The position numbers were made by a program, and so were the translations under genes. The notes under the pieces are model-generated. The model was not told the DNA's origin and made no database searches. It worked only from the letters and a program-made list of their open reading frames with translations. DNA of 64,000 nt from Thalia democratica. Taxonomy: Eukaryota. Every line of letters starts with the position of its first letter. Within the stretch, counting starts at the first letter, position 1. Of the stretch, positions 1 to 64,000 are shown in pieces. The stretch spans positions 21,018,001 to 21,082,000 of the forward strand of contig OZ241829.1 in NCBI GenBank assembly GCA_965202585.1, written 5' to 3'.

Positions 1-2042
1 TTGTTAAAATCTACTTAATAGTAATAAAAGTTAAAAAAAAATTATGGTTTAATTGTTGCTGCCAACTTATTGTCTTATTATAAAAATTTAATTTATTTTT
101 GCTCATATAAAAATAATCGAATCTAAAAGCAAAACATTTTAATTAACACATTTAAAGTACTTGACAGTTTAAATAAAATTACTGCTAAATTTTTAACTTA
201 AAATTAAAAAGTTTAAATTCAACTTATATTTTTATATGATTTTTATTTACACAAATTACTTTTGTCGTTTTTTTTTTCTTGTTTTAGATAACAGCTACAT
301 ATATAATTACATTTTTAACATGATAATACAAAGTTTGCTGTAAATAATCAATTTACAAGCAATCTGATAAATATCTTTAATTAAAGTAAAAGCAAAAATT
401 AATGAGAACTTTTACATTTTTTAATGAAATATCATAAAAAATTTACGAGACGCTGAAATTCTTAGTTTGTCATAAAAAATCATAAATCATCAGCATGATT
501 TTATAAGTTTTTAAAAACTTTAAAAAAATTCTAGTATAAAAACTGAAGTTTGAACTAATCAACTTTATATACTAGTTTAAATATAATTTTACCGTACTAT
601 AACTACTAATATAACTTAATTAACATCACTGCCGGCTTATATTACTAAATAACATATTAAATTGGAATTACAATCTTTACAAACAGCAAATTTAACGTTT
701 GTTTTATTAAAAAATAAAAGTACGTTATTGTAATCTTTTATACAGGTTGTTCTAACAGTTTGTTTTAAGAGTAAACAAAATTGAGAGTAACATTTTAAAA
801 TGAATATATCTTTATTTCAACATGAATTTATTTTATTCTTAGTGAATTATAAAACATTGATATATGCTTTTATTTACTAGTCCTTTTTTATTAAAAACTT
901 TTTTTATTTTTTTTCAGATAGTTTACTTGAACAATTAGAACTTACTTCATCACCTTATTGCATGTAGTACAAATATGATTTTTTTTACAAAATTAAATAG
1001 CTTAATATTCTGATGGTACAAACTAATTTACATTGTCATCTTTCCTTTTTCCTTGGATAACTTATACTTAAAATAAAAAACAGTAAAAAGTAATTTTGAA
1101 ATGCTAAATTATCAAGTTGATTTAATTGAGTTATAGTATAAAATTATAACTTGATTCTTCTAAATGCTTGAATTAAAGTCAATCCAGTTTTATTTTACTT
1201 TCCGTACATTTTATAACATTTGCTTCAATTTCTATTTATTTGAACTTAAAATTGTAACTTCATATACATTTCATAAGTTTAAAATTAAATGCTTATGTAA
1301 AATAATATCAAACCACAATCACTTTGAAAATTACAAGAATATTGTTTATAAAACGTTTGTGTAATTACAGTTAAATGATTTACTTTATCCATAAAGTACT
1401 GAAAATAAACAAAATTTAAGTTGGTTAAAAACTGTGGATAAAAAAAACACAAATAGTGAGTAAAAATTGTAATTATTCTTAACGGATAACTAAGGTAAAA
1501 TCTTTATTATTTAAGCTTCTTTATTGACCTAAACCTTATTTCGTACTAATTACTTTATAGTTTATAAATGATAGTTTATAAAATTTAAAATAAGTAGGTT
1601 GGACTATTTCTGTTTTTGTATTACTTTTATTTTACAATTAAGTATATTATAAAGCACATGTAAGCAGAAGGAGAATTACTTTGGTAAGAAAATATTACAA
1701 GAAAATATTTATTTAAAAGCACGTATATAAGTACATAAAACAGAAGTATAACAAGATGACTTATACAAAAAAAATATACAAATTAAAGTATAGTAATAAA
1801 TGCATTTATAATAACTTTGTATATTTGACATAATTAATTGAGGAGAAACATATGAATCACATAAACATATCCCGGCTGTAAATATTAAAATTTATTTTTT
1901 TTCAACTTTAACAAAATCAGTATAAAATTACATTAAAGACTTACCAAATAAAACTGCGGCACATAAGACAAATCCAAATAAAAAAATTGAAGCATTCAAA
2001 TCACTTGCAAAGTTTTCATCACCGAAAAGCTTCAGAACATCT

Positions 2043-2411
2043 TCAGATAAAATCTACAAAACACTTCTTATCGACTTCTCTCTCATAAAACCTTGCTGCA
2101 ACATCCATAACGTAGAAGATGTTCAAACTCATAACCATTTCCCTGAAGGTAAACAAGACTTCGTTGCTCAAGTTCAACACGACAAATCTGGGTGTTACAA
2201 CTCTGGTAAAATGATCCACGCCAAGTTTGAAGAACGAGTAGCAATTGTGGTCGTAGAAGAAATGTTGACTGAATTGTCTGAAAATATAAAATGGAACTTC
2301 TCTTGTATCTAAATCTCGAAGGCGTGAGGTGATGAAATTTGACACACCAAAACCTGGACATACATTAAGTTCGACTTTGACTTGCACTGCACTTTCATTC
2401 AAATTGGCCAT
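2043..2411 (-). CDS. Orphan family X member X1, 122 aa, single coding exon; possibly ubiquitin-like beta-grasp fold
   Basis: ATG-initiated ORF with coding-like C-ending codons in an AT-rich background. Seven other homologous loci occur in the window. The fold is inferred only from the residue pattern. Confidence 0.7.
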   Translation of the reverse strand: MANLNESAVQVKVELNVCPGFGVSNFITSRLRDLDTREVPFYIFRQFSQHFFYDHNCYSFFKLGVDHFTRVVTPRFVVLNLSNEVLFTFREMVMSLNIFYVMDVAARFYEREVDKKCFVDFI

Positions 2412-2994
2412 TTATTTTTTACTCCTGACTCACTATATTCAACTGATACGTAAAAGTTCACTTTGTATTTATTCATATGTGAATTAAGTTAATTGTCATC
2501 ATAAACTTAAATTCAAATAAATGTGATTGATTACTACTAATTTGGCTTATGAACATTATAATAACACAATCTAGTTAAGCTAGTTAGAACAGACGTGTGA
2601 GCAGACAAAGCAATGTGCTAAAAAGAACGGTTTATTTTAAACAGAAACTCTAATTTCGTTTACTTATAACTTAAAACAAAATCAAATTTTTTAATAGTTT
2701 ACTTTTCGCTTAAAACGTGATAATATTTCGTTGTCATCTTTTAAAACAAAAACATACTTTGATAAAAACTATAATTACTAGCTAAGAAATTTATTTCAAC
2801 ACTTTTTGGACATACTTTCAAATTGTATATCTTAGGTATGCTTAAAACAGTTCTGTAAATACTTTGAAAAGATTTTAATTTATTGAACTACTTTTAATTT
2901 TTTTATTTTTACTCGAACACCCTTGATTTTTATAAATCTTGAACTTAAAAATAAAAAGTAGAAAGCTAAGGTAGAGCGTAGCTGTCAAATTTGC

Positions 2995-3408
2995 GAGAGG
3001 GCACAAAATTGCACGTAAATAATTTTCGACGATGACACTTTTGCGTGAAGGGTCACTTTTGCACGTAGAAATTTTTGCAAGGGTTGAATTTTTCTCTTTT
3101 TTTTAATTTTTTTCTTAATTATAATTACTTTTATTTTAGTTTCATCTTTAATATCATTGTTACCCCTAACCGTTACCCGAAGTCAGTATTTTTTTATGTT
3201 TTAGTTTTTTTTATCGGTTTTTTCTGTTTCTTTTTATATATTTTTATAAATTTTTTTACTTTCGTGCAAAAAATGACTCTACGTGCAAAATTGTAACTTG
3301 TCAAAAATTTACCCTTGGTGCAAAATTGTCTTCGTGCAATTTTCTCCCCTCGTTAATTTTTGTATCCTCGTGCAAATTAGTAATTTCGTGCAATTTTGAC
3401 CCGTTCCC
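2995..3408. mobile_element. MITE/foldback-like non-autonomous element (mirror 51093-51505)
   Basis: Imperfect TIR (GAGAGGGCACAAAATTGCACGTAAAT vs reverse complement GGAACGGGTCAAAATTGCACGAAAT). TTGCACG-type motifs repeat in the left half and CGTGCAA in the right half, around an AT-rich core. No clear TSD. Confidence 0.7.
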
Positions 3409-3587
3409 GAGTTAAGATGTAGGCTTTTGAAAAGTGTATTTCAAAGAAATGCGTTTTATTCTGAAAATACAATCGTTGATATCGAAGTTTTGGAACATGA
3501 ATAAGTACTTGTACAAAATTTAGTTTTAGAAAAAAAACACCTAGAAAGAACTACATTCATAACTTCTTAATGTTCTTTCATTTATAA

Positions 3588-3723
3588 CAGGGTTCGGCAG
3601 CCTTACGTAAATCGCGGGCCGCACAAAAAATATAATTTTTATTGTTTTCGAAATATATACTTTTGGCTTGGAGCTCGTCGGACGCAAATTTTGACTTTGA
3701 TGGCCGAAGTTTGCCGACCCCTG
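3588..3723. mobile_element. 136-bp hAT-type MITE
   Basis: TIR CAGGGTTCGGCA / TGCCGACCCCTG with a perfect 8-bp TSD ATTTATAA (3580-3587 and 3724-3731). 8-bp TSDs with CAGGG termini are typical of hAT elements. Confidence 0.9.
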
Positions 3724-4614
3724 ATTTATAACACAGTACTATTATTAACATAAAGTTTCTAACATAGTTCTACCGTACTATAACTACTACTATGTTATAA
3801 TTGAAGCGTCTTTAGAACTATAAAAATAATATAATTCAAAATTTCAACTTAGTCGATTGTTTTTAAAGGCTGTAGCGAAGAAAGTTCACTGAAATATATA
3901 ATAAAAATAATCTATGTCGAGCGAATTATGTTCAACGGAATTCTATTAAAAACAAAAATTGTAAAGAAAATATAGAAGATGAAAAAAAAACACACATTCA
4001 TTTATTTATTTTCTACTTTTTATAAATATTTAAATATTTTAAGAATTCCGTTTAGATGTTTTAGTTTGCTTGAACCAGAAAAATATGTTGGTTATATAAA
4101 GAAAGAGTATTGTAAAAAGTTGTAAATAAGATTAAAAAATATATTTATTATTTCTTAGAATGCTTCATGGTTAAGACTTATAAAAAATATAAGCTTCTTA
4201 ATGTTTTTTTACACTTTAATTTTTTCTACTTCTGCAATGATTTGTATCATAGATTAAAATGGACTAATTTTTAATTTTTTTTTTTATTTCACCAAAATTG
4301 TTAATTTGAAACGAATGTTAATGGTTTGTAAAAAAAATTTTTCATCAACAATCAGTTGAAAAGATAACGTCATAAGAATATTATTAAAATCTTTAAGACT
4401 TTAGATAAGTAGCTAGTACTACATATAAATTACAAATTGCTTAACTTTATTATACTAAATAAAATAACATGGAATTTATTAACCACATTTATGACCAAAA
4501 TATTTTTATAATGATATTATTTTAAACAACTCAAGTTGTATAATAAAATTAGATCGCACCAATACTTTGTTTCAGAAGCTCTTATGTATAATTACAAAGC
4601 CTTATACTTTATAG

Positions 4615-5553
4615 CAGGGGCGTGTCTAGACATTTTTCAAAGGGGGTTCATAATTATTTTTTGTTCTTAATTTTCCACTTAAGTACGCAATATCTTAAGT
4701 ATCAAAAAAATATGTGTTTAAAATGCTTTTTTGTGTTTAGAAATAATTAAAAAACATATAAGTAGTAATAAAAACAAATAATATATATTTATTTAATTAT
4801 ACTGTATTTAAAAAGTTATGAACAAAAAATTTGTATATCAAAAATTAAATCCTTTATTTAAAACAAATATATTACATACAGTTTAATTAATTAATGAAAA
4901 TAACAAACATTGTATTATGACTAATATAGGTAATTAAAGACCAAAACTTGAAGGCACTCTTAGTATACTATAATCACTGGTTTAAACTTTGTAATAAAAA
5001 ACGTAATAAATCTGTTGTATAATACAAAACTTATTAAAAAACCTTTATAAGTTGTATAAAATAAAATTGCAAGTCAGTTAAATAAAACATTTGAGAACAT
5101 AACTTTTACGAGCATTATCATTAACTTTCATATTTTGTTGTTTGGAACAGAATTAATAAAAAGCACAGCTGGAATAAAATTTTCTAAGGTAAATTAAAAA
5201 CTTTGAACTTTAAACAATCTAAAAGTACCAGTCAAACAGAATGTAAAATCTTGATAATACATCATTCAAAAAAGTTTCCCAAAAAAGATGCTACTTTAAA
5301 ACTTTTACCTATTATCACGTCACAATTAAAATTTTATTTGAAGTCTATTTCAGCTGGGCAAAATCGAGCATTTTTTGTTACAGAAACTTATAATATTTCA
5401 GAGTTATAAATTCAACATTCATTTTTCAAAGTTTATCAAATAACCTAAAAAAAAGTCAATAAAAAACGTTATTAGTGATATTTTAAGATTTTTTTTTCTT
5501 TTTTCGTTTTATTTTTCAGGAGTTTATAGGAAACCAGTCAAAACACGCCCTTG
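4615..5553. mobile_element. 939-bp non-autonomous hAT-type element
   Basis: TIR CAGGGGCGTGTCTAGAC vs reverse complement CAAGGGCGTGTTTTGAC, with a perfect 8-bp TSD CTTTATAG (4607-4614 and 5554-5561). No transposase ORF. Confidence 0.88.
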
Positions 5554-6529
5554 CTTTATAGTGTGCTTAATTTATAGTGTCTGAGTTAATTTTGATGTTT
5601 AAGTTTACTTTTGAAGCCGTAGAGTATGGAATTTTTTTTATTAAAGGTATACGTAATTTTTTTTTCACTGCAATTTTTTTTTAAACTTTTAGAATTGTGT
5701 TACGTTCTAAGCTAATTAGTTTAAAATGTTAAAATATCCACTTCATTTTTCAGTTATTTACTGGACTTTGAAATTTTAAGGTACTACATTGTTTAGCTTG
5801 TTTTGTTTTCAACTTAGACAAAAAAGCGCTTTTGAACATAACTTTAAATTATATTTCACTACAGTATATTGTACTTTAAAAAATATACACTTGAAAAATT
5901 GTATACTGCGTATTAAAAATAATACTAAAATATTAGTTTCTAGAAATTCAATAAAAGTTATAACAATCATCAATCACGCAAATTATGCTGAACTTCCTAA
6001 AACAGTCGGTTTTTTGATTGTTATAAAACTATGCGATAAGTAATCAGTTTATTCACTACTAAGACTAATATTTAATAAATCTTAAGAATATATAGCGTTT
6101 TGAATTTTTAAGTTTTTGTTATACAATCTAATCTACTACAAAGCAGTTTAGACTAAAATACTTAAAGTTTTACGATAGTACTAAATTAAAATGCATAGAT
6201 TACTTAAAATTTAAACACACGACAAATATTTTTTAAGACTCGAACTGATAACAACAAAAATTTGCTAATAAATGCAAATCTACTAATTTCATAGTGAAGA
6301 ACCTGTAAAAAAACACTTAAAGCCTAAAACATTTAAATTAGGCTGGAACACATAAATTACACAAACATAAGCCTGCTGTAAACATTATAGATAAAACATG
6401 ACCAATTAAAACAGCTAAGCGAGTGAAATAACATCCTAACAAACAAACTGAAGCAACCGATTTAGATGCTAAGTTTTTTTTTCACCGAAAAACTGCAGGG
6501 CATCATCAGATAAAATCAGCAAATCACAG

Positions 6530-6848
6530 CTGATCGACATTTCCCTCAAGTAGTGTTGCTAAAACTTCCAAAATTAGAACAATTTTGAGTTCGTAACCGT
6601 TAAGGTAGACAAGACTTCGTTGCTGAAAATCAACACGAAAAATCTGGGTGCTGGATACCGCCAAGCTTGAAGAACGGGTAGCAATTGTGGTCGTAGAAGA
6701 AATGCCGACAGAATTGCATGAAGGTCGGGAATGGTACTTTCCTTGTTTCCAAATCTCGCAGACGCACGGTGATGCAGTTTGGCGAAAGACCAGTAGATGC
6801 ATTTAGATTCACTAAAACTTGCACTGCAGTTTTATTAAAATCAGCCAT
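6530..6848 (-). pseudogene. Family X paralog X2 (left), frameshifted
   Basis: MADFNKTAVQVLVNLN...HFFYDHNCYPFFKLG aligns to X1. There is an internal deletion/frameshift after FFKLG and a further 1-bp deletion (ttcta[c]attttggaagtt) that is shared with the right copy. Confidence 0.8.
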
Positions 6849-9800
6849 TTTTTTCCGATTTACTAAACTCATCTGAAACAAATGAGTTTACTTTGCACTT
6901 AACTCATATGTGAGTTAAGTTAGTTGGTTTCTTAAGCCTACATTCAAATAAATGTGATTGATTCAATATATGATATTTAATTAAGACAATATTGTTAAGT
7001 TAATAAGAACAGACTTCTGTGTAGATAAATTAAAGTAAAAAGGAAGATATTATTCTAAATTGACTCTTTGTTGTTTTGTTCACTTATAATTAAAAAAAAA
7101 AAAAACAAATACTCACGTTTACAAAAAAAATTCAATTAATCTACTTTTTTAAAAATGTAATAATATTATGTTGTCATCATTTAGATAAAAAAACTACGTT
7201 TATAAAAACTATAACAATTAGCTAAGAAAGTTATTTTAATATTTTCTGGTCTAACAAGAGTTAAAAGTACTACCTTTTGATTTCACGCTGTAAAAAGATA
7301 AAATTAAAGCAACTTTAGTTTACGAATATTTTCTTTTATTTTTACTTAAACTTACACATCTTTCTTTAATTCAAGAAAATTTTAAGGTTAATCAAATCTG
7401 CACTGCAATTAAGTTTGGTCTATATCTAACGAAGTATTTTAAAAATATGTGGCTTGAAGTATTTTAAACTATTGTGAGCTAAAATTATGTTCATTTTCAT
7501 TAAGAAATACTTTCTAGCCCCTGTTTTGTAGACCGTTTGTAATCTAATGAACTGTTAAAATTAATTCAGTCGGATGTTGAATTATATTCAATTACTATTT
7601 TTGTCGTCTAAAAAAGAAGGTCACACCAATTTTATACCGTGAGGATTAATTTAAATGTGTTAGTATTTTACTATTTAATCAATTTTTTTTTAAATTAACC
7701 TTGCTTATTTCTACAAGTCCATTATCATTGCATATTTTTAGAATAAAACTAGTTTTTAAGTTACACCTCCAACAATATTGTTTGTTTTTTAATTTAAAAC
7801 TATTTAATCTAGGCACAATTTTATGTAAAACGGACATTCAGATGTATTCCTGTTCAATTTTACAAGTCTGTTACTTACATGTTGTTAATAGTAGAATAAA
7901 ACCAACTTTATATCTTAATGTTCAATGTTTTCATTTTCAAATAACCCAACTTCGGTTAAAAAATTTTATGTAAAGTATAAGCAAAAATTTAAGCGGCAAA
8001 ATTTTCGGTATCCGCTTGACAACTACTAAGTATACAAATAAATTACCAATATTAACCTTTTAAAACTTCAAAATTTTTCTGTTCCAATCGAACCGTACAA
8101 GTTTGAAAGTAATAAACAGTTTGCCTTTTAAACATCCCCTATGCTTTATGGAAAAATTTTGCTTGGAATTGATAAAACTAAACGTTTATTTTAGCAAATG
8201 TATCAGGAGTAAGGTTTTTGTGACTATAGCAGTCGTATTTGCTAGAGTTATAAAACTTAGACCGACAGTTTCTAGCTAGGTTTACTGTTTTAAATATAGT
8301 TTAATTTTAATTGTTTACCTTACATGAACTTTAAGCTTACAATTTATATACTCAAGCACATACAAATGGTTAAAACATTAGTTAAACAAAAAATTAAAAA
8401 ATATTTGATTTGTTCAACTACAAAAAAGAAGTTAGAGTCCTAAATATAACGTTTAAACCGAAAAGTTTTTATTTACTAAGAGATTTTTCGCATTCAAAAA
8501 AATTTACATTTTAAGTCATTTTAAAAAAGTTAGTGAAACAAACTAGATTGTATGCATTTAAGCACTTTAGAAGGAAAGATTAAAATTAAATTATATGTAG
8601 GAACAAAGCATTACTACGAACTTCTATTAAAGTAAGATGAGATTTATCTAGTGCACATTTTCATTTAGCCATAAATTTATTTTGTAAAACTTATTTAAAT
8701 TGTAGTAGGTTTCAAACTACCTTTCGTTTTATTATTTTTAGAGTTTAGCAATTTTCTAACTAAAATTTTTTTCATAATTGTAGAAACATGATTATTATAA
8801 AAACAAGTGATTAAACAAAAAAAGTTTAAACCAAATCAGCTTTAAAAAAAAGCTAAAACATTAAATATTTTCTATTTAAATTTCATGTTTTTTTAAACAT
8901 ACTTGTTTAAGTTAAGTCAATTAAATACATTTTTTGTTAGTTTAAATATGCAATTTTATACTTTAGGTGCTATATCGAATTAGTAGAGTATTGTAATCGT
9001 AGAGAACTAATAAAAATTTTCTATGTAAACAAGTTTTCTATAACTAAACTACTTAATTAAACTCTAAAACTGGTCAATTATGATTAGCTAATTTTGGTTT
9101 TAACTGATTTACAGTTTTTAATCACAAAATGTTTTTCAAAAGTGAAATTTAGAGTTTTTTTCAGTATAATAGTCGCAGAATTTGATTTAAAGAACTATCC
9201 TATTTTGATAAAACTTTTAGCTCTTTATGTCAGTCCAAATTAGTAATTTTATAACAGCTATTAAAGTAATTGTTTTTAGGAACGTATAGTTTAAAAAAAG
9301 ATAAAAAAAAACTAGCAAATTTAATATGTATCAACTCTAGAACAACAGAAAAGGTTGTTCAACAAATTTAATACTTAGAAGTACATGAAGTTTAGTACTA
9401 GAAATATTAAAAAGCATATACTATATGCTGGCAGCGATGAAAAATAAGCAACTTTTTCAAAAAGTTGTGATTATTTGGATGTAAAAATTTAAGTTTTAAA
9501 ACTCTGTTTTTAATGTACGTTCAAGAATTGTTTTAGATAAGTAATACTATTTTTTACAGTTTAGACCTTAAAAAATTATATAAATTTTTATAAATAAATT
9601 ATAAACTTATCCTTAGTTGACAGAGGTTCAAAGTTGACAGAGAAAATTAACATTTATTCAACATTTATTCATAGTTGACAGAGAAAATTAATACTCTAGC
9701 AAATAAATGGCTATAAAACAAACTAAAAAGTTATCATTAAGACCTTAAGTTCCTTTTTTATAAATAACTTATTTAAGTGTTTTGGTAATAGTTCTTATTT

Positions 9801-10288
9801 GGGGCCTTAACTAAATGTCATTTGTTTGTTACTTTCGTAACTTTTGTGCTATTTTCGTTCATAACTTAAAATAAAAAGATTTGTTGATTACTAAGTTATT
9901 GACTAACTATTTAACTAACTATTTAACTAAGTATTTAAGTAAGAAAATGCATTAAAACAATATAATCAGAGTATTGTATGCACTAAATATAATATATAGA
10001 TAAGAGTTAGAACCTTGTGAGGAACTGCAAATTGATACATCAGTTTTTGAATAAAACTTTTATTTTATATTTGAACTGTTTATCTATCATAAACGTTATT
10101 TAGTTTTCAACTAAGCATTAATAAATAAACAAGTCAATAGTTAAACTTATTTTATTGATATGAGAACAAAAGCAGGAGTACAGAAAGAAAACCGGTTTCT
10201 AATCAAAACATCTCAAACGAAAACTTTGCACAGTATTAAACACAACTAAGAAATACATAAAGCTCACAAATTAACTAGTCAAGATAAT

Positions 10289-11406
10289 TTACAACAAAGT
10301 AACTTTTCCCGTGAACAAAGTTTGGTCTTCGTATAAAATCATGAACAAAAAAGGATGATCAACTGTGAAATAGATTTTTCTAGTACCTCTTGAACTTTGT
10401 TTAACACGACTCACTTTAACTCCAGTTGCTGCAGCAGCTTCAGTACCTTCTTCACTTGTCTCAATGAAAGCCTTGTGAACTACTTCAGTCACAAAAAGTC
10501 TTGAATCTCCTGCAAACATTGCGCTTAAGTCAGATTTTCTCTCATCAAAAGCGTCTTTGATTCCCAACGAGCGCAGAGTTTCGTACAAGCTTGCTTCAAA
10601 TTCGATTTTGAACTTTGGCATTTTCAAAAAAATTCGCGTTTCACTGAAACTACTAGGGTCTTTAAGACTTTCAATAGTTTGGACGTCAAGTTTTTCGATC
10701 ACATTTTTCAATCCAAACCTTTCATCAGGTAAAACTATCAGCATTCTGAAATCTACTTGCTTGTAATGAATTTCCACACACTTGAACCCTTTTTCATCAA
10801 ATGAAGCAAACGAATAGTACTTTTCCTGTTTCATCATTTTAACAGTAGATGTTTTTTCTTCGGTACAATAGAATGGAGCATCTCTAGTGTCACTTAACTT
10901 GAACTTATCATACCAATCACCTTTGAAGTAGATACAACTAACTAAAACACATACAGTATCAGGATCCAAGTCGCTAAACAGATCTTCAATTTTTCCATTA
11001 GTACAATCTGCAACCCATTTATTGATTATATTTTTCGATTCGTCTGCATTCTCTCGTAATTTAAAGACTGAATGTGGCTTTTAAAAGCAGATTCCATGTC
11101 ACGTTTGTAGTTAGCATCAATTTCAAATTCTTCTGAAGGAAAAACAGAATTAGCAAGCTTGATTTGTAAGCCTTTGGAGTTGTAAGTTAATACATCATTC
11201 AGCTTTTTAAGATTTGAAAGAAGTTGTTCATCCTTCACAATTCCTAGTGCCTCTTCAAGCTGCTTCTTGGTTGCTCCATTAGAACCTATAAGCAGCATGG
11301 AAAGAGCAAGCGAAACGCTCAGTGGTGAAAAGAAAATGTTCTTGTTTTCATCATTGCTTTCACAAAGCTTATTAAAAAGATTGACGTCAAACGAATTTAC
11401 ATTCAT
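10289..11406 (-). pseudogene. Serpin type A copy A1, intracellular (no signal peptide), 1-bp frameshift at ~11052
   Basis: Two ORFs (11026-11406, 10289-10969) rebuild a full serpin (NIFFSPLSV, IYFKGDW, MPKFKIE, EEGTEAAAAT, DHPFLF). Compared with A2, tgcattctc[c]tcgtaat lacks one base. This could also be a sequencing error. Confidence 0.88.
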
Positions 11407-12174
11407 AATGATTTTAAACCCAACTAACCTTGAAAAGTAAAATATTATGTGTAATCGAGATTTTTAAATGTGTTTGTACAAGTTGTACATTTTATGTTTT
11501 AGCTTGAATAGTTAAATAGTTAAAGACTTTTCAAATTTTACTTTTCATTGAAGCTTTTAATTGTACTGATATATTTACAACTTTTAAAATTTTTATATAA
11601 CATTTAAAGATGCTTCACCTCAAAAATAGCATGAAATAGTTAAATTTTTATAGTAAAATTTCTTTAAAGTAAAGTATACTGGTAATAGATGTCTGTAAAA
11701 CTTTTACAGGTCTCCATAGCTTCTGACTACATAAACTATAAGCTATAATAATCTATTTATATTTGTTTTAAGTAACAATAGCAGCATAGAGGGTTTTTCT
11801 AAAATCCTTTGTAAATAAAAACATAAAAACATTAGTATTTAAAAACAACCAGGATTAAGTAAAAAATGACACCGGGTTCATTATTTTAACTTGTTTAAAG
11901 TTAGGGTAGTTTTTTACCTGATCTTTGCTTTTAAACTTTCAACTATTTTGTTCAACTATTTTGTTCTTTTTTCAATTTCACTGTTTTCAAATTTTATTAT
12001 GCAAGATATTTAGATGTACAATTTATACATAAAGAATAAGGTTTAGTTTATATCGCTAAATAAATGTTTTTGAGAAGGCCTAAATAAAACAACTTCAAAA
12101 TATGTGAAACACAACCGTATAAGAACTGATGTTCAATCAATATTTTAATTTTTCAAAGCTTACTATGATTTTTA

Positions 12175-12199
12175 CGACACTTTTGGCGCTAATGAGCTA
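12175..12199 (-). promoter_or_regulatory. Conserved upstream motif CGACACTTTWGGCGCTAAYGAGCTA (E2F-like core TTTGGCGC); also at 16752, 20585, 23848, 28910, 34167, 37430, 41263
   Basis: Retained about 750-770 bp upstream of the ATG of both A- and B-type serpins, although the surrounding DNA has diverged. The function is inferred. Confidence 0.5.
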
Positions 12200-13239
12200 C
12201 ATTTTGTCGATCTGTTGGAAGTAAATACTACAGCGTATCAAACTAGTTAGAAAATAAACTATTATTTTGATAGTTTTTTGAAATAAAAATAATTGTGGAT
12301 AGCGTAAACTTTGATAATAAATATGGTTGAAGTCCTAATTGTTTGATATAAATTTGGTGTTCTTAGTTCTAGTAGCTCAAAATTAGTTTTCGTAGTTCGA
12401 GTTTCTTATTGCTTTTTATTGGAACAATATTTTCTTTACTCTGTAATGTTCATTTGTTGTAATAAAATCTGTACCTAAAATAAAGTACTGTTTGTCATTT
12501 AGATTTTATAAATGGTATTCTAAATTAAAGTTGAAGCTATTATTACAGGACTTTTAAATAAGAAATTGAAAAGCTATTTTATATTTGAACTGATAAAATA
12601 TATTTGAATTAAAGCAAAAGCTTCAACTATAAATTTTAAATTACTTTTATCAAATTCATATCTTTTTTAGATACTTTTTCAAGTAAATATAAAATAACTA
12701 TGAAGATAAGGTGTGAATCATTTCTAACATTTTATTTGAATAAATTTTGTTTACTTAAATTAAAAAATTAAAATGTTACAATTTAATCATTTATGCATTA
12801 AGCTATTAAGGTCGTCTTTTATATAACCTAGAATAAAAATTAACAACAAAAATCAGCTAAGTAAAATAAACAGTCAGACTTTGTACGATTAGTTGAATGA
12901 CAGCAAAGTAAAAACCTAATATTAACTTTCAAAACAAAAAAAAAACAAGTTTTAAACAAACAACTTTGAAAGTATTTTGTTTAAAAATTTAGCCTTTGGT
13001 GAGAAACGTGAGTCTAGTATTATTAATTTATTTATAAATTAGGTAAGTCTAAAACAAATGAACTCAACTTGTGTTTACTTATAAAAATATTTTTCATTGT
13101 TTTCCAGCGAATTTAAGCAACTATTGAGTTTTATATTTAGTCAGACAAAAAAGAAAAGCTTCCAATTTTATTGTTGTGTTTAAATATATTTCATAATAAA
13201 ACATTACTTTCAATAATAATTTATTTAGATATCCTAAAC

Positions 13240-13420
13240 TTGCAGTGCACAGTAAAATATGCACGCCTGTGTGTACAGGTACACATTGTGAAACCACTGT
13301 ATTAGCTTCTTATCTAATACGTAGGGTTAATGTAGTTCTACTTAGTTTAACAGAACTTCTGTTGCACATCCAAACGCTTTATGTAAATCAGGAAGTGGAG
13401 TAATACCGCCCCTGCGGACG
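13240..13420. other. Conserved ~170-bp non-coding element (copies 17817-17997, 25805-25995, 27797-27990, 32045-32234, 40042-40222)
   Basis: A GC-richer island that is better conserved between diverged units than its flanks. It contains GGGGCGG, ACTTCCTG, TGCRCNC motifs and short palindromes. It could be an enhancer or an ncRNA. Confidence 0.55.
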
Positions 13421-14127
13421 AAAAAGTAAATGATTAGTTAGTAAAGAAGCGATGTCTGGAACTTTAATTATAAGTTGCGAAGACAACACTTAAGTTATTC
13501 ACCTCCGTTTTTATTAAAAACCTGTAAAGTCTTCGTAATGTACTTACAATAATATAATGAACTTATTTATAATACTAAGCATTTTAAATAAACAATTTTC
13601 ATAACTTTTTCATATTTTATTTGAAAATCATGAATTAGTCAACAGAAAAAAAACTAGGATTGGAAAAAAAATATGTTTAATCATTTTTGATACTTAAAAA
13701 TTACTACTTTGTTTAGTATTATATGTATTATGGTATTATTTGCTTCTTGAAAAATAGATAGTTTAAGTTTAAACTGTTGAACTAAATTTCATGAAATATT
13801 TCAAACAAACATTTAAACTTTATAACTGAGCAATATTTTAATTGTGATATTGGCTTGTGAAGAAAATGAAAAGTTTAGTTTGAATTTTGATTCTTTAATT
13901 TTTAAGTTAATCAACTGTCATTTTACATAACAATTGATATATTACAATAGTAATCATTTAATTCTTGTGTTTAATTTATTGGCGACTCATGTATAAACAC
14001 ATGAGAAGAGAGATTAAACCTAAAACCAACAAAATGCTTAATGAAAATTATGCATAGTATCTAACACAACTAATTTATAAAAAATACAAAACAAGAAACA
14101 TTTAAGAAAGTAACGACTCATGAAATC

Positions 14128-14301
14128 TTACAATGAAGTAACTTTTCCCATTAACAAAGTTTGGTTTTTGTATAAAATCATTAACACAAATGGATATTGA
14201 ACTACAAACTTTTTTGGTTTCAGATAAACGTTTTCGTAATCATAAACCAATTCTAATCCAGTTGCTGCAGCAGCTTCAGTTGCTTCATCATTTACCTCAA
14301 T
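14128..14301 (-). pseudogene. Serpin B C-terminal fragment (hinge, RCL and C-terminal strands only)
   Basis: Matches 18705-18878 and is truncated at the tandem-duplication junction. Confidence 0.9.
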
Positions 14302-14864
14302 TATTATTCTAAAGTGATATTAATTTGAACGAGATTTGTGAACGAGAAACTTACAACTATTTCTATTGAAAACTTAATACTGAACTATTTTCGTAAAAAC
14401 TCTTGTAACATATGTTCAAGTTTTTGTACTTAAAAGTAATTTGATTACTTTAGAAAAACATTTAGCTAACAGAAAAAATCTATAAACTGGCAAATAAATT
14501 GCTATAAAACTGTAAATAAGAAAATGCTATAAAACAATATATTCAGATATAGTATGCATTAAATATGATATATAAATAAAGTCAGAACCTTGTGAGGAAC
14601 TGCAAATTGATACATCAATTTTTAAATTAAAACTTTTATTTTATATTTGTACTATTTATCTATTATATAAGTTATTTAGTTTTCCATTAAGCATTGATAA
14701 TTAAACAAGTCAATAGTTGAACTTATTTTATTAATATGAGAACAAAAGCAGGAGTACAGAAAGAAAACCGGTTCCTAATCAAAACATCTCAAACGAAAAC
14801 TTTGCACAGCATTAAACACAACTTAGAAATACATAAAGCTCACAAAATAACTAGTTATGAAAAT

Positions 14865-15983
14865 TTACAATGAAGTAACTTTTCCCGTGAACAAAGTTTG
14901 GTCTTCGTATAAAATAATGAACAAAAAAGGATGATCAACTGTGAAATAGATTTTTGGAAAACTTCTTGAACTTTGTTTAACACGTCCCACTGCGATTCCT
15001 GTTGCTGCAGCAGCTTCAGTTCCTTCTTCACTTGTCTCAATGAAAGCCTTGTGAACAACTTCAGTCACAAAAAGTCTTGAATCTCCTGCAAACATTGCGC
15101 TTAAGTCAGATTTTCTCTCATCAAAAGCGTCTTTGATTCCCAACGAGCGCAGAGTTTCGTACAAGCTTGCTTCAAATTCGATTTTGAACTTAGGCATTTT
15201 CAACAAAATTCGCGTTTCACTGAAACTACTAGGGTCTTTAAGACTTTCAATAGTTTGGACGTCAAGTTTTTCGATCACATTTTTCAATCCAAACCTTTCA
15301 TCAGGTAAAACTATCAGCATTCTGAAATCTACTTGCTTGTAATGAATTTCCACACACTTGAACCCTTTTTCATCAAATGAAGCAAACGAATAGTACTTTT
15401 CCTGTTTCATCATTTTAACAGTAGATGTTTTTTCTTCGGTACAATAGAATGGAGCATCTCTAGTGTCACAAAACTTGAACTTATCATACCAATCACCTTT
15501 GAAGTAGATACAACTAACTAAAACACATACAGTATCAGGATCCAAGTCGCTAAACAGATCTTTAATTTTTCCATTAGTACAATCTGCAACCCATTTATTG
15601 ATTATATTTTTCGATTCGTCTGCATTCTCCTCGTAATTTAAAGACTGAATGTGGCTTTTAAAAGCAGATTCCATGTCACGTTTGTAGTTAGCATCAATTT
15701 CAAATTCTTCTGAAGGAAAAACAGAATTAGCAAGCTTGATTTGTAAGCCTTTGGAGTTGTAAGTTAATACATCATTCAGCTTTTTAAGATTTGAAAGAAG
15801 TTGTTCATCCTTCACAATTCATAGTGCCTCTTCAAGCTGCTTCTTGGTTGCTCCATTAGAACCTATAAGCAGCATGGAAAGAGCAAGCGAAACGCTCAGT
15901 GGTGAAAAGAAAATGTTCTTGTTTTCATCATTGCTTTCACAAAGCTTATTAAAAAGATTGACGTCAAACGAATTTACATTCAT
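14865..15983 (-). pseudogene. Serpin type A copy A2, nonsense mutation at codon 55 (GGA to TGA, 15819-15821)
   Basis: ATG at 15983 is in frame with the 316-aa ORF, separated only by one TGA where A1 has GGA. Confidence 0.9.
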
Positions 15984-18704
15984 AATGATTTTAAACCCAA
16001 CTAACCTTGAAAAGTAAAATATTATGTATTATCGAGATTTTTAAATGTGTTTGTACAAGTTGTACATTTTATGTTTTAGCTTGAATAGTTAAATAGTTAA
16101 AGACTTTTTAAATTTTACTTTTCATTGAAGCTTTTAATTGTACTGATATATTTACAACTTTTAAAATTTTTATATAACATTTGAAGATGCTTCACCTCAA
16201 AAATAGCATGAAATAGTTAAATTTTTATAGTAAAATTTCTTTAAAGTAAAGTATACTGGTAATAGATGTCTGTAAAACTTTTACAGGTCTCCATAGCTTC
16301 TGACTACATAAACTATAAGCTATAATAATCTATTTATATTTGTTTTAAGTAACAATAGCAGCATAGAGGGTTTTTCTAAAATCCTTTGTAAATAAAAACA
16401 TAAAAACATTAGTATTTAAAAACAACCAGGATTAAGTAAAAAATGACACCGGGTTCATTATTTTAACTTGTTTAAAGTTAGGGTAGTTTTTTACCTGATC
16501 TTTGCTTTTAAACTTTCAACTATTTTGTTCAACTATTTTGTTCTTTTTTCAATTTCACTGTTTTCAAATTTTATTATGCAAGATATTTAGATGTACAATT
16601 TATACATAAAGAATAAGGTTTAGTTTATATCGCTAAATAAATGTTTTTGAGAAGGCCTAAATAAAACAACTTCAAAATATGTGAAACACAACCGTATAAG
16701 AACTGATGTTCAATCAATATTTTAATTTTTCAAAGCTTACTATGATTTTTACGACACTTTTGGCGCTAATGAGCTACATTTTGTCGATCTGTTGGAAGTA
16801 AATACTACAGCGTATCAAACTAGTTAGAAAATAAACTATTATTTTGATAGTTTTTTGAAATAAAAATAATTGTGGATAGCGTAAACTTTGATAATAAATA
16901 TGGTTGAAGTCCTAATTGTTTGATATAAATTTGGTGTTCTTAGTTCTAGTAGCTCAAAATTAGTTTTCGTAGTTCGAGTTTCTTATTGCTTTTTATTGGA
17001 ACAATATTTTCTTTACTCTGTAATGTTCATTTGTTGTAATAAAATCTGTACCTAAAATAAAGTACTGTTTGTCATTTAGATTTTATAAATGGTATTCTAA
17101 ATTAAAGTTGAAGCTATTATTACAGGACTTTTAAATAAGAAATTGAAAAGCTATTTTATATTTGAACTGATAAAATATATTTGAATTAAAGCAAAAGCTT
17201 CAACTATAAATTTTAAATTACTTTTATCAAATTCATATCTTTTTTAGATACTTTTTCAAGTAAATATAAAATAACTATGAAGATAAGGTGTGAATCATTT
17301 CTAACATTTTATTTGAATAAATTTTGTTTACTTAAATTAAAAAATTAAAATGTTACAATTTAATCATTTATGCATTAAGCTATTAAGGTCGTCTTTTATA
17401 TAACCTAGAATAAAAATTAACAACAAAAATCAGCTAAGTAAAATAAACAGTCAGACTTTGTACGATTAGTTGAATGACAGCAAAGTAAAAACCTAATATT
17501 AACTTTCAAAACAAAAAAAAAACAAGTTTTAAACAAACAACTTTGAAAGTATTTTGTTTAAAAATTTAGCCTTTGGTGAGAAACGTGAGTCTAGTATTAT
17601 TAATTTATTTATAAATTAGGTAAGTCTAAAACAAATGAACTCAACTTGTGTTTACTTATAAAAATATTTTTCATTGTTTTCCAGCGAATTTAAGCAACTA
17701 TTGAGTTTTATATTTAGTCAGACAAAAAAGAAAAGCTTCCAATTTTATTGTTGTGTTTAAATATATTTCATAATAAAACATTACTTTCAATAATAATTTA
17801 TTTAGATATCCTAAACTTGCAGTGCACAGTAAAATATGCACGCCTGTGTGTACAGGTACACATTGTGAAACCACTGTATTAGCTTCTTATCTAATACGTA
17901 GGGTTAATGTAGTTCTACTTAGTTTAACAGAACTTCTGTTGCACATCCAAACGCTTTATGTAAATCAGGAAGTGGAGTAATACCGCCCCTGCGGACGAAA
18001 AAGTAAATGATTAGTTAGTAAAGAAGCGATGTCTGGAACTTTAATTATAAGTTGCGAAGACAACACTTAAGTTATTCACCTCCGTTTTTATTAAAAACCT
18101 GTAAAGTCTTCGTAATGTACTTACAATAATATAATGAACTTATTTATAATACTAAGCATTTTAAATAAACAATTTTCATAACTTTTTCATATTTTATTTG
18201 AAAATCATGAATTAGTCAACAGAAAAAAAACTAGGATTGGAAAAAAAATATGTTTAATCATTTTTGATACTTAAAAATTACTACTTTGTTTAGTATTATA
18301 TGTATTATGGTATTATTTGCTTCTTGAAAAATAGATAGTTTAAGTTTAAACTGTTGAACTAAATTTCATGAAATATTTCAAACAAACATTTAAACTTTAT
18401 AACTGAGCAATATTTTAATTGTGATATTGGCTTGTGAAGAAAATGAAAAGTTTAGTTTGAATTTTGATTCTTTAATTTTTAAGTTAATCAACTGTCATTT
18501 TACATAACAATTGATATATTACAATAGTAATCATTTAATTCTTGTGTTTAATTTATTGGCGACTCATGTATAAACACATGAGAAGAGAGATTAAACCTAA
18601 AACCAACAAAATGCTTAATGAAAATTATGCATAGTATCTAACACAACTAATTTATAAAAAATACAAAACAAGAAACATTTAAGAAAGTAACGACTCATGA
18701 AATC

Positions 18705-19832
18705 TTACAATGAAGTAACTTTTCCCATTAACAAAGTTTGGTTTTTGTATAAAATCATTAACACAAATGGATATTGAACTACAAACTTTTTTGGTTTCAG
18801 ATAAACGTTTTCGTAATCATAAACCAATTCTAATCCAGTTGCTGCAGCAGCTTCAGTTGCTTCATCATTTACCTCAATGCAAGCTTTGTGAACTACTTCG
18901 GACACATGAAATTTACCATTTGGTTGCAGAGCATCTTCAGACATTGCACTAAAATCTGCATTTGCTGAATCAAAAGTGTCTTTTATTCCCAACGAACGCA
19001 GAATTTCGTTCAAATTTGCTTCATATTCGATTTTAAACTTTGGGACTCTCAGCGAAACGAATTCTCTACTGAAATTTTTACCGTCTTTAATGCTTTCGAT
19101 TGTATTCTTGTCTAGTTTATTGATTACACTTTCCAATTCATATTTTCCGTTGGGTAAAATTATCAGCATACTAAAATCTGGATTCTTGTAAGGAATTGTT
19201 ACAGACTTGAACTCTTTTTCATCATCTGAAAGAAACGAATAATAATCCTTTTTTACCATCATTTTAACAATAGAAGTCTTTTTATCGGTACAATAGAATG
19301 GTAAATCTTTTCTGTAACGGGACTTGAACATGTCATACCAATCACCTCTAAAATAAATACAACTAACTAGAACACATGCAATATCAGGGCTCATTTTACT
19401 GAATAATTCATTAATTTTTTCATTAGTACAACCTTCAACAAAATAATTGATAACAGCTATCGCGTTTTCTGCACGGTTTTTGTAGTCCAAAGACTGAATT
19501 TGGCATTTTAAAGCAGATTGCATGTCATCTTTGTACTCTGGGATTATCTGAAACTTATCTGATGGAAAGACAGAGTTAGCAAGTTTGATTTTCAAACCAT
19601 CGGAGTTAAAATTGACTACACCACTCAGCTCTTTAAGATTTGAAAGAAGTTTTACATCCTTCACAATTCCTAGTGCCTCTTCAAGCTGCATCTTGGTTGC
19701 GCCATTAGATCCTTTTAGTAGCATGGAAAGAGCGAGCGAAATGCTCAGTGGTGAAAAGAAAATGTTCTTGTTTTCATCATTGCTTTCACAAAGTTTTTTG
19801 AAAATACTGACATCAAGCGAATTGAAATTCAT
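18705..19832 (-). CDS. Serpin type B copy B1, 375 aa, intracellular, predicted P1 Asp
   Basis: Full-length ORF with NIFFSPLSI, IYFRGDW, VPKFKIE, hinge DEATEAAAATG and RCL LELVYDYENV. No signal peptide. Confidence 0.95.
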   Translation of the reverse strand: MNFNSLDVSIFKKLCESNDENKNIFFSPLSISLALSMLLKGSNGATKMQLEEALGIVKDVKLLSNLKELSGVVNFNSDGLKIKLANSVFPSDKFQIIPEYKDDMQSALKCQIQSLDYKNRAENAIAVINYFVEGCTNEKINELFSKMSPDIACVLVSCIYFRGDWYDMFKSRYRKDLPFYCTDKKTSIVKMMVKKDYYSFLSDDEKEFKSVTIPYKNPDFSMLIILPNGKYELESVINKLDKNTIESIKDGKNFSREFVSLRVPKFKIEYEANLNEILRSLGIKDTFDSANADFSAMSEDALQPNGKFHVSEVVHKACIEVNDEATEAAAATGLELVYDYENVYLKPKKFVVQYPFVLMILYKNQTLLMGKVTSL

Positions 19833-20776
19833 ACTGATTTTAGACCCACAAACCTTAAAATTTTAATTATTATTAACCATTTAAGTAGTTAAAATTCATT
19901 TTATGTTTTATCTACTAACTAAAGAAATGTTAAAAAAGTTGTTCAAATAAAATACAGATTTTTCTGCATTTTTACAACGTTACAAGACAACTACAGTTTT
20001 TATAATATTTTGAAGTGGCCCTCATGTCAAAAATTTTGCTTGAAGATTGATAAGCATAAAGAGGTTTGTGTAATAATGTAAAACAAAACAAATCAAATAT
20101 TTATTGAGGGAAATTTTAATAAAAAAAAACACTTTTGCTACATACAGCCATATTTTAGTAAACTTTAAAACTATTCTTAACTAGTTCTTAAAAAAGTACT
20201 TCAAATTCAGAAATAACATTATTAGGTCTAATCATTAAGAACACAGTGTTAACAAATTGTTGAAATAGAATTTGTTATAACATAATATTACTAAAAATTC
20301 AAAATTATTAGAATTATAAATATCTGTATTTTAATCATCGTTCATTTTTACACTTTTAACTATTTATTTTAAGCATTTAATTATTTTGAATACCAGTTTG
20401 AATCAGATTTAAATGTATAATTTATTCACTGTAAATAAGATCTAATACATTTAAACATTTAAGAACTTGATAAATGACTATGAGTGAACTTAATTTAAAC
20501 CAAATACTATGTATGAAACACAACCATAAAATAAGGTATTTGCAATATTTTTTTTTACTTCGCAATGATCACTTTGATTCGTCACGACACTTTAGGCGCT
20601 AACGAGCTATTTTTTTTCGTTGTTTTGAATAGGAGGTAACTATGTTTTTTAGGTTTGTAACCATTCACTGTTACAACGTAGTTACTATTTTATTACTGCT
20701 ATTACTGGTTTAGTTTGCAAAATTATTATCCTTAAATAAAATGTAAGCACTTTCAGATTAAATCTTCAAAACGCAG

Positions 20777-20984
20777 CTAATTAACTTCTCTCTCATTAAT
20801 CCTTGCTGCAACTTCCATAGTGTAGAGGTAGTCCAGATTCTTAACCATAACCATGAATGTAAACAGACTTCGTTGCTGTAATTCAACACGACAAATCTGC
20901 GTGCTAGCATATCTGGCTGCAGGTGTCCTCGCCAAAAACGAGGCTCAGTTGTGCGAGTAGAGGACAAAAATCTTGAAGGTTAAA
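20777..20984 (-). pseudogene. Family X paralog X3, 5'-truncated and frameshifted
   Basis: The repaired reading gives RFVVLNYSNEV-FTFMVMVKNLDYLYTMEVAARINEREVN*, homologous to the X1 C-terminus. It lies about 950 bp upstream of serpin B on the same strand. Confidence 0.75.
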
Positions 20985-21667
20985 TTTTTATGACACGACA
21001 TTTAAAGTATATGACTACTTTTTTAGTTTTTATTTGTTTTACAGATAGCAGATAAAAATTAAATAGTTACTAGTTAAAAATAAAATATAGTATGATGTAG
21101 CTAAATTCAGTTTGAAACTTAATTACTTTAATTTTTAAATCCTTTCTTGTTATTTTCTTTCTAACAAAATCAGTATTTAAAATTTTCAGTATATGTATTT
21201 ACTATCAGTATTTTCACAAATCTTAACTTCAATAAAACTCTTAGTTCTTACTATATTTTACTATAAGTTCTTTTTTATTTAGACAAATAATTAAAACTCA
21301 TTTTTATTTCATATATGCATTGTTTTTAGATATATATATTTTGATAAATAAATTAGTATGAAACATTAACTTTTATTGATTGTAAAAGATTTCAAAGGCG
21401 CTAAAAGGCAGTTATGATTTCTATAAAAAATTTTTTTTCAGTAATCTAAGTACATAACTGAAAGAAGTTAGCTGATCGCGGAAAGCAAAAATTTTTGAAC
21501 AAACTCGATACTGAAGAATACTCAAAATACACTTAATTTAAAGCATCTATAATTTATACTTAAATAAGTAAATTATTTTTTAATACTTCAAAGTTAAGAT
21601 GTATTCCAATATAAAAACAATTAAAAGATTTTTCGATATACAGTGTTGACTTGCATTTTTTAATGTC

Positions 21668-21755
21668 TTGTCCTGGACAAGACGGTAAAAAGTATCCGTG
21701 GTGTAAGACTCGATAACCGAAATGTTTTGTCGTGACCCAGGTCTAAGCACCATAT
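21668..21755. repeat. ~90-bp dispersed repeat, inverted copy at 24495-24583 (SINE/MITE-like)
   Basis: TGGTGTAAGACTCGATAACCGAAATGTTTTGTCGTGACCCAGGTC vs reverse complement TGGTGTATGACTCGAGATAACCGAAAGGTTTTTTCGTACACCAGGTC. The second copy appears inserted relative to the paralogous region at 12720-12780. Confidence 0.55.
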
Positions 21756-21988
21756 ATTTAAAGCGCTTTTTTTAATTTTTATCAAACAATAGTAAACGAT
21801 TTTTTTACATAATACTATTAAACCTCTACAAACTTTCACTTGAATATTATTCACAATATATAACAACGACTCGTAGATAGTTTAGCGAAACTTTAATGAT
21901 CGATCATATAAAAATTCACATTTAATTTAAAACAAAATCACTAAATAGCCCAACAGCATTTGGGCTCAAAATTCCACAAGAGCGTATT

Positions 21989-22285
21989 CTATTTCGAAAA
22001 CAATTTGCTTGCTAGATGAAACCCGTACTTGATAAGCACAATCACGTATCCAGGATTGCTGTAAAGCACTTTAGCCAGGGGAAACATGAAAATGCAGATC
22101 ACGATCTGACAGAAGACTACGAGGGGGAACTCCAGGATCCGGAAGGTGGTTTTCACCAGGAACTTCAATGGTTTGTAGAGGATTCGGAGGATGAGGCATG
22201 CAATGATGAAGAAGATTGTAGCAAAGATCGTTTCCATTTGAAAAACTTTCACCATTTCGAACATGACGTTGAAAAGAGCGTCCAT
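21989..22285 (-). CDS. 98-aa hydrophobic membrane microprotein with three 15-aa repeats
   Basis: ATG ORF with strong C/G-ending codon bias (ttc, atc, ctc) in AT-rich DNA. It has long hydrophobic segments and Pro at 39, 54 and 69. Confidence 0.7.
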   Translation of the reverse strand: MDALFNVMFEMVKVFQMETIFATIFFIIACLILRILYKPLKFLVKTTFRILEFPLVVFCQIVICIFMFPLAKVLYSNPGYVIVLIKYGFHLASKLFSK

Positions 22286-23269
22286 TGTGAGAAACAGTTT
22301 AAAATTTTACCTGAAATTTTTAATAATGTTTGTGTGAATGATCTAAAATTATAGAATAAATAATAGAATAAATATAATAATTATATAAAATAAATATAAA
22401 ATAATAGAATAAATAAAAACATTTGTAAGCTAATTGCACTTGATTTAACTTGATTTAACTCGTTAAAAAATAAAAAGAGCGTGTTGCAGCCCTGACAAAA
22501 CAGTAAATAGATACTAAAACATACTGATAAACAAACAAAACCACCATAGATACGAAAATGTATTTTTACTACTTGTAAAGTTTTATCTGCACACACAATA
22601 ACATTTAAAGTTATGAACAAATTTTCATAATCAGAAGAACTACTATGAATGACTTGTATTTACTACAAAAGCTGTAAAGGTGAATAATTCAAATAAAGTC
22701 AGTGATTACTAGTTGTACTGAAACAGAATGATAAGTACAAGCTATTTTATAGGGAAAACTTGCTGTGGAAGCATATTTGAAAGAGCATTAAAATAAGAAA
22801 GAAGAATACTGTTATATACTATTTATTTTACTCCTTAAGTTTTTATACGCATACCATTATAAGCATACAGAGTATCTCCTCTAGACATAACGTTAATCAA
22901 CTATTTTCGCCGAGTTAAAACAAAGGGTCAGTTTTAATATGTTTGTAAAATATCTTAATGTATGGTTTTATAACTAAGTGTTAATTTTATAAACTTACTT
23001 ATCAAGTTATACTCTATTAATAACTTATAGTTTAAATACATAAAGTTAGTTTTTTTTTACCAAAAAACCATGTATTAGATAACTTGTTGTATATAAAGTG
23101 ACAATTAAATTTGTGAAAAATTTATGAAAAATTGACACAGTCATTTTGTTTTACTTAAACTAAATAAAAAAATTAAAATGATATAAAAGAGTAGTTGTTA
23201 AATAAATAAACCTTGATTTATTTTTACGTAGATGTCGCAAGTTTTCAAAATTTTTCTACCTAACATGTA

Positions 23270-23365
23270 AAAATTTCTCAAGTTCCAGGTTTTTCGAATT
23301 TTTATTTTTGCCTTTATTGTGAAATTCCAGGCTTTTCTAGGTTTCCAGGTAAAGTGGCAAGCCTG
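23270..23365 (-). mobile_element. Solo end of a hAT-like element (mirror 34674-34769)
   Basis: Reads CAGGCTTGCCACTTTACCTGGAAACCTAGAAAAGCCTGGAATT with repeated CCTGGAA subterminal motifs. The other TIR was not found. Confidence 0.5.
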
Positions 23366-26240
23366 ATTATAAAATGTAATAAAAAAAACTTATGGGATTT
23401 TGCAATTGAGTCTCACAGACTACAAATATATTAAAAAAATATTTAAAAGACACATCATCTAAACAGGTTTGTCTTAGTTGATCAACGTGATAAACTATGA
23501 TTTTTAATAAAATTTTCATTAGGTTTTATTTATCTAAGTCACACAAACTTTAATGTAGTAAGATATTATATGAAAAACCCTATTCTCTAGTTAAATAAAA
23601 TTAAAAAGAAATTTTTTTCTTTCAACTGTTTTTCTTAGTCCCTTATTTGTTTTCACTATTTTAAAATTTTCTTATGCAATATGTTCAGATGTACAGTATA
23701 TACATTATGAATAAGGTTTAGTTTATAATAGGTTACATATTTTGAGAGTGCTTTAACTATATAAATTAAGTATATATGAATCACAACAATAAAATAACTA
23801 ATTTTCAAAAATATTTTTGAATTTTTCAAAGCTTAATATAGTTTTTACGACACTTTTGGCGCTAATGAGCTAAATTTTGTCGATCTGTGGGAAGTATATT
23901 ATATAGTGTAGTAAATTTGCTAGTAAATAAACTGTTATTTTAATACTTTTTTGAAATAAAAACAAGTATGGATAGCGTAAATTTTAACAATAAATACTGT
24001 TGACGTCTTAATTATTTGATATAAGTTTAGTGTTCTTAGTTCTAGTAGCTCTTTGATTTAAAATTATTTGTAATAGTTCGCGCTTCCTATTGCATTATAA
24101 GAACAATATCTTTCTTTATACTATTATGTTTAATTTCTTGTATTAAAAACTGAATTTAACAACAAAATATTGTTAGTCATATAAATTTGATAATTTAATA
24201 ATCTATACTAAGTTTGAAGCTGATACCACAACTTTTTTTAAATGGAAATTGAAGTTTGTTTTTGTATGAACAGCTGTTTTATAGTTGAATTAAAATCAAT
24301 TAATTAAAACAATAGTTTCAACTATAAATTTTAAATTACTTTCATCAAATTCATGTCTTTATTAGCTGGTTTTTTTTTAGTAAATATAAAATAACTTTAA
24401 AAATAAAGTGTGAACCATGTCTAATACATTTTTAAAATCATTTCACTCTATTTAATATAAATATGTTTATTGAACGAAATCAACGCGCTCAAATATTTGG
24501 TCCAAGGACCTGGTGTACGAAAAAACCTTTCGGTTATCTCGAGTCATACACCAGAATACAGTTTAAAGTCATATCCAGAGCAATTAGTAATGAAAAAATT
24601 ACTAAAACGTTAAAATGTTGCAATTTGATCATTTTATACATAAAGCTAGTAAGGTTTTGTTTTTTGTAAAACTAAAAAAAAAATTAATAACATATATCAG
24701 CAAAGTAAAATAAACAGTCAGATTTTATATAATTAATTGAATAATAGCAATGTAAAAAACTAATACTATTTTCCATAACAAAATAAGCAAGTTATCTAAG
24801 TAAATGACTGATGTTAAAAAGTATGTTGTTTAAAAATATAGCGTTTAGTGAGAAATATCGGTCTAGTATTAATGACTTATTTATAAACTAAGTAATTCTC
24901 AAACAAATAAATTCAACTTGAGTTTAGTTATAAAATTTTTATTTTGATTTTCGGTAAATTTAAGCAAGTATTGAAGTTTAAATTTAATCAGACAAAAAAG
25001 AAATACTTCCAATTTTGTTTTTTTCATAAATACATAAATTCAAAAATTTTATTTTTAATAAAAGCTTATTTAGATAACCTAAATTTTATTTTACAAACAA
25101 ACTGCAGAAAAAATATCGATAAAGTCTTTAACATCAAAAGCTGTTTGCAATAAGTTACAGGAAACTAAACCTGAACAAAAAAAATCTTGAAATAATAATA
25201 AATTATTATTGTAAGTTTATTGTCATACGATGGACCCAGGAATCAAAACCTAGGCCACTTATACAGAAAGACATACAACAAAAAGACAAAAATAAACCAA
25301 AATTGTACATTAAAAATGAAAAAAACTGAGTTTAACTAATTAAAGTTTAAAATTAACATAAAAACACAAAAATTATAACACAAAATTTATAATTCCGGTG
25401 CTTCCGAAAAGAGAACAACAATATTCTACTCCATCTTCACCCGAACAAATGGTTTCACTCCAAAACTGGTTTCACTTTCATTCGAACAGCTGGCTTCACA
25501 TTATTTGAACAACTGGTTCAGCCTTAATTTGAGTAACTGGTTTAACTTTTATCCATACAACTTGTTTCACTTTTATTCGTATAACTAGAACCGCTTTTAT
25601 CTAAACAACGTGGTTCACTTTTGTTAGGAGAGCCTGCTTCATATTTACTTTTAAATCTTTAATACTCAGATAACTCAGCGTTTGTTGAATAAATTAAATA
25701 TACGCTATTTTTTTTTATGTCTTAGTAAATTATTAGTATTTGAAATTTTGTTATTTGATATTTTCAAAATAAATGTAATATAGAACGGTTTTTCACCTCA
25801 CTAAACTTGTAGTGCACAGTAAAATTATTTCTATGCACACTAGTGTGCACAGGTACACACTGTGAAACCACTGTATTAGCTTCTTATCTACTACGTAGGG
25901 TTAATGTAGTTCTACTTAGTTTAACAGAGTTTCTGTTGCACATCCAAACGCTTTATAATAATCAGGGAGTGGAGTAATACCGCCCCCTGCGGACAAAAAA
26001 GTAAATTACTAGTTAGTAAAGAAGCGATGTATGGATTTTTAGGTATAAGCTGCGAAGATAACACATTAAAGTTATTCACTTCCGTTTTTAATTAAAAATC
26101 TACAAAGGCTTTGCAAAGTTAATTAGAAAGCTGGTGATAACTTATTTATAATATTAGGCATTCCAATATACAATTTGCATAATTTTTTCATATTTATTTG
26201 AAAATCGTGAATTAGTCAACAGTAAAAACACTACGTTTGA

Positions 26241-26340
26241 NNNNNNNNNNNNNNNNNNNNNNNNNNNNNNNNNNNNNNNNNNNNNNNNNNNNNNNNNNNN
26301 NNNNNNNNNNNNNNNNNNNNNNNNNNNNNNNNNNNNNNNN
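26241..26340. other. Assembly gap (100 N, size unknown)
   Basis: Run of exactly 100 N. Confidence 1.
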
Positions 26341-26396
26341 TACTTAAATGGTTAATAATAATTAAAATTTTAAGGTTTGTGGTGTCTAAAATTAGT

Positions 26397-26808
26397 ATGA
26401 ATTTCAATTCGCTTGATGTCAATATTTTCAAAAAACTTTGTGAAAGCAATGATGAAAACAAGAACATTTTCTTTTCACCACTGAGCATTTCGCTCGCTCT
26501 CTCAATGCTACTGATAGGATCTAATGGCGCAACCAAGAAGCAACTTGAAGAGGCACTAGGAATTGTGAAGGATGAAAAACTTCTTTCGAATCTTAAAGAG
26601 CTGAGTGGTGTAGTCAATTTTAACTCTGATGGTTTGAAGCAATGATGATGAAGCAACTGAAGCTGCTGCAGCAACTGGATTAGAATTGGTTTATGATTAC
26701 GAAAACGTTTATCTGAAACCAAAACTGTTTGAAGTTCAATATCCATTTGTGTTAATGATTTTATACAAAAACCAAACTTTGTTCATGGGAAAAGTTACTT
26801 CGTTGTAA
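26397..26808 (+). pseudogene. Serpin B3 with about 720-bp internal deletion and frameshift
   Basis: The N-terminal part (to DGLK) is joined through a short filler to the hinge/RCL/C-terminus in another frame. TGA stops follow the junction. Confidence 0.9.
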
Positions 26809-28149
26809 GTTATCATGAGTCGTTATTTTCTGAAATGTTTTTCTTTTTATGTAATATATACATTAGTTGTGTTAGATGCTACGCAGAATTTTGTTTAAAT
26901 GTTTTGTTTTTTTTAGGTCTAATATCTTTCATGTGTTTGTATATTGGTCATCAATAAAATAAACTTAAGAAATGAATTACTTATTTACTAGTATATAACA
27001 AAAGCAATATATTCTTTATTGACATTAAAAAACAAAGACAGTAATAAGTAGCGATGATTAAACTTCATATTAGTAAATTTCTAAACATAATTTCAATTTT
27101 CCAGGAAGTAAATATTAATTAGTATTTCTATTGATAAGTCGCAAATTTTAGTCAGCGAAACCGGTTTGTAAACAAATTTTTAATTTGCATAACTTTAACT
27201 AAACAAGGGCTTTACTTTCCAGTAAGTTGGGCAACATTTTTTAGTTAAAACAAATAACTATATACACTTGTTATATAAAATAACATTTGATTAATTTAAA
27301 AGTTAAAGGATCAAAGCTTAAACTAACTTTCTTGTATATTACACAAGATTATTGCATAGTTGAAATATAATAAAGTTTAAATGTTTATCAATTTAAGTTT
27401 CTGGTTTTGTTATACATATTTAATAAAACTTTGTTCAACAGTATAAACTTCAACTGTATCTGTTTTCAAGAAGCTAATTAAATCATAATACTTAAAATTA
27501 TAAACAAAGTAGTAATTTTTAAGAATCAAAAACAATAAACTTTTTTTTTTTTCAAACGTAGTGTTTTTACTGTTGACTAATTCACGATTTTCAAATAAAT
27601 ATGAAAAAATTATGCAAATTGTATATTGGAATGCTTAATATAATAAATAAATTATCACTATCTTTCTAATTAACTTTGCAAAGCCTTTGTAGATTTTTAA
27701 TTAACAACGGAAGTGAATAACTTTAATGTGTTATCTTTGCAGCTTATAACTAAACTTCTAGACATCGCTTAATTACTAACTAATCGTTTACTTTTTCGTC
27801 CGCAGGGGCGGTATTACTCCACTTCCTGATTTACATAAAGCGTTTGGATGTGCAACAGAAGTTCTGTTAAACTAAGTAGAACTACATTAACCCTACGTAG
27901 TAGATAAGAAGCTAATACAGTGGTTTCACAGTGTGTACCTGTGCACACTAGTGTGCATAGAAATAATTTTACTGTGCACTACAAGTTTAGTGAGGTGAAA
28001 AACCGTTCTATATTACATTTATTTTGAAAATTTCAAATAACAAAATTTCAAATACTAATAATTTGCTAAGACATAAAAAAAAATAGCGTATATTTAATTT
28101 ATTCAACAAACGCTGAGTTATCTGAGTATTAAAGATTTGAAAGTAAATA

Positions 28150-28400
28150 TGAAGCAGGCTCTCCTAACAAAAGTGAACCACGTTGTTCAGATAAAAGCGG
28201 TTCTAGTTATACGAATAAAAGTGAAACAAGTTGTATGGATAAAAGTTAAACCAGTTACTCAAATTAAGGCTGAACCAGTTGTTCAAATAATGTGAAGCCA
28301 GCTGTTCGAATGAAAGTGAAACCAGTTTTGGAGTGAAACCATTTGTTCGGGTGAAGATGGAGTAGAATATTGTTGTTCTCTTTTCGGAAGCACCGGAATT
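28150..28400 (+). repeat. Degenerate 24-bp minisatellite, probable fossil coding repeat (copies 32399-32650 +, 25390-25640 -)
   Basis: Units aaaagtgaaccacgttgttcagat / aaaagcggttctagttatacgaat / aaaagtgaaacaagttgtatggat / aaaagttaaaccagttactcaaat / taaggctgaaccagttgttcaaat. Confidence 0.7.
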
Positions 28401-28519
28401 ATAAATTTTGTGTTTCATTTTTAACTGCTTTTTTCTAAAACAAACATTTTTATCTGCTATTTACAACAAATTTTTTAATTTATTAAAACTAAAATGGTAG
28501 TCTTATACTTTAAATGACG

Positions 28520-28738
28520 TGTCATAGAGATGCGAACTTCAAGATTTTTGACAACATCTCCTCTACGTGCACAACTGATACCCGTTTTCCAAGCTTGACG
28601 AGGACACCTGCAGCCAGATATGCACGCAGATTTGTCGTGTTGAGCAACGAAATTCTGTGTACATTCATGGTTACTAATCTAAACTACCTCTACACTATGG
28701 AAGTCGCAGTAAGGATTAATGAGAGTGAAGTTGATTAG
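28520..28738 (+). pseudogene. Family X paralog X3b, degenerate
   Basis: The repaired reading gives HLLYVHN*YPFSKLDEDT...RFVVLSNEILCTFMVTNLNYLYTMEVAVRINESEVD*. It lies upstream of serpin B2. Confidence 0.75.
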
Positions 28739-29679
28739 TTTTGAAGATTTTATATGAACGTGCTTAAATTTTATCTAAAGATAATGATTTTGCAGTATTA
28801 ATTACCCGAATTAACTTCTTTAGTTATATTAGTAGAGAATAGGTTTTAACAATGAATAGTTTCAAACCTAAAAATATAGTTACCTCCTATCCCAGATAAC
28901 GAAAAAATGTAGCTCGTTAGCGCCTAAAGTGTCGTGACGAATCAAATAGATCATTGCAAAGTAAAAAAATAATTATTGAAAACCACTTATTTTATGGTTG
29001 TGTTTCATACATAGCAGTTGGTTTAAAATAGGTTCACTCATAATCATTTATCAAATTTTCTAAAAACTTATTAAAACTTATTTATAATGTGCAAGTTATA
29101 CATGTAAATCTGATTCAATGTGATATTTAAAATAATTAAAGGCTTAAAATAAATAGTTAAAAGTGTAAAAATGAACGATGATTAGAATACAGATATTCGT
29201 AATTCTAATAATTTTGAATTTTTATTAATATTATATTATAACAAATGTTATTTCAACAATTTGTTAACACTGTGTTCTTATTGATCAGACCTTAGAATGT
29301 TATTTCTGAATTTGAAGTACTTTTTTAAAAACTAGTTAAAAATAGTTTTAAAGTTTACTAAAATATGGCTGTAGTTGTAAAAGTGATTTTTTTTAAATTT
29401 CCCTTAATGAATATTTTATTTTTTTTTGTTTTACACTATAACATAATCTCTTTATGCTTATCAATCTTCAAGCAAAATTTTTGACATGAGGGTCACTTCA
29501 AAATATTATAAAAACTGTAGTTGTCTTGTAACGTTGTAGAAATGCAGAAAAATCTGTAACTTATTTTAAGGACTTTTTTAAGAGATCTTTAGTTAGAAGT
29601 TAAAACATAAATTGATTTATAACTACTTAAATGGTTAATAATAATTAAAATTTTAAGGTTTGTGGTGTCTAAAATTAGT

Positions 29680-30807
29680 ATGAATTTCAATTCGCTTGAT
29701 GTCAATATTTTCAAAAAACTTTGTGAAAGCAATGATGAAAACAAGAACATTTTCTTTTCACCACTGAGCATTTCTCTCGCTCTCTCAATGCTACTGATAG
29801 GATTTAATGGCGCAACCAAGATGCAGCTTGAAGAGGCACTAGGAATTGTGAAGGATGAAAAACTTCTTTCGAATCTTAAAGAGCTGAGTGGTGTAGTCAA
29901 TTTTAACTCTGATGGTTTGAAAATTAAACTTGCTAACTCTGTCTTTCCATCAGATATGTTTCAGATAATCCCAGAGTACAAAGATGACATGCAATCTGCT
30001 TTAAAATGCCAAATTCAGTCTTTTGACTATAAAAACCGTGCAGAAAACGCGATAGTTGTTATCAATTATTTGGTTGAAGGTTTTACTAATGGAAAAATTA
30101 ATGATTTATTCAGTAAAATGAGCCCTGATATTGCATGTGTTCTAGTTAGTTGTATTTACTTTCGAGTCGATTGGTATGACATGTTCAAGTCCAGTTACAG
30201 AAGAGATTTACCATTCTGTTGTATCGATAAAAAGACTTCTATTGTTAAAATGATGGTAAAAAAGGATTATTATTCGTTTCTTTCAGATGATGAAAAAGAG
30301 TTCAAGTCTGTAACAATTCCTTACAAGAATCCAGATTTTAGTATGCTGATAATTTTACCCGACAGAAGATATGAATTGGAAAGTGTAATCAATAAACTAG
30401 ACAAGAATACAATCGAAAGCATTAAAGACGGTAAAAATTTTAGTAGAGAATATGTTTCGATGAAAATCTCAAAGTTTAAAATCGAATATGAAGCAAATTT
30501 GAACGAAACTCTGCGTTCGTTGGGAATAAAAGACGCTTTTGATTCAGCAAATGCAGATTTTAGTGCAATGTCTGAAGATGCTCTGCAACCAAATGGTAAA
30601 TTTCATGTGTCCGAAGTAGTTCACAAAGCTTGCATTGAGATAAATGATGAAGCAACTGAAGCTGCTGCAGCAACTGGATTAGAACTAGTTTATGATTACG
30701 AAAAATTTTATCCAAAACCAGAACTGTTTGAAGTTCAATATCCTTTTGTGTTAATGATTTTATACAAAAACCAAACTTTGTTCATGGGAAAAGTTACTTC
30801 GTTGTAA
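29680..30807 (+). CDS. Serpin type B copy B2, 375 aa, predicted P1 Asp
   Basis: Full ORF from ATG 29680 (the track starts at an upstream GTG). RCL LELVYDYEKFYPKP. It has substitutions in conserved serpin motifs (YFRVDW, ISKF). Confidence 0.9.
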   Translation: MNFNSLDVNIFKKLCESNDENKNIFFSPLSISLALSMLLIGFNGATKMQLEEALGIVKDEKLLSNLKELSGVVNFNSDGLKIKLANSVFPSDMFQIIPEYKDDMQSALKCQIQSFDYKNRAENAIVVINYLVEGFTNGKINDLFSKMSPDIACVLVSCIYFRVDWYDMFKSSYRRDLPFCCIDKKTSIVKMMVKKDYYSFLSDDEKEFKSVTIPYKNPDFSMLIILPDRRYELESVINKLDKNTIESIKDGKNFSREYVSMKISKFKIEYEANLNETLRSLGIKDAFDSANADFSAMSEDALQPNGKFHVSEVVHKACIEINDEATEAAAATGLELVYDYEKFYPKPELFEVQYPFVLMILYKNQTLFMGKVTSL

Positions 30808-32759
30808 GTTATCATGAGTCGTTATTTTCTGAAATGTATTTCTTTTTATGTAACATATACATTAGTTGTGTTAGATGCTACGCAGAATTTTGTTTAAATT
30901 TTTTGTTTTTTTAGGTCTAATCTCTTTCATGTGTTTGTATATTGGTCGTCAATAAAATAAACTTAAGAAATGAATTACTTATTTACTAGTATATAACAAA
31001 AGCAATATATTCTTTATTGACAATTAAAAACGAAGACAGTAATTAGTAGCGATGATTAAACTTCATATTAGTAAATTTCTAAACATAATTTCAATTTTCC
31101 AGGAAGTAAATATTAATTAATATTTCTAATCTAAATTTTGTTATATAATTGGAGGTGTCCAAATAAAATATTTAATTTACAACCCGTCTTCGGTGACAAA
31201 AAATTGTGACCTCTTCAAGTGAAATAAAATAACTATTTGCACAATGTTGGTTAATTTATGTTATATATAAAGTTATTCATGCGTGAAAATTAAAACAAAA
31301 ACTAAAATTTAATACTAAACAAAAACACATTCCAAGTTAGTTTGTATATAATAAAATAATTTTATTTATTTTACCTAAAAATGTCGCAAATTTTTGTCAG
31401 CGAAACCGGTTTGTAAACAAATTTTTTATTTGCATAACTTTAACTAAACAAGCGCTTTACTTTCCAGTAAGTTGGACAACATTTTTTAGTTAAAACAAAT
31501 AACCATATACACTTGTTATATGAAATAACATTTGATTAATTTAAAAGTTAAAGGATCAAAGCTTAAACTAACTTTCTGGTATATTACACAAGATTATTGC
31601 ATAGTTGAAATATAATAAAGTTTAAATGCTTATCAATTTAAGTTTCTGGTTTTGTTATACATATTTAATAAAACTTTGTTCAACAGTATAAACTTCAACT
31701 GTATCTGTTTTTCAAGAAGCTAATTTAATCATAATACTTAAAATTCTGAACAAAGTAGTAATTTTTAAGAATCAAAAACAATAAACATTATTTCTTTTTC
31801 AAACGTAGTGTTTTTACTGTTGACTAATTCACGATTTTCAAATAAATATGAAAAAATTATGCAAATTGTATATTGGAATGCCTAATATTATAAATAAGTT
31901 ATCACCAGCTTTCTAATTAACTTTGCAAAGCCTTTGTAGATTTTTAATTAAAAACGGAAGTGAATAACTTTAATGTGTTATCTTCGCAGCTTATACCTAA
32001 AAATCCATACATCGCTTCTTTACTAACTAGTAATTTACTTTTTTGTCCGCAGGGGGCGGTATTACTCCACTCCCTGATTATTATAAAGCGTTTGGATGTG
32101 CAACAGAAACTCTGTTAAACTAAGTAGAACTACATTAACCCTACGTAGTAGATAAGAAGCTAATACAGTGGTTTCACAGTGTGTACCTGTGCACACTAGT
32201 GTGCATAGAAATAATTTTACTGTGCACTACAAGTTTAGTGAGGTGAAAAACCGTTCTATATTACATTTATTTTGAAAATATCAAATAACAAAATTTCAAA
32301 TACTAATAATTTACTAAGACATAAAAAAAAATAGCGTATATTTAATTTATTCAACAAACGCTGAGTTATCTGAGTATTAAAGATTTAAAAGTAAATATGA
32401 AGCAGGCTCTCCTAACAAAAGTGAACCACGTTGTTTAGATAAAAGCGGTTCTAGTTATACGAATAAAAGTGAAACAAGTTGTATGGATAAAAGTTAAACC
32501 AGTTACTCAAATTAAGGCTGAACCAGTTGTTCAAATAATGTGAAGCCAGCTGTTCGAATGAAAGTGAAACCAGTTTTGGAGTGAAACCATTTGTTCGGGT
32601 GAAGATGGAGTAGAATATTGTTGTTCTCTTTTCGGAAGCACCGGAATTATAAATTTTGTGTTATAATTTTTGTGTTTTTATGTTAATTTTAAACTTTAAT
32701 TAGTTAAACTCAGTTTTTTTCATTTTTAATGTACAATTTTGGTTTATTTTTGTCTTTTT

Positions 32760-32850
32760 GTTGTATGTCTTTCTGTATAAGTGGCCTAGGTTTTGATTCC
32801 TGGGTCCATCGTATGACAATAAACTTACAATAATAATTTATTATTATTTC
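32760..32850 (+). mobile_element. Possible LINE/SINE 3' tail remnant (mirror 25189-25279)
   Basis: A T-rich tract, then the stem-loop GGCCTAGG-ttttgatt-CCTGGGTCC, then AATAAAC and a TAA-rich tail. It resembles non-LTR 3' ends; the family cannot be assigned. Confidence 0.35.
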
Positions 32851-35753
32851 AAGATTTTTTTTGTTCAGGTTTAGTTTCCTGTAACTTATTGCAAACAGCT
32901 TTTGATGTTAAAGACTTTATCGATATTTTTTCTGCAGTTTGTTTGTAAAATAAAATTTAGGTTATCTAAATAAGCTTTTATTAAAAATAAAATTTTTGAA
33001 TTTATGTATTTATGAAAAAAACAAAATTGGAAGTATTTCTTTTTTGTCTGATTAAATTTAAACTTCAATACTTGCTTAAATTTACCGAAAATCAAAATAA
33101 AAATTTTATAACTAAACTCAAGTTGAATTTATTTGTTTGAGAATTACTTAGTTTATAAATAAGTCATTAATACTAGACCGATATTTCTCACTAAACGCTA
33201 TATTTTTAAACAACATACTTTTTAACATCAGTCATTTACTTAGATAACTTGCTTATTTTGTTATGGAAAATAGTATTAGTTTTTTACATTGCTATTATTC
33301 AATTAATTATATAAAATCTGACTGTTTATTTTACTTTGCTGATATATGTTATTAATTTTTTTTTTAGTTTTACAAAAAACAAAACCTTACTAGCTTTATG
33401 TATAAAATGATCAAATTGCAACATTTTAACGTTTTAGTAATTTTTTCATTACTAATTGCTCTGGATATGACTTTAAACTGTATTCTGGTGTATGACTCGA
33501 GATAACCGAAAGGTTTTTTCGTACACCAGGTCCTTGGACCAAATATTTGAGCGCGTTGATTTCGTTCAATAAACATATTTATATTAAATAGAGTGAAATG
33601 ATTTTAAAAATGTATTAGACATGGTTCACACTTTATTTTTAAAGTTATTTTATATTTACTAAAAAAAAACCAGCTAATAAAGACATGAATTTGATGAAAG
33701 TAATTTAAAATTTATAGTTGAAACTATTGTTTTAATTAATTGATTTTAATTCAACTATAAAACAGCTGTTCATACAAAAACAAACTTCAATTTCCATTTA
33801 AAAAAAGTTGTGGTATCAGCTTCAAACTTAGTATAGATTATTAAATTATCAAATTTATATGACTAACAATATTTTGTTGTTAAATTCAGTTTTTAATACA
33901 AGAAATTAAACATAATAGTATAAAGAAAGATATTGTTCTTATAATGCAATAGGAAGCGCGAACTATTACAAATAATTTTAAATCAAAGAGCTACTAGAAC
34001 TAAGAACACTAAACTTATATCAAATAATTAAGACGTCAACAGTATTTATTGTTAAAATTTACGCTATCCATACTTGTTTTTATTTCAAAAAAGTATTAAA
34101 ATAACAGTTTATTTACTAGCAAATTTACTACACTATATAATATACTTCCCACAGATCGACAAAATTTAGCTCATTAGCGCCAAAAGTGTCGTAAAAACTA
34201 TATTAAGCTTTGAAAAATTCAAAAATATTTTTGAAAATTAGTTATTTTATTGTTGTGATTCATATATACTTAATTTATATAGTTAAAGCACTCTCAAAAT
34301 ATGTAACCTATTATAAACTAAACCTTATTCATAATGTATATACTGTACATCTGAACATATTGCATAAGAAAATTTTAAAATAGTGAAAACAAATAAGGGA
34401 CTAAGAAAAACAGTTGAAAGAAAAAAATTTCTTTTTAATTTTATTTAACTAGAGAATAGGGTTTTTCATATAATATCTTACTACATTAAAGTTTGTGTGA
34501 CTTAGATAAATAAAACCTAATGAAAATTTTATTAAAAATCATAGTTTATCACGTTGATCAACTAAGACAAACCTGTTTAGATGATGTGTCTTTTAAATAT
34601 TTTTTTAATATATTTGTAGTCTGTGAGACTCAATTGCAAAATCCCATAAGTTTTTTTTATTACATTTTATAATCAGGCTTGCCACTTTACCTGGAAACCT
34701 AGAAAAGCCTGGAATTTCACAATAAAGGCAAAAATAAAAATTCGAAAAACCTGGAACTTGAGAAATTTTTACATGTTAGGTAGAAAAATTTTGAAAACTT
34801 GCGACATCTACGTAAAAATAAATCAAGGTTTATTTATTTAACAACTACTCTTTTATATCATTTTAATTTTTTTATTTAGTTTAAGTAAAACAAAATGACT
34901 GTGTCAATTTTTCATAAATTTTTCACAAATTTAATTGTCACTTTATATACAACAAGTTATCTAATACATGGTTTTTTGGTAAAAAAAAACTAACTTTATG
35001 TATTTAAACTATAAGTTATTAATAGAGTATAACTTGATAAGTAAGTTTATAAAATTAACACTTAGTTATAAAACCATACATTAAGATATTTTACAAACAT
35101 ATTAAAACTGACCCTTTGTTTTAACTCGGCGAAAATAGTTGATTAACGTTATGTCTAGAGGAGATACTCTGTATGCTTATAATGGTATGCGTATAAAAAC
35201 TTAAGGAGTAAAATAAATAGTATATAACAGTATTCTTCTTTCTTATTTTAATGCTCTTTCAAATATGCTTCCACAGCAAGTTTTCCCTATAAAATAGCTT
35301 GTACTTATCATTCTGTTTCAGTACAACTAGTAATCACTGACTTTATTTGAATTATTCACCTTTACAGCTTTTGTAGTAAATACAAGTCATTCATAGTAGT
35401 TCTTCTGATTATGAAAATTTGTTCATAACTTTAAATGTTATTGTGTGTGCAGATAAAACTTTACAAGTAGTAAAAATACATTTTCGTATCTATGGTGGTT
35501 TTGTTTGTTTATCAGTATGTTTTAGTATCTATTTACTGTTTTGTCAGGGCTGCAACACGCTCTTTTTATTTTTTAACGAGTTAAATCAAGTTAAATCAAG
35601 TGCAATTAGCTTACAAATGTTTTTATTTATTCTATTATTTTATATTTATTTTATATAATTATTATATTTATTCTATTATTTATTCTATAATTTTAGATCA
35701 TTCACACAAACATTATTAAAAATTTCAGGTAAAATTTTAAACTGTTTCTCACA

Positions 35754-36050
35754 ATGGACGCTCTTTTCAACGTCATGTTCGAAATGGTGAAAGTTTTTCA
35801 AATGGAAACGATCTTTGCTACAATCTTCTTCATCATTGCATGCCTCATCCTCCGAATCCTCTACAAACCATTGAAGTTCCTGGTGAAAACCACCTTCCGG
35901 ATCCTGGAGTTCCCCCTCGTAGTCTTCTGTCAGATCGTGATCTGCATTTTCATGTTTCCCCTGGCTAAAGTGCTTTACAGCAATCCTGGATACGTGATTG
36001 TGCTTATCAAGTACGGGTTTCATCTAGCAAGCAAATTGTTTTCGAAATAG
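35754..36050 (+). CDS. 98-aa membrane microprotein (mirror copy)
   Basis: Identical translation to 21989-22285. Confidence 0.7.
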   Translation: MDALFNVMFEMVKVFQMETIFATIFFIIACLILRILYKPLKFLVKTTFRILEFPLVVFCQIVICIFMFPLAKVLYSNPGYVIVLIKYGFHLASKLFSK

Positions 36051-37054
36051 AATACGCTCTTGTGGAATTTTGAGCCCAAATGCTGTTGGGCTATTTAGTG
36101 ATTTTGTTTTAAATTAAATGTGAATTTTTATATGATCGATCATTAAAGTTTCGCTAAACTATCTACGAGTCGTTGTTATATATTGTGAATAATATTCAAG
36201 TGAAAGTTTGTAGAGGTTTAATAGTATTATGTAAAAAAATCGTTTACTATTGTTTGATAAAAATTAAAAAAAGCGCTTTAAATATATGGTGCTTAGACCT
36301 GGGTCACGACAAAACATTTCGGTTATCGAGTCTTACACCACGGATACTTTTTACCGTCTTGTCCAGGACAAGACATTAAAAAATGCAAGTCAACACTGTA
36401 TATCGAAAAATCTTTTAATTGTTTTTATATTGGAATACATCTTAACTTTGAAGTATTAAAAAATAATTTACTTATTTAAGTATAAATTATAGATGCTTTA
36501 AATTAAGTGTATTTTGAGTATTCTTCAGTATCGAGTTTGTTCAAAAATTTTTGCTTTCCGCGATCAGCTAACTTCTTTCAGTTATGTACTTAGATTACTG
36601 AAAAAAAATTTTTTATAGAAATCATAACTGCCTTTTAGCGCCTTTGAAATCTTTTACAATCAATAAAAGTTAATGTTTCATACTAATTTATTTATCAAAA
36701 TATATATATCTAAAAACAATGCATATATGAAATAAAAATGAGTTTTAATTATTTGTCTAAATAAAAAAGAACTTATAGTAAAATATAGTAAGAACTAAGA
36801 GTTTTATTGAAGTTAAGATTTGTGAAAATACTGATAGTAAATACATATACTGAAAATTTTAAATACTGATTTTGTTAGAAAGAAAATAACAAGAAAGGAT
36901 TTAAAAATTAAAGTAATTAAGTTTCAAACTGAATTTAGCTACATCATACTATATTTTATTTTTAACTAGTAACTATTTAATTTTTATCTGCTATCTGTAA
37001 AACAAATAAAAACTAAAAAAGTAGTCATATACTTTAAATGTCGTGTCATAAAAA

Positions 37055-37262
37055 TTTAACCTTCAAGATTTTTGTCCTCTACTCGCACAACTGAGCCTCG
37101 TTTTTGGCGAGGACACCTGCAGCCAGATATGCTAGCACGCAGATTTGTCGTGTTGAATTACAGCAACGAAGTCTGTTTACATTCATGGTTATGGTTAAGA
37201 ATCTGGACTACCTCTACACTATGGAAGTTGCAGCAAGGATTAATGAGAGAGAAGTTAATTAG
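37055..37262 (+). pseudogene. Family X paralog X3 (mirror copy)
   Basis: Reverse complement of 20777-20984. Confidence 0.75.
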
Positions 37263-38206
37263 CTGCGTTTTGAAGATTTAATCTGAAAGTGCTTACATTT
37301 TATTTAAGGATAATAATTTTGCAAACTAAACCAGTAATAGCAGTAATAAAATAGTAACTACGTTGTAACAGTGAATGGTTACAAACCTAAAAAACATAGT
37401 TACCTCCTATTCAAAACAACGAAAAAAAATAGCTCGTTAGCGCCTAAAGTGTCGTGACGAATCAAAGTGATCATTGCGAAGTAAAAAAAAATATTGCAAA
37501 TACCTTATTTTATGGTTGTGTTTCATACATAGTATTTGGTTTAAATTAAGTTCACTCATAGTCATTTATCAAGTTCTTAAATGTTTAAATGTATTAGATC
37601 TTATTTACAGTGAATAAATTATACATTTAAATCTGATTCAAACTGGTATTCAAAATAATTAAATGCTTAAAATAAATAGTTAAAAGTGTAAAAATGAACG
37701 ATGATTAAAATACAGATATTTATAATTCTAATAATTTTGAATTTTTAGTAATATTATGTTATAACAAATTCTATTTCAACAATTTGTTAACACTGTGTTC
37801 TTAATGATTAGACCTAATAATGTTATTTCTGAATTTGAAGTACTTTTTTAAGAACTAGTTAAGAATAGTTTTAAAGTTTACTAAAATATGGCTGTATGTA
37901 GCAAAAGTGTTTTTTTTTATTAAAATTTCCCTCAATAAATATTTGATTTGTTTTGTTTTACATTATTACACAAACCTCTTTATGCTTATCAATCTTCAAG
38001 CAAAATTTTTGACATGAGGGCCACTTCAAAATATTATAAAAACTGTAGTTGTCTTGTAACGTTGTAAAAATGCAGAAAAATCTGTATTTTATTTGAACAA
38101 CTTTTTTAACATTTCTTTAGTTAGTAGATAAAACATAAAATGAATTTTAACTACTTAAATGGTTAATAATAATTAAAATTTTAAGGTTTGTGGGTCTAAA
38201 ATCAGT

Positions 38207-39334
38207 ATGAATTTCAATTCGCTTGATGTCAGTATTTTCAAAAAACTTTGTGAAAGCAATGATGAAAACAAGAACATTTTCTTTTCACCACTGAGCATTT
38301 CGCTCGCTCTTTCCATGCTACTAAAAGGATCTAATGGCGCAACCAAGATGCAGCTTGAAGAGGCACTAGGAATTGTGAAGGATGTAAAACTTCTTTCAAA
38401 TCTTAAAGAGCTGAGTGGTGTAGTCAATTTTAACTCCGATGGTTTGAAAATCAAACTTGCTAACTCTGTCTTTCCATCAGATAAGTTTCAGATAATCCCA
38501 GAGTACAAAGATGACATGCAATCTGCTTTAAAATGCCAAATTCAGTCTTTGGACTACAAAAACCGTGCAGAAAACGCGATAGCTGTTATCAATTATTTTG
38601 TTGAAGGTTGTACTAATGAAAAAATTAATGAATTATTCAGTAAAATGAGCCCTGATATTGCATGTGTTCTAGTTAGTTGTATTTATTTTAGAGGTGATTG
38701 GTATGACATGTTCAAGTCCCGTTACAGAAAAGATTTACCATTCTATTGTACCGATAAAAAGACTTCTATTGTTAAAATGATGGTAAAAAAGGATTATTAT
38801 TCGTTTCTTTCAGATGATGAAAAAGAGTTCAAGTCTGTAACAATTCCTTACAAGAATCCAGATTTTAGTATGCTGATAATTTTACCCAACGGAAAATATG
38901 AATTGGAAAGTGTAATCAATAAACTAGACAAGAATACAATCGAAAGCATTAAAGACGGTAAAAATTTCAGTAGAGAATTCGTTTCGCTGAGAGTCCCAAA
39001 GTTTAAAATCGAATATGAAGCAAATTTGAACGAAATTCTGCGTTCGTTGGGAATAAAAGACACTTTTGATTCAGCAAATGCAGATTTTAGTGCAATGTCT
39101 GAAGATGCTCTGCAACCAAATGGTAAATTTCATGTGTCCGAAGTAGTTCACAAAGCTTGCATTGAGGTAAATGATGAAGCAACTGAAGCTGCTGCAGCAA
39201 CTGGATTAGAATTGGTTTATGATTACGAAAACGTTTATCTGAAACCAAAAAAGTTTGTAGTTCAATATCCATTTGTGTTAATGATTTTATACAAAAACCA
39301 AACTTTGTTAATGGGAAAAGTTACTTCATTGTAA
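38207..39334 (+). CDS. Serpin type B copy B1 (mirror), 375 aa
   Basis: Identical translation to 18705-19832. Confidence 0.95.
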   Translation: MNFNSLDVSIFKKLCESNDENKNIFFSPLSISLALSMLLKGSNGATKMQLEEALGIVKDVKLLSNLKELSGVVNFNSDGLKIKLANSVFPSDKFQIIPEYKDDMQSALKCQIQSLDYKNRAENAIAVINYFVEGCTNEKINELFSKMSPDIACVLVSCIYFRGDWYDMFKSRYRKDLPFYCTDKKTSIVKMMVKKDYYSFLSDDEKEFKSVTIPYKNPDFSMLIILPNGKYELESVINKLDKNTIESIKDGKNFSREFVSLRVPKFKIEYEANLNEILRSLGIKDTFDSANADFSAMSEDALQPNGKFHVSEVVHKACIEVNDEATEAAAATGLELVYDYENVYLKPKKFVVQYPFVLMILYKNQTLLMGKVTSL

Positions 39335-42055
39335 GATTTCATGAGTCGTTACTTTCTTAAATGTTTCTTGTTTTGTATTTTTTATAAATTAGTTGTGTTA
39401 GATACTATGCATAATTTTCATTAAGCATTTTGTTGGTTTTAGGTTTAATCTCTCTTCTCATGTGTTTATACATGAGTCGCCAATAAATTAAACACAAGAA
39501 TTAAATGATTACTATTGTAATATATCAATTGTTATGTAAAATGACAGTTGATTAACTTAAAAATTAAAGAATCAAAATTCAAACTAAACTTTTCATTTTC
39601 TTCACAAGCCAATATCACAATTAAAATATTGCTCAGTTATAAAGTTTAAATGTTTGTTTGAAATATTTCATGAAATTTAGTTCAACAGTTTAAACTTAAA
39701 CTATCTATTTTTCAAGAAGCAAATAATACCATAATACATATAATACTAAACAAAGTAGTAATTTTTAAGTATCAAAAATGATTAAACATATTTTTTTTCC
39801 AATCCTAGTTTTTTTTCTGTTGACTAATTCATGATTTTCAAATAAAATATGAAAAAGTTATGAAAATTGTTTATTTAAAATGCTTAGTATTATAAATAAG
39901 TTCATTATATTATTGTAAGTACATTACGAAGACTTTACAGGTTTTTAATAAAAACGGAGGTGAATAACTTAAGTGTTGTCTTCGCAACTTATAATTAAAG
40001 TTCCAGACATCGCTTCTTTACTAACTAATCATTTACTTTTTCGTCCGCAGGGGCGGTATTACTCCACTTCCTGATTTACATAAAGCGTTTGGATGTGCAA
40101 CAGAAGTTCTGTTAAACTAAGTAGAACTACATTAACCCTACGTATTAGATAAGAAGCTAATACAGTGGTTTCACAATGTGTACCTGTACACACAGGCGTG
40201 CATATTTTACTGTGCACTGCAAGTTTAGGATATCTAAATAAATTATTATTGAAAGTAATGTTTTATTATGAAATATATTTAAACACAACAATAAAATTGG
40301 AAGCTTTTCTTTTTTGTCTGACTAAATATAAAACTCAATAGTTGCTTAAATTCGCTGGAAAACAATGAAAAATATTTTTATAAGTAAACACAAGTTGAGT
40401 TCATTTGTTTTAGACTTACCTAATTTATAAATAAATTAATAATACTAGACTCACGTTTCTCACCAAAGGCTAAATTTTTAAACAAAATACTTTCAAAGTT
40501 GTTTGTTTAAAACTTGTTTTTTTTTTGTTTTGAAAGTTAATATTAGGTTTTTACTTTGCTGTCATTCAACTAATCGTACAAAGTCTGACTGTTTATTTTA
40601 CTTAGCTGATTTTTGTTGTTAATTTTTATTCTAGGTTATATAAAAGACGACCTTAATAGCTTAATGCATAAATGATTAAATTGTAACATTTTAATTTTTT
40701 AATTTAAGTAAACAAAATTTATTCAAATAAAATGTTAGAAATGATTCACACCTTATCTTCATAGTTATTTTATATTTACTTGAAAAAGTATCTAAAAAAG
40801 ATATGAATTTGATAAAAGTAATTTAAAATTTATAGTTGAAGCTTTTGCTTTAATTCAAATATATTTTATCAGTTCAAATATAAAATAGCTTTTCAATTTC
40901 TTATTTAAAAGTCCTGTAATAATAGCTTCAACTTTAATTTAGAATACCATTTATAAAATCTAAATGACAAACAGTACTTTATTTTAGGTACAGATTTTAT
41001 TACAACAAATGAACATTACAGAGTAAAGAAAATATTGTTCCAATAAAAAGCAATAAGAAACTCGAACTACGAAAACTAATTTTGAGCTACTAGAACTAAG
41101 AACACCAAATTTATATCAAACAATTAGGACTTCAACCATATTTATTATCAAAGTTTACGCTATCCACAATTATTTTTATTTCAAAAAACTATCAAAATAA
41201 TAGTTTATTTTCTAACTAGTTTGATACGCTGTAGTATTTACTTCCAACAGATCGACAAAATGTAGCTCATTAGCGCCAAAAGTGTCGTAAAAATCATAGT
41301 AAGCTTTGAAAAATTAAAATATTGATTGAACATCAGTTCTTATACGGTTGTGTTTCACATATTTTGAAGTTGTTTTATTTAGGCCTTCTCAAAAACATTT
41401 ATTTAGCGATATAAACTAAACCTTATTCTTTATGTATAAATTGTACATCTAAATATCTTGCATAATAAAATTTGAAAACAGTGAAATTGAAAAAAGAACA
41501 AAATAGTTGAACAAAATAGTTGAAAGTTTAAAAGCAAAGATCAGGTAAAAAACTACCCTAACTTTAAACAAGTTAAAATAATGAACCCGGTGTCATTTTT
41601 TACTTAATCCTGGTTGTTTTTAAATACTAATGTTTTTATGTTTTTATTTACAAAGGATTTTAGAAAAACCCTCTATGCTGCTATTGTTACTTAAAACAAA
41701 TATAAATAGATTATTATAGCTTATAGTTTATGTAGTCAGAAGCTATGGAGACCTGTAAAAGTTTTACAGACATCTATTACCAGTATACTTTACTTTAAAG
41801 AAATTTTACTATAAAAATTTAACTATTTCATGCTATTTTTGAGGTGAAGCATCTTCAAATGTTATATAAAAATTTTAAAAGTTGTAAATATATCAGTACA
41901 ATTAAAAGCTTCAATGAAAAGTAAAATTTAAAAAGTCTTTAACTATTTAACTATTCAAGCTAAAACATAAAATGTACAACTTGTACAAACACATTTAAAA
42001 ATCTCGATAATACATAATATTTTACTTTTCAAGGTTAGTTGGGTTTAAAATCATT

Positions 42056-43174
42056 ATGAATGTAAATTCGTTTGACGTCAATCTTTTTAATAAGCTTTGT
42101 GAAAGCAATGATGAAAACAAGAACATTTTCTTTTCACCACTGAGCGTTTCGCTTGCTCTTTCCATGCTGCTTATAGGTTCTAATGGAGCAACCAAGAAGC
42201 AGCTTGAAGAGGCACTATGAATTGTGAAGGATGAACAACTTCTTTCAAATCTTAAAAAGCTGAATGATGTATTAACTTACAACTCCAAAGGCTTACAAAT
42301 CAAGCTTGCTAATTCTGTTTTTCCTTCAGAAGAATTTGAAATTGATGCTAACTACAAACGTGACATGGAATCTGCTTTTAAAAGCCACATTCAGTCTTTA
42401 AATTACGAGGAGAATGCAGACGAATCGAAAAATATAATCAATAAATGGGTTGCAGATTGTACTAATGGAAAAATTAAAGATCTGTTTAGCGACTTGGATC
42501 CTGATACTGTATGTGTTTTAGTTAGTTGTATCTACTTCAAAGGTGATTGGTATGATAAGTTCAAGTTTTGTGACACTAGAGATGCTCCATTCTATTGTAC
42601 CGAAGAAAAAACATCTACTGTTAAAATGATGAAACAGGAAAAGTACTATTCGTTTGCTTCATTTGATGAAAAAGGGTTCAAGTGTGTGGAAATTCATTAC
42701 AAGCAAGTAGATTTCAGAATGCTGATAGTTTTACCTGATGAAAGGTTTGGATTGAAAAATGTGATCGAAAAACTTGACGTCCAAACTATTGAAAGTCTTA
42801 AAGACCCTAGTAGTTTCAGTGAAACGCGAATTTTGTTGAAAATGCCTAAGTTCAAAATCGAATTTGAAGCAAGCTTGTACGAAACTCTGCGCTCGTTGGG
42901 AATCAAAGACGCTTTTGATGAGAGAAAATCTGACTTAAGCGCAATGTTTGCAGGAGATTCAAGACTTTTTGTGACTGAAGTTGTTCACAAGGCTTTCATT
43001 GAGACAAGTGAAGAAGGAACTGAAGCTGCTGCAGCAACAGGAATCGCAGTGGGACGTGTTAAACAAAGTTCAAGAAGTTTTCCAAAAATCTATTTCACAG
43101 TTGATCATCCTTTTTTGTTCATTATTTTATACGAAGACCAAACTTTGTTCACGGGAAAAGTTACTTCATTGTAA
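42056..43174 (+). pseudogene. Serpin type A copy A2 (mirror), TGA at codon 55 (42218-42220)
   Basis: ATG at 42056, GCA CTA TGA ATT GTG, then the in-frame 316-aa remainder. Confidence 0.9.
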
Positions 43175-43499
43175 ATTTTCATAACTAGTTATTTTGTGAG
43201 CTTTATGTATTTCTAAGTTGTGTTTAATGCTGTGCAAAGTTTTCGTTTGAGATGTTTTGATTAGGAACCGGTTTTCTTTCTGTACTCCTGCTTTTGTTCT
43301 CATATTAATAAAATAAGTTCAACTATTGACTTGTTTAATTATCAATGCTTAATGGAAAACTAAATAACTTATATAATAGATAAATAGTACAAATATAAAA
43401 TAAAAGTTTTAATTTAAAAATTGATGTATCAATTTGCAGTTCCTCACAAGGTTCTGACTTTATTTATATATCATATTTAATGCATACTATATCTGAATA

Positions 43500-44700
43500 T
43501 ATTGTTTTATAGCATTTTCTTATTTACAGTTTTATAGCAATTTATTTGCCAGTTTATAGATTTTTTCTGTTAGCTAAATGTTTTTCTAAAGTAATCAAAT
43601 TACTTTTAAGTACAAAAACTTGAACATATGTTACAAGAGTTTTTACGAAAATAGTTCAGTATTAAGTTTTCAATAGAAATAGTTGTAAGTTTCTCGTTCA
43701 CAAATCTCGTTCAAATTAATATCACTTTAGGATAATAATTAGGAACTTAATTACAAATTTAGTATAAATTCTATCTAAATTTGCCAAAACAGCATTTATT
43801 ACAGATTATTAGATATGGATTTTTGCTACTAAGTTATACAATAAGAAACAAAAAAAAATTAAATAACTTAGTAATCAACTAATCTTTTTATTTTAAGTTA
43901 TGAACGAAAATAGCACAAAAGTTACGAAAGTAACAAACAAAATGACATCTACTTAAGGCCCTAAATAAGAATTATTACCAAAACACTTGAATAATTTATT
44001 TATTTATCTATAAAAAAGGAACTTAAGGTCTTTAAGATAACTTTTTAGCCTATGCTCATTAATGTTCTATGACAATTGTTACAGTTTTATAGCAATGTAT
44101 TTGCCAGAGTATTAATTTCTTCTGTCAACTTGGTGTTTATCTTTAGTAATTCATGTTTAAGATACTCTTGATTTAAAAGTCAAATCATTTACTTTTGTCC
44201 GTACAAAAAATTGAACATATGTTAAAAGAGTTTTTACGAAACATTTCAGTATTAGGTTTCCAATAGTAATAGTTTGTAAGATGAAACTCTAGTATCTTAG
44301 AACAGACAATTACTTAGACTTTTAAGTATAGTCATTAGGAACTTAGTGAAAAATTTAGTATGAGTGCTTAGTAAGTTTTGCTTTAACAGCGTTTTAATTT
44401 TTAGAAGCTATAATATATGAATTTGTGTTACTACAAAGTTGTACAATAATTTCATTTTTTAATTAACATTAGTAACCTAGAATTTTTTTATTTTGAGTTA
44501 TGGACAAACATAGCACAAAAAACAATTATTTTTTCACAAAACAAATAAATTTAACTATATACGAAAGTTAAAAACAAAATAATATTTACTTGAGACCTCA
44601 AATAACAATTACTACAAAAACTTCTAAAATACAATACTTTAAGATTGTAAAATAAAACCTTTAAATTTGTATTTATTTTAAAACTTTAAACAACTTATTT
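43500..44700 (+). repeat. Old local tandem duplication of about 600 bp
   Basis: ttgaacatatgttacaagagtttttacgaaaatagttcagtattaag (~43620) recurs as ttgaacatatgttaaaagagtttttacgaaacatttcagtattagg (~44210), with further matching blocks. Confidence 0.6.
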
Positions 44701-44793
44701 TCTAAAACTTAAGTTAACAAGTTTTAATAAAAACAGCATAGTTAAATTTTGTTTTGAGAATCCAATAAAGCAATTGTTTTATTTAAGCACTGA

Positions 44794-44828
44794 GCACTGA
44801 CGAGGTCTTCGACCGAAACTTAGTTTGT
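44794..44828 (+). ncRNA. Minimal type I hammerhead ribozyme motif, probably a Penelope-like element remnant
   Basis: GCA-CTGACGA-GGTC(TTC)GACC-GAAAC(TTA)GT-T-TGT: CUGANGA and GAAA core, 4-bp stem II, 2-bp stem III, 3-bp stem I, GUU cleavage triplet, and AATAAA just downstream. Confidence 0.6.
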
Positions 44829-47640
44829 AAAATAAAATCTTTAAAAAATAAATTCATAAATTATTTATAAAATTTTATATCAATTTTTAAGGTTTAAACT
44901 GTACACAAATAGTATTACTAATCTAAAAAAATTCTTGAACGTACATTAAAAACAGAATTTTAAAAATTAAATTTTTATATCCAAAAAAATCACAACTTTT
45001 AGAAAAAGTTGCTTATTTTTCATCTTTGCTAGCATATAGTAAATGTTTTTTATCATTTTTAGTATTAAACTTTATGTACTTCTTAGTATTAAATTTATTA
45101 AAAAAACTTTACTCCTCTTAATAGTTGATACATATTTAACTTGCTAGTTTTTTTTTATCTTACTTTAAACTATACGCTCCTAAAAACGACTAATTTATAA
45201 CTGTTTTAAAACTACATACTTGGACTGACATGAAGAACTAAAAGTTTTATCAAAATACTATAGTTCTTTAAATTAAATTCTACGACACATATACTAAAAA
45301 AAACTCTAAATTTCACTTTTAAAAAACTTTTTATGATTAAAGATTCTAAATCAGTTAAGAACCAAATAAACAAAATGAAGTAAACCTTAAAAAATTAGCT
45401 AATTTTAATTGACCAGTTTTAAAGTTTAATTGAGTAATTTAATTACAGAAAACTTGTTCACATAGAAAATTGTTATTAGCTCTCTACAATTACAATACTC
45501 TACTAATTCGATTTAGCACGTAAAGTGTAAAATCGCATATTTAATCTAACAAAAAATTTATTTAATTTACTTAACTTAAATAAGTATGTATAAAAAATAC
45601 ATGAAATTTAAATGGAAAATATTTAATGTTTTAGCTTTTTTTTTAAAGCTGATTTCATTTAATTTTTTTTTTTAATTATTTGTTTTTTTAATAATCATGT
45701 TTCCACAATTATGAAAAAAAATTTAGTTAGAAAATTGCTAAACTCTAAAAAAATTTAAATGAAAGGTAGTTTGAAACCTACTACAATTTAAATAAGTTTT
45801 ACAAAATAAATTTATGGCCAAATGAAAATGTGCAATAAACAAAATATCATCATACATTAGTAGAAGTTCGTAGTAATGCTTTGTTCCTGTATAAAAAATT
45901 TATTTAATATTTCCTCCTAAAGTGCTTAAATGTATACGATCTAGTTTGTTTCTCTAACCTTTTAAAAATTACCCAAAATGTAAATTTTTTTGAATGCGAA
46001 AAATCTCTTAGTAAATAAAAACTTTTCGGTTATAACGTTATATTTAGGACTCTAACTTCTTTTTTGTAGATGAACAAGTCAAATATTCTTTAATTTTTTG
46101 TTTAACTAATGTTTTAATGTAATAAACAGTTTGTATGTGCTGAGTAGACAAATTTTAAGCTTAAATTTCATGTAAGGTAAACTATTTGCATTAGATTACT
46201 TTTAAAACAGTAAACCTAGCTAGAAACTGTCGGCCTAAGTTTTATAACTCTAGCAAATACGACAGGTTTATTCACAATAACCTTACTTTTAATAATTTTG
46301 CTAAAAAGAATGTTCAGTATTAATAATTCCAAGCAAAAATTTTCTATAAAGCATAGGTGATGTTTAAAAGGCAAATTATTTATTACTTTCAAACTTGTAC
46401 GGTTCGATTGGAACAGAAGAATTTTGAAGTTTTAAAAGTTAATTTTGTTATTTTAATTGTATACTTAGTAGTTGTCAAGCAAATCCCGAAAATTTTGCTG
46501 CTAATATATTTGCTTTTACTTTATATAAAAGAATTTAACCCAAGTTAGGTTATTTGAAAATGAAAACATTGAACATTTAGATAGAAAGTTGGTTTTATTC
46601 TACTATTAACAACAAGTAAGTAACAGACTTGTAAAATTTAACATAAATTCTGAATGTCCGTTTTACATAAAATTGCGCCTAGATTAAATAGTTTTAAATT
46701 AAAAAACAAACAATATTGTTGGAGGTGTAACTTGAAAACTAGTTTTATTCTAAAAATTACAATGATAATGGACTTGCAATAATAAGCAAGCTTAAATTTA
46801 AAATATTTTGATTAAATAGTAAAATACTAACACATTTAAATTAATCCTCACGGTATAAAATTGGTGTGACCTTCTTTTTTAGACGACAAAAATAGTAATT
46901 GAATATAATTCAACATCCGACTGAATTAATTTTAACAGTTCATTAGATTACAAACGGTCTACAAAACAGTAGCTAGAAAGTATTTCTTAATGAAAATGAA
47001 CATAATTTTAGCTCACAATAGTTTAAAATACTTCAAGCCACATATTTTTAAAATACTTCGTTAGATATAGACCAAACTTAATTGCAGTGCAGATTTGATT
47101 AACCTTAAAATTTTCTTGAATTAAAGAAAGATGTGTAAGTTTAAGTAAAAATAAAAGAAAATATTCGTAAACTAAAGTTGCTTTAATTTTATCTTTTTAC
47201 AGCGTGAAATCAAAAGGTAGTACTTTTAACTCTTGTTAGACCAGAAAATATTAAAATAACTTTCTTAGCTAATTGTTATAGTTTTTATAAACGTAGTTTT
47301 TTATCTAAATGATGACAACATAATATTATTAAATTTTTAAAAAAGTAGATTAATTGATTTTTTTTTGTAAACGTGAGTATTTGTTTTTTTTTTTTTTAAT
47401 TATAAGTGAACAAAACAACAAAGAGTCAATTTAGAATAAGATCTTCCTTTTTACTTTAATTTATCTACACAGAAGTCTGTTCTTATTAACTTAACAATAT
47501 TGTCTTAATTAAATATCATATATTGAATCAATCACATTTATTTGAATGTAGGCTTAAGAAACCAACTAACTTAACTCACATATGAGTTAAGTGCAAAGTA
47601 AACTCATTTGTTTCAGATGAGTTTAGTAAATCGGAAAAAA

Positions 47641-47969
47641 ATGGCTGATTTTAATGAAACTGCAGTGCAAGTTTTAGTGAATCTAAATGCATCTACTGGT
47701 TTTTCGAAAAACTGCATCACCGTGCGTCTGCGAGATTTGGAAACAAGGAAAGTACCATTTGCGACCTTCATGCAATTCTGTCGACATTTCTTCTACGACT
47801 ACAACTGCTACCCGTTCTTCAAGATTGGCGTTGAATGTTGGTACAATTATTCCAAATGTGTCATGTTGAATTTGATCAACGAAGTCTTGTTTACCTTAAC
47901 GGTTACGAACTCAAAATTGTTCTAATTTTGGAAGTTTTAGCAACACTACTTGTGGGAAATGTCGATTAG
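47641..47969 (+). pseudogene. Family X paralog X2 (right), C-terminally truncated
   Basis: In frame to TAA 47923-47925, which is created by a 1-bp deletion. The downstream LEVLATLLVGNVD* matches the family C-terminus. Confidence 0.78.
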
Positions 47970-48946
47970 CTGTGATTTGCTGATTTTATCTGATGATGCC
48001 CTGCAGTTTTTCGGTGAAAAAAAAACTTTGCATCTAAATCGGTCGATTCAGTTTGTTTGTTAGGATGTTGTTTCACTCGCTTAGCTGTTTTAATTGTTCA
48101 TGTTTTATCTATAATGTTTACAGCAGGCTTATGTTTGTGTAATTTGTGTTTTCCAGCTTAATTTAAATGTTTTGAGGTTGAAGTGTTTTTTTACAGGTTC
48201 TTCACTATGAAATTAGTAGATTTGCATTTATTAGCAAATTTTTGTTGTTATCAGTTCGAGTCTTAAAAAATATTTGTCGTGTGTTTAAATTTTAAGTAGT
48301 CTATGCATTTTAATTTAGTACTATCGTAAAACTTAAAGTATTTTAGTCTAAACTGCTTTGTAGTAGATTAGATTGTATAACAAAAATTTAAAAATTCAAA
48401 ACGCTATATATTCTTAAGATTTATTAAATACTAGTCTTAGTAGTGAATAAACTGATTACTTATCGCATAGTTTTATAACAATCAAAAAACCGACTGTTTT
48501 AGGAAGTTCAGCATAATTTGCGTGATTGATGATTGTTATAACTTTTATTGAATTTTTAGAAACTAATATTTTAGTATTATTTTTAATACGCAGTATAAAA
48601 TTTTTCAAGTGTATATTTTTTAAAGTACAATATACTGTAGTGAAATATAATTTAAAGTTATGTTCAAAAGCGCTTTTTTGTCTAAGTTAAAAACAAAACA
48701 AGCTAAACAATGTAGTACCTTAAAATTTCAAAGTCCAGTAAATAACTGAAAAATGAAGTGGATATTTTAACATTTTAAATTAATTAGCTTAGAACGTAAC
48801 ACAATTCTAAAAGTTTAAAAAAAAATTGCAGTGAAAAAAAAAAGTACGTATACCTTTAATAAAAAAAATTCCATACTCTACGGCTTCAAAAGTAAACTTA
48901 AACATCAAAATTAACTCAGACACTATAAATTAAGCACACTATAAAG

Positions 48947-49885
48947 CAAGGGCGTGTTTTGACTGGTTTCCTATAAACTCCCGAAAAATAAAACGAAAAA
49001 AGAAAAAAAAATCTTAAAATATCACTAATAACGTTTTTTATTGACTTTTTTTTAGGTTATTTGATAAACTTTGAAAAATGAATGTTGAATTTATAACTCT
49101 GAAATATTATAAGTTTCTGTAACAAAAAATGCTCGATTTTGCCCAGCTGAAATAGACTTCAAATAAAATTTTAATTGTGACGTGATAATAGGTAAAAGTT
49201 TTAAAGTAGCATTTTTTTTGGGAAACTTTTTTGAATGATGTATTATCAAGATTTTACATTCTGTTTGACTGGTACTTTTAGATTGTTTAAAGTTCAAAGT
49301 TTTTAATTTACCTTAGAAAATTTTATTCCAGCTGTGCTTTTTATTAATTCTGTTCCAAACAACAAAATATGAAAGTTAATGATAATGCTCGTAAAAGTTA
49401 TGTTCTCAAATGTTTTATTTAACTGACTTGCAATTTTATTTTATACAACTTATAAAGGTTTTTTAATAAGTTTTGTATTATACAACAGATTTATTACGTT
49501 TTTTATTACAAAGTTTAAACCAGTGATTATAGTATACTAAGAGTGCCTTCAAGTTTTGGTCTTTAATTACCTATATTAGTCATAATACAATGTTTGTTAT
49601 TTTCATTAATTAATTAAACTGTATGTAATATATTTGTTTTAAATAACGGATTTAATTTTTGATATACAAATTTTTTGTTCATAACTTTTTAAATACAGTA
49701 TAATTAAATAAATATATATTATTTGTTTTTATTACTACTTATATGTTTTTTAATTATTTCTAAACACAAAAAAGCATTTTAAACACATATTTTTTTGATA
49801 CTTAAGATATTGCGTACTTAAGTGGAAAATTAAGAACAAAAAATAATTATGAACCCCCTTTGAAAAATGTCTAGACACGCCCCTG
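48947..49885. mobile_element. 939-bp hAT-type element (mirror)
   Basis: Same TIRs, with TSD CTATAAAG on both sides. Confidence 0.88.
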
Positions 49886-50777
49886 CTATAAAGTATAAGG
49901 CTTTGTAATTATACATAAGAGCTTTTGAAACAAAGTATTGGTGCGATCTAATTTTATTATACAACTTGAGTTGTTTAAAATAATATCATTATAAAAATAT
50001 TTTGGTCATAAATGTTGTTAATAAATTCCATGTTATTTTATTTAGTATAATAAAGTTAAGCAATTTGTAATTTATATGTAGTACTAGCTACTTATCTAAA
50101 GTCTTAAAGATTTTAATAATATTCTTATGACGTTATCTTTTCAACTGATTGTTGATGAAAAATTTTTTTTACAAACCATTAACATTCGTTTCAAATTAAC
50201 AATTTTGGTGAAATAAAAAAAAAAAATTAAAAATTAGTCCATTTTAATCTATGATACAAATCATTGCAGAAGTAGAAAAAATTAAAGTGTATAAAAACAT
50301 TAAGAAGCTTATATTTTTTATAAGTCTTAACCATGAAGCATTCTAAGAAATAATAAATATATTTTTTAATCTTATTTACAACTTTTTACAAAACTCTTTC
50401 TTTATATAACCGACATATTTTTCTGGTTCAAGCAAACTAAAACATCTAAACGGAATTCTTAAAATATTTAAATATTTATAAAAAGTAGAAAATAAATAAA
50501 TGAATGTGTGTTTTTTTTTCATCTTCTATATTTTCTTTACAATTTTTGTTTTTAATAGAATTCCGTTGAACATAATTCGCTCGACATAGATTATTTGTAT
50601 TATACATTTCAGTGAACTTTCTTCGCTACAATCTTTAAAAACAATCGACCAAGTTGAAATTTTGAATTATATTATTTTTATAATTCTAAAGACGCTTCAA
50701 TTATAACATAGTAGTAGTTATAGTACGGTAGAACTATGTTAGAAACTTTATGTTAATAATAGTACTGTGTTATAAAT

Positions 50778-50913
50778 CAGGGGTCGGCAAACTGCGGCCC
50801 TCAAATTCAAAATTTGCGGCCGGCGAGCTCCAAGCCTAAAATATATATTTCAAAAACAATAAAAATTATATGTTTTGTGCAGCCCATGATTTACGTAAGG
50901 CTGTTGAACCCTG
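50778..50913. mobile_element. 136-bp hAT-type MITE (mirror)
   Basis: CAGGGGTCGGCA...TGTTGAACCCTG with TSD TTATAAAT. Confidence 0.9.
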
Positions 50914-52088
50914 TTATAAATGAAAGAACATTAAGAAGTTATGAATGTAGTTCTTTCTAGGTGTTTTTTTTCTAAAACTAAATTTTGTACAAGTACTTAT
51001 TCATGTTCCAAAACTTCGATATCAACGATTGTATTTTCAGAATAAAACGCATTTCTTTGAAATACACTTTTCAAAAGCCTACATCTTAACTCGGGAACGG
51101 GTCAAAATTGCACGAAATTACTAATTTGCACGAGGATACAAAAATTAACGAGGGGAGAAAATTGCACGAAGACAATTTTGCACCAAGGGTAAATTTTTGA
51201 CAAGTTACAATTTTGCACGTAGAGTCATTTTTTGCACGAAAGTAAAAAAATTTATAAAAATATATAAAAAGAAACAGAAAAAACCGATAAAAAAAACTAA
51301 AACATAAAAAAATACTGACTTCGGGTAACGGTTAGGGGTAACAATGATACTAAAGATGAAACTAAAATAAAAGTAATTAAAATTAAGAAAAAATTAAAAA
51401 AAAGAGAAAAATTCAACCCTTGCAAAAATTTCTACGTGCAAAAGTGACCCTTCGTGCAAAAGTGTCATCGTCGAAAATTATTTACGTGCAATTTTGTGCC
51501 CTCTCGCAAATTTGACAGCTACCCTCTACCTTAGCTTTCTACTTTTTATTTTTAAGTTCAAGATTTATAAAAATCAAGGGTGTTCGAGTAAAAATAAAAA
51601 AATTAAAAGTAGTTCAATAAATTAAAATCTTTTCAAAGTATTTACAGAACTGTTTTAAGCATACCTAAGATATACAATTTGAAAGTATGTCCAAAAAGTG
51701 TTGAAATAAATTCCTTAGCTAGTAATTATAGTTTTTATCAAAGTATGTTTTTGTTTTAAAAGATGACAACTAAATATTATCACGTTTTAAGCGAAAAATA
51801 AACTATTAAAAAATTTGATTTTGTTTTAAGTTATAAGTAAACAAAATTAGAGTTTCTGTTTAAAATAAACCGTTCTTTTTAGCACATTGCTTTGTCTGCT
51901 CACACGTCTGTTCTAACTAGCTTAACTAGATTGTGTTATTATAATATTCATAAGCCAAATTAGTAGTAATCAATCACATTTATTTGAATTTAAGTTTATG
52001 ATGACAATTAACTTAATTCACATATGAATAAATGCAAAGTGAATTTATACGTATCAGTTGAATATAGTGAGTCAGGAGTAAAAAATAA

Positions 52089-52433
52089 ATGGCTAATTTG
52101 AATGAAAGTGCAGTGCAAGTCAAAGTCGAACTTAATGTATGTCCAGGTTTTGGTGTGTCAAATTTCATCACCTCACGCCTTCGAGATTTAGATACAAGAG
52201 AAGTTCCATTTGATATTTTCAGACAATTCAGTCAACATTTCTTCTACGACCACAATTGCTACTCGTTCTTCAAACTTGGCGTGGATCATTTTACCAGAGT
52301 TGTAACACCCAGATTTGTCGTGTTGAACTTGAGCAACGAAGTCTTGTTTACCTTCAGGGAAATGGTTATGAGTTTGAACATCTTCTACGTTATGGATGTT
52401 GCAGCAAGGTTTTATGAGAGAGAAGTCGATTAG
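52089..52433 (+). CDS. Orphan family X member X1 (right), 114 aa
   Basis: Near-identical to 2043-2411 but ends at TAG after EREVD, the stop position shared by most paralogs. Confidence 0.72.
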   Translation: MANLNESAVQVKVELNVCPGFGVSNFITSRLRDLDTREVPFDIFRQFSQHFFYDHNCYSFFKLGVDHFTRVVTPRFVVLNLSNEVLFTFREMVMSLNIFYVMDVAARFYEREVD

Positions 52434-55400
52434 AAGTGTTTTGTAGATTTTATCTGAAGATGTTCTGAAGCTTTTCGGTGATGAAAACTTTGCAAGTGAT
52501 TTGAATGCTTCAATTTTTTTATTTGGATTTGTCTTATGTGCCGCAGTTTTATTTGGTAAGTCTTTAATGTAATTTTATACTGATTTTGTTAAAGTTTAAA
52601 AAAAATAAATTTTAATATTTACAGCCGGGATATGTTTATGTGATTCATATGTTTCTCCTCAATTTATTATGTCAAGTATACAAAATTATTATAAATGCAT
52701 TTATTACTATACTTTAATTTGTATTTTTTTTTGTATAAGTCATCTTGTTATACTTCTGTTTTATGTACTTATATACGTGCTTTTAAATAAATATTTTCTT
52801 GTAATATTTTCTTACCAAAGTAATTCTCCTTCTGCTTACATGTGCTTTATAATATACTTAATTGTAAAATAAAAGTAATACAAAAACAGAAATAGTCCAA
52901 CCTATCTCATTTTAAATTTTATAAACTATCATTTATAAACTATAAAGTAATTAGTACGAAATAAGGTTTAAGTCAATAAAGAAGCTTAAATAATAAAGAT
53001 TTTACCTTAGTTATCCGTTAAGAATAATTACAATTTTTACTCACTATTTGTGTTTTTTTATCCACAGTTTTTAACCAACTTAAATTTTGTTTATTTTCAG
53101 TACTTTATGGATAAAGTAAATCATTTAACTGTAATTACACAAACGTTTTATAAACAATATTCTTGTAATTTTCAAAGTGTTTATGGTTTGATATTATTTT
53201 ACATAAGCATTTAATTTTAAACTTATGAAATGTATATGAAGTTACAATTTTAAGTTCAAATAAATAGAAATTGAAGCAAATGTTATAAAATGTACGGAAA
53301 GTAAAATAAAACTTGATTGACTTTAATTCAAGCATTTAGAAGAATCAAGTTATAATTTTATACTATAACTCAATTAAATCAACTTGATAATTTAGCATTT
53401 CAAAATTACTTTTTACTGTTTTTTATTTTAAGTATAAGTTATCCAAGAAAAAGGAAAGATGACAATGTAAATTAGTTTGTACCATCAGAATATTAAGCTA
53501 TTTAATTTTGTAAAAAAAATCATATTTGTACTACATGCAATAAGGTGATGAAGTAAGTTCTAATTGTTCAAGTAAACTATCTGAAAAAAAAAAAAAAAGT
53601 TTTTAATAAAAAAGGACTAGTAAATAAAAGCATATATCAATGTTTTATAATTCACTAAGAATAAAATAAATTCATGTTGAAATAAAGATATATTCATTTT
53701 AAAATGTTACTCTCAATTTTGTTTACTCTTAAAACAAACTGTTAGAACAACCTGTATAAAAGATTACAATAACGTACTTTTATTTTTTAATAAAACAAAA
53801 GTTAAATTTGCTGTTTGTAAAGATTGTAATTCCAATTTAATATGTTATTTAGTAATATAAGCCGGCAGTGATGTTAATTAAGTTATATTAGTAGTTATAG
53901 TACGGTAAAATTATATTTAAACTAGTATATAAAGTCGATTAGTTCAAACTTCAGTTTTTATACTAGAATTTTTTTAAAGTTTTTAAAAACTTATAAAATC
54001 ATGCTGATGATTTATGATTTTTTATGACAAACTAAGAATTTCAGCATCTCATAAATTTTTTATGATATTTCATTAAAAAATGTAAAAGTTCTCATTAATT
54101 TTTGCTTTTACTTTAATTAAAGATATTTATCAGATTGCTTGTAAATTGATTATTTACAGCAAACTTTGTATTATCATGTTAAAAATGTAATTATATATGT
54201 AGCTGTTATCTAAAACAAGAAAAAAAACGACAAAAGTAATTTGTGTAAATAAAAATCATATAAAAATATAAGTTGAATTTAAACTTTTTAATTTTAAGTT
54301 AAAAATTTAGCAGTAATTTTATTTAAACTGTCAAGTACTTTAAATGTGTTAATTAAAATGTTTTGCTTTTAGATTCGATTATTTTTATATGAGCAAAAAT
54401 AAATTAAATTTTTATAATAAGACAATAAGTTGGCAGCAACAATTAAACCATAACTTTTTTTTAACTTTTATTACTATTAAGTAGATTTTAACATAGATTA
54501 ATTACAGGTCTTAACAAAATAGTAAATATAAAAATAAAGTTTTTATTGTTCATAATTGATTATAAATTCTACTTGTAAAACTATTTAAAACCTTTGACCC
54601 TTATATTAAACTCAAACAATTTTAGTTTATAATTAATTGTTTAATAAAGCTAATTGATTGATTTATCTACTACTTTTGGGTTTTATACATAAAATTTACA
54701 TATAAAATAACATGTTTTTAGCATTGAATTGCTAAATAACAAGACTAAAAATTAATCATCTGACCTAAATTATTTAGAACATTCGATTTGTATATAATGT
54801 TTTGGTTCTAACATTAATATAAGGTTTGATAATTTTAATTCCATCATCAGACCACAAGCTCTCGGTAGACTGAGACCGGTTGTAATATTAATGTATAGTT
54901 TAATTTGTACGGTTTATAAGAGAGGTTAAATTTTAATACACGTAGTTTAAATTCATGTACATCGAAAATGTTAAATTAAACAACTGTTAGAATGTTAAAA
55001 CATAGCTGTCTCAAAGATTATAATTATTATTCTTGGTAAAAAATATATCATATATATACATTCAAATTATATTAAAAAAAATACTTTATCTGAAAATTAA
55101 AAACAAACGTACAGAAAGAGCTAAACGCTTTAAGTATGTACTAAACATATCGAAAAACTCAAATAAATAAATAAACCTTTCGTTCTAAGTTTTAGGTTTA
55201 TGGTTCTTGTATTAAAAATCATTTAAAATATGGTATTCGATAAAGAACAAAGATTTCATAACGAATTGGAAATAACTTAAGTTAATTAATCTTTCTAGAT
55301 TTGAAACTTTGTAAAAATAAATAGTCTGTTTAACATCTACTACTTGTTGGTAAAAAGCACAAAATTAAGTTTTTATGATTAAAGTAGTACAAAAAACATT

Positions 55401-55824
55401 GATTAAGTTTATATTAAAAACACTTTGTACTCAGAATGCAACATAAGCTTATTTTTTATAAAATTTAAATTGGCTGAAAATAAAGAAACATTTTTCTAGG
55501 TTTTTGAACGTATGTATCATTTTGAAACTAACTAATCTACTTTTTTTGTCTTTGTTTTATTGCTTTCAAATTTCATTTCATAGCTTAATAGTTTAAATAT
55601 ATAATTATTTTTAACAGTCTAAAAATACAAATTTGTTTTTATAGAATAAAATAGTTTTGAAAACTAAATTATTATATCTATAGTTTATTGATTTTACCTA
55701 ATTTTTACACCTTAGTAAGTGTAGTAGCTAACATTTTATTACATGTTTCAAACCATATTTTAATATAACTATTCACTTAATTTTTTTTAAAGAAATCCTT
55801 ATAATTATATTCAAAGCTAGATTG

Positions 55825-56040
55825 ATTTTGACTAAGAATTTTTTTATTTTAATTGAATAAAAATATTAAGTTTTGCAAGAATGTTTTATTAGCAGTAAAA
55901 CAAATAACAGTTTTAAAAGATAAATAAAAGTTAAAAAGGAGAAAATAAAACATAAATTACAGCTTTGGAAAAATAAATAAAAAGTTATTTAAAAGAATAT
56001 GGGTATAAAAGTTATTCTGTTTTATCATAGTTTTAATAAT
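55825..56040 (+). repeat. ~215-bp direct repeat with 61528-61740
   Basis: gattttgactaa...ttttattagcagtaaaacaaataacag...tacagctttggaaaaataaataa...aaaagttattctgttt occurs at both sites, about 90% identical by eye. Confidence 0.8.
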
Positions 56041-57858
56041 TTCTCTAAAAGAGTTTAATGTAAGTTTTTAGGAAAAGTTATGTTTAGAGAAAGGTTATTA
56101 TCAATTGGAATAAATGCAAATTGTTTTAATGTGGTAAAAAGACTGAATTTAGTTTTACTTACTGATATAGTAATAAACAATTAATCAGTAATTTGCGATT
56201 AATCTATATAAGTTTTGGTTGTTCATAAAAGTATCTGATATAGTTTAAACGAGTTTTAAGTAAAATATTTATTTATTAATATTAATTTAAAAATCTATAA
56301 ACGCAAGACCATCCTTGATAATTACCATAGTTTACTCAAATTAAAGTTAAAAGTCTATTTATTTAAAACAAACTTGATCTAAGTTACTCTAACAAAACTT
56401 TTCAACAATAGTACTTTGTTTCGTTTTGTAGACATTTTTAACAGAGTTTTTTAGGCCATTGAACATTGTTGACTCAATCCTATTTTAAAATAATTAAATG
56501 TCAATTATAAGAAAGTTTTGTTAAGAGAAAATTATCATTCTTGAGAATACTTAAGTATTAAATTGTGAGGTAGAAATACAAAAACCTCTCGCTTATTTAC
56601 GCACATTGTGTCCACAGAGAAAGTGCATAAAGGTACGAGAGATCGTAAAGATACGAGAGGTACCAAATATAGTTACTATAATGGCTGTTTTTGGATATTG
56701 CTTCTAGTAAAAGCAGACTAGGGACTTTCCAACTTTTAACAATTTGTTTACTTTACTTATGAATATGAAAACAAAAGATGAAACTATAAATATTTCAAAA
56801 AAAAAAAAAATTTATATAAAATAATTTTATTAATCAAATTTATTAATTTTAATAATAAGTAGATTTTATCTTTATTTATATGTGACTTATTTGATACTTA
56901 ACATTCATATTCTATTCTACATGGCAATGTCAATTTTTAACTAAGCATATGCTTACAATTAAGAAATAAAGTGGTGTCTATATTAATACTTGTTTCTATA
57001 GGCTTTTACAAAATTATGCATTTGGTGCTGTAATATATTTCTTCTTTTGAACAAAATCTATAAAGTATAAGAAAAATTTTTAATAAAAATTGTTCATGTT
57101 ACTACAAAATTTTTTAAATTGTCCTTTGTCAACATAAGAATAAACTTGTCTTGTATTGTATCAAAAATATATTGGTGATTTTTTGAGTGGGAATTAAATT
57201 TCATGCCATAATAATTTAAGGAACTGAATTTTTTTTAAGGTATAAAAGGAGGAGTTTTAAGACACCCAAAGCTATGAAAGTCAAAGCAATTGCGTTCAGT
57301 AGGTTCCTTATGGAAAGCACAAACTAAAAATGCAAAAACTAATAATTTCACTGAATAATATATAGTAAACCTAATGTGTGCAATATTAAAAAAATAGTTT
57401 TTAAAATTTTTAAACTTTTTAGAATTTTAAAATGGATTTTTAAACGAGAGTTCGTAAAGTCACGAGTGCTTAAAGATGCGAGATGTTACTGTGCTACCAA
57501 AAAAAATAATTTCTTTAATATTATACGGTAAATAAATCAGTTGAAACTAATCTATGTAACCCTTGCTTGTTCATTACAGTATCTTAAATAGTTTTTAGTA
57601 CAACTTTCGACTTTAAATAAATATATATATATTTTTTTAATAAATAACTTTAACGAATTGTTCCAGCTAGTTTAAGTCATGGAAATATTTCTTGGTCACT
57701 TCCTTGATATGGGACTATTAAAATACTATAGTGAGTAACAAAGTCAACTGTAGAAAACTATCTGAGTTTATTAATCGATAAAAACATATAACAGACCAAT
57801 AAACTAATTAACAGAAACATCTAACTGCAACAGTTGTTTACTCTTTAAAATTCAAAGT

Positions 57859-58862
57859 TTAACTGGAATCGTGTTGATGTCGTGAAGCGTTCTTTTTCCT
57901 TCTCTTTTCCTTTTCCTCCTGATGATCCACTATCTTTTGGATCAGCTCTCGACACTTTGTGACCTGCTCGCGCTGCCCTGAGATGTCAAAGACGGCGACA
58001 TTGCTTCCTGGTTGGGTCACGTCAGTTACCGTTGTACCGGACTTTTTACAGATGTCTCTGATCCTCTCCTGTTCGTGGCCGATGACGAATCCCGCCAAGT
58101 CGATCGGCACCTTTTGCTGCTCGGTGACCAGTTTAATTTTTCGCCATTGGTTGCTTCGAGGTGGTGCAATTTTTTGGCTTTCATCTTGTTCAGTGACCCG
58201 ACTATTTAGGTCTGGTCTAATCTCTTGGCTCTCATCTTGGTCAGTGACCTGATTTTGATCTTGTGCTTTCTTTTTGGCATCCTTAGCCAAAGAATAAAGC
58301 ACTATATTTTGGATCAGCTGCCGACATTTTGTGACCTGATCGCGCGTCCCTTGGACGTTAAAGACGGCAACATCACCGCCTTCTGAATAGGTCAAATCCG
58401 TGACCAGTGCTTTAGAGTCGGAGCAGATGCTTTTGATCCTATCCTGTCCGTGGCCGATGATGAATGGAGCCAAGTCGACCGGCACCACGTGCGGCTCGGT
58501 GACAATTTCGATGTTTGGCCGTTGGCTGTTTAGAGCTGGTGCTTTCTTTTGACTCTCGTCTTGTTCAGTGATGTGATTATTTTGATTTTGAGCTATTGTT
58601 TTGGCTTTCCCAGTCCTCAGTCGCTCCACCAAGTCACTGGATATCGTCTTGTCCGCTCCTTCAATCCGCTCCCCACTTCCTCCTGCGATGACGACATCAC
58701 TCCCTTCCGTGCTTGGAGTGGGTGACAATATTTCACACCGAAATTCCTCCATTGTTTTCGCGATCTCTTCACGGTTAGGTCCGTCCGGAAGTCAATTACG
58801 CCATCGGGAACCCGGATGGTTTCGCTCAGGCCTTGGGTCTTGATTGTTTCGTTAGTTTGCAT
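57859..58862 (-). CDS. KH-repeat protein (2 clear KH plus 1 divergent N-terminal KH); 297-aa ORF 57859-58752, probably extended to ATG 58862 across a 1-nt frameshift at ~58793
   Basis: Two type-I KH-like units (VPVDLAPFIIGHGQDRIKSI...VFNVQGTRDQVTKCRQLI and VPIDLAGFVIGHEQERIRDI...VFDISGQREQVTKCRELI), repeated V/IT(E/D)QDESQ linkers, a basic C-terminus, and GC-rich coding composition. Confidence 0.8.
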
Positions 58863-60681
58863 TTCGACGTGGATTAGATTTAAAAGATCTAAAAAATATA
58901 TGTTTGATTACTAAGAAGTTCAATATTAAATAATGGCTACAAACTAACTATAAAATAAAAAGCTTCAAGGCTCACATTTTTCAATTACTTAGATATATTA
59001 GCTAAAGTGAATTTAGTCTTTGAATTAAAAATCAATAAGTCTAAAAAATTGCTTTTACTATATTGAATTTTTATCTAAATTTTCTATTAGCCAACTATTT
59101 CTTCACAAGTTTAACAGCTTTTTTACATTACTAAGAGGTTTAAATTATCTCTTTTAACTTGCTTTAAAATATTAACTACAAAATTTATCTAAATTATTGC
59201 TAAAATTATTTAAATTATTTAAAAGTATATTATTTTAGTTTCACAGTTAAAATCAAGTTCATACAAATAGTGTTCATTTTGTTTCAAACTAGTTACTAAG
59301 GTTCTCAAGCAACTAGATAAAAATACTGCAAACTAATTAAAAATATGATTTTGGTATCTTAAAAGTATAATAGACTGCTTTCAGGATAAGTTTTTTTACT
59401 GTTAAAGTAAGCTTGTTTTTATTTTAGGTCTCAATTATGTCGTTTCTACTAAATTTGATAACATAAAATATGATGACAAAAAGTATAGATATGTATATAA
59501 ATTGATTTAAATTATGAGTTTTACCAAAACTGTTTTCGAAATTAATGTGCCTAAACATTCACTATTTAAACAATTCAATTCTAATATTCTGAAAAAGATA
59601 ACATTTAAAAGTTAACAGTCATATACAGTAAAAAGGTTTAAGTGACTCATGTATATATTAAAGTAATATGTAAGACAGTTTAGAAAACGAATGCAGTTTT
59701 TGATAAATACCATTGTTATGTCTATATTCATTCACTACTCAGAATGAATTTGGTCAAAAACGAAATATTTTAAAAGGCTGTATATAGGTAAAAACAATCA
59801 TGACGTCATAAAATCCAAATTTGTGATCAAATATTAGTTGAGTTTATTACTGATCGTTTTCAATCAAAAGTCAAAGAGTTTTTACATTTTAGCACTGAGA
59901 TAGTTTTATTAAAAGTACTAACACGGTCGAAAACTGGCATTTTAAGGTTGCAATCGAAGACAATCAATGTTTAACTGCTAAAAAGATCAATAATTTTTAA
60001 AAAAATTATACGTTTAAGGTTTAAGTATTAAAATTCCGGTAACTTTATTGCGCTTTGTACTTATAGAGTATCATAAAAATATTCAATAGTATTTTTGTTT
60101 TAATTAGCGTTGTTAAGTTTTCTGTTTACCTTAAAAACATACTAGACTTTTTGAATTTTCTTACTATACAGGTATAAATAGTAAAATTTCAGTTTTATCT
60201 TCAGGTTAGTTTTTTACGAAATTAATTTAGCATTAGTATTTTAATGTTTATTAATGAACCTACTGTATAATGCTTATAAAAAACTTAAATTTGACTGTTG
60301 TATTGTGTTTAGTTAAAATGTGTTAACTACTAGCAATGGTTAAGTTGATACAGTTAACGTTTATGTTTAATATAAAATTAAATATATTGACAACAAATAA
60401 GTTACTAAATATATTTTTAAGGTTCGAAAAAGCTGTAACAATTGATGAAAAATTGGTTATTAATTATTTATTGAAAAATAAATTTGAAGTTATTACTTTT
60501 GTTTCACACTTATATAAAACCTAATTATTTTGTTTTCATAATTTATGCATTGTAAAGAAGAACAAGAATATTGCCAACAAATAAAAGTAAATCTTAAACT
60601 AGATGTGTTCACAACACAAGGTTTTCTAGAGAAATGATTCAAATGTGAAATAAAAATTCTTCCAAAATCTAATTCTATGGT

Positions 60682-60753
60682 TTACGTCACAAATAAAAAT
60701 ATAATTTACTTAATCGCGCGGTCATATAAGCCCGCCCTAAATTGTATGCAAAT
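60682..60753 (-). promoter_or_regulatory. Candidate promoter: octamer, GC box, TATA-like and CRE-like motifs
   Basis: On the minus strand: ATTTGCAT, GGGCGGG, TTATATGA, CCGCGCG and TGACGTAA, all within 72 bp of otherwise AT-rich DNA and pointing toward the KH gene. Confidence 0.35.
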
Positions 60754-61251
60754 TTTTCTTTTTCTTTTTATATAAAGTTTTAATAGCTGATATCTTTCGT
60801 TGGCTGGAACTTTTTTATTTCTTTAAATTATTTAAAAACTTTTTAAGAAAATCCGTCACAAGTTTATGAGCAAAAAAAAATCTAATCTCTTTTAAAAGTA
60901 AAGTTTTATTTTTTTCAAACGATAGTAACACTGTATTGTTATAATTTTATTGAGCTGTATATATAAACATTGTTTTTATTTCCGTCAACGCTTGTTTTTT
61001 TTTCAATTCAAGCTACAGATAAACAAAAAAGATATTTAAATTAAAATAATATTTTTTACTCTGCTCATCTTCTTATACATCTATCCTTACTAACTTTACT
61101 ATTATGTCTCATTTTAAGTTTCATAAGCCAAATTAGCAAAACAAATCCTAATGATTGTAACGCAAGTTTTTGAAAACAATTAGCTTAAATAACATATGAG
61201 TTAAAGTAAACTTGTTTGTAACAGTCGAATCCAGTGAGAAGTAAAAACAAA

Positions 61252-61475
61252 ACGCTGAATGCAAGCGTGGTGCAAGTTTTAGTGGAACCTTATCTCTCGA
61301 CGTGCGAAACTACATCACCGTAGCGACATTTGGAAACAAGGTCCATTTGACCTTTCAGAGATTTTTGTCAACATTTCTTCTGCGACCACAGTTGCTACCC
61401 GTTTTTCAAGCTTGGCTTGGGTTACTTGACCACTTTTCCAGAACCAATATTTGCGGTGTTATATTCGAACAAGAC
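61252..61475 (+). pseudogene. Family X paralog X4, degenerate, 3'-truncated, missed by the ORF track
   Basis: The repaired reading gives LNASVVQVLVE...NYITV-RHLETR...FCQHFFCDHSCYPFFKLGLGY. The family upstream motif CATATGAGTTAA is at ~61194. Confidence 0.75.
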
Positions 61476-63348
61476 TATTAACTTAAACTTTTTTAAAAAT
61501 TTATAACTTATAATTATATTCGGCAGATTTTGACTAACAAATCTTTTATTTTAATTGAATAACAATATTAAGTTTTACAAGAATGTTTTATTAGCAGTAA
61601 AACAAATAACAGCTTTCAAAGATAAATAAAAGTTAAAAAGTAGAAAATAAAACATGAAGTACAGCTTTGGAAAAATAAATAAATTGTTATTTAAAAGAAT
61701 ATTGATATAAAAGTTATTCTGTTTCATCATAATTTTATTAAAAGTTATTAAGAAAGATTGCTTAAAATGCAGTTATCAAAAGTTAAAAAAAAAAGTTTAT
61801 ATAATCAAAAGAAGATTTAATTTCGTGCTTTGATAGAAATTAAAACTTGAGGTTTAATTGATGTTTCTAAAGTTTTAAACAAAGTTCATAGCTAATTATA
61901 ACCAACATGAACTCAAAAAATAAAAATCAGACTAAATAATGTATAAATTTCTATAATAAGATTTTTGTTATCTCAAACTTTTTAGACAGATTATTTTATC
62001 AAACTTGACTTTTATAACAATATTTGTTTTAATAGTCATGTAATTTTAAAAATATATAAAGATAACATAAGTTAATCAATTTTTGTTTATACAAAAATCT
62101 GATTTAGGCCTTCGTTTATCTTTTGTTTCAAATGTATATAATTGTGGTAAATTATTTGCAAAACACAAAATAGTAAGTTCAACAAAAAACTAAAAATAAA
62201 ACATTTATACAAATTTGGTTTATACATATGAAACACAAACTAGAGCAAGAATTAAACTAACAAAGGTATGTGAAAGCTTTTGTACAAAAGAAGTCGTGAA
62301 AAAGGACTTTAAAAAGTACTGGCAAAAAAGACTGTGCATTAAACAACAAAACAGTCGGTGTAAAACAGGGTTAGTGAAAACGAATCTTAAAACGAGTTAG
62401 AAAATATTGTTTTTATTAAAACTTCTAATAGATTTGGCCAATCTACTAACATCAGTTTTTGTATTTACAAGTTTTTGAACCAGCAGTGAGTATTAAAAAC
62501 ACCCCAATTTAGATGAAAAATAAAAAATTAACATTAAACAAATAAAATTTCTACCAGTATAAGTCTACAAATTTAATCTTTCACCAATACCAACTAGACT
62601 ATAAGTGAAAATATTAAGTATTAAGTTAACTATGTGTTTCAACAACGTTTAAACTATTTACAAACTTAGTAGAAAATAAAAAATATATCTACTGTTCATT
62701 TTGCAGTAGATTAGATGTGACCCAAAACAGGAAGTAAAACAGCGAAAATATACATATGTACAAGATCTATTGCAAAATAGAAGGATTTTAAAATAGGGTC
62801 AAAGTAAGTTTTGCAATAGACTTATGGCTAAGATCCACCAACAAATGAAAGAAAAGTAAAAAAGAAAACTAAATAACAAGTAAAAACATAAATGTCAACA
62901 AAAATCTTTTTTTTTTAATAATATTTACATTTTAAGCGTAATAATTCATACTGCTTGAAACTATAAGATTGTGAAAACAACGTCGTAATTAAGTAAAAGG
63001 TTGATAATGCAGGTTCTGAACTAAAAATGTAAAGGAAGTTTTATTCAATTATATAGTCGCAAAGATTTTAATGGAATGGAACTCGTTTTGATTTTATTTT
63101 ATAATTTTTTTGAATAGTGGTAATAAAATAAATTAAGTTTTTGCCAAGAACTTCTTAAAACCTTCAAAAAGATTGTTTTTATTAGTTTGTTACTTAACAA
63201 AACAATAAGATCCCAATGTTAAATATTGTTGCTATGATAAATATGTCTTTATAAAAATACAAAACCATCATTTTGCATTAACCTTACACAGATTAACAAG
63301 GCAACCAGAAAAAAAACTATCAAAAATTCCCCTGAACCAAAACCCCCT

Positions 63349-63612
63349 TTACAGAGTCCTGAGCGCTCCCGTGGCAACTTCCTGGAAAAGCTCCTCCCTC
63401 TTGGCGTCCTCCTCCTCCGTCGGAGTGGTTATGCTGTCGATGGAGGAGTACATCTTCTCCCTCAGGTGCTCTCCGTACACCGTCTCGCTCCACGCCAGGT
63501 GCCTGCAGTAGTCCGAGGGCTTCTTCTTCAGCTTGGCTCCCAGCATCCACGGCTTCTTCTTGAACGGTTGGTACGAGTCGATGCACAGGTCTTCAGCTTC
63601 GTCGCGTTTCTC
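63349..63612 (-). CDS. Probable terminal coding exon of an unidentified gene
   Basis: A GC-rich open frame EKRDEAEDLCIDSYQPFKKKPWMLGAKLKKKPSDYCRHLAWSE...GALRTL*. It is preceded by CTAACAG (acceptor-like) with an in-frame TAA just upstream, so it must be spliced or start at the internal Met. Confidence 0.65.
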   Translation of the reverse strand, partial: EKRDEAEDLCIDSYQPFKKKPWMLGAKLKKKPSDYCRHLAWSETVYGEHLREKMYSSIDSITTPTEEEDAKREELFQEVATGALRTL

Positions 63613-64000
63613 CTGTTAGCATGTATTTTAGCGATGTTATTAAGTGTATTTTTGATGTAATGACAGTCAGAACTATGGAAATCCAGCAAGAACTTCGGAA
63701 ATCTGTCTTCTAAGTAAATTTTAAAGTTGCCAAGATTTTAAGAATTTTATAAGCTATAACTGGCAAGTCTAAAACTTTATAAATCTTTTTAAAACTTTTC
63801 TATGCTACTTCTAGTGTCTTTAAGCTTTAAACTATTTTTATGGTATTGATATACTTTTTATCGTATTTTTTAAACTGTTTGAGCTTTACTTAAGCAATTT
63901 TATAGGTCTTCTGTAAAAATATACTTGGTTTAAATATACAATTAAACATTAAAACTAACTATTAAAACCTTTAAAGCAGTAGATAAATCTATTATTTTTC

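Follow-up and report, generated by a model that had tools for sequence, protein, structure and literature searches.

The serpin gene B1 of the tunicate Thalia democratica encodes an intact, leaderless protein whose reactive-centre loop presents an aspartate at the predicted P1 position, where an acidic residue is uncommon among its homologues. B1 almost certainly belongs, as an intact member, to a lineage-specific family of leaderless serpins without introns. The gene lies in a cluster that is a palindromic, tandemly duplicated birth-and-death array, located within the 64,000-nucleotide stretch of DNA analysed here (the window; Table 1). With its P1 Asp, B1 is a legitimate, if unproven, candidate for a caspase inhibitor. 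Its Asp bait is best regarded as a single young variant from a fast-diversifying loop repertoire, not as a conserved caspase-control system.

Table 1. Serpin genes, repeats and other features of the window. Positions count from the first base of the window.
Feature	Position	Strand	Basis
B1, intact leaderless serpin gene, single exon, 375 aa	18705-19832	-	ORF and Pfam
B1 reactive-centre loop, P17 to P5′, codons 323-344	18801-18866	-	Translation and AF2 exposed segment 331-344
Asp339 codon (GAT), P1 by canonical count	18816-18818	-	Hinge count and ungapped alignment
B2, every base identical to B1, opposite inverted-repeat arm	38207-39334	+	tblastn, repeat comparison
B3, open frame, 91% amino acid identity to B1	29680-30807	+	tblastn
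B-del, internally deleted B pseudogene	26397-26805	+	tblastn
B-frag, 3′ fragment from codon ~319, identical to B1	14128-14310	-	tblastn
A1, A-type serpin with 60% identity to B1; assembly shows an in-frame stop at codon 55	14865-15983	-	
A2, identical copy of A1	42056-43174	+	
A0, A-type serpin, frameshift near codons 118-126	10289-11406	-	
Inner inverted-repeat arm, 11,932 bp	14309-26240		100% identical to the reverse complement of 31799-43730
Other inner inverted-repeat arm	31799-43730		Repeat comparison
Tandem direct duplication, period 4,577 bp	9936-18878		9936-14301 vs 14513-18878, 98.6% identical
Orphan ORF family, ~85-120 aa	2043-2411	-	
Orphan ORF family	6630-6881	-	
Orphan ORF family	47608-47925	+	
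Orphan ORF family	52089-52433	+	
Orphan ORF family, fragment	near 20758-20967	-	
Acidic 112-aa ORF, adjoining B1	22016-22354	+	
Acidic 112-aa ORF, adjoining B2	35685-36023	-	
297-aa ORF with two type-I KH domains	57859-58752	-	Pfam KH_1

Gene structure and predicted fold of B1

The window is very AT-rich, with a G+C content of 20–35%, and contains few long open reading frames, most of which encode serpins. The B1 frame stays open for 375 codons despite a genomic G+C content of 26%, at which stop codons arise easily. The Pfam Serpin family (PF00079) covered B1 end to end (E = 4.5e-91, profile positions 4–369 of 370), with the C-terminus at the usual serpin position. There was no N- or C-terminal extension, and the layout was of the clade-B type (ov-serpin). 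The best match among solved natural serpins was SERPINB1 (4ga7, E = 2e-48), a leaderless clade-B protein.

An AF2 model of B1 built with 70 homologues had a mean pLDDT of 88.6 and matched solved serpins with Foldseek TM-scores of 0.85–0.92. Its sole disordered, low-confidence stretch was residues 331–344, which correspond to the exposed reactive loop. The hinge (residues 325–331) was modelled as a strand, and the top structural matches were cleaved or latent serpins. We discarded this strand as evidence for the state of the loop, regarding it as a modelling habit.

The absence of a signal peptide, claimed in the initial annotation, was borne out. In a HMMER alignment the N-terminus of B1 fell five residues short of the SERPINB1 start, and neither a signal peptide nor a hydrophobic leader was found in it, the first 40 residues having no hydrophobic stretch apart from the conserved helix B. 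An in-frame stop is located 10 codons upstream of the start codon, and signal-peptide-like sequence was also absent from B1 relatives with longer N-termini. An AG ~21 nt upstream of the ATG could serve as a splice or trans-splice acceptor, and, because the intervening 21 nt are open in frame, a spliced exon may lie upstream of B1.

The reactive loop and its P1 aspartate

The hinge and loop of B1 read D323-E-A-T326-E-A-A-A-A-T-G-L-E-L-V-Y338-D339-Y340-E in translation, exactly as the initial annotation had quoted them. With Thr326 as P14, Asp339 is P1, LVYD occupies P4–P1, and Tyr340 is P1′. This count, on which the initial annotation had based its P1 Asp, agreed with two ungapped HMMER alignments from the hinge. 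In the first, Asp339 lay opposite the P1 Met of the alpha-1-antitrypsin (AAT) loop in a conserpin-AAT chimera (6ee5); in the second, it lay opposite Cys344 of SERPINB1 (4ga7), with Tyr338 opposite Phe343.

The same hinge count was made in 108 homologues whose hinge could be recognised. In 92 of them P1′ came out as Ser, Cys, Gly or Ala, matching the established pattern and confirming that the canonical register is sound in this set. The closest family members likewise gave ordinary P1/P1′ pairs under this count, e.g., M/S, K/C, Y/S, F/A, and R/R. The P1 position was occupied by Arg in 28 homologues, Thr in 27, Lys in 15, Tyr in 6, and Glu in 5. None of the 108 had Asp at P1 and none had Tyr at P1′, in line with the earlier remark that acidic P1 residues are uncommon.

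The B1 hinge is of the inhibitory type, with Thr326 at P14 and alanines at P12–P9 (Ala328–331), and departs from the family at two positions. The P15 residue is Ala325, a replacement of the usual Gly that had been pointed out before; Gly was found here in 103 of the 108 homologues and Ala in none. At P17, B1 has Asp323, while 107 of 108 homologues had Glu and none Asp. Both replacements are conservative, and we would expect them to lower inhibitory competence yet still to permit it.

Copies of B1 and reliability of the assembly

A tblastn search of the window with B1 returned ten serpin segments. The open B3 gene had the same loop as B1 from P17 to P2′, six changes within P3′–P12′, and changes at positions that are invariant or nearly invariant in the family (S42F, L115F, G163V, Y180C, L261M, and P264S). 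In B-del, the first 81 codons are joined out of frame to the last ~53; its loop is kept and combines states of B1 with states of B3. B-frag is cut at the junction of the tandem duplication, each unit of which contains one A gene together with the 3′ portion of a B gene. All three A-type copies are broken in the assembly, A1 and A2 by the stop and A0 by the frameshift. In the A-type neighbours, an Arg directly precedes the canonical P1, and the family may therefore use a register that is shorter by one residue.

The inner inverted-repeat arm on the left stops exactly at a gap of 100 Ns (26241–26340), and the spacer of the palindrome (26341–31798) carries B-del and B3. B2 does not provide independent evidence, because it lies in this 100% identical repeat of 11,932 bp that ends at a gap. 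The inverted duplication itself is real, since identity between the inverted outer arms (2–9610 and 44848–54493) is 96% and a further tandem unit of 4.58 kb is present in the left arm; we therefore rejected the explanation that the repeat is purely an assembly artefact. For the complete identity of the inner arms beside the gap, we suspect either a very recent arm-to-arm gene conversion or an effect of assembly.

These copies qualify two statements of the initial annotation. It had described the Asp-bearing loop as fixed in B1, B2, and B3; B3 and the two fragments do share P17–P2′ with B1, but B2 is not independent, and the chance of such sharing at the observed divergence of 9% is 0.16. It had also described the gene as amplified. 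Several B copies are indeed present, but there is only one good B sequence, as B3 is degraded, two copies are fragments, and B2 lies in the suspect repeat.

Short-read contigs from four runs (three samples) all disagreed with the assembly at three positions. They read C at 15821, which would turn the codon-55 stop of A1 into Gly, C at 19420, which would turn Glu138 of B1 into the family-consensus Gly138, and T at 19807, which would turn Ser9 of B1 into the family-consensus Asn9. Because of these disagreements at B1 codons 9 and 138 and at the A1 stop, the assembly is not fully reliable here; either contigs of paralogues were placed at this locus or the assembly differs from the individuals that were read. 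The contigs from runs with this stretch spanned genes and spacers alike, as expected of DNA, and none of the runs is on record as RNA. One contig (two runs, same sample) matched both flanks of positions 18770–18833 and lacked the 64 bases between them, where P6 to strand 1C is encoded; the matching flanks were short (25–27 nt). The skip hints at paralogues or alleles that have a common scaffold and a swapped loop.

Selection on the B lineage

The comparison of B1 and B3 gave a dN of 0.040, a dS of 0.085, and a dN/dS of 0.47 (binomial P = 0.012), indicating net purifying selection. The replacements were unevenly distributed. The P3′–P12′ segment held 6 of the 34 (Poisson P = 3.6e-4), while P17–P2′ had none, the only difference there being a double synonymous change in Leu336 (TTG/CTA). 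The contrast in replacements between P8–P2′ and P3′–P12′ was significant (Fisher P = 0.005); the lack of replacements across P17–P2′ was not significant alone (P = 0.16).

B1 was off consensus at 10 of 67 highly conserved columns, including P15 (Gly to Ala) and P17 (Glu to Asp), compared to a median of 2 for the other sequences. When the changes were polarised on 17 relatives, about as many derived replacements were assigned to B1 as to B3. By these measures, the B lineage looks constrained but loosened.

Relatives and phylogenetic position

In a word-indexed search of 5.8 billion proteins, the nearest sequences were from ENA, lay on short contigs, and were at most 63% identical to B1. The best of them was A-like, and no B-type relative was found in this collection. 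One relative, P0014, came from a marine-metagenome contig of study PRJEB4352, which we take to be Tara Oceans. All of the ENA relatives were laid out without a leader, as B1 is, and their loops were hypervariable beyond the conserved T-G; Asp at P1 was absent from the nearest ones. JGI metagenomes, scanned also with the peptide pattern VYDYENVY, yielded only serpins of ~30% identity, none of them close. Two of the ENA marine-metagenome relatives, P0001 and P0008, had Lys at P15 and Ile at P14; they are possibly non-inhibitory, because such a hinge is unlikely to insert. Another relative, P0010, had an in-frame duplication within the loop.

In a maximum-likelihood tree, B1 and B3 were placed together on a long stem (0.46), deep within the lineage-specific family. 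This family was sister to the sampled vertebrate clade-B serpins, with the bacterial serpins outside (support 100/100), in a tree whose only animal sequences were the tunicate family and vertebrate clade B. The identity of B1 to viral serpins was 17–27%, compared to 32–35% to vertebrate clade-B serpins.

Since its relatives are without a P1 Asp, B1 is nested in its own family, and viral serpins are distant, the Asp bait appears to be a recent, lineage-restricted invention that was not inherited in common with cowpox CrmA. The serpin phylogeny that the initial annotation had proposed as a check thus spoke against descent from poxviral SPI-2, B1 falling within an animal-specific family. Its label "CrmA-like" is apt for the motif L-V-x-D, which matches at three of the four P4–P1 positions, but not for ancestry, given the placement in the tree and the low identity to viral serpins.

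Comparison with known serpins

To our knowledge, caspase-blocking serpins with a P1 Asp are known from viruses (CrmA/SPI-2 and Serp2) or a parasite (NbSPN14). Like CrmA/SPI-2 and the cross-class myxoma serpin Serp2, B1 is a leaderless, presumably intracellular serpin with Asp at its predicted P1. It shares with CrmA the P4 Leu and the P3 Val, as well as the Ala-rich hinge T-E-A-A-A-A-T, and differs from it in having Tyr instead of Ala at P2, Tyr instead of Cys at P1′, and Ala instead of Gly at P15. The B1 loop is of standard length, and that of CrmA is presumably one residue shorter. CrmA, whose P4–P1/P1′ residues are LVAD/C (PMC2315678), has been described as a minimal serpin (PMC7863939), whereas B1 is of full size with 375 aa. 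The likeness of B1 to CrmA is confined to the bait and does not reflect kinship by descent.

Human SERPINB9 (PI-9), with the loop VVAE/C (PMC2315678), inhibits granzyme B and, weakly, caspase-1 (PMC2213432). It resembles B1 in that it is encoded by the host, lacks a leader, is of the clade-B type, and has an acidic P1 residue equally far from the hinge. It is unlike B1 in its P1 Glu and P1′ Cys, its multi-exon vertebrate gene, and its known partner protease.

Human SERPINB1 (LEI/MNEI) is ~33% identical to B1 and has the same size and the same leaderless start. Its adjacent alternative reactive sites, Phe343 and Cys344, align with Tyr338 and Asp339 of B1, and Phe343 is presumably its chymotrypsin-type site. 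SERPINB1 is reported to react at two active sites, of which one serves enzymes of the elastase type and the other those of the chymotrypsin type (Cooley et al. 2001, cited in PMC13612166).

Another non-viral serpin with a predicted P1 Asp is NbSPN14 of Nosema bombycis, which binds and inhibits a caspase-3 homologue, an effect that is lost in a P1 mutant (PMC11741654). NbSPN14 has a signal peptide, is secreted by the parasite into host cells, and clusters with poxvirus serpins (PMC11741654), while B1 is host-encoded and leaderless.

The array itself resembles the rodent Serpina3 and Serpinb clusters and the serpins of ticks and parasitoid wasps, in which a conserved scaffold is likewise combined with hypervariable loops and with birth and death of copies. 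An Ixodes tick serpin array has an occasional acidic P1 (Glu) of unknown specificity (PMC13116602). The tick and wasp arrays are mostly secreted, unlike the B1 family, which is leaderless and intronless and includes a variant with Asp.

Possible functions of B1

As the hinge is of the inhibitory kind, a suicide-substrate trap is the default expectation for B1. The function that we infer presumes expression, inhibitory competence, and a matching target. B1, if made, would stay in the cytosol, and its exposed loop would offer the Asp339-Tyr340 bond (L-V-Y-D/Y) for cleavage. A protease that accepts Asp in its S1 pocket would cut there and form an acyl or thioester intermediate. Insertion of the hinge (Thr326, Ala328–331) into sheet A would then trap the enzyme, in the way that CrmA traps caspase-1 and caspase-8. 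A caspase would be the best-fitting intracellular target, and a granzyme B-like serine protease with specificity for Asp would be the alternative; the canonical bond would catch only Asp-specific enzymes, for which CrmA and PI-9 are precedents (PMC2315678, PMC7863939). The caspase preference is for Glu at P3 and a small residue at P1′. The fit of B1 to a caspase is imperfect, as its P3 Val, although shared with CrmA, is not the optimum and its P1′ Tyr is bulky. An occasional P1 Asp is also to be expected by chance amid hypervariable serpin loops. We consider it rather doubtful that B1 works as a caspase-type trap with Asp at P1.

The bond next to the aspartate may instead be the one that matters. 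B1 could be a functional cytosolic serpin with its reactive centre at Tyr338 or Tyr340, or one whose P2 residue steers a papain-like enzyme. Its targets would then be chymotrypsin-like or cathepsin-G-like serine proteases or leaked lysosomal cysteine cathepsins, with the Asp merely tuning the subsites; SERPINB1, SERPINB3, and SRP-6 are precedents for such targets. A chymotrypsin-like enzyme is a live rival target because Phe343, the second reactive site of SERPINB1, is the residue opposite Tyr338, and both chymotrypsin-like enzymes and cathepsins come into question because Tyr338 and Tyr340 flank Asp339. Tyr or Phe at the canonical P1 of several family members and of 9 of the 108 homologues, together with the A-type Arg one residue ahead of that position, is consistent with this explanation. 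However, either Tyr register would create an acidic P1′ (Asp or Glu), found in 1 of 108 homologues, and would put the loop one residue off the standard length. Deviating by one residue from the standard loop length usually costs inhibitory efficiency. No protease gene was found within the window. It is well documented that intracellular serpins inhibit cathepsins K, L, and S as well as calpain, and recognition driven by P2 is a frequent means by which they protect against lysosomal cysteine cathepsins (PMC7863939, PMC8755814). Overall, we regard a Tyr-centred or P2-steered inhibitor as unlikely.

B1 may also be a decaying or non-inhibitory copy that is unexpressed, substrate-like, or inert, the P1 Asp being a neutral by-product of loop turnover. 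Its surroundings are consistent with decay, as stops, frameshifts, deletions, or changes of invariant residues mark the three A copies, both B fragments, and B3. B1 itself deviates at 10 of the 67 conserved columns, P15 and P17 among them, has about as many derived replacements as B3, differs between short reads and assembly at codons 9 and 138 (as A1 does at its stop), and has no orthologue among the 5.8 billion proteins or in the JGI metagenome scan. Against this stand a frame of 375 codons kept open at 26% G+C, a dN/dS of 0.47 that is significantly below neutral, replacements in B1 that are mostly conservative, a bait side that remained unchanged while the P′ side turned over, and a model that folds confidently. 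A decaying or inert B1 is a distinct possibility that falls short of being probable.

To return to the Asp-directed trap, caspase control in animals is exerted mainly by IAPs; among host serpins SERPINB9 comes nearest, with glutamate in place of aspartate. Should B1 trap caspases, an animal lineage would have evolved caspase control by serpins independently, and B1 would offer a simple entry point into tunicate cell-death regulation. The broader proposal, that a cytosolic serpin encoded by a chordate traps caspases at a P1 Asp and represents the first, independently arisen host counterpart of the viral CrmA/SPI-2 strategy, appears improbable to us; if true, this counterpart would have arisen within a fast-evolving repertoire of leaderless serpins. 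If not, B1 would illustrate how a diversifying serpin array samples an unusual bait, and that P1 counting alone over-predicts function.

Neighbouring open reading frames

A family of orphan ORFs is arranged symmetrically in the outer arms of the palindrome, with two subtypes that are ~57% identical. It had no Pfam match at E ≤ 10. Its AF2 model was unusable (pLDDT 43), and the pattern was beta-beta-alpha-beta-beta-beta. These results neither supported nor refuted the idea that the family encodes apoptosis-related beta-grasp adaptors (CIDE-N/PB1). The acidic ORFs of 112 aa in the two inner arms are identical to each other and matched no Pfam family. The two KH domains of the 297-aa ORF were recognised with E = 7.9e-19; this ORF has repeated acidic Q/E-rich linkers and lies in a region of locally higher G+C content (34.5%).
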